DNA from: Chrysomallon squamiferum
Taxonomy: Eukaryota; Animalia; Mollusca
Assembly (NCBI GenBank): GCA_012295275.1
Contig: CM022678.1
Span: 3,782,001 to 3,846,000, forward strand
Length of the DNA: 64,000 nt
Reading direction: 5' to 3'
Below are positions 1 through 64,000 of the stretch, in pieces. The notes under the pieces are model-generated. The model was not told the DNA's origin and did not search any database. It saw nothing but the letters and a program-made list of their open reading frames with translations. The position numbers and the translations under genes are program-made. Numbering within the stretch: position 1 is the stretch's first letter; the number at the start of each line of letters is the position of its first letter.

Positions 1-22
1 CATACACGAAAGTTTTCAGGTT

Positions 23-436
23 CAAGAGCTGGGAAAAAAAAAAAAAATGGAGAAGAAATATTAAAAAGAAAATGTATGTATCAGTCAGTAGCTTTATGAT
101 GTATGGCCTAATATGACGACAGAGTAATGTATGGTTAAATTATTAAACTAATGTTCAACACATTTAACATATTTAATACATTATGATTATAATACTATTA
201 AAATAGATTTAACATTAAGTAAAGTTAATGATATTAATACAATAAAATCAGACTACAATAGAAAGTCAGAGTCAGAAAAAGAGAGAGAAAATAGCACAGT
301 AAATTAAAAAATTAAACTCTTACCACTGCCATCACTTTGAAAAATTGTGATAAAGGTGTTCACCTGAGCTTTTGCAAATTTGTGACTGACAGGCTCATCA
401 GAGGAAAAAAAACCAGATAGACAGACTCGTCATACA

Positions 437-474
<38 letters not shown>

Positions 475-1455
475 AGACAGACAGCTGGTTCAAGAGCTTC
501 CAGGATTTGAAGTGAGTAGTCTTTCTCCTCGCTGTCTTGCTGGTGTTGTCGACGTTGTCTGCAGGAAAACGTTGCAAACTTGAACTCACAGGTCAGCTGT
601 CCCTTCATGCTGAAGTCTTCCTTCCTTAACACTTCACGTGGCCCATACCTGTGAGAATAAAACAATACCTGTACAGGTGTAACAGAGTTGAACAGGATAC
701 ATGTAGGCCACATATCTGCCTGCAACCATTGCATGTAAACTATACAATAGAGGTAAATTCAAATACTAGTTGTGCAGGTGTAAAAACAGGACAAACTTCA
801 CAATCTACTTGAGTAAATTTGTAGGTTTAAATTCAAATAAAAGACTTGTTTATAATACTTACACATACACATAACTTTAGCATGGCTGATTTGTATATAA
901 TACTTACAAATATACATAACTTTAGTATGGCTGAATTGTGTATAATACTTACAAATATACATAACTTTAGTATGGTTTTGAGTACACTACATATATAACG
1001 TTAGTATGCATTTGTATGTATATATTTACATATATAAGTTTAGTATAATTTTGTTGTGTCTAATACATAAAGATATAGCTTCAGTATGGTTTTGCTGTGT
1101 ACAAAAACTACAATACAAATATAACTTTAGTACATTTTAACGAAATAGTTAAGAGGTTTCAGTTACAGAATTACCATTTACATTATTATAATGATTATTA
1201 CTATATTACTTTATTAATATTAGTCAAATATTAATACTCAGACTGTCAACAATTAAGTTAAAATGATCATCCCAATCTAATAATGATATGAATTAATGAT
1301 AATCCTTAATCTATCATTCTAATTTCTATGGTTCGAATACTCATAAAGGTTTGTTACGGATATCTTACATTTTCATCAATGACATCTGATTTTACAAATG
1401 TATACGGGTTTAATGTAACTTCAGGACCAGTTATTCGTCTCGTATCACTTTGCAT
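23..1455 (-). pseudogene. EXOSC6: Exosome component MTR3/EXOSC6, copy A (pseudogene; runs off the left edge)
   Basis: Exon 1 at 1455-1369 (MQSDTRRITGPEVTLNPYTFVKSDVIDEN|gtaag). Exon 4 at 648-~474 (YGPREVLRKEDFSMKGQLTCEFKFATFSC...LEALEPAVCL). Exon 5 at 385-324 (HKFAKAQVNTFITIFQSDGS|gtaag). Only 6 nt of exon 6 remain (28-23). These peptides match the Mtr3 RNase-PH fold from memory. Exons 2-3, present in copy B, are absent, so joining exon 1 (phase 0) to exon 4 (phase 2) frameshifts. Confidence 0.85.
850..1135 (-). repeat. Degenerate 45-bp tandem repeat derived from the EXOSC6 exon 3 donor region
   Basis: tataatacttac...ataactttag recurs at 851, 896 and 941, then decays. Its reverse complement (aaagttat...tgtaagtattata) resembles the exon 3 end of copy B (aaagttatacctgcagt|gtaagtattata). 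Confidence 0.7.
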
Positions 1456-1678
1456 GATTGTTCGATGTGTCTATCTACATCAAAAAATGTTTTACCACAT
1501 GGGAACAGCCATTACAATGTGTTCTCTAAAATTCCTCTGTCAAAAAGAGAGCTCCTTCTTATACTAATTTTCAGTAGTATAATTCCTCTATGAAAATTAA
1601 AGCACCTTCAATATAAGATTAAATGAAATCCAACTGTAAACCCATTTTGTCATGAAAATGACGACAATAGAAACATAA

Positions 1679-1711
<33 letters not shown>

Positions 1712-2172
1712 AATTAATCATAATAATAATTATAATAAAATAGAAAAAAAAACAATGAAAAGAATAACGATAGACAATTTAATTTTTTCATTGATAACAA
1801 TATTACCGTGTGTTATATTTATACACATATCCAAATACAAAATCTTATCACACAATTCAGTGCAGACGATTAAATAAAATATTAGTGTACACAGTAACAG
1901 ACGTACTCTTATCACGAACGAGTAAACAAAGGAAGAGAAAATCTGTCTTAGACAGTAATAGAAATATTTAGTGACGTGTGAGTCCAAAGTTTATCCACGA
2001 TCAAAATAATACTATCTGATTCTTTATCGTTCATAGCATTTAGTGATGAACATTTATTTCTTCCCGTGGCTAATATTTCAACATATTGATTTCCATCCAT
2101 TCTGTGTAGAAAATTGTCTAAATTATGTATATTCTTTTAACTTTTATTTTATTTGCTTCAATTCTGCTCTTG

Positions 2173-2224
<52 letters not shown>

Positions 2225-2295
2225 CCAGTAAATACTTTGAAATATTCCTGTCACACGCTAGTAATCACTTATTGAAAATGTCTGTGTAACTTTGA

Positions 2296-2598
2296 CTGGC
2301 AAGCTGCCAGATTTCTTTGTGTACTTATTTTTACGATCTACAAGACACAACACATACAAAGAATACGTAGCTACATGCTTTTCACATCTATAATTTGTGT
2401 GTGTGTGTGTGTGTGTTTAAAAGTATAATTTATCTATTCTTATAGCAGAAAAAGTAAGAGAAAAAATAAAAATAAAAAATAAAAATAAAATAAATACAAT
2501 AATTACAACAGAAATAATCAAGTCAATGCAGTGATACATATGTTTGCAAAAACTACAGTCGGTTCTGTATACTTATCGTTCTACTGGCAAGCTGCCAG
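2296..2598. promoter_or_regulatory. Two copies of the palindrome CTGGCAAGCTGCCAG (NFI-like TGGC-N5-GCCA) upstream of IAP1
   Basis: Identical 15-mers at 2296-2310 and 2584-2598 inside a local duplication; degenerate in the IAP2 paralog (~14563). Confidence 0.35.
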
Positions 2599-2807
2599 AA
2601 GCTAACTTCTGATTTCTATATTTACGACCGACATGTTCTGCGTTTTCAGTAACAGTCGGCGTTAAACAACAAACAAGTCACAGCATATACAAAGAGTACG
2701 TATCTTTATACCTACCTTCCTTCATACTGGTCAAACACATACACAAACACTCACACACACAAACACATATATACATTCATATATATATACACACACAAAA
2801 TACACAA

Positions 2808-2869
<62 letters not shown>

Positions 2870-2911
2870 CATTCTTATGCTCATTGTTCATGTATATTGT
2901 TTATTTTATAT

Positions 2912-2942
<31 letters not shown>

Positions 2943-2964
2943 TAAAACCAAACAAGAAACTGTA

Positions 2965-4002
2965 ATGACAGAAGCCAGTGATTCCTCTTCTTCTTCAGTA
3001 AACGGTGTCACAGAAGCAGACAAAATAAAACTGCGGTATGCTACATACAGAGGTTGGAATCGGAAAGAACTTGCTCTCAAGCTAGCTATATCCGGATTTC
3101 GGTATACTGGTAACGGTGACAAAGTGAAATGTGAAACTTGTGGCGTTCAAGTAGACAAGTGGTTGCCGTCATACGACGCCATTGAAACACATCGCAAACA
3201 CTCCCCGAACTGTTCTTATATTAATAAGTGGTTTGTCGGGAAAAACCAGACGACAGCTGAAGGTAGTAGAAACGATGTGGAGACGAAAATTCCTCCGAAA
3301 TACCCGTTATACGAGAACTACCAAAACAGGCTAGACAGTTATTTTGGGTGGCCGCTAAAATACGAACACCAAAGTCCCTCGTCCATGGCGGCAGAGGGTT
3401 TTTTCTACTTGGGATCTGCGGACAGAGCAAGATGTTTCCAGTGTGGTATCACTCTACGAGACTGGGACGAAGATGATTTTCCATTGGACGCCCACGTCAC
3501 GTGGTCTCCCGACTGCCAGTTTGCTCAGCAGAGACAAGAACTAGCCACGCGAGAAGTGTCACCTGATTGTGATGAGACAAAAGCAGGCTGCAACAAAATG
3601 TCTAACGCAAATGATGAAAAGAAAAACAAAGGACAGCATTCTGAAAGGAAAAGCGGAAACGCCTTTGAAAAAGGAAACACTGAAGCAGATGCGATTCTAG
3701 ATGTGCTTTGTGATGGAGGAAATAGAAACACGAACGAATCATCTGTGGAAGTAAGAACTATCACCGGTGTACCTAACGACGACACAGAAACTGATGGCGC
3801 AGTCGGGGGCATACGTAACGATGATGACGTCATATCGGGCGTGCGCAGTACGATAATAGACGCTGTTCTAGAGTTTGGATGCAGCATAGAAAGTGTAAGG
3901 AAGGCAATTCAGCTAGAGAGACAGAGAAACGGGAAGGATTTTCCTGATGCACAATCACTGTTTGCAGCAATACTGGAAACTGAAGAATCAGATAATTGTT
4001 GA
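2965..4002 (+). CDS. Inhibitor of apoptosis protein IAP1 (BIR-BIR-UBA-like, no RING), 345 aa, single coding exon
   Basis: Two C-x2-C-x16-H-x6-C BIR motifs (CETC...H...C and CFQC...H...C) and a C-terminal cIAP-type UBA-like segment (AVLEFGCSIESVRKAI...FPDAQSLFAAIL). True start MTEASD inferred from paralogs; the longer ORF start is (AT)n noise. Confidence 0.92.
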   Translation: MTEASDSSSSSVNGVTEADKIKLRYATYRGWNRKELALKLAISGFRYTGNGDKVKCETCGVQVDKWLPSYDAIETHRKHSPNCSYINKWFVGKNQTTAEGSRNDVETKIPPKYPLYENYQNRLDSYFGWPLKYEHQSPSSMAAEGFFYLGSADRARCFQCGITLRDWDEDDFPLDAHVTWSPDCQFAQQRQELATREVSPDCDETKAGCNKMSNANDEKKNKGQHSERKSGNAFEKGNTEADAILDVLCDGGNRNTNESSVEVRTITGVPNDDTETDGAVGGIRNDDDVISGVRSTIIDAVLEFGCSIESVRKAIQLERQRNGKDFPDAQSLFAAILETEESDNC

Positions 4003-4709
4003 TATAATATATACACATAAACGCAATTTTCTCTTGGATATAGAAAACTTATACTGAAGTTGATGCTTTTGCATTAATGGCCATTGACATCAAGATTTGC
4101 ATAATGATTTTTGGAAATCGGTGGCAAAATCACATGTTATATACATACTGAACCGTAAGGTGATATCTCTCGATCTGGATGTCGTCTTGCAATAAAGACA
4201 TTAGTTTTCATCGACAGAAACTATACAATACAAAAGAGCCCTACCCATCCTACAAAGATTGTGTCGTATCTTGTCTAGGGAAACTACCATAACTGTAATC
4301 ATAATTCTAACTCTTGTGAGGCCGTGACTGTTATGATGTTCTCATAAAGGAAACTAGGTGCCCACCAGTGTGGTGTCCCAAGACTTAAATGGGAACTTCT
4401 CCTACAACATTTGTCTTGGCCAGAATGCAGACGACATTAATTAAAAGGTAAATTGTTTAAAAGGACTTCGTTCTCTATGAAACACTGTCAGAACTGGGAA
4501 TATAAGTGAAAACAGTAAGTTATTAAAATACTTTTAAAATTCTTAACAAAATAGAAGTGCCCAAATTACTATGCCTCGAAGGGCTCTTCGGAAAAAAAGA
4601 TTGGCGTCTCTGGCTTCAGCAACCTACAAGTTTGAAGTTGTTAAAAATGTAAATAACAATTATAAGAAAGATATTGCACTATTGTGTTGTATATAGATTT
4701 TTGAAATAT

Positions 4710-5320
4710 TTTGTGATAGCATTTCTTTTTCTTTTATGAGACATTTTAAAAGCATCTGTGATAATTATATATATTTTTCTTTTATGACAAATTTTAAATT
4801 GATCTGTGATAACTGTATTATTTTTCTTTTATGAGAAATTATAAATTTATCTGTGATAATTGTTTTTATTTTTCTTTTATGATATATTTTAAAAATATCT
4901 TTGATAATTATATTTATTTTCCTTTTATGAGAAATTTTAAAAGTATCTGTGATAATTTTATTTAGTTTTCTTTTATGTGAAATTTTAAATGTATCTATGA
5001 TCAATATATTTGTTCTGTCATATTCTCTCTGTTTTGTATGAGAAATTTTAAAGCATTTGTGATAAATATATTTCTTTTGTGATAATATATTTCTTCTGTG
5101 ATAATTATATTTCTGTTTTTATGAGAAATTTTAAAGAATCTGTGATAATTGTATTTATTTTTCCTTTATGAGAAAATTTAAAAATATCTGTGATAAATAT
5201 ATTTAGGTTCAATATATTGTGTGTATGTGATTTAGATTTGATCCACATTTGAGTTAGAATGTTTTAAGAAACTACTGCATTTTATAAGAATTTTTAAAAT
5301 ATCTGTGATAATTATATTTA
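4710..5320. repeat. 48-bp AT-rich minisatellite
   Basis: atctgtgataatt recurs at 4754, 4802, 4849, 4897, 4945, 4993 and onward; it explains the spurious 16-aa-periodic ORF at 4765-5004. Confidence 0.85.
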
Positions 5321-5775
5321 TTATTCAATATAGTATGTGTGTGTCATTTAGATTTCACCCATATTTGATTTTAATGTTTCTTAAAAATAGTTCACCTTAT
5401 AATTATATTAAAAGTAACTGTGAAAACATTCAGTGTTTCCTTGAGGTTTGTTAAATAGATAAACTATATATATATATATATTGTTCTGCATCTACGAGTA
5501 AGAAATATGACCAGTTCTAGGTTGTAAATTGTGTGAATAAGTGGGCTGAAGGCAAATGAGTGCTGTCATTTGAAAGTAATATTGAATCTGGTACCCATAT
5601 TGTTTACTCAAAAAGATTACAGATACCTTTGAAGATCTTGATTATTTACCTGGAAAAATGAGCATAAAACGTAAGGACGATAATCATTTAGTGTATGCAG
5701 TGCATCTGAAATTTATCACAAAATGATTCAGTCATTGTTCGAACACAAAGATGGAGTTCATAGAGCTATATATGA

Positions 5776-5815
<40 letters not shown>

Positions 5816-6956
5816 GCTATAGCTATAGTTTTAAAAGGTTGTTGTTCAAGAGGTATTTATAATCCGCTAACGTTATGTTTTTGAGATAACTTACAGATAA
5901 AAAAACAAAACACATGAAATGCATATAAAATAAACATCTGACTACGTGAAAACGTGACCATGGGTATAATTAACGTGTCACTGATACCTGTGTACAAAGG
6001 TCAAGGAGATACAACAATTGGTTTATTTATAAAATAATTCGAAGCTTTAGCATTGAAATTGACTTACAAACACTCATAGCTCTTGCCACTTGTGGTTGTG
6101 ATATTCCCGTTTGGTGACACCCAGGTGAATAAACTACAACAAACATCATCGCCGAAGGTAAACACGCATGTGATTTTTGTTCGAAAGATCAGGTAATAAA
6201 TAACTTTTCTTTCGTTTCGTAGAGCAGTAATAAACAGACGTAATTTGGAGCAATTTTATAAAATAGATTTAGAAGCAAATTGATGAATAAGAAGAAAATA
6301 GTGATGATAGAAGAAAAAGGTAAATAATAATAATAATAATAATAATAATAAAGATAAGAATAAATATAAACAAATACAACAGTGAAGTAAATAAACTGAA
6401 AAACAATTATTTGTAATTTGCTATAATTTGTTGAAACATTTTAAAGATTGATTGCTTACTTCATTTTGTCAAACTGTCATTGATGTTGTAGCTGTTGTTG
6501 CTGTTTTATTTCTTCTTCTTTATCGTCTTGTTCTTACTACTACTACTACTATTTGTATTATTCATTGAATAATAAGTACTATTATTTTCCTTATTATAAT
6601 TGCTCTTTGTTTTTAAGTAGTATTATTGCTATTATTTTCTCTCTTTTTATGTGATGTCTTCTATTCAGTAATCTGCGATTGATAATGAACGTTAGAAGAT
6701 GTTGAAAATGTTAATGAGATTTCAGACATTCATTAACACATTTCTTTTGTTTCTTTTTGTTTTCTTTTTTTTTTTCAGTTTAGCTGTATGTTGTTTGTTT
6801 CTTTTAAATATTGCTTTAAATTTATGTGTAATTATCTTCGTTTTTCAGTTGATTATCTATTGCATTTTATTTCACGGTAAGAAGAAGGTGTTTCTCAGCT
6901 CCAAAGTGAACGTTTTTATCAACTTCTTGAATTAGACAGAACACACAGATACAGCT

Positions 6957-9418
6957 ATGAACAGTCAATCTGTGATGGCTGAAAGGTCTGCTGTTTCTCA
7001 TATTAATATTAAACCGGAACACGTGACTTGTGAGATATGTTTGAAGTGTTTCGATGACAACGAAAAGTTACCCAGAACACTTCCCTGTCACCATTCCTTC
7101 TGCACACAGTGTCTGACCTCTGTCTGGGGCAGATCGACAGACGGAGTGACCTGTCCGAAATGTCAGGTTTTTTGTCGTGTGAAAGGATCAGTCGACTCAA
7201 GTATTGCAGTGAGTGGTATGCTGAAAGGCATGACAGAGTACTTGCTACTGAAGAACAAGCCTGAACAAATCAGATGTCACGAATGTCCTGATAACCAGAA
7301 CGCAGCAGTTCGCTGTGTCAACTGTCGAGAGTTTATGTGTTCATTCTGTGCCAAATATCACAAGAAATTTGCAGGCACAAAACAACACAAAACAGTTTCT
7401 CTCTCAGAGCTGGTAGAAATGCCAGCAGAAGAATTTTTCCATGAAAAAGAATCGTGTGAGATCCACCCTCACATGACGATTGACTTGTTCTGTGAAACAT
7501 GTACAAAAGCAGTGTGTTCGTCGTGCACTCTAATTCACCATAAAGACCACAACATAGACGACCTCAACAGTGTCTACATAAAGAAACAAGAACTTATTTC
7601 AACTGCTTTGAGCAGTTTACAGAAATCAACGAAACAGAACGAAGGATATCGAGCAACTCTGAAATCAGACAACACTAAACTAGGAGAGATTGAGGTATCG
7701 GTGGAAAAATGTGTGACACAAATAAAAAAAGTGTCAGAAGATCAGAAAGAGGAAGTCAGAGCCAATGTAGCGAAACAAAAAGCAGTGACTGATGAAAAGT
7801 TAAAGATGATTGGTCAGCTTGAGTTTGTCAGAGCAGATCACGTGACTCTCTGTCAGCAGACAATGCAATTCGCATGACAGACTGAGTTTATTAATATGTC
7901 TGAAGATCTTGAAAGTAAAACAAAGTCATTGTTAAAAAATACACATATAGTTGATATTCCATTAGAAGAAATTCCCCGGGATGACATATTTTTTATATTA
8001 GAGAAGCTGTTTGCAGAAAGACCTGAAGGAAAATTGTTTATCGTCGAAGAGTCAGGTATGTTTGTGCAAAATATGATAAGCAGTAAAATAACAGTTTTTC
8101 CGTGATTCTATTTTGCAGTGTGCAAGTTTGTGTTTGTGTTTGTATGTGTGTGTGTGTGCTGCTATGATTCAAGTGTTTTCGTTATTTATATAACTGTCTA
8201 TATGTGCTATAACAGGTTATATTTTCTAAAGTAAATATTTATCATGATTATTAAACATGTTGTGTGTTGACTATTTGCTTATATACTTGTAGTATCAGAC
8301 GATACGAAGACGAGAATGATTCTAATTCAAACTGAACAAGGACGGTTTTCCAAAGTTTTGTGTACGTAACTTGTAATAATAATAATAATAATAATAACAA
8401 ATTAATAATAATAATGACTTCTAATCTAAACATTCAGTAAGATAGCACAGTGGTGTTACATTCAGAGATACTCGCAGACTTATAGATGTATATTCACATT
8501 TTATTTTATTTTAATTTTTTTTGTTTATATTTTCTTTAAACTGAATATGTTTCAATAAATATATGCGTAAATACAGAAATATACATACATATATGCAGAA
8601 CTATTATCATTAATGCAAACATTGCTTGGTTACTTATTTACTTACTGAATCTGTTATTTACTTATTTACTTACTTACTTATTGACTGACAGTTTTTTTTT
8701 TCTTGTTTGGTGTTTTACTTACTTGTGTCATTTCATTTCGTTTGATTTTATTTCATTTTATTTAAATTAAACTAAATTAAATACATTTTTTGCAGTACCT
8801 ACTCTAACAGTGGAAAAATCGAGTTGTTTCAGTCATATAATATTCAAGTCTCCCGTTTGGCATAGCACAAATTCTCTGAGTACCGTCACACCAACATACT
8901 ACGAGACAGAGTGTGTGGTAACAGAACGTCAGACAGGGTGTACGATGACACAACAACAAAGAAGAGAGCGTTGTAAAGTAGCAGATCTTGGTCTGTGGCC
9001 TAACTACCATTCTGATGATGCTAGGCATGTTAGTGAATGTGAACTAGCAACATATGCCGAAGTGTTCCTAAACACTGATAACAGTTTTTACTTAAGTATT
9101 TATTCTCCAACAAAGGCTGTGTTTAGGAGTCCTATGACTGGACACACACACAACTCTGCAATAACACTAACTCTGGGCTTGTTTGTAAACACTACATATA
9201 ACAGTTTACACATCATTGACGTTAAACAGAAGAAAGTGTTTCACTCAATCCGCGATCTTGATCTGTCAAAACCGATGTTGCCAGTGTTTGAGGTGAGGAA
9301 TTCTGACTGTTTGAATATCGACGTAAAGATGATTCCTGGTGATAACATTTCACTGAACACCGACGGTCTGACATTGATGTCCAATTTATTGACTGGAAAA
9401 CAGAAGAAAAAAAATTAA
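6957..9418 (+). pseudogene. TRIM1: RING-Bbox1-Bbox2-coiled coil (exon 6957-8055) + SPRY/B30.2-like exon (8796-9418), with a premature stop at 7875-7877
   Basis: C3HC4 RING (CEIC...CHHSFCTQC...CPKC) and two B-boxes. TGA where the paralog has CGA, and the frame continues to donor tcag|gtatgt. Acceptor tgcag|ta at 8796 is phase-compatible. The last exon has a SPRY-like pattern (YYETEC...LGLFVNT...LHIID...KPMLPVF). Confidence 0.85.
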
Positions 9419-10733
9419 TAGTTGAAAAAGCAGCTATCTCCCTCTTTTGAAGTTGTCATGTCTGTTTGTATTTATCTTTATTGACAGTCACATACTGTTT
9501 ATATTTAGTCACTCAGTAAACATCGTCAGTTTTACTGGACTGAGTATTAGTTATTTGGATAAAACAAAAACAAAAACATCCTATGTTCATCCTATTGAAA
9601 ACAATTCATTTTATATTTTATTAAAACACTGATGTCATTTTAAATAGCTGTTATATATATATATATATATATATTGATTCTTTATTGATCTCTAATTAAA
9701 ATACTGTAACGATATAAAGTTTGTTTGATGTGTGTAATGAAAGAACATGTCCTTGTTCATCCATTGTTTACTATAATGTTTTGAAAACTAAGATAAAAAA
9801 GAAATTATGGAAGAATAAAATTATGTAAATGATAAAGAAATGGATCATATGATTTTAAAAATATAAAATTCTTTTAAAATTCGTAAATCTGTAGTTAAAA
9901 ATAATAAAATAAAATAAAATAAAAATAAATAAATAAAAATTGATGTCGATATAAATCTGTACATAACTTTGATTGCACCTAATTAGTGAAATTCATTACA
10001 TTTTGTTTGTAATTCTTTATAATAAAAATAAATTATTATTAACCAAAATATGAGACTGTTTTTATTATTACTGTTTATGATTAATCTTTCATCATCTTTT
10101 CATCTTCGTCTTCTTCTATTGTTGCCGCTTCTACTGCAGTCCGAATAGATATGTAAAAATATTTTCTTTCTGTGTTTTTTCCTTTACATACACAGTTGTT
10201 GACCTGCGGATCAGTAAAATATTACTGAAATAACTGGTCATATTTAGAGAAGCGACTGAGGTGAACATGCTGCCAAAACATATTCAGTTGACTGAATAAA
10301 AAGCTTTATTATACACTTATTAAATAATTGGGGTCACATCTTTCCATCCCTCCCCCACCCTGAATGAGATTTATTATTTCAGTCATTGAACCAGGACTGA
10401 TACATCGAAGTATATATTTAACAAAAACAAACAAATTAAGGCAAAAATTCGCAAGTTTTATTTCATCAATTTGTTTTAAGGATATCACAAAATGGAGGTG
10501 ACGGTGAACGAATTGGTGCTACGATGAGGCAGTTTATTGTTTCAGTCATTGAACCACAGTGATATATCCAAGTTCGTAAATGTATATTTTTAAATTTGTT
10601 TTTAGGATCTTATAAAATGGGGTGAAGGTTGTTTCGTTTTGATATCAAATTGTTGAAATTTTCTTGTACTCTGAGCTGAGTGTGGAGATCAGTAACATCT
10701 CTTTTCTTTATAAGTGACATTCTAACAAATGTT

Positions 10734-10736
<3 letters not shown>

Positions 10737-10803
<67 letters not shown>
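10737..10803. repeat. (AG)n microsatellite, representative of many (AG)n, (CA)n, (AT)n, (AAT)n and (ACT)n tracts
   Basis: Read directly. Other tracts near 437, 2174, 11325, 13277, 13609, 13843, 19466, 21431, 24062, 26343, 28601, 46194, 47821, 48877, 55128, 57412 and 63137. Confidence 0.95.
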
Positions 10804-10809
<6 letters not shown>

Positions 10810-11109
10810 CGTTGAAAGTAGTTTCTCTTTATTATTTTTAAAGCAATACAAATTAAATAAACAGGTAATAAACAGGTAACATAAATAATAAACATACACA
10901 CGAATAATAATAATAATAATAAAAATAAATAAAGAAAGAAAAACACTGCAGTTACATATATATATACACACACACATACACACAATTATGATGATGATGA
11001 TGATAATAATAATAATAATAACAATAACACACGTAAATAAATAAATAACACCGGAAAAATAGAAACTTGTGTGATCTTGCTGTTCAGATGTGCTGCTGTA
11101 TACCTTTTA

Positions 11110-11317
11110 TAATATTGTGCTAGTCAACAAAGTAAAATGTATCGATCTGCGAATCCAAAGTGAGCTAAGACTTTTTATTTTGTATTTGTAGAAGCAGCAG
11201 AAAAGGTCGTAGCAAAATACTGTGTAAAATGTCTGTGACAAGCTGAAAACAGAAAATGGTAGATTTATCAGAAAGTTCATAAAAAATATTCTTTCAGTAA
11301 TAATAGTAATAATAAAT

Positions 11318-11390
<73 letters not shown>

Positions 11391-11640
11391 AAGAAGAAGA
11401 AGAAAATCCAACTGAATAATAACAGTTAAAATATGTCCAAAGTTGAATTAAATTGGTTTTCATTGCCAATAACACAGGATTATTACAGCTTCCTATAAAA
11501 TTTGCAAATCTGACATCCATGAGAAGCAGAGGGTCACCAACCAAGCGAGAGAAACTACATTTTTATAAGAGGGAACTGGAGGATGCTGATGTTTCTGCTT
11601 TTACCAGCATAAAAATGTGTCAACACTTGGTGGTGTGAAG
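11110..11640 (+). pseudogene. Unidentified degenerate spliced gene remnant convergent with EXOSC6 (paralog at 62290-62745)
   Basis: Higher-complexity blocks conserved in both copies, with a donor (atccaaa|gtgagc), a short pyrimidine-rich intron and shared peptides (VKCIDL.IQ, AE..VAKYCVK, KFANLTS.R.RGSP). Stops differ between copies. Confidence 0.35.
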
Positions 11641-12210
11641 GAATGAATGATACTGAGTATTTGGTGCTTGTACACACACACAGACAGACAAATATACAGA
11701 TGCATAGACATACTTAAAAAAAAACTGTCACACACACAGATATACAAACATACGCAAGTTCGCTGGTCTGAAGCAATGAATGATGCCGAGTGTTTGGCAC
11801 TTTTTCAGACATACACAGACAGACAAATGTATAGACAAATATCCAGACATAGTCATAGACAAATCTACAGACAAGATACAGATTCCTGTCTAATTAATAC
11901 ATAGGTATGAAAAAATACACACAGAAACAGAAAGTTACATTATATATGAAAAATATCTAAACAAATAATAATAATAATAATGTTTTTACTCACTCAAACA
12001 TCCCTGAATCAAAGGTAATTTAAAAAACAAAATAAAAACACTTTAAGCTCATAATAAAAAGAGGTTATCAATAGTACAAATTACATTTCAGGATTAGAGC
12101 CTTTGAACACAGCCCAACCCCCCCCCACTCATGTGTGTCTGTGACTTCACTTAAACATGGAATCTCACTATTGTAACAAGAAATTCATTTTGACAAACAG
12201 AAGTTCTATT

Positions 12211-13273
12211 TTAAAGTATTTCATGAAAAAAAAAATGATTTAACCTTGTTGACTCTTTTACTTTGTGGCGTAGAGACTTGTCTAGTGCTGCTTGTAAAAC
12301 AGGATACAATTTCAGACAGGTCTCAATACACAGTTTAACTGCCTGGAGAAAATAAAAAAACAAAACTAGAATGATATTAAAACAAAATAAATAAAATATA
12401 TTTTTTTTAAAGTTTTTGAAATATTCTCCCATCTAAATAAAAAATAAAAATAAAAGTATCTCCAAGCTGTGTTACTGAAATTTGTTACAAATCATGTTAC
12501 TGAAGTTTATTATAAATTATGTTACTGTTTTTAACACCGAATGTGATGAAGTTAAAACAACCTTGTTTTTATTAAAATTACATTGCTGAGGAGGTTAAAA
12601 ATCAACCTTGTTAAAATTATCTTGCTAAGAAGGTTAAAAAATCAACTTTGTTAAAATTTATATGCCGAGGAGGTTTAAATCAACTTTATTAAAATTACCT
12701 TGTGGAGGTTAAAATCAACCTTGTTAAAATTACCTTGCTGAGGAGGTTAAAATCTATTTCTCGTCTTGATGCAAGTGCTGAAATCTGGTTTATTTATGAC
12801 ATAAAATCCTACAGTGACTGAGCCTCCACTATTTGATTTCAACTTAAACTAAAATATAATTATAAATAAACGAAAGATAAACAAAGAAAACACATCAATA
12901 AAATAAATATTAAATATTACTTTAAACATAAAATAAATAATGTAGAGAACTACAATAAATAAATAAATAAATAAATCAAGTATTAATTTAAATATTAACA
13001 ATTATAATAAAACATAAAATAAAGACACATTAGTTTACATATTATAATTAACAGAATTAAAGGATTAGTGACTTAAATGTTATATCGTATAAATGTATAA
13101 AGATGAAGACTGATAATAACAAATATTGGTGAAAAAAAAATAATTTAAGAATTGTAATAAAAATATGTTAAATAACAGTTGTGATGTAACAGATGAAAAT
13201 TATGAACAATAATTTAAATAATAGTAATGTTCCACCTCTTCTCCCACCCCCAAAATGTTTTACTGTAAGTGAT

Positions 13274-13343
<70 letters not shown>

Positions 13344-13570
13344 ATATACATACATAATTCATACATTATATAATATTAATAACAATAACAAAAATAGCAA
13401 TATTTTTATTTTAATTATTTTATTGTCATGTCACGAAGTACTTTAATTTATAAATCTAATTAAATAATGGTCTAATAAAAAAAAACAAAAAAAAAAAACA
13501 TTTAGTTTATTAAATTATTTACTTGTCTGTACTCTTCTTTGTGGGATCCAAGAAAATAATATCTTGATAA
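12211..13570 (-). pseudogene. EXOSC6: EXOSC6 copy C (3' exons only)
   Basis: Last exon at 12342-12211 (AVKLCIETCLKLYPVLQAALDKSLRHKVKEST...). Exon 8 at 12842-12734 is 109 nt vs 108 nt in copy B (frameshift). Degraded exon 7 at ~13570-13523. Confidence 0.85.
12545..12750 (-). repeat. ~38-bp tandem repeat spanning the EXOSC6 exon 8 donor
   Basis: aaaatcaaccttgttaaaattaccttgctgaggaggtt, about 5-6 progressively decaying copies; reverse complement = aacctcctcagcaag|gtaattttaacaaggttgatttt. Confidence 0.85.
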
Positions 13571-13606
13571 ATATATATATATTTATTTACTTTGATATAT
13601 TACTTG

Positions 13607-13671
<65 letters not shown>

Positions 13672-13804
13672 ATGACAAATCAATTGTTTTTTAAGAACTT
13701 CTTTTTTTGTAGTTTCTTTAGGCAACAACAAAATCAGTATATGTCTGAAATAAAAGTTGAGTTGGGAAATAAAAGTTAATTTCATTTAGATTTTGTACTA
13801 TATT

Positions 13805-13915
<111 letters not shown>

Positions 13916-14024
13916 GTTTGAACTATAATGTTAAATCTTAAATTTTGTGTGTGCATATATATATATATACACACACACACAATAGAAACATAACAAATAA
14001 ATAAATAAATAAATAAATAAATAA

Positions 14025-14061
<37 letters not shown>

Positions 14062-14900
14062 TAGAAACAAAATTATGAAAAGAATAACGATAGACAATCA
14101 ATTTTTTCTGTTTTCACCGATAACAATATTTCAGTGTGTTATATTTATAAACATATCCAAATACAAAAACGTATCACACCATTCAGTGCAGACGATTAAA
14201 TAAAATATTAGCGTACACAGTAACACAGATAGTCCTGTCAAGAACGAGTAAAGAAAGGAAGAAAACATCTGTGTTAGACAGTAATAGAAATATTTAGTGA
14301 CGTGTGAGTCCAAAGTTTATCCAAAGTGTATTGATTTACATCCATTGTCTGAATAATGTATATTCTTTTAAATATAATTAATTTATCTATTCTTATAGCA
14401 GAAAAATTAAGAGAGAAAATAAAAATAAAAAATAAAAATAATGACAATAATAATAAAACAAAATAAAATAAATACTATAATTACAACAGAAATAATCAAG
14501 TCAATGCAGTGATACATATGTTTGTAAAAACTACAGTCGGTTCTGTGTAGTTATCGATCTACGTGCAAGCTACCACAACCTAACACTCCTGGTTTCTATA
14601 TTTACGACTGATGTGTTCTGCGTTTTCAGTAACAGTCGGCGTTAAACAACATACAAGTCACGGTATATACAAAGAGTACGTATCTTTCTACCTACCTTCC
14701 TTCATACCGGTCAAACACATACACAAACACTCACACACACAAACACATACATACATACATACATACATAAATTCATATATATATATATATTATATATACA
14801 TATATATACACACACAAACACACACTCATTCTTATGCTCATTGTTCATGTAAATTGTTTCTTTTTCAGTTTCAGATGTTAAAACAAAACAAAAACTTGTA

Positions 14901-15929
14901 ATGACAGAAAGCTGTGATATCTCTTCTCCTTCAGTAAACGGCGTCACAGAAGCAGACAAAATAAAACTGCGGTATGCTACGTACAGAGGTTGGAATCGGA
15001 AAGAACTTGCTCTCAAGTTAGCTATATCCGGATTTCAGTATACTGGTAACGGTGACAAAGTGAAATGTGAAACTTGTGGCGTTCAAGTAGACAACTGGTT
15101 GCCGTCATACGACGCCATTGAAACACATCGCAAACACTCCCCGAACTGCTCTTATATTAATAAGTGGTTTGGCGGGAAAAACCAGACGACAGCTGAAGCT
15201 AGTAGAAACGATGTGGAGACGAAAATTCCTCCGAAATACCCATTATACGAGAGCTACCAAAACAGGCTAGACAGTTACTTTGGGTGGCCGCTGAAAAACG
15301 CACACCAAAGTCCCTCGTCCATGGTGGCAGAGGGTTTTTTCTACTTGGGATCTGCGGACAGAGCAAGATGTTTCCAGTGTGGTATCACTCTACGAGACTG
15401 GGACGAAGATGATTTTCCATTGGACGCCCACGTCACGTGGTCTCCCGACTGCCAGTTTGCTCAGCAGAGACTAGCCATGCGAGAAGTGTCACCTGATTGT
15501 GATGAGACAAAAGCAGGCTACAATAAAATGTCTAACGCAAATGAGGAAAAGAAAAACAAAGGACAGCATTCTGAAAGGAAAAGCGGAAACGCCTTTGAAA
15601 CAGCAAACACTGAAGCAGAAGCGACTTTAGATGCGCTTTTTAATGGAGGAAATAGAAACACGAACGAATCGTCTGTGGAAGTAAGAACTATCACCGGTGT
15701 ACCTAATGACGACACAGACACTGAAGGCGCAGTCGGGGGCATACGTAATGATGATGACGTCATGTCGGACGTGCGCAGTACGATGATAGACGCTGTTCTA
15801 GAGTTTGGATGCAGTATGGAAAGTGTAAGGAAGGCAATTCAGCTAGAGAGACAGAGAAACGGGAGAGATTTTCCTGATGCACAATCACTGTTTGCAGCAA
15901 TACTAGATATTGAAGAATCTAAGTGTTAA
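14901..15929 (+). CDS. IAP2 (BIR-BIR-UBA-like, no RING), 342 aa
   Basis: Intact ORF, close paralog of IAP1, preceded by acceptor tttttcagtttcag (5' UTR intron). Confidence 0.93.
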   Translation: MTESCDISSPSVNGVTEADKIKLRYATYRGWNRKELALKLAISGFQYTGNGDKVKCETCGVQVDNWLPSYDAIETHRKHSPNCSYINKWFGGKNQTTAEASRNDVETKIPPKYPLYESYQNRLDSYFGWPLKNAHQSPSSMVAEGFFYLGSADRARCFQCGITLRDWDEDDFPLDAHVTWSPDCQFAQQRLAMREVSPDCDETKAGYNKMSNANEEKKNKGQHSERKSGNAFETANTEAEATLDALFNGGNRNTNESSVEVRTITGVPNDDTDTEGAVGGIRNDDDVMSDVRSTMIDAVLEFGCSMESVRKAIQLERQRNGRDFPDAQSLFAAILDIEESKC

Positions 15930-16397
15930 TCTTTTTGTTTATTTATCAGATAACAGTTATCACACACACATATACACACACACACACACAGACACACACA
16001 CACATAAATGCGATTTTCTGTTTGATATAGAAAACTTATATTCTTGTGTAGTGGAACTACAATAATTGTAATTTTAATTATAATTCTATCGTTTGTGAGG
16101 CCGTGACTATAATCATATTCTCATAAAGGAAAGTAGGTGCCCACCAGTGTCGTGTAACATTTGTCTGGTCCAGAATGCAGACGACATTAATTAAAAGATA
16201 AAATGTTTAAAAGGACTTCGTTTTCTATGAAACACTGTCAGAACTGGGAACAGAAGTGAAAACAGTAAGTTATTAAAAAATTTGAAAAACAGGGACAATG
16301 TATTTTGTAATGAGGATTTCATGATGTCCTTTAAATTTCATCCACATTTTGTTTTAAAAATAAGACCTACTTCATTTTATAATTATTTTTGATATTT

Positions 16398-16715
16398 TCT
16401 GTGATAGCATTTATTTTTCTTTCATGAGACATTTTAAAAGCATCTGTGATTATCATATATATTTTTCTTTTATGACAAATTATAAATTTATCTGTTATAA
16501 TTGTATTTATTTTTATTTTATGACATATTTTAAAAATATCTTTGATTATTATATTTAGTTTTCTTTTATGAGACATTTTAAATGTATCTACGATCAATGT
16601 ATTTGTTCTGTCATAATTATATCTCTATTTTGTATGAGAACTTTTAAAAGAATCTGTTATAATTATATTGTTTTCGTTTTATGAGAAATTTTAACACTAT
16701 CTGTGATAATTATAT
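16398..16715. repeat. 48-bp minisatellite, shorter paralog of 4710-5320
   Basis: Same unit at the equivalent position in duplication unit 2. Confidence 0.8.
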
Positions 16716-18259
16716 TCAGTTTTCAATATATTGTGTGTGTGTGTCATTTAGATTTCACCCGTATTAAAAATAGTTCACCTTATAATTATATTAAAAGTAA
16801 CTGTGAAAATAATTCAGTGTTTCCTTGAGGTTTGTTAAATAGTTAAACTATATATATATATATTTGTTCTTCATCTACGAGGGAGAAATATGATCAGTTC
16901 TAGGTTGTAAATTGTGTGAACAAGTGGTCTGAGAGAAATGAGTGCTGTCAGTTGAAAGTAATGTTGAATCTGGTAGCGATATTGTTTATGGAAAAAGATT
17001 ACATATACCTTTCAAGATCATGGTTGTTTACCTCTGAAAATGAGCATAAACGTAAGGATCATAATCATTTGCTGCTTCTCCTTCCTGGTCTTTTCTTCTT
17101 TTTAGTATTACTTTGACTTTATTATTATTATTATTATTATCATTATTATAATAATTATTATTATTATAGGTAAAGTTTTTAAAGTTGGTTGTTCAAGAGA
17201 TACTGATAATGCGCTAACGTTATGCATTTGAGATAACTTACAGATAAAAAACAAAACACTTTAGATGCAGATAAAATAAACACCTGACAACGTGAGAACG
17301 TGACCATGTGTAGAACTAACATGTGACTCTTAGCTGTGTACAAAGTTCAAGGAGATAAAACAGTGGGCTTTTTATAAAATAATTCGAAGTTTTATCATTG
17401 AAATTGACTTACAAACACTGAATAACTCTTGCCACTTGTGGTTGTGATATTCCAGTTCTGCGACACCTAGGTGAATAAACTACAACAAACATCATCGCTG
17501 ACGATAAACACGCGTGTGATGAAAAGATCAGGTAATAAATAACTTTTCTTTCGTTTCGTAGAGCAGTAATAAACTGACGTAATTTGGAGCAATTTTATCA
17601 AATAGGTTTAGAAGGAAATTGATGAATAACAAGAAAATAGTGATGATAGAAGAAAAAAGTAAATAATAATAATAATAAAAATAAAGATAAGAATAAATAT
17701 AAATAAATACAACAGTGAAGTAAATAAACTGTAAAACAATTATTTGTAATTTGCTATAATTTGTTGAAACGACATTTTAAAGCTTGATTGCTTACTTCAT
17801 TTTGTCTAACTGTCATTGATGTTGTCGCTGGGTTTTTTTTTATTTCTTTTTCTTCTTCTTTATCGTCTTGTTCTTACTACTACTACTACTATTTGTATTA
17901 TTCATTGAATAATAAGTACTATTATTTTCCTTATTATAATTGCTGTTTGTTTTTAAGTAGTATTATTGCTATTATTGTCTGTGTTTTAATGTGTTATCTT
18001 AATGTTGAAAATATTAATGAGATTTAAGACATTCATTAACACATTTCTTTTCTTTCTTTTTTTTTAGCTGTGTGCTGCTTGTTTCTTTTAAATGTTGCTT
18101 TAAATTTGTGTGTAATTACCTTCGTTTTTCAGTTAATATTGTTGATTATCTATTGCATTTTATTTCAAGGTAAGAAGAAGGTGTTTCTCAGATGGAACAG
18201 TCATAGCCTTCTTGAATTAGACAGAACCCACAGATACAGCTATGAAGAGTTAATCTGTG

Positions 18260-19461
18260 ATGGCTGACAACTCTGTTGTTTCTCATATCAACATTAAACT
18301 GGAACACATAGCTTGTGAGGTCTGTTTAGAGTGTTTCGATGACAAGGAAAAGTTACCCAGAACACTTCCATGTGACCATTCCTTCTGCACACAGTGTCTG
18401 ACCTCTGTCTGGGACAGAGCACCAGACGGTGTGATCTGTCCGAAATGTCATCATCTTTATCCGGTCGAAGGGTCAATCGAGTCAAGCTTTGCAGTCAGTG
18501 GTATGCTGAAAGGCATCACAGAGTACATGCTACTGAAGAACAAGCCTGAACAAATCAGATGTCACGAATGTCCTGATAACCAGAACGCGGCAGTTCGCTG
18601 TGTCAACTGTCGAGAGTTTATGTGTTCGTCTTGTGCCAAATGTCACAAGAAATTTGCAGGCACAAAACACCACAAAACAGTTTCTCTTTCAGAGCTGGTC
18701 GAAATGCCAGCAGAAGAATTTTTCCAACCAAAAGACTCGTGTGATATTCACCCTCACATGTCCACTGACTTGTTCTGTGAAACCTGTACAACTCCTGTGT
18801 GTTCGTCGTGCACTCTAATTCACCATAAAGACCACAACATACACGACCTCAACGACGTCTACAGCAAGAAAAAACAACTGATTTCAACCATTTTGGCCGA
18901 TCTGCAGAAATCAACAACAGAGAACAAAATGTACAGACGAACTTTAAATTCAGACAAGACTAAACTAGATGAGATTTTAAAAACTCGTTTGGAAGAGATT
19001 GAGAAATCTGTCAACAAACTTGTGACACAAATAAAAAACGTGTCAGAACAGCAGAAAGAGGAAGTCAGATCAAATGTAGGGAGACAAAAAACGTTGAGAG
19101 ACAGAAAGTTAAACATGATTGGACAGCTTGAGGCTGACAGAGCTGATCACGTGACTGCCTGTGAACGGAAAATGCAATTCGCACGACAGTCTGAGTTTAT
19201 TAACATGTGTGGAGATCTTGAAAATGAAACAAATTCGCTGTTAGAAAATTCACATATAGTTGATATTTCATTAGAGGAAATTCCCCGAGATGACATATTT
19301 GTGTTGTTACAGAATCTGTTAGCGGAAAGACCTATAGCGTACAGCGGAACTAATTCTGAGGACGAAAAGCTAGGTATTTTTAAATACAGTCATCATTTAC
19401 AAAGATTAGCAGAAAATACGATGATTTAAATAGATAAGAGTTTTTTTCTTGATACGTGATC

Positions 19462-19553
<92 letters not shown>

Positions 19554-20760
19554 AATAAATGAAAAAGCAGACAGAAAAAGAGAAGGGGAGATAACTGCGA
19601 ATTTTCTGTTTGTATGTTACTATGAGTTAATTGTTTTCGTTATTTATACATAACTGTCTATATGACATATTTGCTATAGTAAATATTTATCATGATTATT
19701 AAACACTTTGTGTGTTGATTATTTCTGGTATGTACTTGTAGTATCAGACACGAAGAAGACGAGGAAAGATTCTGTTTGATGATCAACAAAGTCGGTTGGG
19801 CAAAGTTCTGTGTAAGTAAATTTTAATAATAAAAGAAGAGTTCGTAATCTAAAACTTCAGTAACCTATCACAGTGATGTTACACACAGACACACTCACAG
19901 ACTTACAGATGTATACTCACGCTATTTAATTGTGTTTGTCCTTCTGTGCCATTCCGTACCCGAATATTGTCTGAGTCTGATCAGACGTACACAAAACAGC
20001 GAATATACATTAATAAATGCGTCCGTACTGATGTTTGGTTTCTTTGTTGTTGTTGTGTGGGTTTTTTTCCTGTTCTTTTTTTTTTTTTTTAATTCATTTA
20101 CTTATTTATTTATTTCCTTTTGTTTCATTTCTATTTTATTTTATTTTACATGATTTATTTATTTATTTATCTGTAGTACCTAAACTGGACTTTTCCCTAA
20201 ATCTGAGTTCTGACACACCAACGTACTACGAGACAGAGTGTGTGATGAAAGAAAGACAGACGAAGCGAAAGACGACACAGCTTTGTCAAGTAGCAGAACT
20301 TGGTCTGTGTGTTAAAAACAATTCTCAGTACGGTTGGTTTATCAACAAAAACGTACACGTCTGGTACGTTCAAGTGTTGATAAACACAGATAACAGTTTT
20401 TATGTGAAGGTTTATTCTCGTACACATTTTGTGCATGAAAGTCGTGTCGCTGGTTACAGTGACAACTCTGTACTAAGACTGACCCTAGGCTGGTTACTGG
20501 ACACTAGAACCAAAACTTTACACGTCATTGACGTCAAACAGAGCAAACTGATTTACTCCATCCACGATGTTGACGTGTCGAAGCCGTTGACGCCAATGTT
20601 TTATAACAGCTGTTCTACATATTTCAACGTGACCGCAAAGGTGATTTCTGGCGAAAGTCTTTCATTGATTACTGATACTGTGAGACTGATATCCAACGTG
20701 ATGCAAGGAAAAAGAAGAAAAGAAGACGAAAGACAGTTGCAGTATTTAAAGAAGAAATAA
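18260..20760 (+). CDS. TRIM2: RING-Bbox-Bbox-coiled coil-SPRY-like, two coding exons (18260-19373, 20177-20760), ~565 aa
   Basis: Intact RING and B-boxes. Donor ctag|gtattt and acceptor ctgtag|ta are phase 1-compatible; 1114+584 nt = 566 codons including the stop. Confidence 0.87.
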
Positions 20761-21225
20761 TGATCTCCCTTTGCCATGTATTTTTATGTACTGTAACACT
20801 GTGTGTATACATTTACTCACTCAGGATATTTTGTCACTTTTACTGTCTGAACTGTCGTGTACTTATTTGATATAGAGAATAGAAAATATCACACATATTT
20901 GAAAATGAAAATTTTCTGAAATCTTTCATTCTATTTAAAATTTATTTATTTGAGGTGATTAAAAAATTGTTTTCTTCTTCTTCTTCTTCTTATTATTATT
21001 ATTTTTAAATTATTATTATTTAATCATTTTTCGGGGTATTTTATAATTTATAAAAATAAAGTTTTGATCTAAATATCTAATTTTGGTATTCTTTATTAAA
21101 ATAGTTCTTTATGGGTTTGAGATTACAAAGTTGTTAAGACATTAATTTAAGAACTCATTAAAAATATGTACTTAAGTCACTAAGTAAACAGTTCTCTATT
21201 AACAAGAAATGAGGCATGTAATTCA

Positions 21226-21256
<31 letters not shown>

Positions 21257-21443
21257 TATATATATATATAAGGAATATTCATAAATTTATTGTGAAATTC
21301 TAATTTGATTGTATCAGGGACATTCATTGTATTTTGTTTATAATAAATAAAATACCACTGATCAAAATTTTTGACTGTATTTATTTATTTATTTGTTTAT
21401 TTATTTATTTATGCACAGAGACATATACATTATTATTATCATT

Positions 21444-21533
<90 letters not shown>

Positions 21534-22322
21534 GACATTATTTACGATATTGTTTCTAGTGATGTTAACTGTGGGATGGTATAAAAATATAAACATGTTT
21601 AAACAATTTATTATTTATCTACACTTTCTGTGCTGACTGCAGATCAGTTTTAGGTATCTCGACTGACATGCGGACACACACAGGATCGATCCTTCTCCGA
21701 TGTCCTTTTCTGTTATTTCCAGATCCACAAAACAGCCAATCAAAAGTCACGGCAAGTAGGTTTCAGTTTTCCGAAGACCCTGATTAAAGATTTCGTTTTG
21801 CTTTAAAATTTGATTATCTGTATAACTGTCAGCTCGAGAAAATACGATCGTTATTTTCTTTTAATTGTAACTTTAGTAAAAGAATAAAATATGAGTGATA
21901 GTTGACAATAATTTCTATCTCATGCTTACAAATGTAAAACAAAAACATTTCGACTTTTTATCCACGTTTGTAAATTGTTCTTTGTAATGTGAATTGTTTT
22001 CAACAAGAAATAGTTTGATATTCATTGTAAATAGACTAAATAAAATATTAATGTCCTATACTCAGTCTGTCAGAGATATTTGGATATTTACTCTCTTAAA
22101 TAATATATATATTTATTTATTAATTATATATATATATATATATAAATAATTAATAAATAAGTACACAAATATATCTATAAAACATTTAAATGTCTCAATA
22201 CTGATCTGAATCTTTAAATTACCGAAACAATATTTTAGCACAATAAATAAATAATATTAAATAATTTAAAAGTTTTTACACTAATCTGTTCTTCAAATTA
22301 TATAATTATATATCGTAATTAA

Positions 22323-23359
22323 TTAGTATCTGATTCCTGATTCTTCAATGTCTAGAACGGCTGCATACAACGACTCTGCATTAGGAAAAGTCTTCCCGTT
22401 TCTCTGTCTCTCTAGCTGAATTGCTTTCCTTACACTTTCTATGCTGCATCCAAACTCTAACACAGCGTCTATCATCGTACTGCGTACACCCCACATGACG
22501 TCATCATGGTTACGTATGCCCCCCTCTGCTCCGTCTGTATCTGTGTCACTATCACTTACGCCGGAGTCGGTTCTAACTTCCATACAGGATTGGTTTGTGT
22601 TTGTATTTCCTCCATTATAGGGCGCATATCCGATAGAACGTGCTTCGACCGTTTTTTGAAAGACGGTTTCGGTTTTCCTTTCAGAATGTTGTTCTTTGTT
22701 TTTCTTCTCCTCAGTTGGGTTAGACATTCTGTTGCTTTCTGTGTTTCTCTCGTCACTACTTGAAAACACGCCGCGTCTGGCTAGTTCTTGTCTCTGCCGA
22801 GCAAACTGGCAGTCGGGAGACCACGTGACATGGGCGTCCAGTGGAAAATCATCCTCGTCCCAGTCTCGTAGAGTGATACCACACTGGAAACATCTTGCTC
22901 TGTCCACAGATCCCAAGTAGAAAAAACCCTCTGCCGCCATGGACGGTGGACTTTGGTGTTCGTATTTTAGCGGCCACCCAAAGTAACTGTCTAGCCTATT
23001 CTGGTAGTTCTCGTATAACGGGTATTTCGGAGGAATTGTTGTCTCCACATTATTTCTACCAGTTTCCGATGTCGTCTGGTTTCTCCCGCCAAACCACTTA
23101 TTAATGTAATTGCAGTTCGGGGAGTGTTTACGATGTGTTTCAATGGCGTCGTATGACGGCAACCAGTTGTCTACTTGCACGCCACAAGTTTCACATTTCA
23201 CTTTGTCACCGTTACCAGTATACAGAAATCCGGCTATAGCTAGCTTGAGAGCAAGTCTTTTCCGATTCCAACCTCTGTATGTAGAAAACCGCCTTTTTAT
23301 TTTGTCTGCTTCTGTGACGCCGTTTACTGAAGGAAAGAGAAATCAATGGTTTCTGTCAT
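22323..23359 (-). pseudogene. IAP3 (BIR-BIR-UBA-like) with a 1-nt deletion near codon 9
   Basis: ATG at 23359 reads MTETIDFSFLQ*. Paralog IAP4 has tct tct cct tca, this copy has tct tt cct tca. The rest of the frame is open to 22323. Confidence 0.82.
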
Positions 23360-23685
23360 TACAACTTTTTGTTTGGTTTTAATATCTGAAATTGAAAACA
23401 AATATAAAAAAAAAAAAAAAAAAAAAGAAACAAACAATATATGTCTGTGTGTGTGTGTATATATGTATATATATATATAAATGCACACACACATAAAGGA
23501 GCATCAGAAATATTCCCCAAAAGTTAGAATTTATGATACTAAACGAGTAATAGTATTTCAGACATATTCATTATTTTAATTTATTTTTTGTTACTTTTTC
23601 TCAACAGAATAAAATAAAATGAAATAATTAGAAAGAAAGAAAGAATAAACATAAAGTTTAATATTCTGATTAAAATACAAATATA

Positions 23686-23772
23686 CTCACTGAAAATATG
23701 ACGTCATCTTAATTCGGAACGAGGTATTGGTTAAATTCGTCACATTGTATGGATCTTTTAAGCGCATGCGCA
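23686..23772 (-). promoter_or_regulatory. Putative first non-coding exon/promoter of IAP3, with CRE and NRF-1 motifs
   Basis: Minus-strand donor ttttca|gtgagt near 23690, palindromic TGACGTCA at 23699-23706 and GCGCATGCGC at 23762-23771. Confidence 0.5.
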
Positions 23773-24060
23773 TTTAGTGATGCTCGAAGAATATGCCGGT
23801 GCAGTTTCTACTTTGTTTTCGCAGCTAAACAGAAGGTAAATTTGAAAATGACACACAAGCAGATTTCAATGAAATAATCATTATGTGCTTATAGGTTAAG
23901 GTACAAGGAGACACATGATTGATAAACTGACATCATCAGACAAAGTACGATGTTCGTACGATGATCAGATCTATAAATAGCACCACTTTCTAACAATCAC
24001 TTATTTATTTATCTGCTTGTTTATTTAATTATTTCAATCATGTTTTATTTGTTTATTTAT

Positions 24061-24147
<87 letters not shown>

Positions 24148-25019
24148 ATACATATATACCCACACTCACCCACAGAGATAAATATAATATACATTAAGAA
24201 TGATATTGCAAGAAAAAAAAAAAAAAAAAAAAAAACAACAACTAATAATAAAAAAAAGAACGTCTGCAAATAAAAAGAGATTAAAAGAATGGGAAACTGG
24301 GCTTTCATTGTATAAGTTATAAATTTTATTGTAATTTTTAATTTTGATTATATTAAACAGTATATCTTCCACTCAGTAATTCATTAACAATCGAGGAAAA
24401 CCTATGTCGATGAAATTCTCGTAGACTGATCACTAATTTTTACGTCTGTTTAAGCCATAAAGAGACAAAGGTGTGTTTTTTTTAACTAAAAAATGAGGCA
24501 CAAAGAAAAAAAAACAACAACAAACAAAGAACAACAACAAAAAAACAAAAAACAAAAAAACCCAACAAATTAAAGAAAACAAAGAAAGGAAAAGAAAAAG
24601 GTGAAATCTTTAATATTTTGATATTGATCCAAATCGCAAATTAATGTATCCAGAGACGAACATACACTCACGCATGCACGCGCACACACACATGTACACA
24701 CATTTACAGAACCCCTGATGCACTCAGTTATTTATATATTCAAGTTACATTGTTCAGTATCTAAGGTGAACAGTCCCCCGGTAGCTAACTTTCAAGTGTG
24801 AGTTCCCGTATTCGCCAAGTGACTCCCTGTCGCTGCATTTTAGGTGGAAAAACCTCTTACTTTGTTGAATTTAATTATGAAATAATTTACTTCAAGATTA
24901 CTTTTATTCTTTCTTTGTTTCTTTTTTATTTGTTTATTTAGTTCTTGTTTATTTATGTTATTTATATTAATAATAATAAAAAAATTAAAAATAGTAATAC
25001 TTTTCTGTAATAAATAATA

Positions 25020-26341
25020 ATAAACACTTGTAAAACATTAAAGTGTTATTTTCTAATTCGTTCCTACGTGACTAAAACTCAGGTTAAGTATTTTAAATAT
25101 GTACATGTCTGGATCAAGTGACGATGATCTCATCTCAGTGTTACACGACCCTGACTAGTGAGCTTGTTGATTTTAAAATCTAACGACAGAGTAAAATGAG
25201 AGAATTAGTAATAAAGTTTTCATTCTCCAACATTTACCAAATCAGTATATGTCGTACTATTTGATTTAATTTCTTAATTCATCATAATAATGTAAGTTAA
25301 TAAATAATTTCATTTAATGAAAACAAGAAAATTATTTTAATCTTTTCAAAATTAATAAAGTAATAGGTTAATTTCTATATACTTATTTGGTATAATACCA
25401 TTCATACTATTAATTTCTTTATTAATTTGTCATGTTCTTCTTTCTCAAATTACACTTGTCTATAAATAACCTAAAGTCAATGTCAAACGTCTCAGAGTCA
25501 TGGGGTATCTCGCTCCGTTTATTTCGGGTACAGTAAATCCAGTTGCATACACGGGGCTTGACCTCTCACTTGATCGTGGCCTTCTAATTTTTTTCATTTT
25601 ATTTTAGGTTATTTGATATGCGTACGTTATTGTCTGTCTACCTAGGTGTATGTTTTGTGCAGTTCCTGTATATCCTTCTGTGTTTTAAATAGCATAAAAC
25701 AAACAAAGACACTAATAATTAATCCATAAACAACGAAAAACATGATGGTGATGTGATGATGATGATGATCATGGTAATAATAATAATAATAATAACGATA
25801 ATAACGAGAAGAAATAACAAGGGCAACAACTACAACAACAACAACAACAACAATAATGAAATTAAGTTTAACACTAAACCCTGAAAACTGAGCTGCTGTT
25901 TGAGAGGGAGCACCTGACACTATCAGTAATATTATCTTCAATACCCGTGTAATGACCCTTTTCTGTTTTCTTACAACGAGTTTAAGTAAACAGGTTTCAA
26001 ATTCTCCTTGTTTACAACTCAACCGTGAACTCGAGAAACTTGCGATCTAAGTATCTATGCATGTACTGCTCACAGTAAGAAAAGCAATAATAATAACCAC
26101 AGTAACAATAACAGTGATAATAATAACAATGACAACAACAACAACAACAAAAATAACGAAGTGAAGTTTGACATTAAAACCAGACAGTATTAGCTACATT
26201 ATCTTCAATACCCGTGTAACAATATTTTTCTATTCTCTAACAATGAGTGTAAGTAAACAGTTGTTTACAATTCAACTGTGAACATGATTAACCTGCGATC
26301 TGTCTAGCTCTCTGGAAATGTATTACAGATAGTGAAAAAGA

Positions 26342-26392
<51 letters not shown>

Positions 26393-26982
26393 TATACTAA
26401 TAATAATAACTATACTAATAAAAATATTAATAACAATAACAATACCAGCAACAATACTGATGATAATAATAAAAGTTTAAGTTCGCAGTACTGCTGTCTG
26501 TTTTATAATCTAAATAAAGGAGAAAAATCAAGAAAAAGCTTTTCTTTCTTTGTAATAGACTATACAGCAGATAAAGCACTGGCTTCCACAACGGAATTAT
26601 TCATATATCCTTTCTCCTATCGATAATTTCAGTTAATCGACAATGATAATGATAGTGACAATCACTTTATTATCATAAACTGCAGAATTGTAGTGCAGAG
26701 AAGATAACAGATATATAATAAAAAATATAAACATATTTAAAAAATGTTTGGGAATTTGTTTTAATTTCTTCATCAAGGCTCATGACAATATTCTGCAGGG
26801 TTCCTTTGGCTATGCCTATGATAGTTTAAACGTCTGTTGTTTAGTAAAAGATAGTGAGTCTTCAAATGCACGTCTGACATAGCGGGTATTTGATGTATTT
26901 TTTTGTGTGCATGTGTTACGAAGTAAAGTGTTACTGTAGGTGTGGAAAGCAACAGATGTAGAATATGTTGTTACGTAAATGC

Positions 26983-27024
<42 letters not shown>

Positions 27025-27738
27025 TGTTATTATGATTATTATTATGCGCACCTTCGGAACACCAGACTGACTGTCCGATATGAGTTTGGGCAATGATAGA
27101 GATTACATACACATAATAAACTATTATAAAAAAAGAAAAAGAAAAAAAAAGAACGATCACACTGGCTGCTCAATATATTTTCAAACAGGACAAATTTAAT
27201 TCTGTAATAAAAAAACATAATAAACACTTGTAAATCAATAAATTCTGTTACTTTTTAATTCGTTCCTACGTGACAAAGCTCACGTTAAGTATTTTAAATA
27301 TGTACATGTCTAGATCAAGTGACGATGTTCAGATCTCAGTGTTACATGACCCTGACTAGTGAGCTTGTTTATTTTAAAATCTAACGACAGAGTAAACAGA
27401 GAATTAGTAATAGTTTTCATTCTCCAACATTTACCAAATCGGTATATGTCGTACTATTTGATTTAATTTCTTAATTCATCATAATAATGTAAGTTAATAA
27501 ATAATTTCTTTTAATGAAAACAAGAAAATTAACAATAAAATTACTTTAATCTTTCATGATTCCTTGTCAAAATTAATAAAGTGATAGGTTAATTTCTGTA
27601 TACTTAGTTGGTATAAATATAATCTAATATGAGCTGTAACTCGAAAAGGCTAAAGTGGGTATTCGCTAAATTTATTTTGGAAATGTTTCTTTCTTACAGT
27701 CTTCTCTTTTTTTTGGTTGTATGTGTATGTATTTATAA

Positions 27739-27776
<38 letters not shown>

Positions 27777-28500
27777 ATAGCTATATCGATATATTATATA
27801 TATAGATATACACAAACACAGAGAAAAAGCTAGGTATTTTGCAGCTACTGTGGTTTTAGCATTAATTTCTCCATATAAAACACAACATAGAAAAGAAACA
27901 GAAAGTAATTTCATATTAACATTCATTTCTTTATAGTTGTCATCTTCTTCATTCTCATCCTTTTCTCAAATTACAGTTATCTATAAATAACCTTAAGTTG
28001 ACGTCTTCTCTTGTGTTTGGTTGTATGTGTATGTATTTATATATATGTGTGTGTGTGTGTGTGGCTAGATAGATATGTCTCATAATCATGGGGTACCTCG
28101 GTCCGTTTATTTCGGGTACAGTGTATTTATTTTCGCTAAAATGTATCCTGTTGCATACACGGGGATTAACATCTTCCTTGATCAGGACCTTCATTTCGTT
28201 ATATTTAGTTTTTTTGTGTATGTTTGCATGTTATTGTTCTGAAAATAAGTTTTCATTCTCAAAATTTACCAAATCAGTTTATATCGTACTGTTTGATTTA
28301 ATTTCTTAATTCATCGCAATAATGTAATTTAATAAATAATTTCATTTAATCAAAACAAGAAAATTAACAATAAAATTGCATTAATCTTTCATGAGTCCTT
28401 GTCAAAATTAAGAAAGTAATAGGTTAATTTCTATATATTTATTTGGTATAAATATAATCTAATATGAGCTGTAACTTAAAAAGGCTAAAGTGGGCATTCT
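25020..28500 (+). repeat. Locally repeated ~350-400 bp non-coding module (25020-25400, 27220-27620, partial 28240-28500; third copy 48290-48575)
   Basis: Shared taattcgttcctacgtgac...gttaagtatttt...catgtctagatcaagtgacgat...gagcttg...ttttaaaatctaacgacagag. 26870-27530 also aligns with 47700-48575. Confidence 0.8.
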
Positions 28501-28599
28501 TATATTTATTTTGCAATTGTTTCTTGCTATAGTCTAAGTTTAGTCTAATGATTAAACATATAAACGTTTTAAAAAAGGAATAACTGTATAGATTCAATG

Positions 28600-28653
<54 letters not shown>

Positions 28654-30741
28654 ATAATAATAATAATAAAAAGAAAAAGAAAAAGAAAAGCGAGTTTTAT
28701 TTCCTTATTCGGTATATGACAATAAAATAATTGTATGAAAAATATTAATTGTATATAATATATAATTAAAAAAAAATATTTGCATCAGAGTAATACAAAA
28801 ATATACATAAACTGAGTCTTTTCATACATTGTTTCTGTATGTATCCGTCACATAATCAGCAAAGGCTACAACATTACACAATACTTTTTTCTTTGATTTC
28901 TGTTTTGCATAATTGTAAAACAAACAACAGTATATTAAAACTGAAGTACTAAATAAAGTGTCTTCATTCATCAGTACTCCATAAATAATAATAAATAATA
29001 ATAATATTAATAATAATAACAACAATAAAGTGTTAATACTTGACTGAATTTAAAAAATCAAACATTACACCAGAGGAAAAAAAAAAAAAAATTAAACATA
29101 AAAATTAAAAAAAAAATTAAAAAAATCAGTAATAAATAATATCATACCTAAACTAATTTCTGCAATGAAACAGATTAAAAATATATAACATTTATACAAT
29201 ACAATCACTTAATATAATTTAAGGACCATCATATGACCCAAATAGAAATTAGTAATCATACTACTAATAATGATAAATCAGTAATTATAAAGAAAAACAA
29301 AACATTGTTCAATAATAATTATAAAAAATAGCAATTTAATAATAAAAAAAAGTAATATGAATACAAAATCTTTTTAATTCAATTAAAAAAAAAATGTATA
29401 TTTTGTATCAAATAATTTCTTCCATGAAAGAAACATCAAGTCGCACGCACCCACCCTCCCACACACACACACACATACAGACTAAAAAATATTCCCAATT
29501 TAAACTTAAATTTGCTTCATTAAATATTTAATATTTTACAATTATTAAATAAATAAATAAATGTAAACATTATTAACTAAAAATATTCCTAATTTAAAAT
29601 TACATCAACTTTATTAATTATTCACTATTTTATAATTATTAAAGACATATGTACACATATTTTTAGTTAATAATTTCTAATTTAAACTTAAATTTAATTG
29701 ATTGATTATTCACTATTTGATAATTATTAAAAAGATAAATGGAAGCCTTATTAAATACAAATTTAAACTTGTATTTACTTTATTATTAGTTTATAATTAT
29801 TAAACAGATTATATATCTATCTATCTATACATATTTTATTAACGAAAAATATTCAAATTTGAAACTTACATTTACTGATTATTTAGAGCTTCCTAATGAA
29901 AACTTTGAGTGTCGTAACCTCATTTCCTAATTATATATATATTAATAATGATTAAAAATGAAATGAAAATTTCTTAAAGATTTATAAAGAGGCATTATAA
30001 TATTTCTTATTACATACAAGAAATGACAGACTATACAATATGGTAATACAATGTTTGTATAGAAACAGAAACTACACCATACATTAATACATTAGAATAT
30101 AAATAGCAGAGGACACAGTACAGTAATTCAGTATCTGATTAGAAAACATTTACAGTTATCTAGATATACATCAGACTAAACAGCAATGGAGTTACACAAA
30201 CTTACACTGGATTTAATTCTTCATCACAATGGATTTGTTCACTAATTGTATTTTGAAAATGCTGTCTGGCTAATATATCAATAATTATACCTCTGAATTC
30301 AAAAGCTAAAACTGTATTTAACACACAATTAAATACACTGCCACATCATTACATTAAAAGTAGGCATAAATGAAATGGTTCAAAATGAAACTATGTAAGA
30401 AGTCAATATGTTTCAAGATGAAGTACAAAATTAAGATTAAAAAATTCATTTCTTCTCAGTAATTACTGTTCATTATCAACATCAATTTAATACATAAATA
30501 TTATTTCTGCCCTAATTTAAAATGTTCTCACCCGATAATCTTCCACTTAAAACAACAGTCTGTGTACATGACGTACTTAAATTGAAAACTTCAGGAGGTG
30601 TAAATCAATATTTATCTACTGTTATCATTAGCACCAGGAAACATATAACAGTTTCTTTGTTGTTACAAAGAAATCTGAAACTCTTAGATTTATCAAGCGG
30701 AATTTCTCTGGGAATATCATTTACATGAACACCATTTTTAA

Positions 30742-33700
30742 TCAGTATTCTGGAAATCTCCACATTTCACCGTTGCTATCTATGAAACTGAATCCACCTA
30801 TAATGCTTTTAATATTTGCATCAATACCTTTTTCAAGCAGCACTTTCAAAATTTCTACATTTGCACGTTGAGCAGCTAAATGTGAAAGAGACTTGTCGTC
30901 TTTGTCAGTTATATTAGGATCGGCTCCATGTTCCAATAAATACAAAACTGCATCATTCTGTCCATTCTCAAGAGCTGTAAACAGAGGAGACTTACCAGTA
31001 CTATTTTTAATATTTACATCAACACCTTCTCCAACCACTGCTGCCAAAACTTCTACATTTCCAAGTGCAGCTGCATGGTGCAAAACAGAATTGTTATCTT
31101 CGTCTCTTAAATTAGGATCTGCTCCCTGTTCCAATAAATACAAAATAACTTTATTCTGTCCACATTTAACAGCTCTAAGAAGAGGAGTTTCACACCGACT
31201 GTTTTTTATATTTACATCAAGATGTTTTTCAATCAGTGCTTTCACTATTTCTATATTTCCTTTTTCAGCTGCTAGGTGTAAAACAGAATTGTTATAGTTG
31301 TCTGTTAACTTAGGATCAGTTCCATGTTCCAGTAGATATAAAACTACTTTACATTTTTCATCATTCAGAGATGGATCAATTTCATCTTCATCATAAACAA
31401 CAGCTCTAAAAAGAGGAATTTCACCTTCAGTGTTTTTATTATTTACATCAACACCTTTTTCAATTAGTGCTGTTACAATTTCTAGATTTCCACATTCAGC
31501 TGCTAAATGTAAAACAGAATTTTTATCATTGTCTGTTAAATTAGGATCAGCTCCATGTTGTAGTAAATAAAAAATTACTTCACACTTTTCATCATTCAGA
31601 GATAGATCAAGCTCATCTTCATCATAATTAAGGGCTGTAAAAAGTGGAGTTTCACCACGACCGTTTTTTATATTTACATCAACACCTTTTTCAATCAGTG
31701 CTGTCACGGTTGCTATATTTCCTTCTTTAGCTGCTATGTGTAAAACAGAATTAACACACTTAGTTAAATAAGGATCAGCTCCATGTTCCACTAAATAGAA
31801 AACTACTTTACATTTTTCATCATTCAGAGATAGATCAAGTTCATCTTCATCATAACTAAGAGCCATAAAAAGAGCAGTTTCACCTCGACAGTTTTTAATA
31901 TTTACATCAATACCTTTTTCAATCAGTGCTGTCACAGTTTCTAAATTTCCTTCTTTAGCTGATAAGTGCAAAACAGAATGGCTAACATTGCCTATTAAAT
32001 TAGGATCACCTCCATGTTCCAGCAAATACAAAACTACTTTACATTTTTCATCAGTGAGAGATAGATCAAATTCCTCTTCATCATAATTAAGAGCTGTAAA
32101 AAGAGGAGTTTCATCTCCATTGTTTTTTATATTTACATCAACACCTTTTTCAATCACTGCTGTCACAATTTCTAGATTTCCATCTTTAGCTGCTACATGC
32201 AAAACAGAATTTTTATCATTGTCTGTTAAATTGGGATCAGCTCGATTTTCCAGTAAATACAAAACAAGTTTATTCTGTTTACACATAACACCTGTAAAAA
32301 GAGGAGTTTCACCTTTACTGTTTTTAATATTAACATCAGAATCTTTTTCAAAGAGTGCAGACACAATTTCTACATTTCCAAGTTTAGCTGCTAGATGTAA
32401 AACAGAATTCTTATCATTGTCTGTTAAATTAGGATCAGCACCATGTTCCATTAAACAGAAAACTACTTTATTCTGTTTATACTTAACACCAGTAAGAACA
32501 GGAGTTTCACCTTTGTTGTTTTTAATATTGACATTATCAGATTTTTTAATCACTGCTGTCACAATTTCTATATTTCCATGTTTAGCTGCTATGTGTAAAA
32601 CAGAATTGTTATGATTATCTGTTACATTAGGATCCACTCCACCTTCCAGTAAATACAACACTATTTTATTCTGTTTATACTTAACACCTGTAAGAAGAGG
32701 AGTTTCACCTTTATTGTTTTTAATATTTACATCAACGCCTTTTTTAATCAGTGCTGTGACAATTTCTGTATTTCCATGTTTAGCTGCTAGGTATAAAACA
32801 GAATTGTTATCATTGTCTGTTAAATTAGGATCAGATCCATGTTCCATTAAACAGAAAACTATTTTATTCTGTTTATACTTAACAGCTGTAAGAAGAGGAG
32901 TTTCACCTTTGCTGTTTTTAATATTTACATCAGCATTTTTTTCAATAAGTGCTTTCACAATTTCTAACTTTCTACCTTTAGCAGCTAGGTGTAAAACAGA
33001 ATTCTTAACTTCGTCTGTTAAATTAGGATCAGCTTTATGTTCCAGTAAACATAAAACTACTTTATTCTGTTCATGCATAATACTTGTAAAAAGAGGAGTT
33101 TCACCTTTATAGTTTTTTATATTTACATCAACACCTTTTTCAATCAGTGCTGTAACAGTCGGTCTATTTCCCAGTTTAGCTGCTACGTGTAAAACAGAAT
33201 TGTTAACACAGTTACATAAGTTAGGATCAGCGCCATGTTCTAATAAATACAAAACTACTTTACATTTTTCATTATTTTGAGACAGATCAATATGATCCTC
33301 ATCATAATTAAGAGCTGTAAAAAGGGGAGTTTCACCTCGACTGTTTTTTATATTTATATCAACACCTTTTTCAATCAGTGCGGTCACAGTTTCTATATTT
33401 CCTTCTTTAGCTGCTAAATGCAAAACAGAATTGCAAACGTTGTCTATTAAATCAGAATCACCTCCATGTTCCATTAAATACAAAACTACTTTACGTTTTT
33501 CATCAAACAGAGATAGATCAAATTCATCTTCACCATAATTAAAAGCTGCAAAAAGAGGAGTTTTACCTCTACAGTTTTTAATATTCACACCAAAACCATT
33601 TTCAATCAGTAGTGTCACAATTTCTGCATTTCCACATTCAGCCGCAAAGTGTAAAACAGAACTGTTATCACTGTCAGTTAAACTAGAGTCAGCTCCATGT

Positions 33701-36700
33701 TCCAGTAAATACATAACTACTTCATTGTTCTTACTATTTACAGCTCTCAAAAGAGCAGTTTCACCTCTACTGTTTTTAACATTTACATCAAAAACTTTCT
33801 CAATCAATACTGTCACAATTTCTATATTACCATTTTTAGCTACTAGATGTAAAACAGAATTGTTATTATTGTCTGTTAAATTAGGATCAGCTCCTAGTTC
33901 CAGTAAATAGAAAAAAACTTGACATTTTTCATCATCCAGAGTTGTATCAAATTCATCTTCTTCATAACTAACAGCTGTAAAAAGAGGAGTTTCACCTCTG
34001 CAGTTTCTAATATTTACATCTACACCTTTTCCAGTCAGTGCTGCCACAATTTCTTTATTTCCATGTTTAGCTGCTAGGTGTAAAACAGAATTGTTATCAT
34101 TGTCTGTCAAATTAGGATCAGCTCCATGTTCCAGTAAATACAAAACTACTTTCATCTCACAAGTGTCACATTTGTAAGAATTGCAGTATTTCATAGCTGC
34201 AAAAAGAGGAGTTTCATCTCGACTATTTTTAATATTTATATCAAAACCTTTTTGAATCAGTTCTGTCACAATTTTTATATTTCCACATTCAGCTGCTGAG
34301 TGTAAAAGAGAATTGTTATCACTGTCTGTTATATTAGAATCAGCTCCGTGTTCTAGCAGATAAAAAAACACTTTGTTCTGTTTATACTTAACAGCTTTAA
34401 AAAGAGGAGTTTCACTTCGACAGTTTTTCATATTTACATCAACACCTTTTTCAATCACTGCTGTCACAATTTCTATATTTCCATGTTTAGCTGCTAGGTG
34501 TAAAACAGAATTCTTATTATTGTCTGTTAAATTAGGATCAGCTCCATGTTCCAGTAAATAAAAAAATACTTCACATTTGTCATCATTCAGGTATGGATCA
34601 AATTCATCTTCATCATAATTAAGAGCTGTAAAAAGAGGAGTTTCACGTTGACTGTTTTTAATATTTATATCAACATTTTCTCTAACCAATGCAGCCACAA
34701 TTTCTTTATATCCATGTTCAGCTGCTATATGTAAAACAGAATTGTTATGATTGTCTGTTAAATTAGGATCAGCTCCATGTTTCAGTAAATACAAAACCAC
34801 TTGACATATTTCATCATTTAGAGATAAATCAAATTCCCCTTCATCGTAACTAACAGCTGTAAAAAGAGGAGTTTCACCTCCACTGTTTTTTATATTTACA
34901 TCAACACCACCTTCAATCAGTGCGGTGACAATTTCTTTATATCCATGTTTAGCTGCTATATGTAAAACAGAATTGTTATCATTGTCTGTTAAATTAGGAT
35001 CAGCTCCATGTTCCAGTAAATAGAAAACTACTTTGATTTGTTTAGACTGCACAGCTGTAAAAAGAGGAGTTTCACCTATATCGTTTTCAATGTTTAGATC
35101 AACAGCTTTTTCAGTCAGTGCTGTCACAATTTCTGTATTTCCACATTCAGCTGCTAGATGTAAAACAGAATTGTTATCATTGTCTGTTAAATGAGGATCA
35201 GCTTCATGTTCCAGTAAATAAAATACTATTTTGCTTCTAAGAAAGTTGATATCTTCATGTTTGTCAAAATCATACCTATAATAATTCAAAGTTGTAAAAA
35301 GAGGAGTTCCACCGTCACTGTCTCTAATATTTACATCAAAACCTTTCTGAATCAGTGATGCAACAATTTCTATATATCCTTTAGCAGCTGCTATGTGTAA
35401 AACAGATGTGTTATCATTGTCTGTTAAATAAGGATCAGCTCCATGTTCCAGTAAATATAAAACTACTTTATTCTGTTTACACTTAACAGCTTTAAAAAGA
35501 GGAGTTTCACCTTTATAGTTTTTTATATTTACATCAACACCTTTTTCAATCAGTGCTGTAACAGTCGGTCTATTTCCCAGTTTAGCTGCTACGTGTAAAA
35601 CAGAATTGTTAACACAGTTACATAAGTTAGGATCAGCGCCATGTTCTAATAAATACAAAACTACTTTACATTTTTCATTATTTTGAGACAGATCAATATG
35701 ATCCTCATCATAATTAAGAGCTGTAAAAAGGGGAGTTTCACCTCGACTGTTTTTTATATTTATATCAACACCTTTTTCAATCAGTGCTGTAACAGTCGGT
35801 CTATTTCCCAGTTTAGCTGCTACGTGTAAAACAGAATTGTTAACACAGTTACATAAGTTAGGATCAGCGCCATGTTCTAATAAATACAAAACTACTTTAC
35901 ATTTTTCATTATTTTGAGACAGATCAATATGATCCTCATCATAATTAAGAGCTATAAATAGGGGAGTTTCACCTCGACTGTTTTTTTTATTTATATCAAC
36001 ACCTTTTTCAATCAGTGCTGTCACAACTTCTATATTTCCTTGTTTTGCAGCTAGATGTAAAACAGAATTTTTATCATTGTCTGTTAAATTAAGATCGGCT
36101 CCATGTTCCAGAAAATAGAAAATTATTTTGTTCATAAAAGAGTCATTGCGAAAATTATATTTGATATAATTCATAGCTGTAAAAAGAGGAGTTTCACTTC
36201 GATTGTTTTTAATATTTACATCAACACCTTTTTCAATCAGTGCTGTCACAATTTCTATCTTTTCTGCATCAGTTGCTAAGTGTAAAACAGAATTGTTGTC
36301 ATTTTCTGTTAAATTAGGATCAGCTCCATGTTCCAGTAAATAAAGCACTACTTTGTACTGATCATTCTCAACAGCTTTAAAAAGAGGAGTTTCACCTCGA
36401 CTGTTTTTAATATTTATATCAAAATCTTTTCCAATCAGTGAAGTCACAATTTCTATATTTCCTTGTTCAGCTGCTAAGTGTAAAACAGAACTGTCGATAC
36501 TGTCTGTTAATTTAGGATCAGCTCCATGATCTATTAAATACAAAACTACTTTTGTATTACGATGTCTAAAAATGTCGTATTTGCAGTAACTCATAGCTGT
36601 AAAAACAGGAGTTTTACCTCCACTGTTTTTAATATTTACATCAAAATATTTTTCAATCAGTGCTGTTACAATTTCTATATTTCCATGTTTAGCTGCTTGG

Positions 36701-39700
36701 TGTAATAGAGAATTGCTATCATTGTCAGTTAAATTGGGATCAGCTCCGTGTTCTAGTAAATAGAAAACTACTTTGTTCTTACAACAGTACATATCTCGAT
36801 CTTTGAGAACATGATAATGATAGTAAGTCGTAGCTCTAAACAGAGGAGTTTCACCTCGACAGTTTCTAATATTAACATCAAGACCTTTCTCAATCAGTGC
36901 TGTCACAATTTCTATATTTCCATTTTCAGCTGCTAGGTGTAAAACAGAATTATTTTTTTTGTCTGTTAAATTAGGATCAGATCCATGTTCAAGTAAATAA
37001 AAAGGTACTTTGTTCGTAAATCCATAACAAAGAATACCAAAGTAATTCAGGGCTGTAAAAAGAGGAGTTTCCCCTCGAATGTTTTTACTATTAACATCAA
37101 AACCTTTTTCAGTCAGTGCTGTCACAAGTTCTATATTTCCCCATTTAGCTGCTAGGTGTAAAACAGAATTGTTTTCTTTGTCTGTTAAATTAGGATCAGC
37201 TCCATGTTCAAGTAAATTAAAAGCTAGTTTGTTGATATGAGAGTACGTACCTGGATGTATGAAAAACTGTTGATTGAAGTAGTCCAGAGCTCTAAAAAGA
37301 GGAGTTTCTCCTTGGCTGTTTTTAATATTGACTTCAAAACATTTTTCCGTCAGTGCTGTCACAATTTCTGTATTTCCATGTTCAGCTGCTATATGTAAAG
37401 CAGAATTGTTATAGTTGTCTGTTAAATGAGGATCAGCTCCATGTTCCAGTAAAAATAAAACTACTTTGCTCTCTCCAACCTGAACAGCTGTATGAAGAGG
37501 AGATAGACCTTCACTGTTTTTAATATTTATATCCAAATCATTGTCAATCAGTGATGTCACAATTTCTATATTTCCTTCTTCAGCTGCTAAGTGTAAAACA
37601 GAATTATTATCATTGTCTGTTAAATTAGGATCAGCTCCATGTTCTACTAAATACAAAACTATCTTGTTCTGTTTATAAGTAACAGCTGTAAACAGAGGAG
37701 TTTCACCTCGATTATTTTTAATATTTACATCAAAATCTTTTTCAATGAGTGATGTCACAATTTCTATATTTCCATGTTTAGCTGCTAGATGTAAAACATA
37801 ATTGCTATCATTATTTATCAAATTAGGATCAGCTCCATGTTCCAGTAAATATAAAACTACTTTGTCCTGTTTATGCTTAACAGCTGTAAAAAGAGGAGTT
37901 TCACCTCTACTGTTTTTAATATTTACTTCCAGACCTTTTTCAATGAGTACTGTCACAATTTCTACATTTTGATGTTGAGCTGCTAAATGAAAAACAGAAT
38001 TTTTATCATTATCTGCTAAATTAGGATCAGCTCCATGTTGTAGTAAATATAAAGCTATTTCTGGTCTGTTGTTGAACATAGACTGAAAAAGAGGAGTTTC
38101 CCCTTTAGTGTTAATTGCATTTATTTCAACATCCTTTTTTATTACTTCTTTCACCACGTCTATGTCAATCTGAGATGCTATGTGCAATGCTGAATTCTTT
38201 TGTTTATCTGCTATGTTAGTATCAGCACCATTTTTCAGTAACAACAAAGCTACTTCCTTTTTGTGTGTCACTGCTTTTACAGCTTCATGAAGTGGAGTTT
38301 CTCCCTCACTGTTTACAGCATTAACATCAGCTTTTCTCTTTATCAGTGATTTTATCATATCTAAGTCACCACGCTGAACTGAAATGTGGAGGGGTGTGTC
38401 TGAAGGCAACAATTTCAAACTAGTTTTGTCAGCAAACAACACTTTTGATTTAATTTCCTCTTCAGAGAACTGAATCAATTTCTGGTTAACAGCTACATTC
38501 AGATTAGGATCAGCTCCTTTATCAAGAAGACACTGAACAACATCTGCACTGTTAAAGATCAATGCCACTTTCAGTACTTGACTTTTCTTCCAGCTGTTCT
38601 CATCTGTGTAATTACATCTCTGCTCAATGAGAAAATTCACTGTATCACAACATCCCCAAATTGCTGCTGCTAAAAGTACTTTATCTCTGTTCTCATCATT
38701 TAAACAATCAGGTTTCAGTCTTACTATTTCTTTTATAACACTTGAAGTACTCTGACCAGCAGCAATGACAGCAATGTCTTTAATTTTGTTTATTATATCA
38801 ATGGTAACCAGTTTCTTAAAAGCATGGCTTATGTCAGCAACTTTAATAGTATCTGAGTTTTCCAAACACATGTTACTTGATTGAAAATTAACTTTTCTGT
38901 GGAACCTAAGCAATAAAAGTTTTACATTTTCTTCCTTGATTTCACTGTTGTGTTTCTCATTGTTTATCATGTCAGCCAAGAGGCAGGCAATGTTCATGTT
39001 ACCTGAACAAATACAAATATGTAACAAGTGTGAACACAGATTCAATTTTACCACTTTTTTATACTGTAACAGTTCTCTGAGTATGGTAGCACTGTCTGTT
39101 TTTGAGCAAGCAGCTGCACTGAATGTATCAAATGTTGGAATAACACCTGATTTTAGCAACATTCTCACAACAGGTTCATCACCAAAGAAACAAGAAATAT
39201 CCAAAAGTTCTTTTTTCTGATATGCTAATTTCATTTTACACAGATTTGATGTGAAAAATCTTGACAATGTTCTTAGTCCACCAACAACGCACATACTTGC
39301 AACAGATGATGAATACATCAAACTTCCTTTATCTTCCAAATACCTCATGCAACTTGAATGAAACTTTGATTGATTGTCAAGAAGACATAAAATATTGCTA
39401 AATATTTCATTAGGACTGTTTACATATACAGATGATATATAAAAGTATTTGTTTGTATATATTCTCTGATGCAGTATTTCAGACAACCTACCATAAAAGT
39501 GTTTTTCCTCTATGAGGTACTTTACAAACTGTTCGTCTTTCAGTGATGGATGTGAAATAATTTCTGCGGAAGTGTCTGATGCCAGCAAGTCTGAAAATCT
39601 GCGAGCAAGAACATCAAAGCAGTCAGGTTTCACAGTCATTGTAATGTGACTTTTGTTAGACACTCCAGGCGTCACAACATATTCTAACAACATGGAGACA

Positions 39701-40726
39701 GGACACACTTCTAGCAACTCTGCTGCTTTATTTGGAAACTTTGATGAAAACAGCAGAAACAAAGAGTCAAACAGTGACTGATGAATAAATGTGTATTTAT
39801 TGTCACAACGCTTCAAATACGTACCACACATTACATCAGCTGTTTCCTTTATATCTGTAAGATCAGTGTTTTTCAGACCTCTACAGACTCGCTCTAGCAA
39901 TTTTACTAATTTCATTATGTCACTGTCAGTGTCATTTTCAAATGGGTCCAGTGAATCAATGCTGAGACTGCCTTGTTGGAACAAGATCAGCAGTAGAACC
40001 AGGTAGTTGATCTGTGAAGATTTGTCATTTTTCAAATATTCCAATTGGTGTCTGAGATATTCTACAGGATTCTTAAAAAACTTAACTCCTCTTTTTTGTG
40101 CATCACTTGAATTAACATAATACAAACACACCTGAGGAAATCCTAACTCTGTACCTGAACACTTAATGACAGTTATTGCATGATTTTTCTGCATAGTAAC
40201 TTTCTTTTGTTTGAGATATTTGTTTAGAATTTCTTTCTTTTCATCATAATCCAGACAACAGTCATCACTCTGCAGATCAAGAACATGCTTCTCATTAAAC
40301 AGACTAAATTCCTTCAAACTAATTTCACTTTCTGAAAATATTTGTTTTCTTAAAGTAATAATACATTTCAAAGAACCATCCTGAACAAGCATCCATAGCT
40401 TAGGAAATTTCAGTTGCCATGAGTCTATAAAATCTGTAACAAGATTAGTCTTACCAAAAATGTCATCAATGAGAACAATACATTTGTTATTTTCAGATAG
40501 AGAGATGTCATTGAATTCATTGTGATGCGTCAGCAAGTAAGATTCTCTTTTCTCTTCTTTTTCTATCTGTGTCATCATGCTCAAAGCTACAGTTGTCTTT
40601 CCTGAACCTGGAATTCCTACTACAATCACAACACCATGCTTCTTCAAAAGTTCAACACCTCTTTCTTCTGCTCTTGTTTTAACATAGACACTCTGTCAGC
40701 TGAATTTAACATCAATCTGGTAGACT
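30742..40726 (-). CDS. Giant NLR-like protein main exon: STAND NTPase (nSTAND3-type) + about 70 ankyrin repeats (>3300 aa)
   Basis: Walker A GIPGSGKTT, Walker B CIVLIDDIFG, GFPQ motif and winged-helix-like YTFIHQSLFD, then 34 counted ankyrin doublets (GETPLF.A...YLLEHGADP / NSVLHLAA..GN.EIV..LIEKG). One uninterrupted ~10-kb exon with acceptor ttattcag at 40726. Confidence 0.93.
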
Positions 40727-41017
40727 CTGAATAACAACATTTAAAAAAGAACCCATCTATTATTAATTGTTTTGTACACATTTTACTATTTAAATATAAA
40801 TAATATAACTTTTAACATCATCGAATGTGACGTTTTTTAAAAAAATAATGCAATAGTTTGCTGTCGTAATTTTAGTTCATCACAATTTTATGACAATAAT
40901 AAAATAACACAGTTGTAGATGGTGTAAATGTAGCAAAATGTAACTTGTTATATATAAATGTCATCAAAAACTATACAAATAATAATAAAACACACACACA
41001 CACACATCCATACATAC

Positions 41018-42069
41018 CTTTGATAATGGATGCTCTTCCATCAGTCTTTGCTGAAATAATATAAAAAATATAACAAGTAAATTTATGTTACTAGTGGTGA
41101 GTAAAAGAGAATGATTAAAGTGATCTGCAACTTATTCTTACTACTGATACTAGCTATTTATTGTTATCTTTGATATATTATTATTATTATTATTGTGGTT
41201 GTTGTTACCTGTATTATATTTCAGTATTTAAAGCTGATTATAATGACAAGAATATAGTCTAGTTTAATTCATGTCGAGTTATATTAATAGTTTAAGTACA
41301 ATATCTAGATCAGTTTAACACACATACACTGTGTCTCCGTGTGTAATGCATGTCTTCATATATGCATGTGTTCTGTGTAAGTGTTAAGTGGGTATGTATG
41401 CACACATGCATGTATGTATTGGTGTCTGTCGATGGGCAGGTTTCTACGTTGTTCAGGTTACACTGTCTTACAAAAAAGTACTAATGACTTCTGTGATATG
41501 TATTCTGTTATTTATTAAACAGCTAGACACAAGAAAACTTTCAGTTTTTAACTTACTGATTTTAATAACTTGATCTCCAAACACAACATTCCTGTTATTA
41601 GACACAGCCTGGTATTTCTGAACTGTGTTGATATTTACATTCTGTTGTACCACTTGTTGTGTTCTTCCAGCTGAGTAAAAGAAATTATTTAAATTCACAA
41701 TTTATATAAATAATTTCTAAAAGTAAAACCATTTTTATCTACATGTAGATACGTGATAGTGTACAGTATTAATACAATCTGTCCTGAATATAATGATAAA
41801 ATTATAAGATTTAAAAAAGGTATTTAATAGTGTTATCTATGTATGTTCAAAATAATCAAATAATAATAGAGGTGTATTTTCTAACACAAAGCAGACCAAA
41901 ATCTTTGAATTGTTAATTATGAATATAAAATGAAAAAAGTGTCACTTTTCAAACCCTAACAAGAATAGAAATACTTCATTATTAAAGGTATTAATGATTT
42001 TGTCATACTCTCTGAGGAAGAAACGTCTGTGGCATCAGATGAAATTTCTGAATTCTCTTCGTCATCCAT
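41018..42069 (-). CDS. Three small 5' coding exons of the STAND-ankyrin gene (42069-42009, 41670-41557, 41050-41018)
   Basis: Canonical AG/GT sites, all phase 1, joining without stops: MDDEENSEISSDATDVSSSE-T-GRTQQVVQQNVNINTVQKYQAVSNNRNVVFGDQVIKI-T-KTDGRASIIK-E. Confidence 0.65.
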
Positions 42070-43053
42070 GATTGCTGATCTGTAAAAAATAATTTAATGA
42101 TTTTTTTAATTACATGACAGATTTTTTATTCACTATTTTATAGTGTCAGACATGTGGTTAAAAAAATTCAGATAACAAAAAAAAAAAAGAACCCAGAAGA
42201 AACCCACTGCCACCATTTGATGGTCTACTCTTTCTCATTAATAACAAGTGATATTTCATTTACACCTACCCACAGACTGCATTCTCAACTTTTGTTCTAT
42301 AAATATATTCCTGAAATATTTTATGAAATAACAGAATCTAAATAGGTTTTAATAAATGTCCTAATTTTGTAAATAGTGACGTTAGATTGTTATATAAAAA
42401 AACAGTCTTGAAAACATAATAATTACCTCATTGCTAATGTGAAAACTTAATACTGTTGTAATTAATTACTATAACATCATATTAGAATCAATTCATTCAA
42501 AACAGTTTATAACAGATAACTGATCATTATCACAAAGCATGCACAAGATGCTTTCTAAACTGCAGTACTATATTATGTCTATAAAATAATTGTCACAATA
42601 GTCATACATTGATATACTTTAGTTTTATTGTAAATATAATCATTATTAGAATAGTTAATAGTTATATTAATTTATAACTTAGTTTTGTAGTAGATATAAT
42701 TATCACAATAGCTATACTATCATTTACATTGGTTTTGTAATCAATTATTACAATAGTTATATCTTAGTTTTGTAGTAAATGTACTACCAATCAGAATAAT
42801 TATACAAAGTAACAATTACATTAGTTATTCCTAGTTAATTCTAGTCTTTTGACTAGCTTTGGCAACTGAAGTTTTATCAGTCTTCTGCTGTACATTGTAC
42901 ACTTATGATATTAAATTAAATTTTAATATTTTTTACTGACAATCACATTTATTATTTGAAATGTGTACATGATGTGTGTTTATATGTGTGTTTCTGCTTA
43001 CATCTGTGTGTATATGTAGGTAATTTGAACAAATAGTACGTTTACTTACTTAC

Positions 43054-43530
43054 AATTCAGTTTAACCCATCTTTAGAGTTTAGCTGTTGTATGTTAAACC
43101 AGTTGTTTGTCACTGACCATACAACTTTTCTGACCTGTCAACAGAACAATACAGAACTTACATACTGATTTAACTTTCTTCTTAAATTAATATTGTCAAG
43201 TAATACATTTTCCTTTCTTTATTATTATGAAAATATTTACTCAAAATATTATATAAAAAAGAAAAAAGAAAAAAGAAGAATAAACTGCAAAAAAACCCCA
43301 CAAAAACTAAAAAACTTACTAAAATTAAAATCATTCCATTATAATTGTTGTTTTTCAAAGTATCAAACATTATTAATTGACTCTGTTATAATACTGACTG
43401 CAGAATCACACATGTACATCGATACATTACTCTCAAAACATTTACTTACAATTCAGTTTATCCCATCTTTAGATTTTAGCTGTTGTATGCTAAACCAGTT
43501 GTCTGTCACTGACCATACAACTCTTCTGTC
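43054..43530 (-). other. Two duplicated 81-nt exons (43530-43450, 43134-43054), probably 5' UTR of the STAND-ankyrin gene
   Basis: Near-identical blocks, each bounded by cag| and |gtaagt; stops in all frames. Confidence 0.55.
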
Positions 43531-45554
43531 CTGTCAGTGAAACAATATAAAACACAGATGTCTACACATTTTATTTATTATTAATTTGTGTCAATTTTCA
43601 TTTAGAAAATAAAATAAATAAATAAAATATAATACAATAAAGATATTTTCAAAAACAACAACAAAAATCCACACTCTCAAAAACAGAAACGGTTCTAATT
43701 AGAAAAGACAGGATGAAATCTTGGAAGTATTTCCATATCATATGCTTGTAACTTTTAATGTCATTGATGAAATAATTTTTACCTTTTTTTTTTTTTACAC
43801 AGGATTTCAGTTAATAAACAGGAAATTTGTCACAAATATTTTCGCCAAAAAATCCAAATACCTAGATAGCAACAAAATCAAGATAACTATACTGAAAGAC
43901 AATGCACTTATGTGTACTGTTTTGGTACAAGGTCATGTAATTTGTGTACATATATATATTTATATATCTCAGTATACTTTTTATTACTCTGTAAACTACT
44001 GTCTGGGCAAGCACTGTGCTATTTTGGGTCCAGTATTGAGGAGCTGTAGTATGTAATAATTTGTTATCTCAGTAAACTTGTTTTATCACCCAACCCATTA
44101 TAACACCAACATTAGCTGAACACCAATGTCAGCATTACAGAGATTTATTACTGCATACATACTGGCAAAATATGATGACTACATACATTTATTTGTGGGC
44201 ATGACCAAAAAGTATAGCTTTCTGGGACAGATGTCTGTTTACTTTGACAAAATATGTATTTATAGACACACACACACTACATTTACTTCCTTAATATTCA
44301 AGTTTTAGGTTTAGGTTTTAAAAGACCATTCTGAAAACAGTTTTCATTCAAAAAAATAATCAGTAGCAGATAAGTATAAACTACTTGTTTTGATTTATAA
44401 CGTTAACAAAATCCAATTTTTGTGATATTTAGGACTGCACTGAAAAAGATATAACTGGTTACTGTTTTAACATATCAGACCAGCTTTATCCTGGTCAGAT
44501 CCAATGTTGAAAGCCTCGCTGTAGTTTGGCATTCTTATCTTTGCAGGATAACGTAGACACATCAGCAACCAGTTATTCCGTATATAAATATGTGTGTGTG
44601 TTTGTGTGGAGAGATTCATTATATGAACTAGTCACTATAATCTTAAACTGTATGTACTGTTACAAATTATAAGATCATTGTGACTATTTAACTATTTATG
44701 TTTAGTGTCGTGATTTGACTAAAATGACTGATCAAAAACTAATTTATATCAGACTTGAATACACATTGGATACATGTGTCTACATTCAGAGTATCATTCA
44801 TGCACATATAGAATGAAGAGAGAAGGAAAAAGGACATACAGAAGAAAAAGACTTATATGGAAATAATTCTAGAATAATAATATAATGCAAAGAGCATTTT
44901 CTTTAATAATTAATTATCTTCTTCTCTTTCACAATACTAGAGCCAACTAAAGGTCTGTACATAGTATTATTGTCCGTTTTACAGTAAGGAATAGGATGAA
45001 TTCTTGGTAACAGCACATAAATCTCTGCAGAAGGAAGTCAAATATTATTTTGAAGAGTTAATGTATCTGCAACTTTACATTTTACATGTCTATTAAATTT
45101 AACAGAGAAGGCAAACAGTTTGGTGAAACTTTTCATAGCCTACAATGATATAAGATATAAAACATTAATTTTACATAGATGTGTGTGTGTGTGTTATACA
45201 CACAAACAACATAATTATATATATCCATAATTATATAACTCATTAACTGCCACTATTTATTTCAAAACAGCAGTAGGCACACCAACAGTAAGACCATATT
45301 CTCAGAAACTGATCACATACTGATAACTACAAGGGTGGGATGGAAGGTTTGAATAGCTGAATTATTTTTAAATTTAATTTCCTAAAGCTTTTGAGAATTT
45401 TAGTTAATAAACAGGTATTGAATCGCAAACAGTTATTATCCAGTTTGTTTATCGAGTCGGCGCAATTTTAGAGAAGAACAAGAAATAAAAGAATGTAAAG
45501 AATCGAAGGAATTATATCTTTATCCGAATAATAATAATAATAAAAGAATGTACA

Positions 45555-45680
45555 TTACCAGTTTTCTTTAGCATTCTATTTTCCGGTACATCACAACAAC
45601 ATTCGCCATTTTACATCACGTGGCTCTGTTCAGTGACGTAAAATATAAACCGGATTTGTGACCTGGACCGGAAATCGTGG
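45555..45680 (-). promoter_or_regulatory. Putative promoter/first exon, likely of the STAND-ankyrin gene
   Basis: CpG-enriched patch with YY1-like CGCCATTTT, E-box CACGTG, half-CRE TGACGTA and ETS-like CCGGAA, followed on the minus strand by donor actg|gtaatg. Confidence 0.45.
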
Positions 45681-45775
45681 TTAACAGATGAAAACTTCCG
45701 ATTAGGGCAAAAACATCAAGCGTGCATCTGTATATAGGTACTGGTAAATATAATTTCATCTTCGAATAATAACTG

Positions 45776-45824
<49 letters not shown>

Positions 45825-46193
45825 GTATATTATAGATGGTTTTTCAAAAAGTAACCTAAACAAATTATGTTTCTATTTTTATTCGAACAACAGTGATGGT
45901 TGATGATATTCTCCAATTATACCGTAAAAAAAAAAAAAAAAAGATAAAAACATATGAAAACAGTGAATTTTGCCAGCTCAAATCTTTCACAAGATTATAC
46001 ACAGAAGCATGAAAATGCAGGTATTTAAGCATTTAACATATAGATACTGCTTATTTATTTATTTATTGATTTTTATTCAAATTCTGAGCTACAGTTCAAA
46101 ACTGACCCTAAATTTAGACTGCATTTTGAGCCAGTTCTTTCAAATACAATAAAATACCTAATTATAACCCTGCCTTTTGTTCAGAATGAAAAG

Positions 46194-46245
<52 letters not shown>

Positions 46246-47823
46246 GTTTTGATTACAAAAACATATGTTTTGACTTTTTATTATTCACTGAAAACAATAT
46301 AGCAAAAGATAATAAAATAAATAAATCATTATTTATTTCTTTATTGATTTATAATACGATTTTATTAGTTCGTATTATAAACAACAGAATATGAATAAAT
46401 AAATAAATAAAATAAAATAAAATAAAACAAAATAAAATTATTATATTGTGAAATAAATAACAGTGTACCTGTCAATCGAAATCGAAGTAAAACCCGAATG
46501 TTGTCAACTAACGAATTGTTTGCTCTGTGAATCGTTGGCTTAGAGTCGGGGCGGGCAAACTTTTTAAAACAAGGACCGGATGGACCATATAGGAAGAGCA
46601 TGAAGGCCATAATATCAAATGAGAACTAAAAAACATTTCAAAACATGTATTTTAAGTAAACAGTCAATTCACTTCTGACGAACGTTAGAAGAGTTAATGA
46701 GAAGGATGTTGCTGCATACCATAGCGATTCAATGTCATTCTTTAACTGATGGTGGACAGGCGAAGAATGTCATATCGTTTGCATATTTTGAATCGAGTGC
46801 AGCAAGCAGCCATTTGTATGCGGGCACTATTGATTCGACGAGCGCCTTTAAGACGCCTTAAGTTTTAAACTTGATTCGACTTGAATAATAATAATAAAAA
46901 AGAAAACAGCTGTGTCAACTGACTTTATTTCATTGACTGTTATCTCTGTAAGACGACACGTCAAAGGTTTGTATGTAGTGTTTAACTCTGGTTGCTTGGT
47001 GTCAATGTAAACACGTTTTACATCAGTTCTAAGTATAAAAAACTTGAAAAACTGGTTTCATATGTGAATATGATTTACAGGGCGAGCGTAGAGTGTTTAA
47101 ATACAGCTTAAAATCGCACGCACGCACACACAGACAGACACACACAATTATAAATATTGTGTGTGAATGAGACTTATTTTGTAAATTCAATGTAAACAAA
47201 CAAACGTTTTAATATTTTGTCATCTAATTTAGTTCTCCATGTTTGTTTGGCTACGTCTCTGATAGTTTTAATAACAAACTTTAAAAACCTGGTTTTAAAC
47301 TATGCGACTTGAATAAAAATGAAAAAAAAGCTTCAACTGATCAAAAAGATATTTTAACTGAGTAGTTCGGCGGGTCTTATAAAAAACTTCGGGACGAGAA
47401 TATATCATTTATTTTTTTAGAATAAGTTTAAATAGACTGGTTAAAATCAATGTAAATACGTTTTACATCAGTTCTACAACGAGCACAAACTGGTTTGTAT
47501 ACTTGAAACAAATATAAATATTGTGATTGAGACTTATTTTGTAAAATTCTTATAAATATTGAAGACTTATTTTGTAAATTCAGCAAGGAAGACCACTCAA
47601 AGTAAACAAACAAACGTGCACAAATTTAATGTTTTTGTCATCTAATTTATTAATGAAGATTTTGTAAATGTTAATGAGTAAATGTTGGCAAGCCTTTCAA
47701 TATACGTCTGACTTAGCGAGTATTTAATGTGTTTCTTTTGTGTCTGTGTTGGTAATTAAAACGTTACTATAGGTGTAGAAAGTACCAGATATAGAGTATG
47801 TGTTGCTACATAAATGCATTTAT

Positions 47824-47903
<80 letters not shown>

Positions 47904-48874
47904 TTATTCTCTTCTTCGGATATGATTTTTAGCAATGACAGTGATATACACACCTACTAAACTATTTAAGAAAAATAAGTAAATGAATATACAGTCGTAT
48001 TCACAGTTGAACACAAAAATTCATTAAACCATTTATCTTTAAAACTAGCCAATTTTCATTTTCTATAAAAAAAATAATGAACACTTTCAAAACAATAAAG
48101 TTATTTTTTTCCTAATTCGTGTCCACGTCACAATATATGATAATTATACACACACATAATAAAATATTACAAAAAAAGGAAAAAAAAAAAAGAATCACAT
48201 TCGCAGTTCAGCACTAAAATTTTCCATTAAATCGATTTATTTTTAACGCTGGCCATAATGAATGTAATACAGACTTGTCAAACAACAATGTCTGCTCTGT
48301 GCTAATTCGCTCGTACGTGACAAAACTCAGGTTAAGTATTTTAGAGAGGTGCATGTCTAGATCACGTGACGATTATCTGACTCAAAACTAACATGACCTT
48401 GACCGGTGAGCTTGTGTATTTTAAAATCTAACGGCAGAGATAACTGGGTATTAATAATAAACTTTTCATTCTTAAACATTTACCAACTTAGTTGATATTG
48501 TACGATTTATCTTTCGTTTAATTTCTTAATTCATTGCAATATTGTAATTTAATTAATAATTTCATTTAACGAAAACTAAAAGACAAAAACTAGAACAAAA
48601 TCAACTAATGAATATAATTATAAGAAGGAATATTTATTTTAGTCATTTTAAATTGCAGCTCAATTTTAGATTATAAATCAGTACAGAGAAATTAACCTAT
48701 TACTTTATTAATGTTGAAAATATTTTTAACTAATGGTTAATCATAATTATTCTAAATTTTTTGCAACCGAATAGACTGAATTATATCAGATAATATTTAT
48801 GGACATGTGTACATACATACATACATACATACAAAAATAATGTTAACTTTTTCTGTAACACTTAATACAAAATA

Positions 48875-48937
<63 letters not shown>

Positions 48938-49745
48938 AATAATAAATAAATAATAAATAAATAAATAGGTAAATAAATAAATAGATGGATAAACATATAA
49001 ATAATAAAAACAGGGAATTCCGCGCATTCAAACGTTTCTGTATTTTGATTATTGTTGTATATTTATTTATTTATTTAAGTTTTGTATTCCTGCATACACG
49101 TGAATAAAAGTTACAGGACTAATACGCAAAACACAAAAACACAAAAAAAAACAACACATCTTAAATGCTTTCACAAGGAAGTGAAAGAAGATATAAACAC
49201 AGGAGAAAGACCTGATTACTGAGGTGCTGTATTAGAGTAATATCAGTGTGAAGTAACTGGCTACAAGAAAAGGAGAAGTAAAAAATCGAATCTTAAATAA
49301 CTAAAATTCTCTGTGCGAAAAGATTAATAGTAGAAATTAAATAATCCATAATTACCTCATATAATAAATGAATTCAGTATCACTGCATGCTTACATTATT
49401 TAATAATATTTAAAAAATGAAAATTCAAAAAATTCAAAATTCAATAACAAAATAGCGTTATGTATAAACCAATTTCCGCAAGGAAAGAAAGACCAAGATA
49501 AGCAAAACACAAAATATTTATACAACTGCTCATAGTATTACTAACTTTTGGTTTAACCACTGTTTTGGAGGCCATCACACTAAAGTGCATCAAATGATTT
49601 TTAACTGACAATACCAGTATAACTGGGGCAATTAACAACAGTGTGGGGTATGTCTTGCTTGATGAGTGTCATGATTTGTCCTTGTTTGTAAATGAATACA
49701 AATCTCCTTTGCTGAATGTCGTTGAATAAAACGTAAAGTTGAAAT

Positions 49746-50040
49746 TTACGTTAATGTTGCATGAAGGGGTGTTTTACATGCACTGTTTAAAATATTTATA
49801 GCAGCACCTTTTTCAGTCAGTACTGTCACAATTTCTATTTTTCCATGTTGTCCTGCTGCTTGGTGTAAAACAGAATTAATATCACAGGCTCTTGAATTAA
49901 GATCAGCTCCATGTTCCAGAAAATAAAAAGCTACGTCTCTATAATCACAATTCAGTGCCACAGTAAGAGCTGTTTCACATAGATAATTTATAGGATTTAC
50001 ACCAGCCCCTTTCTTAATTAGTGCTGCTACAATTTCAATA
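49746..50040 (-). pseudogene. Decayed ankyrin fragment paralogous to the STAND-ankyrin gene
   Basis: FYFLEHGADLN...NSVLHQAA...KIEIVTVLTEKG has the same doublet consensus; upstream IEIVAALIKKG is disrupted. Confidence 0.8.
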
Positions 50041-50611
50041 ATTCAATGTTAACCCTTCAGCAGGGAATTCACCTTCCACAACTTTCATTGTTGATTCTGA
50101 AATGTGGAAATAGTACTGATTTTGAATCTATTATAAACTTCTTTGAATGACGTTTGTTTGACTAGATGAAAATCTAAATCAGTCCAGGAAAATACTCTGT
50201 GTGTAGTCGTTTCAAAGTGTTAATTGAAAAGTAACTGTAATACTCATGACAAAAAATAATCAATCAATAACTAGTGTGTGTAATACTGTTAAGCAAACTA
50301 TATGTTTAAATTATGCTTGTTTAGTATATATGTATGTATGTCTGAAAGTTAATTAGATGAATAGAAATATTGTAACTGTATTAGTTCATAATTGTTTTTA
50401 AACGAAAACACAAATAAAAAGCCGAGATTCGGATTGCAGAGTCCGGGATCGCACAAAACATTTTAGATTTTAAATTTTAAATTTTAAATAAAGAATGAAC
50501 AGGCACTACTAAAAACAGTACAGTTTACGTTTTGCCAGTCTGTAGTAGAAATCGAAGTAAAACCGGAATCTTGTCAACTGATCGTGTGTGTGTGTTTTAA
50601 TTGTTAACACT

Positions 50612-51652
50612 TTAACACTTTACTGATTCTTCAATGTCCAGTATTGCTGCAAACAACGACTCTGCATTAGGAAAATCCTTCCCGTTTCTCTGTCTCTCTA
50701 ACTCTATTGCCTTCCTTACACTTTCTATGCTGCATCCAAACTCTAACACAGCGTCTATCATCGTACTTCGCACACCCGACATGACGTCATCGTCGTTGCG
50801 CACACCCGAAATGACGTCATCATCGTTGCGAACACCCGACATGTCGTCATCATCGTTACCAACTCCCCCGACTGCGCCTTCTGTGTCTGTGACGTTATTA
50901 GATACACCGGTGATAGTTCTCACTTCCACAGAGGATTCGTTCCTGTTTGTATTTCCTCCATCACAGACCGTATCGGGTTTCCTTTCAGAATGTTGTTCTT
51001 TGTTTTTCTTTATCTCAGTTCTATTCAATTCCGGTTTTGTCTCGTCACTATTTGACGACACTCCGCGTCTGGGTAGTTCTTGTCTTTGTCGAGCAAACTG
51101 GCAGTCGGGAGACCATGTGACATGGGCTTCCAGTGGAAAATCATCCTCGTCCCAGTCTCGTAGAGTGATACCACACTGGAAACATCTTGCTCTGTCCGCA
51201 GATCCCAAGTAGAAAAAACCCTCTGCCGCCATGGACGGTGGACTTTGGTGTGCGTATTTTAGAGGCCACCCAAAGTAACTGTCTAGCCTCTTCTGGTAGT
51301 TCTCGTATGACGGGTATTTCGGAGGAATTGTTGTCTCCACATTATTTCTACTAGCTTCCGATGTCGTCTGGTTTTTCCCGCCAAACCACTTATTAATGTA
51401 AGAGCAGTTCGGGGAGCGTTTGCGATGTGTTTCAATGGCGTCGTATGACGGCAACCAGTTGTCTACTTGCAGGCTACAAGTTTCACATTTCACTTTGTCA
51501 CAGATACCAGTATACAGAAATCCAGATATAGCTAGCTGGAGAGCAAGTTCTTTCCGATTCCAACCTCTGTACGTAGCATACCGCAGTTTTATTTTGTCTG
51601 CTTCTGTGACGATGTTTACTGAAGGAGAAGAGAAATCACTGGCTTCTGCCAT
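50612..51652 (-). CDS. IAP4 (BIR-BIR-UBA-like, no RING), 346 aa
   Basis: Start MAEASD inferred from paralogs, both BIR Zn motifs intact, acceptor tttccagtttcag upstream, candidate first-exon donor near 52851. Confidence 0.92.
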   Translation of the reverse strand: MAEASDFSSPSVNIVTEADKIKLRYATYRGWNRKELALQLAISGFLYTGICDKVKCETCSLQVDNWLPSYDAIETHRKRSPNCSYINKWFGGKNQTTSEASRNNVETTIPPKYPSYENYQKRLDSYFGWPLKYAHQSPPSMAAEGFFYLGSADRARCFQCGITLRDWDEDDFPLEAHVTWSPDCQFARQRQELPRRGVSSNSDETKPELNRTEIKKNKEQHSERKPDTVCDGGNTNRNESSVEVRTITGVSNNVTDTEGAVGGVGNDDDDMSGVRNDDDVISGVRNDDDVMSGVRSTMIDAVLEFGCSIESVRKAIELERQRNGKDFPNAESLFAAILDIEESVKC

Positions 51653-53242
51653 CACAGTTTTTTGTTTGGTTTTAATATCTGAAACTGGAAATGAAACAGT
51701 ATACATAAACAACTAGCATAACTAGCGAAATATGTATGTTTGTATGTATATATCTATGTGTATGTATGTATCTATGTGTATGTAAGTGCATAATTGATTT
51801 ATTTATTTATTTACTTATATATTTAAAAAATAATGAAAACAAATTATATATATATATATATATCAATCTCACCTCATTGGTTATGCAGGGTTTTTAATTA
51901 GGTGTTGGGCGTGGCTGGAAAAACAGGGTACAGACAGTTGCTGATATATTTTTTGTCAATAAAATGTCATTTTATGTTATGGTATGTTTGTATAATTTGT
52001 TTAGTGGGAATCTTGGATAAATGAATCAATAAAGTAAGTTAACAAAAATAATTCTCAGGCAGCTATATCATACAATATTTTTATTTATTTTATTTTATTT
52101 TTTTTAAATAAAGCTTCGGTGATCAAAATGTTAAGAGTTGTGGAGTGGTGATAAAAAGCCAAAAAAAAAAAAAAAATTACTAAAAACATAATTCTGTCTA
52201 AATCAACAATAATATTTGAATATTTATCCTAAAATTATATTGTAATTAGTATTTTACACCTGTACCTGAAACACATTATATCAGTCTATGCGTTTGGTGT
52301 TCATAATTACAATCAGAAGTAACTACCTCCTTAAACAAACAATTACAGAACCTCAGAAACTTTAATTAAGTGAAATTTTGTAATTAACAAACCTTTGAAG
52401 TTGTGTCTTTAGAAATTCTATGTTTTATAGCTTGGTTTTAATCAACAAAAAATTCTGTTATATTTTATTAATAAAATAATAAATAAAATTTTATTAATTA
52501 AAAAAACAATAATTCTGATCAGTTGTCCTATTTTTCATTGCCCTGTGTTTTGGAAAGACATGTGACCCTAACTGTGAATGCAACTGTAAACTAATCTACA
52601 TAAATAATAGTGGCAGTATTTAGAGAGGGTGATCATCTCCTCGTCTATCTAACTACGACCAGATATGTCAGTAACATGACACTGAGCACAGATATATGTT
52701 AGAAAAAAAAAAATATATATATATATATATATAAAGGATTATTTTTTTAAAAAGAATAAACAAACATCGGTTTAAAATGATATCAGCAGATAATTTCAAT
52801 AATATCGTGTTAAACAAATATAAAGAAAACAATAAAATTATGCTCACTTACTGAAAAAGAAAATGGCTGCCGCTGTACACTACTCGTTGACTGTATTTTT
52901 AGACACGCGTAACTTCTGTCATGCGTACAGTTAGGTTACGAAACCACACGAACGAATAAATATTTCCTTCTTTCTTTTTTTCTCTTTTTTTTTCTCCCAC
53001 TTCTGTGCAATACAGAAATAATTATATTAACCAGTTCAGCATGAGAAACTTTTAATTGTCAAAAGACAAACTCACAGGTTTTATTTCATTATAGGTAATG
53101 CTAAAGACGCGTTCAAACTGGTCGATTGTGTGTAATGATATTTTATTACTGCAGTAATGCAAGCAAAGAAATATGTTGGCATATTTCCAATTTATATGAA
53201 TGGCTGTACGTGTTCATATGTATATATTTGCATGTATGTAGG

Positions 53243-53278
<36 letters not shown>

Positions 53279-54290
53279 ATGGATAGATGTTACTACAACT
53301 ATTACTGCAGTTACTGAGTTAGGATACTGCTGTCTGTCTATTGCAGTTAGTAAATAAACCTACTTCAGCTATTACAGATTATGTACACATTTTATATACT
53401 ATGTAATAGCTGACAGAAGTGTAACAAAAATTGACCAGCTAGAAATACAAGAACAGTAAATTCTTTTGTTGTGCAGTGAATAGATTACAGGTATTATAAT
53501 ATATACAGTAGGCTAAATATTTTTAGGATACTGCTTGTCTGTCTATTGCAGTTAGTAAAACTTGGTATTTTTGCAAATACCAAGGTACTATAAGAGTATA
53601 TTATAGTAATATTGTGATGAAAAGGTTTAGGTAGGGGTGGGTGGGTGGGTGTGTGTGTGTGTGCAGAATTTAAAAAACCCAAACAAAAGAAAGATAGGTA
53701 AAATTTTATTCCTTTGAAATCCCATTTGCATAGTCATATATCAAATAATAAATGTGTATCTGAACACATAATTTAAAAAATGTAAGTGATCAATGGGTTT
53801 ATTTTCTGAGATATTACATCACTGACCACTAGTAATTACTTATTTTAAAATTTTTATATAAAAACAAATGTGCACAAAAATCAATGACAAATTCTTAACA
53901 TTCTTTAATATGAAGTTATTAAAAATAAATAAATACACAAGACTTAACAATAACAATATAACCCTCAGAAATATGAAAACATATTTTTGATCCCAAAATG
54001 GCTTTCAAATGCAATTTAATAATGTAATCATAATAAAAAATAAATAAATAAACAAATACTGTGGAAATAATTACTGGTGTGTAGATGCATGTGTGTGTAT
54101 ATAAAATCATAAAATTTCTGAATGAAAGTATTACACAATGTAAAAATAAAAAATAAAAATCTAAACAGCTACCAAATATGCCAAGATAACAATTTAAAAA
54201 CAATGGTAAACCACATCAACATTTCCACTTATCCACTAAAAAATGAAAACAAAAAAATTACAATTTTCAACAAAAATAGAAGGGGGGAGA

Positions 54291-54547
54291 AGGGCCTATG
54301 AGAGGGTGGGTCCAGCCGGTACTTTGTCCTGGGACCCAAGAGCTAAGAAGGACCCCACAGCAAGCATGCATTAACTAAATATGTTTGTTACATTATGTAA
54401 TATCTGATCATGGAAATAAAGAATTTATGAGAGTTTACATGTAGATTTACTGGACATCAAATCCTTAATTTTGAGAAAAATCTTTGCCTGCCTTGGGGCC
54501 CAAAAGGGGTCTTGTACCACCTTGCAACATTTCTCTTTGATGCCCTG
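54291..54547. mobile_element. Possible degenerate hAT-type MITE
   Basis: GC-rich ends agggcctatgagag ... ctctttgatgccctg form an imperfect inverted repeat, with internal ggggccc motifs; no clear TSD. Confidence 0.3.
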
Positions 54548-55127
54548 GGTGGGGGGTGAAGTTTCATTCATTGTGTGATTTGATAAGGAATAACCCATGA
54601 TGGATTTTCAGGGAATAATGACACAATTTCAAGTCAAGATATCAGCTAAAAAAAACAACAATAAAATTTAAAAAAACATGGTTTATGAATTCACCATAAA
54701 TGGACATTCTGGTGACAAGAAATAATACCGTAAAGCTTAACAGTTTGCATCACTTTTTTTTAAGTAGATGCTAATCTTTATCTCTAATACAACTTTAGAG
54801 AAAATGTAAAATATGTTTTGAAATGAATAAAGTAAAATTTCAAAATAACCACAAATTAAAATTTGTTTTTTAAAAATTCATTATCAGTGTAACTGATTGT
54901 GGAACCGTGTAAAATAATGAATTGGAGAATGTAAATAAATTTCTACAACAAGCTGAGAATAAGAAAAAAATTAAAATAATAATCTGGAAAACGTTAAAGC
55001 TAAAATATATACAAATATAATATTATTATTTGAAAATTTTAAAAATTTTACATAGAAAATTGAAATCAGTGAAATGTAATTTAAAATTAATGGCATGTAT
55101 GTTTTGTTTTACTTAAACAAGAAAAAC

Positions 55128-55183
<56 letters not shown>

Positions 55184-55671
55184 ACACTGGTGTCCCCAGC
55201 ATTTGTGAAAGGGATGGTGGGAACCAGTGTAACTGGTGCCAGTTAATCGAAGGGATAACAACAACATCAGCAATACGCAAACATAAATTACCATCATCTT
55301 AATATCAGTCCAACAGCATTATGGTTCTGTGGTAGAAAACTAGAAGTTGTCTGACTCGTAATTAAATAATTTATCACTGCTAAATAAACAACTGTGTGTA
55401 TGTGTTTATTATCATTACTGATTTTAATTATATTTAGTTTTTCTTTCTTTTAGGTTCATGAACAAGACAGTAAGGAAAATGAAGCCACAATAAATCAGAT
55501 GTGTTTCATTATCATGGTACTTCAGTATTACTTAAGAATAATTACATATAATAACATGAGCTATTGTCAAAAATAAATGTCCCCAAATAGTTTTGTCACA
55601 ATTTTCTTCACTCACAGTCTATATTTTGTTTTATTACAATACAAGCATTATACAGGCAAATTTTCGATTTA

Positions 55672-55802
55672 TTCTTATATTAAAGGTGCTTTGATTTTAA
55701 TAGTGGAATTATACTAAAGAAAACCAGTATTGTCTTAAAGAAGGACCTCTCTTTTCCACAGAGGAATATTAATGAACACATCTTTTTATTTTTCTATTAT
55801 TA

Positions 55803-55845
<43 letters not shown>

Positions 55846-56048
55846 TTTTCTCATTTTATAATTTTCATGATGTAGCTGGATTTCATTTATTCTTATTATT
55901 TTCGTGACGAAATCGAATTAATTTGTAATTTCATTTAATCTTATATTAAAGGTGCTTTGATTTTAGTAGTGGAAATATACTAAAGAAAACCTATATTCTC
56001 TTAAAGAAGGAGCTCTCCTTTTGACAGAGGAATTTTGGTGAACACATT
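55672..56048 (+). repeat. ~110-bp direct duplication in the EXOSC6 copy B promoter
   Basis: tcttatattaaaggtgctttg...gaacacat at ~55672-55781 and ~55940-56048; single copy in copy A (1510-1620, minus). Confidence 0.8.
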
Positions 56049-57406
56049 GGAATGGCTGCTTCCATGTGGTAAAACGTTTTGTGAAGTAGAAATCGTTATC
56101 GAACAATCATGCCAAGTGATACGAGACGTATAACTGGTCCTGAAGTTACATTAAACCCGTATACATTTGTGAAATCAGATGTCATTGATGAAAATGTAAG
56201 ATATCTTTTACAGCCATTTATGATCGTTCGTCGCATAGATTATCATTATCAATGTCACGTGAATGTGAATATGAATATCAATTTATCATTATGGTCATTA
56301 TGATTATCAGAGATTTTAACTTAATTATTGACAGTCTGAGTATTAATTGGTGACTAAAATCAATAAAGTAATATAGTAATATTTCTAATAATCATTATAA
56401 TAATGTAAATGATAATTCATAATTAAAATCTGTTAACTGTTTAGCGAATATATTATATATATTAAGTTTATTAAAGTGACTGAATTCCACAGAGCTGCTA
56501 TAATGTCTGATAGTTAAACCTCAGCTGTTTGAAACAGTTAAAATCTTTGAATCATTTATTTGATTAATTATTAAAAATTATTTTATATTTTTTCCACTTT
56601 TCAAAAGTTAAATACCAGTGTGCGACAAGATGGACGAAAACCCGAAGAGGTTCGACCTTTGTGTAAGTTAAATTATTTTGTATCTGCTTGGAAATAAACT
56701 ATAAATAATAAAATGTCTTAGTTTCTTCCTGAACTAGATTTATTTATTCTTTTATTTATTTTATTTTGGATTAGTTTAGTTTAGTCAAGAACTGTTTGAA
56801 ATTGAAAAATATTTGTAACTTCTCTGGTATCTTTACTTATTTATGTCATTAACAAATGGTGTATTGTTTTTATTTAATTATATATCACTAATAGTTTTGT
56901 TAATATACCTGTCCTTGTCATGTGACAGGTTTATCAGAAGTGATGAACTACTATTTTCCTGTGTTGTACATAATGCACATAAAATATTTGTTATTATTCA
57001 TTTTAAAAAAGATGAGCTACTGCAATATGATGTGAATTTTTTCTTTCATTACTTAAGCTTCTCACAACACTGTATAATGAGTTTATTTTTAAAAAAATAA
57101 AAAAGTATTTAAAATTTTAATAAATCTTAAATATTTCTCTTTTAGTTTTACGAGCTGGTGTGATAAGTCAGGCTCATGGATCAGCCTACATCGAACAAAA
57201 CCAGACCAAAGTTATACCTGCAGTGTAAGTATTATAAACCATTCTAAAGGTAACTACTGTAAGTAGGCTAAAGTTATATAGGTAACTATATTAAGTATTA
57301 TACACATCAAAACTATTCTAAAGTTAAATATGTAAGTATATACAAATAAATCATAATAACATCATATATAAGTATCATATTCAACAAATCATACTAAAAT
57401 TACTGA

Positions 57407-57451
<45 letters not shown>

Positions 57452-57452
<1 letters not shown>

Positions 57453-58244
57453 TGTATATACTTGTGTATAAGTCGAATTTTTGGGAGACTATATTAAGGT
57501 AATATTTTGGGGGTCGACTTATACATAGGTAATGCTTTTGTAGCTGTTGCCGAAGAGTCACCATTTTGACTATTTTTTGCTACGGGATGCATCTAAAATG
57601 ATCGCGGTCTTTCAGCTTTTCAAAAATATAATTTTATCGTATAAAAAATTGTGAAAAATTAAATAACAAAACCAAATATTAAGGTAAAACATGATATTCT
57701 TCCGTTTAATGACATAAAAATACATTTTAAAGCGAGAAAACCGTCAATACGGCGTTATGTCTTACGGCGTGTTGCAATGATCTAGGAATGCAGACTTCTC
57801 TGCCAAATTGCACTAAATATCGGTCCTAATTTCATAAACAAAACTTACTTGTTTAATTGTAAAGAATTTGGTGAAATAATATTGCAATCGTCATTAATAT
57901 CCTCTACCGACAAATTTTGTAAATCATGGAATGGCTAAATATAACGGTAAGTTAGGTCTCCATGTTAGACTTATTACATTAAAGATATACTATTTATGAT
58001 ACATTTAGGCTATAGCTCGTGTAATACATGCATTTACATTATTATGGTATGTTCGTGCAAGTTATGTTACAGTAGGCATACAATGTAGGCCTTCATGGCA
58101 CTGTCACACTGGTCTAAAAATAGTGACAGTGCCTGGAATCTACAGTCGACTTATACACAAGTAATACCTAAAATGACGCAATTTTTAGTCTTAAAATACA
58201 CATCGACTTATACATAAGGTCGCCTTGTACACAAGTATATACGG
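57452..58244. mobile_element. Non-autonomous Tc1/mariner superfamily (Tc2/pogo-like) MITE, ~793 bp
   Basis: TIRs ctgtatatacttgtgtataagtcga / tcgccttgtacacaagtatatacgg, TA on both flanks, subterminal tcgacttatac repeats (~57514, ~58146, ~58203), no ORF. Confidence 0.88.
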
Positions 58245-58772
58245 TAAGTATCATACTCAAAAAAACCTCATAAGGTTATATCTATGTGAGTATTAATACT
58301 ATTATACACAAATTTCCAAAAGCTCAGGTGAACATCTACATCACAGTTCTTCAAAACGATGGCAGTGGTAAGAGTTTAATTTTTTAATTTTACAGTTCTG
58401 TGGGATTCTCATTTTTTTCTCCGTCTCTCTCTCTCATTTTTCATAGTCTGATTTTATTTTATTAATATTATATATTATGATTAGTGTTAAAAGATTTTTT
58501 TATTAATATTGTGTATTATAATCATAATGTTTTAAATATATTAAATGTGTTTATTTCTTGTGTGAATCATGCAGATCAGTTCAAGCAGATATCAACATTA
58601 GTTTAATAATTTAACCATACCTTACTCTGTCATCACATCAGATTCTGCATCACACACCTCCCAACTGATCTGTACATTTTCTTTTTAATATTTTCTTCTC
58701 TATTTGTTTTTTTTCCAGCTCTTGCTGCAGCTATAACCTGTGCAGCTGTTGCCCTGGCTGATGCAGAAATTG

Positions 58773-59822
58773 AGATGTATGATTTAGTAAATGGGTGTTC
58801 ATCTGTAAGTCTGATATTAAAATGTTTATTTGTTAGATGTACGATTTAGTAACTGGGTGTTCATCTGTAAGTTTGATATTAAAATGTTTATTTGTTAGAT
58901 GTACGATTTAGTAACTGGGTGTTCATCTGTAAGTTTGATATTAAAATATTTATTTGTTAGATGTACGATTTAGTAACTGGGTGTTCATCTGTAAGTTTGA
59001 CATTAAAATGTTTCTTTGTTAGATGTACGATTTAGTAACTGGGTGTTCATCTGTGAGTTTGACATTAAAATGTTTATTTGTTAGATGTACGATTTAGTAA
59101 CTGGGTGTTCATCTGTGAGTTTGACATTAAAATGTTTATTTGTTAGATGTACGATTTAGTAACTGGGTGTTCATCTGTGAGTTTGACATTAAAATGTTTA
59201 TTTGTTAGATGTACGATTTAGTAACTGGGTGTTCATCTGTGAGTTTGATATTAAAATGTTTATTAGTTAGATGTACGATTTAGTAACTGGGTGTTCATCT
59301 GTAAGTTTGATATTAAAATGTTTATTAGTTAGATGTATGATTTAGTAACTGGGTGTTCATCTGTAAGTTTGACATTAAAATATTTATTTGTTAGATGCAT
59401 GAATCTGTATGTTTGATATTAAAATGTTTATTTGTTAGATTTCTGATTTAGTGACTGGGTGTTCATCTGTAAGTTTGATATTAAAATGTTTATTTGTTAG
59501 ATGCATGAATCTGTATGTTTGATATTAAAATGTTTATTTGTTAGATTTCTGATTTAGTGACTGGGTGTTCATCTGTAAGTTTGATATTAAAATGTTTATT
59601 TGTTAGATGCATGAATCTGTATGTTTGATATTAAAATGTTTATTTGTTAGATGTCTGATTTAGTAACTGGGTGTTCATCTGTAAGTTTGATATTAAAATG
59701 TTTATTTGTTAGATGTCTGATTTAGTAACTGGGTGTTCATCTGTAAGTTTGATATTAAAATGTTATTTGTTAGATGTCTGATTTAGTAACTGGGTGTTTA
59801 TCTGTATGTTTGATATTAAAAT
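58773..59822 (+). repeat. 62-bp tandem repeat (15 long units + three 44-bp variants) spanning the EXOSC6 exon 6 donor
   Basis: Units start at 58773, 58835, 58897...59331, then alternate 44/62 bp from 59393. Unit = ag atgtacgatttagtaactgggtgttcatct gtaagtttgatattaaaatgtttatttgtt. Confidence 0.97.
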
Positions 59823-60094
59823 GCTTAGTTTTTCATTTATTTACATATTCACTGTAATTACAGAAAACTGCACTAATTTAGTTCATGTTTTCTAAGGAAA
59901 TGACAGAAATATTTTACTGGTGAAAGGGTTGAAGATTTCTTTAGGTTGTTGTTGATTATATTTAGTCAGATTTCTAAACAGATATTTTACTGGTGAAAGG
60001 GTTGAAGATGTCTGTAGGTTGCTGTTGATTATATTTAGTCTGATTTTCAAAATAAATAACAGAAATATTTCACTGCAGGATGAGTTGAAAATGT

Positions 60095-60790
60095 GTTTAG
60101 GTTATTCTTCTTCTGACAGGTCAGTCAATCTCTTCTCCATGGTGTCTCCAATGAATAGTTTTCCCATTTCAGTCAAGTGATCAGCAGCAGCAAATAATGT
60201 TTTTTATCTTGACCTTCCCATAAACTGGATGTCTCATAACACAGACATCTGGTTTTGATGCACTGACTGAAAGAAAAAATTGTTCTGTAGGTGTAACAGC
60301 AATAAGATTTGAACCTGAAAAGTTTCAGGTGTGAGGACTTTCTAACCAACAAGTCTCCGGCTGTGAAAGGTTTAAATTGATGAGTCACATGATGATCATC
60401 ATCGTCATTAAACAGGTCTGATGTAACACTGTTGGGCAAAAGACTCAACATGTTGTTTCCATGTCATCAAATGTTGAGTTATCATCTTCCAATACTCATC
60501 TAGTTCATTCCTCAGCTTCCTCTAGATTACTTCCCTTGGTATGGCCTCCAAATGATGATACACACTGGTTCACTGGTTATTTTTACTTCTACCAAAGTGT
60601 CCTGTTCAGGTTTACTTGTGTCTTCTCACCTATTAAAATCACAACCCTAACCTTTGCTTTTATTACCTGTATGTGTTGATTAGCATAGTTCTTTCTATCT
60701 TTGTTTGGCTGCTAGTGAGTTACATTCCTGTTTAATTAGTGTCCATATTTCCCCATTAGTTCATTGCTGGAAGTATGCTACATATAGACA
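60095..60790 (-). mobile_element. Possible decayed coding (transposase-like) insertion in EXOSC6 intron 6
   Basis: Higher GC and complexity than its flanks, with broken peptide-like stretches (AAADHLTEMGKLFIGDTMEKRL); no TIR recognised. Confidence 0.3.
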
Positions 60791-60805
60791 TATGTTCAAG
60801 CAGTC

Positions 60806-60842
<37 letters not shown>

Positions 60843-62289
60843 AAAAACAGGATTTCAGGATAACATTATATGTAACTATATATTAATATATTATTTTATA
60901 CATATACATACAGAGGGTTTTTCAAGATGTTATTCTGTTGGACCCCACAGACAAAGAAGAGTACAGACAAGAGGTAAGTAAATAAATTAATAAACTAAAT
61001 GTTTTGGGGTGTTTTTTGTTGTTTTATTAGACCATTATTTAATTAGATTTATAAATTAATGTACTTTGTGAATAATAAAAGAACAAATTTGTTTTTATTA
61101 TTATTGTTATTAATAGTATTATTATTATATATCTGTTGTAAAACTATTAATATTGTATATGCATGCATGTGGTTGTATGTATGTTTGTGTGTGTGTGCAC
61201 ATTTCAGATATAATAAAACATTCTGGGGGTGCCCAAGTAGTGTGGCATTTCTAATATTTAAATTATCATTTATCACTTTCATCAGTGAATGTTAAAATAA
61301 CATAACCTTTTTATTTAATATTTTTATTTACAACTATATTTAAGCTTCTGTTTAAAATAAATTATTATTTGTTTAACGTTGTATTTAAATTTTCATTTTC
61401 TTTCTTATTTATTTTATTTTTTATAGTAGTTTATCATATTTAATATTTATTTTATTGATGTTTTTTTTGTTTTTCTGTTTTAAGTTGAAATCTAATAGTG
61501 GAGGCTCAGTCACTGTAGGATTGATGTCATCACTAAACCAGATTTCAGCACTTACATCAAGAGGAGAAATAGATTTCAACCTCCTCAGCAAGGTAATTTT
61601 AACAAGGTTGATTTTTAACCTCGCTAACAAGCAGATTTTAGCTTTATCACATTCGATGTTTCAAAAAACAATTTAACCTTCCAGTAACATAATTTGTAAT
61701 AAGCTGCAGTAACATAAATTGTAAATATTCCTTTAGTTTTAATTTAAATGGGAGAATTCTTTAAAAATATTTTTTTATTATTATTATTTTTTTTTTACTT
61801 CACTTCTGATTTTTATTTTTATTTTCTTTATTCCAGGCAGTGAAACTGTGTATTGAGACCTGTCAGAAATTGTATCCTGTTTTACAAGCAGCACTAGACA
61901 AGTCTCTACGCCACAAAGTAAAAGAATCAACAATATAAAAAATAATAATAATGTATACAATTCTGTAAAATAAAACTTCTGTATTTGCCAGTGTCTTTGT
62001 TAGAATTTATTCCTTATTACAGAAGCGAGATTCCAGGTTTAAATGCAGACACATATGAGTGGGCTCTAATCCTAAGTAATTTGTGGGACTGATACTCGTT
62101 TGTTTATGAATTGTTTTTGTTACCATTGATTAAGGGATGATGGAGTAAAAAAAAAAATGAAAAAAATTATTTTTGTTTTTTCTCCATTTGTAAGTTTTAC
62201 TGTTTTTCTCTATTTTCTACAACGGTGACTGTATATTGGTGTATGTCTGTGTGTGTGTTTGTCTGTACAATTACTAAACACTCAGTATC

Positions 62290-62745
62290 ATTAATTCCAT
62301 ACACCACCGCGTTCTTACACATTTTATCCTGGTCAAACATCAGCATTGCCCAGTTCATCTCCTTATAAACATGCAGGTTCTGTCCCTCAGATGGTGAACC
62401 TCTTCTTCTCAGGGATGTCAGATTGGCAAATTTTACAAGAAACTAATAATCTTGTATTACTGGCTTTGAAAATAAATTTAATTCATTTTTTGAAATATTT
62501 TACCAGTTATTCAGATGAACTGGCTTCTTTTTTTTTTTTTTTTTTTTTAATTAAAAGAATATTTTGTATTATGTTATTTTTAATAAACCTACTAGTTTCT
62601 ATTTTCAACCCTGTCAGCAGACGTTTTACACAGTATTTTGCTACCATTCTTTCTGCACCTTGTACAAATATAAAACAAAAAAATCTTAGCTCACTTTGGA
62701 TAGGCAGATCGATACATTTTACATCGTTGTCTAGTAGAGAATTCG
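62290..62745 (-). pseudogene. Second copy of the unidentified spliced gene remnant
   Basis: Inverted paralog of 11110-11640 (LDNDVKCIDLPIQ|gtgagc; GAERMVAKYCVKRLLTGLK; KFANLTSLRRRGSP). Confidence 0.35.
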
Positions 62746-63129
62746 ACAGTCTGAACACCAATATTAAACATGTTTCTATTTTTCCGGGTTTATTTATTTA
62801 TTTATTTATTTTTATTTCTTATAAAGTCTGTGATATTTGTAGTACAACAACTCGTTGTGATTGTGACAAATGAGCTTAGAAATCGTAAATGAATTTCAAC
62901 TAACATACACGTACTGAATTTATATTCCTATAATTTAATTCGCTGAATAAAATACTGCGGTGAGCAGTTCTGTTATTAGTTACAGCTGATTGACTGTAAA
63001 CTAAACAACGAAATAAAAAAAGAAACACAATCTGACGCTTATAAGCCGCCTACGAACTCGTTCTTTTTCAAATGTTGCGCTTCAAGCACAATCACTTGGT
63101 AACCGTCTATCGGTTGCATTGTTTTTATT

Positions 63130-63182
<53 letters not shown>

Positions 63183-63190
63183 CATTATTA

Positions 63191-63221
<31 letters not shown>

Positions 63222-63845
63222 TTTATTTATTACTTTTCTTGGGGGTGTTTATGTTATTTGTTTATTACCTTTTGATTTAATTTTTATTCTTTCTTCGTAA
63301 AATTCCATAAATCAGTCCTGGTTCAATGACTGAAACAATAAATCACCCCATTGTAGCACCAAACGTGTATCGATACTGTAAACACTCAGACGTTGTTTTT
63401 TCATTCCGGGTGGGGGAACTGTGGAAAGACGTGACAGCAAGTATCTGCTAAAGTGTGTATATAAACCTTTTTATTCAGTCAGTTGATTATGTTTTAGAAG
63501 CATGTTCACTCCAATCGTTTCTCTAAATATGCCCTGTTAGCTCAGTAACATGGCACTGAACTGCAGGTCAACAACAGTGTATGTAAAAAAACAACAACAG
63601 AAAGACAATAAACTATAAGAAATTTTTTATATATCTGTTCTATCTGCGGTAGAAGCAACAACAACAACAACAGAAGAACACGAACATGAAAAGATGATGA
63701 GTAATAATAAAAACAGTCACATATTTTTATCAATAACTAATTTATTTTTTGTATTATTGTAGAGAATTACAAACAAATTATAACGAATTTCATAGATTAG
63801 GTGCAATCAAAGTTATGTACTCGTTCATATTAAACTATGTATATA

Positions 63846-63880
<35 letters not shown>

Positions 63881-64000
63881 GTTAACAACATGATCCATTT
63901 CTTTATCATTTACATATTTTTATTCTTCCATCTTTTTTGGTTTTTGTTAGCTTAATTTTTAAAACGTTTTAGTAAAATGCTTTAAATAAACTAAATTTAT

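Follow-up and report, generated by a model that had tools for sequence, protein, structure and literature searches.

Variable modules on a repeat scaffold are found in the lamprey VLRs and in the shuffled repeat receptors of brown algae; VLRs are assembled somatically from cassettes, and VLRB carries a variable protruding insert. Fungal NLRs (HNWD het-d/e/r and Podospora NACHT-ANK) combine a STAND ATPase with highly similar superstructure repeats, and the part of their description used here adds hypervariable selected positions, repeat gain and loss, and likely exchange between genes, with repeat shuffling tied to an internal conservation threshold of 0.7 (PMC13449251). Avs5, a Sir2-nSTAND3-TPR/PPR antiphage sensor, is the nearest characterised nSTAND3 system (10.1101/2025.07.08.663546). 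DARPins and LoopDARPins are synthetic proteins in which a constant ankyrin framework carries variable surface positions, and the part of the source used here includes loop-extended DARPins (PMC10542815).

We analysed a window of 64,000 nucleotides from Chrysomallon squamiferum (contig CM022678.1, positions 3,782,001 to 3,846,000), which encodes a natural protein sharing features with all of the last three. It has the STAND ATPase and highly similar repeats of the fungal NLRs, but its ATPase is nSTAND3, whereas theirs is NACHT or NB-ARC; in the part of the source used here, fungal diversity lies in point positions and repeat number, and the ANK length variants are of 33 to 36 aa only, without loops of 7 to 13 aa (PMC13449251). 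With Avs5 it shares the Pfam ATPase family, variable C-terminal helical repeats and, as predicted, the tripartite layout; Avs5, however, is bacterial, with an enzymatic Sir2 effector and a TPR-type sensor, whereas the window gene is animal and has ankyrins and a short predicted N-terminal segment. The nSTAND3-ankyrin proteins of Gigantopelta aegis and Haliotis (XP_041355392.1; P0089, P0123, P0126, P0128) belong to the same family, but their repeats are mostly divergent, with at most three inserts each. Our main reading, to which we give a probability of roughly 0.6, is that the protein belongs to an expanded gastropod family of STAND-ATPase/ankyrin proteins and is likely an NLR-like intracellular sensor, in which fast-evolving loops on a homogenised scaffold have probably diversified the binding surfaces in the germline.

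An nSTAND3 ATPase joined to ankyrin repeats

The main features, in window positions, are:

30742..40695, minus strand: one large uninterrupted frame of 3317 codons, encoding the STAND module, the degenerate ankyrins and the doublet array
39500..40695, minus strand: STAND NTPase module (nSTAND3 PF20720 match, residues 4-162, E 1.6e-25)
38300..39460, minus strand: helical region, about residues 412-800, folding as degenerate ankyrin repeats (predicted fold)
30895..38100, minus strand: array of about 33 ankyrin doublets, 66 aa each without insert, scaffold 82% identical in DNA

PF20720 scores 90 bits against a Pfam cut-off of 27.2, and both Walker A (GIPGSGKT) and Walker B (VLIDD) are intact. The predicted model of residues ~1-400 resembles MalT (Z 14.2, rmsd 5.7, 323 aligned), NRC2 (Z 13.5, rmsd 4.0, 269 aligned), STAND-TPR, Avs5 (PDB 9jap; E 3.7e-4, Z 12.1, rmsd 26, 293 aligned) and SAMD9. 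The protein thus has the P-loop module with helical and winged-helix extension of a STAND protein, and its ankyrin array supplies the C-terminal superstructure repeats of STAND/NLR-like proteins. It is not a canonical NLR (NACHT or NB-ARC plus LRR): NACHT scores 21.5 bits, under the cut-off of 26.7, and Pfam finds no LRR, the repeats being ankyrin. Pfam likewise finds neither Sir2 nor TPR, which sets the protein apart from Avs5 itself. Sequence searches of Atlas, PADLOC and PDB returned generic ankyrin or weak matches. The genes adjoining the locus are BIR and RING/B-box genes.

Upstream of the large frame, splice-signal prediction gave the following candidate pieces:

42009..42069, minus strand: candidate coding exon 1, ATG, acidic and Ser-rich, phase-1 donor
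41557..41670, minus strand: candidate exon 2, Gln/Asn/Val-rich, with an RHIM-like NVVFGD motif
41018..41050, minus strand: candidate exon 3, 33 nt
40693..40726, minus strand: putative 5' end of the large exon, where predicted splicing leaves a one-base mismatch with the main frame near 40694

The segment ahead of the ATPase would comprise only ~70 predicted residues, with the RHIM-like motif and the frame break near 40694. This motif has no Pfam match; among the 31 relatives listed, two resemble it upstream of the ATPase, P0123 and, more loosely, P0125. Among public runs from the same organism (X-numbered; short contigs, none spanning the array, from which rare variants are dropped), those of RNA show the exon-2 bin enriched over the neighbouring intron.

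Is the gene intact? Predicted exons 1-3 joined to 40726 meet a stop after 16 wrong-frame codons, and two RNA contigs have single-base gaps inside the array, as if the window held a recently formed pseudogene or a null allele in which the large exon begins one base short, with the loops as relics. However, the 10-kb frame is intact, the whole scaffold has an omega of 0.43-0.58, and exact pieces of the window are present in RNA runs, from which we take the locus to be probably transcribed, as the sensor proposal of the initial annotation presupposes. Moreover, one extra base (exact position not displayed) is present in the X2 contig over 40661-41056 and absent from the X4 contig over 40772-41056, as would be expected if the window differed by one base through an error or an allele. 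We consider inactivation of the gene very improbable.

A homogenised doublet array with loops at one site

Of the 35 second-repeat sites into which the array was parsed, 33 belong to regular doublets (units 2-34); the other two, at the N-terminal end, are degenerate, and one of them carries +2. In-frame inserts of 7-13 aa occur in 18 doublets, all between both helices of the second repeat (18/33 second repeats versus 0/33 first repeats; Fisher p = 3e-7), and doublets span 66-79 aa. The location, coordinates, frame and sequences that the initial annotation had given for these inserts were all correct, although they start 2-3 residues beyond the point right after TPLFxA at which it had placed them, and the interval 31330-37320, to which it had assigned 34 doublets, holds 28 second-repeat sites, including all 18 with inserts. 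In LoopDARPins the loop sits in the beta-turn, whereas here it occupies the helix1-helix2 turn. In the AlphaFold models the two helices are longer wherever there is an insert, and the insert runs out in a tip of low confidence. Given the geometry of ankyrin repeats, such tips would lie along a single rim beside the concave binding face.

The high similarity of the scaffold DNA was likewise confirmed, with an identity among units of 0.82 (range 0.72-0.94; 528 pairs). Mean scaffold similarity to consensus is 0.80 (59 scaffold columns, 33 doublets, loops left out; our own measure, not T-REKS), above the 0.7 of the HIC NLR criterion, which upholds the suggested likeness to fungal NLRs with conserved repeats (PMC13449251). 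Some units were duplicated recently:

35419..36069, no strand assigned: units of recent duplication, with a 295-bp stretch identical to one at 33087 and a tandem identity of 190 bp between 35533 and 35764

The window protein nests within a Gigantopelta clade (tree support 96/91 and 100/98), and a search for the same insert site in molluscs, proposed earlier, found inserts in 6/8 Gigantopelta proteins (13/101 turns). Inserts are far denser here (18/66 turns) than in 34 relatives (20/364; p = 8e-7; scored with two half-profiles), and since at least two of those 20 resemble missed repeats, the baseline is high if anything. Dense loop display on a homogenised doublet scaffold was seen in none of the 34 relatives, and loops on a near-constant ankyrin array seem a design rarely used by natural ankyrin proteins. 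A 21-base scaffold pattern matched 2 bacterial loci in a metagenome collection, neither with ankyrin frames. Across 122 fetched ankyrin proteins, a set biased towards inserts because its query carried them, one count gave inserts at 111/2042 turns, and a separate count of inserts of at least 5 aa gave 217/2042 turns versus 71/1896 hairpins.

The helix1-helix2 turn is a known insertion-tolerant hot-spot (PMC4687027; 10.1101/858845), as would suit loops that are tolerated passengers, copied with the doublets from an old insert and drifting near-neutrally on a scaffold kept uniform by conversion; if the protein recognises anything, it would then do so with the ordinary ankyrin groove. Against this stands the insert density, as six equally conserved relatives have inserts at only 3/135 turns. 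We doubt the passenger explanation, on which the loops themselves also bear.

Tests of selection on aromatic loops, acidic loops and scaffold

Seven inserts (+13, +7, +13, +8, +9, +13 and +8 aa) are aromatic and eleven (+11 aa) acidic:

37231..37287, minus strand: loop 5, 19 aa (+13), aromatic 19-aa family
37012..37050, minus strand: loop 6, 13 aa (+7), aromatic
36775..36831, minus strand: loop 7, 19 aa (+13), aromatic 19-aa family
36553..36594, minus strand: loop 8, 14 aa (+8), aromatic
36130..36174, minus strand: loop 10, 15 aa (+9), aromatic; weak kinship to loops 5 and 7 (z 3.4-4.6)
35233..35289, minus strand: loop 14, 19 aa (+13), aromatic 19-aa family
34153..34194, minus strand: loop 19, 14 aa (+8), aromatic; weak kinship to loop 8 (p 0.027)
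31351..35949, minus strand: span of eleven acidic loops (17 aa, +11; 51 nt each), lower ends 35899, 35668, 34804, 34573, 33922, 33493, 33262, 32041, 31810, 31582, 31351

The seven aromatic loops had been called unique. This holds for the proteins (loops 5, 7 and 14 share 3-5/19 aa) but not in the sense of independent origin, since these three are ungapped DNA homologues whose identity, counted from codon 4 onwards, is 0.54-0.62, where shuffled codons give 0.30-0.35 (p <= 1.5e-4). Their omega is 1.7-3.6 and that of their own scaffold 0.25-0.38; compared with the scaffold of the same units (2.8-3.6 versus 0.25-0.33), the difference has a p of about 4e-4. No test found an aromatic-loop omega significantly above 1 (p 0.08-0.18 in one analysis and 0.10-0.15 in another), which agrees with passenger loops. 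Conversion of the scaffold could itself make old loops look fast. No donor copy or source of the seven loops was found elsewhere in the window.

The composition of these loops points the other way. Y/F/W/C/H make up 0.36-0.40 of residues where base composition predicts 0.21, and V/I/L 0.10 where it predicts 0.30, although the residue set was picked after viewing the loops and three of these are related. With these caveats AT bias is rejected as sole cause, and the described richness in Tyr, Phe, Cys and His stands. Four read-derived loops, chosen as aromatic, also have 22/48 aromatic residues (counted by hand).

The acidic family of eleven was confirmed. These loops contain 42% Asp/Glu, and their DNA identity (0.82-0.83) equals that of the scaffold; loops 11, 12 and 23 originated in recent near-exact duplications. 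With F3x4 the acidic loops are under purifying selection (omega 0.24, p 0.001; F1x4 0.48, p 0.07), which also argues against passengers. The acidic loops are thus conserved and not hypervariable; the divergence of the aromatic ones is accelerated, with an omega not significantly above 1. Eleven conserved acidic loops could instead form a polyanionic rim, which would bind one unchanging basic partner, be it a host protein or cations, or would mimic nucleic acid. The aromatic loops, enriched in Cys and His, could bind metal or fixed host partners, so that the loops would be functional but not directed at non-self. We consider this improbable: it does not account for how fast the 19-aa family diverges, for the differing loops of paralogues or for positive selection in the scaffold.

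This selection falls on scaffold columns 10 and 32 (p <= 1.7e-4 with ML and star trees; 4/4 model runs), although gene conversion may inflate site-model tests. The two columns presumably match positions randomised in DARPins; ten DARPin-type positions have an omega of 0.82-1.11, versus 0.35-0.47 elsewhere in the scaffold. The dN/dS check suggested earlier thus located positive selection at binding-face scaffold codons, and the few hypervariable, positively selected positions of the HIC NLR criterion are present, subject to the same inflation. That the only significant positive selection sits in the scaffold is compatible with recognition by the groove and passenger loops. Loop class did not track scaffold similarity (p > 0.05 in 5/5 windows), a test of low power because the unit tree is star-like, and in a half-versus-half mosaic test the control was likewise near zero.

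Paralogues and a proposed germline repertoire of loops

In the public runs, numerous paralogous units carry other loops at this site. Read by hand, these include MDCFRFHYYQDQLS in X6 (same joint in X9), FRHYKICLDL in X3, DDLDESSNIP in X3 (its end also in X7) and a loop-5 variant, LDWNRFEFFRD, in X2; a loop-7 variant in X9 has 13 listed changes, 12 of them non-synonymous. Neutral evolution would account for either of these two variants of loops 5 and 7 (p 0.20-0.80). Summed contig depth in X6, a sign of many copies and not a copy number, reaches ~480,000 on scaffold bins versus 113-142 on single pieces.

Read contigs show no substitution relative to the window across loops 5, 6, 8, 14, 19 and 22 and one difference across loop 7; at the level of loops, though not of unit order, this rules out an assembly artefact. 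Loops were identical wherever an exact piece was displayed in 7 of the 8 runs; the X9 pieces include no exact window copy and X5 and X7 lack cover of loop 7, and neither is informative. In two studies the loops did not change from sample to sample, and we thus see no sign of reshuffling in the soma or between individuals; the loop from a third study is diverged. No somatic variation or donor cassettes were seen in the short contigs of 7/8 runs, which would drop rare variants, or in the window. The initial proposal of a germline-encoded multi-specificity sensor with CDR-like loops is thus supported in part, by the nSTAND3-ankyrin architecture, the fast aromatic loops and the further loops in paralogues; somatic reshuffling gains no support, and the acidic class is not variable.

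How might such a sensor diversify and signal? We hypothesize that unequal crossing-over and gene conversion in the common scaffold duplicate units and shift loops between units and genes, and that the aromatic loops diversify by point mutation. On binding a ligand, the protein would free its STAND module for oligomerisation, and the short RHIM-like segment at the N-terminus would pass the signal on, probably towards cell death. A bolder version, possible but tentative, is that tens of STAND-ankyrin genes with a common recombinogenic doublet scaffold form a natural LoopDARPin-like repertoire, a genome-wide library of CDR-like aromatic loops that are swapped among units and genes and vary from one population to another, each protein being a multi-specific sensor of intracellular microbes or viruses.

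The locus bears on the question of how invertebrates obtain broad recognition repertoires without antibodies. The nSTAND3 literature that we found concerned bacterial Avs5 and a fungal survey, and the window protein offers an animal nSTAND3 for study, in which a doublet of 66-79 aa is a small expressible unit that makes specificity directly testable loop by loop. In the repeat-based NLRs known so far, variation lies in single positions and in the number of repeats; if the loops bind ligands, variable-length peptide loops on a constant, recombining ankyrin frame would be a further route, near that of engineered LoopDARPins.

Structure of the ankyrin gene and its inserts

The ankyrin gene is a single open frame, and Pfam assigns everything beyond its nSTAND3 domain to ankyrin repeats.

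40695-30742, minus strand: ankyrin gene, 3317 codons
Residues 4-162 of its product: nSTAND3 (Pfam, E 1.6e-25)

When residues 1-758 are modelled with AlphaFold (pLDDT 81), residues 1-400 fold like STAND modules (MalT, Z 14.2; NRC2, 13.5; STAND-TPR, 12.5; Avs5, 12.1; SAMD9, 11.8) and residues 412-758 like ankyrin solenoids. The closest named relatives are Gigantopelta aegis proteins (ATPase identity at most 48%), and a tree of 37 rows places the protein inside the Gigantopelta group (support 96/91 and 100/98), so the gene comes from a gastropod. In one Gigantopelta protein, P0142 (XP_041355392.1; 3380 aa), nSTAND3 is matched at residue 1770 and another Walker A-like motif lies near residue 84; its repeats are very similar and hold only two inserts.

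The initial annotation had described inserts in 18 of 34 ankyrin doublets, always in the second repeat, on a near-constant scaffold, and both observations hold. Among 35 second-repeat sites parsed, 18 carry 7 to 13 extra residues, compared with none of 33 first repeats (p = 3e-7), and the scaffold (the doublet without inserts) is 0.82 identical between units in DNA and 0.68 in protein (528 unit pairs), and 0.80 identical to the consensus. Units 11/12/23 and, likewise, 13/24 arose by recent duplication. The interval proposed for the array, 31330-37320, contains all 18 inserts but only 28 second-repeat sites, not 34. Units 4-11 folded in two of five AlphaFold models (pLDDT 83); both helices are lengthened at most inserts, and pLDDT drops below 50 at the tip in loops 5, 6, and 7 (inserts are numbered by unit).

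How unusual is this arrangement? Two surveys report that ankyrin insertions concentrate in two places, the hairpin and the segment joining the helices, and that an insertion of any length occurs in 9% of repeats, more than 5 residues being rare (PMC4687027, 10.1101/858845). One of them also describes the inter-helix region as rich in binding residues (PMC4687027). In 122 fetched proteins, at least 7 extra residues occur at 111 of 2042 turns; the fractions are 13/101 in eight Gigantopelta proteins, 20/364 in 34 nSTAND3-ankyrin relatives, and 3/135 in six relatives whose repeats are as similar as those studied here. Of the 34 relatives, 12 have at least one such insert and none has more than three. 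Given the surveys and these counts, the insert site is ordinary and the tendency to fill it is common to the clade; such density on a homogenized scaffold is without parallel among the proteins compared.

Seven long ankyrin proteins (P0051, P0066, P0081, P0088, P0091, P0092, and P0112; PF07525 in four) carry 4 to 6 different, often Tyr/His/Ser-rich inserts at the same turn, possibly an independent case. P0013 and similar fungal-type matches are doublet arrays in which every second repeat holds a short insert that does not vary, a parallel to the acidic loops described below.

Evolution of loops and scaffold

The loops proved hypervariable only in part. Three 19-residue members of the seven aromatic loops (5, 7, and 14) form a gap-free alignment with DNA identities of 0.54 to 0.62 and have only 3 to 5 residues in common; in codon models their omega is 2.8 to 3.6, against 0.25 to 0.33 in the scaffold of the same units (p about 4e-4). 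However, it does not significantly exceed 1 (p 0.08 to 0.18), falling to 1.7 to 1.8 under a shared synonymous rate (p 0.10 to 0.15), and the acidic loops (11 inserts of 11 extra residues) are conserved: nine nonduplicate ones have omega 0.24 to 0.48 and identity 0.83, the scaffold level. The main rival explanation, which we consider less likely than the sensor reading given at the end, is that loops drift near-neutrally at a tolerant site. A loop-5 variant from run X2 and a loop-7 variant from run X9, each taken alone, show no departure from neutrality. The aromatic loops contain 36 to 40% Y/F/W/C/H versus 21% expected from base composition, and 10 to 11% V/I/L versus 30%.

For the scaffold, model M2a outperforms M1a whether the ML tree is used (p 1.7e-4 and 8e-6) or a 28-unit star tree that leaves out units 12, 23, 24, 27, and 34 (p 3e-8). 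Columns 10 (helix 1 end) and 32 (beta-turn) are positively selected in every run. Ten positions that we take to be those randomized in DARPins have omega 0.82 to 1.11, against 0.35 to 0.47. Within the array, scaffold similarity cannot be read from loop class, a result that recombining flanks would give but that a rapid radiation of units would give too.

Related copies, transcription, and the 5' end

The stretch was found in nine sequencing runs (X1-X9, read as assembled contigs) of one organism from three studies; eight were compared, and one run may be the source of the sequence itself. Among the matches listed, eight per run, substitution-free pieces cover loops 5 (X6, X7), 6 (X1, X6; with one gap in X3), 8 (X3, X5), 14 (X1), 19 (X3; with one gap in X1), and 22 (X1, X2, X4); loop 7 has one difference in X6, where only this form is listed, and no listed piece from the eight runs spans loop 10. 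As many as 31 contigs differ at a single ATPase position, and as many as 99 at a single position of the scaffold, while contig depth falls sharply at every loop: the scaffold is common to many copies, with private loops. Paralogue loops, read by hand from the listed rows of the joint and loose-end tables, include MDCFRFHYYQDQLS (X6; same joint in X9), FRHYKICLDL (two X3 contigs), DDLDESSNIP (X3; its end also in X7), and the X2 loop-5 variant beginning LDWNRFEFFRD; the remaining listed rows are mostly scaffold, blends, or variants of the insert-free turn. In X9, from the third study, a diverged contig over loop 7 has 35 differences over 207 bases (13 listed, 12 nonsynonymous).

In the two RNA-labelled runs, depth in the intron bins 40726-41527 is 0.7 to 5.3, versus 66 to 883 in two DNA runs, whereas coverage of the coding bins is good and some pieces match the array exactly; this supports transcription of this copy, the contigs carrying neither level nor strand. 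Three short phase-1 exons are predicted upstream of the main frame. The second would encode a Gln/Asn/Val-rich product whose NVVFGD stretch has no Pfam match and resembles GNQNVHVGD of the homologous protein P0123. Once spliced, these exons fall one base short of the main frame near 40694 (40693-40726). Paralogue contigs hold one more base at this point (a loose end in X4), and a contig from X2 contains a single extra base somewhere within 40661-41056, which suggests an assembly error or allele. A 95-bp direct repeat (43046-43140 and 43442-43536; 94%), with donor-like GTAAGT at its minus-strand end, is possibly a duplicated noncoding 5' exon.

Neighborhood and putative function

The gene's neighbors are four BIR-type frames, which surround it as an IAP-like cluster (74 to 87% identity to the first), and two RING/B-box frames.

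2653-4002, plus strand: long BIR-type frame, two BIR domains, first of four paralogues
14853-15929, plus strand: BIR-type paralogous frame
22323-23342, minus strand: BIR-type paralogous frame
50612-51712, minus strand: BIR-type paralogous frame
6936-7877, plus strand: RING/B-box TRIM-like gene
18254-19429, plus strand: RING/B-box TRIM-like gene, 74% identical to the preceding
8771-9418: frame after the first TRIM-like gene
20032-20760: frame after the second, 44% identical to the preceding
49746-50042, minus strand: isolated ankyrin fragment, 98 codons, 43-49% identical to the array
58773-59827: tandem array, periods 62 bp and 106 bp

The IAP-TRIM block looks tandemly duplicated; the two frames following the TRIM-like genes have no Pfam match. 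The ankyrin fragment is probably a paralogue relic.

STAND and ankyrin immune architectures are described as expanded in molluscs, with haplotype differences (PMC8195603, PMC9646362), and NLRs of all domains include ones with highly conserved repeats (PMC13449251). The main texts of a mostly open literature yielded no account of STAND-ankyrin proteins displaying loops in this way; the supplements of PMC13449251 may list mollusc examples.

The insert array is real, and its function is putative. We favor, at a probability of roughly 0.6, an NLR-like sensor. By analogy with NLR biology (10.1101/2022.07.19.500537) and Avs5, activation would pass through the STAND switch and a short N-terminal motif. 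The ankyrin rod would present both a groove under selection and a loop-bearing rim, and duplication, conversion, and point mutation in the germline would vary the sensor.

Follow-up and report, generated by a model that had tools for sequence, protein, structure and literature searches.

Receptors that signal through a short N-terminal amyloid motif are best described in fungi and bacteria. The fungal amyloid NLRs (NWD2/HET-S, and PNT1/HELLP with the PP motif) and the bacterial BASS NLRs are reported to join a short N-terminal motif rich in Q, N, G, V and I to a STAND NTPase of the NACHT or NB-ARC type and to a repeat sensor, and their effector is encoded by a linked gene (PMC7889193; bioRxiv 2020.01.06.895854). 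While such receptors are established in fungi and bacteria, the animal precedent that we found is a prediction for the amphioxus NACHT protein BF82280, a RHIM-NACHT-repeat protein whose architecture is given in the text and legend of PMC4262963. In BF82280 a profile-detectable motif of RHIM type occupies the place where a death fold is normally found, and this slot argument was applied to amphioxus RHIMs by Kajava et al. 2014 (PMC4262963). Molluscs go unmentioned in the main text of that paper. Mammalian RHIMs (RIPK1, RIPK3, ZBP1, TRIF) reside in kinases or nucleic-acid sensors. The cryptic RHIM (cRHIM) of arthropods, as described for PGRP-LC/LE, Imd and shrimp SRB2, has a VxxG core in which only the G is fixed, and it sits in yet another receptor class. 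Bacterial Avs5 (Sir2-nSTAND3-TPR) is described as having an effector-NTPase-repeat layout in which an enzymatic effector is fused to the nSTAND3 NTPase and followed by TPR, Sel1 or PPR repeats. Further sources used for comparison were PMC12119088, PMC10268257, PMC13506858, PMC9444067, PMC9835746, PMC8195603, PMC12452177, PMC3879445 and bioRxiv 2026.02.19.706818 and 2025.07.08.663546.

Here we describe a gene of the mollusc Chrysomallon squamiferum that shares parts of each of these designs. The gene lies in a 64-kb window, meaning the whole stretch of DNA that was analyzed, and encodes in order an acidic leader, a Q/N/V-rich exon, a 33-nt exon, an nSTAND3 NTPase (PF20720) and ~61 ankyrin repeats. 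Like the fungal and bacterial amyloid NLRs, it has a short N-terminal motif of Q/N/G/V/I-rich type, a STAND NTPase, a repeat sensor and no folded effector domain, although the copy in the window is frameshifted. It differs from them in having an nSTAND3 rather than a NACHT or NB-ARC domain and in its animal host, and by analogy it may work as they do. Like BF82280, it combines, in an animal, a STAND architecture with a RHIM-type motif where a death fold usually sits, but it is molluscan and nSTAND3-based, and its motif is divergent and lacks Q. The NTPase family and overall layout are those of Avs5, with a short motif in place of the fused enzyme and ankyrin repeats in place of TPR, Sel1 or PPR. 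We lean, by a modest margin, towards the interpretation that the small exon supplies a mollusc nSTAND3-ankyrin receptor with an N-terminal RHIM/cRHIM-like motif, which probably acts as an amyloid seed that signals to a separate effector. The features of the gene are as follows.

43450-43529, minus strand: 5' non-coding exon, far end approximate (RNA joint 43132-43448, cut +2, in four of four runs).
43054-43134, minus strand: 5' UTR exon with a TAA, read by eye, in frame with the start codon (joint 42079-43054, CT..AC, in one of four runs).
42009-42079, minus strand: coding exon 1, with the ATG at 42069 and a 20-residue acidic Ser/Asp/Glu leader, ending in phase 1 (RNA joints).
41557-41670, minus strand: coding exon 2, the symmetric 114-nt Q/N/V-rich exon (splice sites and RNA-contig joints).
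41558-41605, minus strand: RHIM/cRHIM-like core and next strand, exon residues V22 to I37, with VVFG at 28-31 (family-profile match, paralog contig, AlphaFold strands).
41018-41050, minus strand: coding exon 3, a 33-nt phase 1-1 linker (joint 41050-41557 in three of four runs; acceptor and donor).
40693-40726, minus strand: first part of coding exon 4, encoding the pre-NTPase helix and frameshifted by one base at ~40694-40691 (homolog alignment; extra base in contigs).
40210-40686, minus strand: nSTAND3 NTPase with intact Walker A (GxxGxGKT) and Walker B (hhhhDD) (PF20720, E 9e-26, ORF residues 4-162).
30742-40695, minus strand: stop-free ORF of 3317 codons holding the NTPase, a Pfam-less region and ankyrin repeats (ORF scan, Pfam).

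The sequence-only reading had proposed a three-exon gene with the Q/N/V-rich exon placed between the acidic leader and the NTPase. That order holds, yet the 33-nt exon at 41018-41050, which it overlooked, intervenes, and the frame is broken as assembled. The three-exon model is therefore rejected because exon 3 is spliced in RNA contigs; there are four coding exons, and all three introns between them are in phase 1. The acidic leader of exon 1 has no Pfam match. The terminal coding exon spans ~10 kb, and behind the NTPase its ORF encodes a region of ~500 residues with no Pfam match above cut-off and the ~61 ankyrin repeats, which form diverged tandem arrays. The NTPase scores 91 bits as nSTAND3 and 23.5 bits as NACHT, under the 26.7 cut-off of the latter. 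The nSTAND3 and ankyrin matches bear out the proposal of a STAND-ankyrin receptor. Its lack of a death fold is likewise confirmed: Pfam finds none, and an upstream death fold is rejected since the in-frame TAA in the spliced UTR exon precedes the ATG at 42069. That UTR exon also carries short upstream ORFs. The two 5' exons are tandem near-duplicates (93.7% identical), and some RNA contigs have joints that go back at these exons, which suggests more copies in paralogs. In the ankyrin array, tandem units of 198 nt and 231 nt with 75-85% identity fill 30800-38100 within a single exon, a pattern that suggests repeat shuffling of the ankyrin sensor as in fungal NLRs.

Coding exon 2 is well defined on the minus strand. 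It is in phase 1-1, has an AG acceptor behind a pyrimidine tract and a GTAAGT donor, and encodes a peptide of 37 residues that starts two bases into the exon; the plus strand over the same interval is interrupted by stops. RNA evidence was taken from contigs assembled at 90% likeness from four runs of one study, without a DNA control, and the runs cover the region with a share of words of 0.15-0.30. Joints 41670-42009 and 41050-41557, which flank the exon, were each found in contigs from three of the four runs, both with CT..AC ends. The sequence-only reading had looked to RNA junctions to support its exons; these two are present, and the joint between exons 3 and 4 is absent among the RNA joints listed, a list that leaves aside 24 further ones. 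The contigs differ from the window at many letters, which shows that the expressed copies comprise several paralogs or alleles. The description of a symmetric 114-nt exon encoding this peptide is thus correct, as is its Q/N/V richness: N+Q amounts to 35% and V+I to 30%, and when the window is tiled in six frames into stop-free 37-mers, none of the 981 reaches both values.

The passage from exon 3 to the NTPase is where the gene, as assembled, fails. With the natural acceptor (40727|40726) in use, translation meets a stop at 40646-40644 without entering the NTPase ORF, and the copy as assembled would yield ~96 residues and no NTPase domain. The ten codons past the acceptor at 40726 align with the pre-NTPase helix of homologs, 7 out of 10 of which align best with a single residue opposite 2 nt of the window. 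RNA contigs have one extra base there, at 40691 in runs X1 and X2 and at 40694 in X4, and a full codon at the site is also seen by eye in loose ends of paralog contigs from X3 and X4. The homolog alignment and the extra base in contigs together indicate that the window copy is one base short. An alternative in-frame acceptor was rejected, since the upstream in-frame AGs meet a stop and the later ones have poor tracts or cut the domain. That no good acceptor brings the exon into frame with the NTPase is the main point in favor of the first rival explanation, by which the window holds a frameshifted allele or young pseudogene whose product, an NTPase-less peptide of ~96 residues comprising leader and motif, is inert or a motif-signalling decoy. 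An isolated ankyrin fragment at 49746-50042 (minus strand), ~50% identical to repeats of the large ORF, with no NTPase nearby and possibly a decayed paralog, would fit this explanation too, as it shows that decayed pieces are present in the vicinity. The 9.95-kb ORF is nevertheless stop-free, and the contigs with the extra base have depths of 15 (X1) and 12 (X2) versus 7-12 for window-identical contigs. In X1 and X2, moreover, the extra base duplicates an existing base, and the miscounting of a doubled base is a typical long-read error. We regard an allele or pseudogene without receptor function as rather unlikely, and it would be compatible with an amyloid-seed explanation for the family. An assembly error, or one allele, is more likely than a loss of the family mechanism, because the 10-kb ORF is intact and the depths are near those of the window-identical contigs.

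A phmmer search returned 1156 representatives at E<=0.001, of which the best 150 were used; among the matches listed, the closest proteins are those of the vent snail Gigantopelta aegis (44-50% identity), followed by those of abalones and bivalves. A further protein search gave 97 matches, mostly generic ankyrins, with one new family member. In the NTPase tree the gene groups with G. aegis proteins (support 100/99), and a second tree groups it with 9 of them (99 SH-like); the motif labels on that second tree were assigned by eye and do not constitute a test. By its PF20720 match, Walker A and B motifs, ankyrin C-terminus and tree position, the gene is a member of a molluscan nSTAND3-ankyrin STAND family. 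A homolog segment used as query in the ESM Atlas matched nSTAND3 and AAA-type clusters that are bacterial or unassigned; the Atlas returned nothing for the exon or for motif pieces, and a metagenome scan gave one weak locus, which is unrelated.

The region before the NTPase is variable across this family. The family set comprised 160 proteins, 154 of them anchored; 78 have at least 40 residues before the NTPase, and removal of 3 near-duplicates left 75 N-termini. When 16 selected members were scanned with Pfam, the slot before nSTAND3 held, above cut-off, a Death domain (P0164), a CARD (P0227), a caspase (P0125) and a HEPN_DZIP3 domain (P0171), and below cut-off a DED (P0246) and a HEPN domain (P0173). 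No such domain was found at E<=1e-4 in the motif-bearing members P0181, P0177, P0199, P0160, P0195 and P0163 or in P0143. The idea of an N-terminal signalling module is supported to this extent: RHIM-like motifs before the NTPase recur in relatives, and the slot is otherwise that of Death, DED, CARD, caspase or HEPN domains. P0125, a caspase-nSTAND3-ankyrin fusion, lies within a clade of abalone-type members, hinting at a caspase as the downstream effector of motif-only members. The abalone homolog P0006 has an acidic leader followed by a motif, like the window gene, and its LHFG tetrad is the cRHIM core of Drosophila Imd. A second type of N-terminal motif, seen in P0009, P0127, P0137 and P0141, consists of GMxGG and then A-x-N with a hydrophobic strand ending in G. 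P0009 and P0141 are abalone proteins, and the GMxGG-type motif resembles microbial amyloid motifs in composition.

Measured against the canonical RHIM, (V/I)-Q-(V/I/L/C)-G, the VVFG tetrad of the exon is not a strict match. It has V in the position of Q, which is present in all 37 vertebrate RIPK1/3 tetrad variants listed in the source consulted, where F also occurs naturally at tetrad position 3 and VQFG is a working natural tetrad. Also missing from the exon, in contrast to mammalian RHIMs, are a G/E ahead of the core and an N three residues behind it. The PP signature as described in PMC7885112, G-phi-Q-phi-G, is absent from the core as well. Pfam RHIM and PP models matched neither the exon nor 13 other motif pieces nor 6 more N-terminal pieces; the exon gave 0 families at E<=10, in a search whose HMMER filters drop weak matches and missed VQFG and IQIG pieces as well. 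Neither the peptide nor the motif profile matched anything in a PDB sequence search. The suggestion that the exon is an imperfect RHIM hence finds no support as a claim of RHIM proper, in that Q is absent and the proposed scoring with the Pfam RHIM model gives no match. The VxxG core of the cRHIM is present, and the tetrads LHFG of Drosophila Imd and VHIG of shrimp IMD, as reported, are close to VVFG and to VHVG of the homolog P0118. With four letters and a single fixed one, this definition is too permissive for diagnosis: it is found in 37% of shuffles of the peptide and in 70 of the 981 six-frame 37-mers.

Under the second rival explanation the exon would take no part in signalling and be a disordered, low-complexity linker that owes its RHIM look to its Q/N/V composition, while the receptor signals through another surface or within a sensor-helper pair. 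The lack of any profile-library match speaks for it, as do the 76 of 154 anchored homologs with fewer than 40 residues before the NTPase, many of which may be truncated gene models. Family comparisons point the other way, and the spacing agrees in part. The exon shares the phi-x-N-x3-phi-x-phi-G spacing of the mammalian RHIM, a pattern present in 4 of 6 RIP1/RIP3 rows in the figure consulted, where the core of HET-s repeat 2 is VLIG, without Q (Kajava Fig. S1, PMC4262963). Mutagenesis of RIPK1/3 is reported to show that nucleation of amyloid is driven by aliphatic positions -11, -9, -3 and -1 from the core G. Counted by eye from that G, the exon fits at -9, -7 (N), -3 and -1 and does not fit at -11, and is thus hydrophobic at 3 of the 4 nucleating positions.

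A nine-position RHIM template was built from the published RIP1/RIP3 rows and tetrad variants. At least 6 of 9 positions were matched by 5 of 75 homolog N-termini, where shuffling gives 0.9 on average (p=0.003), and by 0 of 75 same-length NTPase controls; the matching set includes VQFG (P0119) and VEIG (P0181). The excess is not significant at 5 of 9 (11/75 versus 7.5, p=0.12) or at 7 of 9 (1/75, p=0.07). The exon itself matches 5 of 9 positions (own-shuffle p=0.058), and this weak single-sequence statistic is again in keeping with a linker. A family profile was then seeded with five template-fitting N-termini, three from G. aegis and two from unionid mussels, the exon being left out of the choice. 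It matches the exon in register at VVFG with composition held fixed (own-shuffle p=0.0024), and scores as high as that of the exon are reached by 2 of 979 six-frame and 2 of 234 family 37-mers. The match has p=0.0021 with the G. aegis seeds alone and p=0.044 with the bivalve seeds alone. P0118, with VHVG-D at the same spacing, ranks second among non-seeds, and a K five residues past the G, noted by eye, is common to the exon, P0118, P0119, P0005 and P0181. A looser skeleton, the pattern of which was set post hoc, occurs in 5 of 7 N-termini of the G. aegis clade versus 0.6 expected, and outside the clade in 11 of 68 versus 7.1 expected (p=0.086). Pairwise matches between the exon and homolog N-termini are at chance (2/75 at p<=0.02), the best being the close relative P0118, at the motif. 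An unsupervised motif search of the family recovered the HEPN domain and the GMxGG-type motif and missed the motif class of the exon, as a linker would predict. The fit of a paralog RNA contig (X3, depth 53) to exon 2 is confined to ~41558-41606, which is the motif and the next strand, while other contigs fit up to 41621.

Taken together, the independently chosen profile, the template excess in the family, the retention of the motif half by a paralog contig and a slot shared with death-fold and caspase domains argue against a linker, which we judge unlikely. Conservation of the motif in homologs is therefore upheld at the level of template and profile, with strong divergence and statistics of moderate size. 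Judged from these sequence comparisons, the motif is not a canonical RHIM, and it keeps most of the RHIM spacing and the cRHIM VxxG core. The combined tests support, with moderate strength, a real but divergent RHIM-like motif.

Because the motif stands in the N-terminal slot before the NTPase, and relatives carry motifs where others have a death fold or caspase, these receptors are likely to signal by seeding amyloid. By analogy with STAND biology and with the amyloid NLRs of fungi and bacteria, the ankyrin array would bind a pathogen or damage ligand, whereupon the NTPase would oligomerize. The clustered N-terminal motifs could then stack into a short cross-beta seed, and this seed would template a motif-bearing adaptor, leading to NF-kB activation or cell death. 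Candidate adaptors in the literature are mollusc RIPK1 and CARD-RHIM proteins: the RIPK1 of zebra mussel is reported to have a RHIM, and a CARD-RHIM protein is described as common to bivalves and a bivalve iridovirus. The third rival explanation, that the motif is a beta-strand module acting only within the receptor (stabilizing the oligomer, in autoinhibition, or as a docking strand) without templating an effector, would account for the absence of any gene with the same motif in the 64-kb window by tblastn, unlike the linked fungal and bacterial pairs, for the high variability of the motif between close relatives, some of which lack the G, and for the short hairpin (strands 27-30 and 33-36, mean pLDDT 64) that AlphaFold gives for the single peptide, a low-confidence prediction uninformative on amyloid, but we consider it improbable, given that animal RHIM partners need not be genomically linked, that RIPK1-RHIM and CARD-RHIM proteins exist in molluscs, and that enrichment in Q, N, V, I and G is the signature of signalling amyloids. 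The last point follows bioRxiv 2020.01.06.895854.

The surroundings of the gene were also annotated, as follows.

2653-4002, plus strand: IAP ORF, two BIRs (Pfam).
14853-15929, plus strand: IAP ORF, two BIRs (Pfam).
22323-23342, minus strand: IAP ORF, two BIRs (Pfam).
50612-51712, minus strand: IAP ORF, two BIRs (Pfam).
6936-9418, plus strand: TRIM-like gene (RING, two B-boxes, coiled coil); the ORF behind it reaches no Pfam cut-off.
18254-20760, plus strand: TRIM-like gene of the same structure; here too the ORF behind it reaches no Pfam cut-off.

All four IAP ORFs have nothing but the two BIRs above the Pfam cut-off, share 85-91% DNA identity and are recently duplicated; each ends in a short C-terminal helical tail, which we take to be UBA-like and which has no Pfam match. 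IAPs and TRIM-like genes follow each other in alternation, forming a duplicated IAP-TRIM unit, and the cluster resembles a tandem array of immune genes. RING patterns in the six frames of the window occur solely in the two TRIM-like genes and in none of the IAPs, by a scan that could miss a split RING exon. The proposed link of the receptor to cIAP and Diap2 through its neighbors is not supported, because these IAPs show no RING, and a functional connection to ligases of that type is rejected on the BIR-only structure of all four ORFs. A minisatellite of ~17 copies of a 62-bp unit lies at 58773-59827.

On balance, the gene is likely to encode a molluscan STAND receptor with an amyloid motif as its signalling element, a variation on a fungal and bacterial design for which amphioxus already offers a predicted case. 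In the literature searched, outside of which lie most subscription journals, we found no report of a RHIM-like motif on nSTAND3 or molluscan receptors and no paper that pairs the terms 'RHIM' and 'nSTAND3'. Such motifs may have been overlooked because they fall below Pfam detection and because a symmetric exon as tiny as the one in this gene is easily dropped by gene models. In gastropods and bivalves the nSTAND3 clade, to which bacterial Avs5 also belongs, seems to treat RHIM-like motifs and Death, CARD, DED, caspase and HEPN domains as exchangeable modules. It is conceivable, and we propose it tentatively, that a large and fast-evolving molluscan family of Avs5-type (nSTAND3) ankyrin receptors signals by amyloid templating in divergent motif dialects, each with its own adaptor; these dialects would comprise the RHIM-like VxFG, VHVG and VEIG forms, G-less forms, and the abalone GMxGG type. 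If true, such a family would give animals their first extensive counterpart to the amyloid NLR signalosomes of fungi and bacteria, and would bear on whether RHIM is the sole signalling amyloid in animals, and on the immunity of farmed abalone, scallops and mussels and of symbiotic vent snails.
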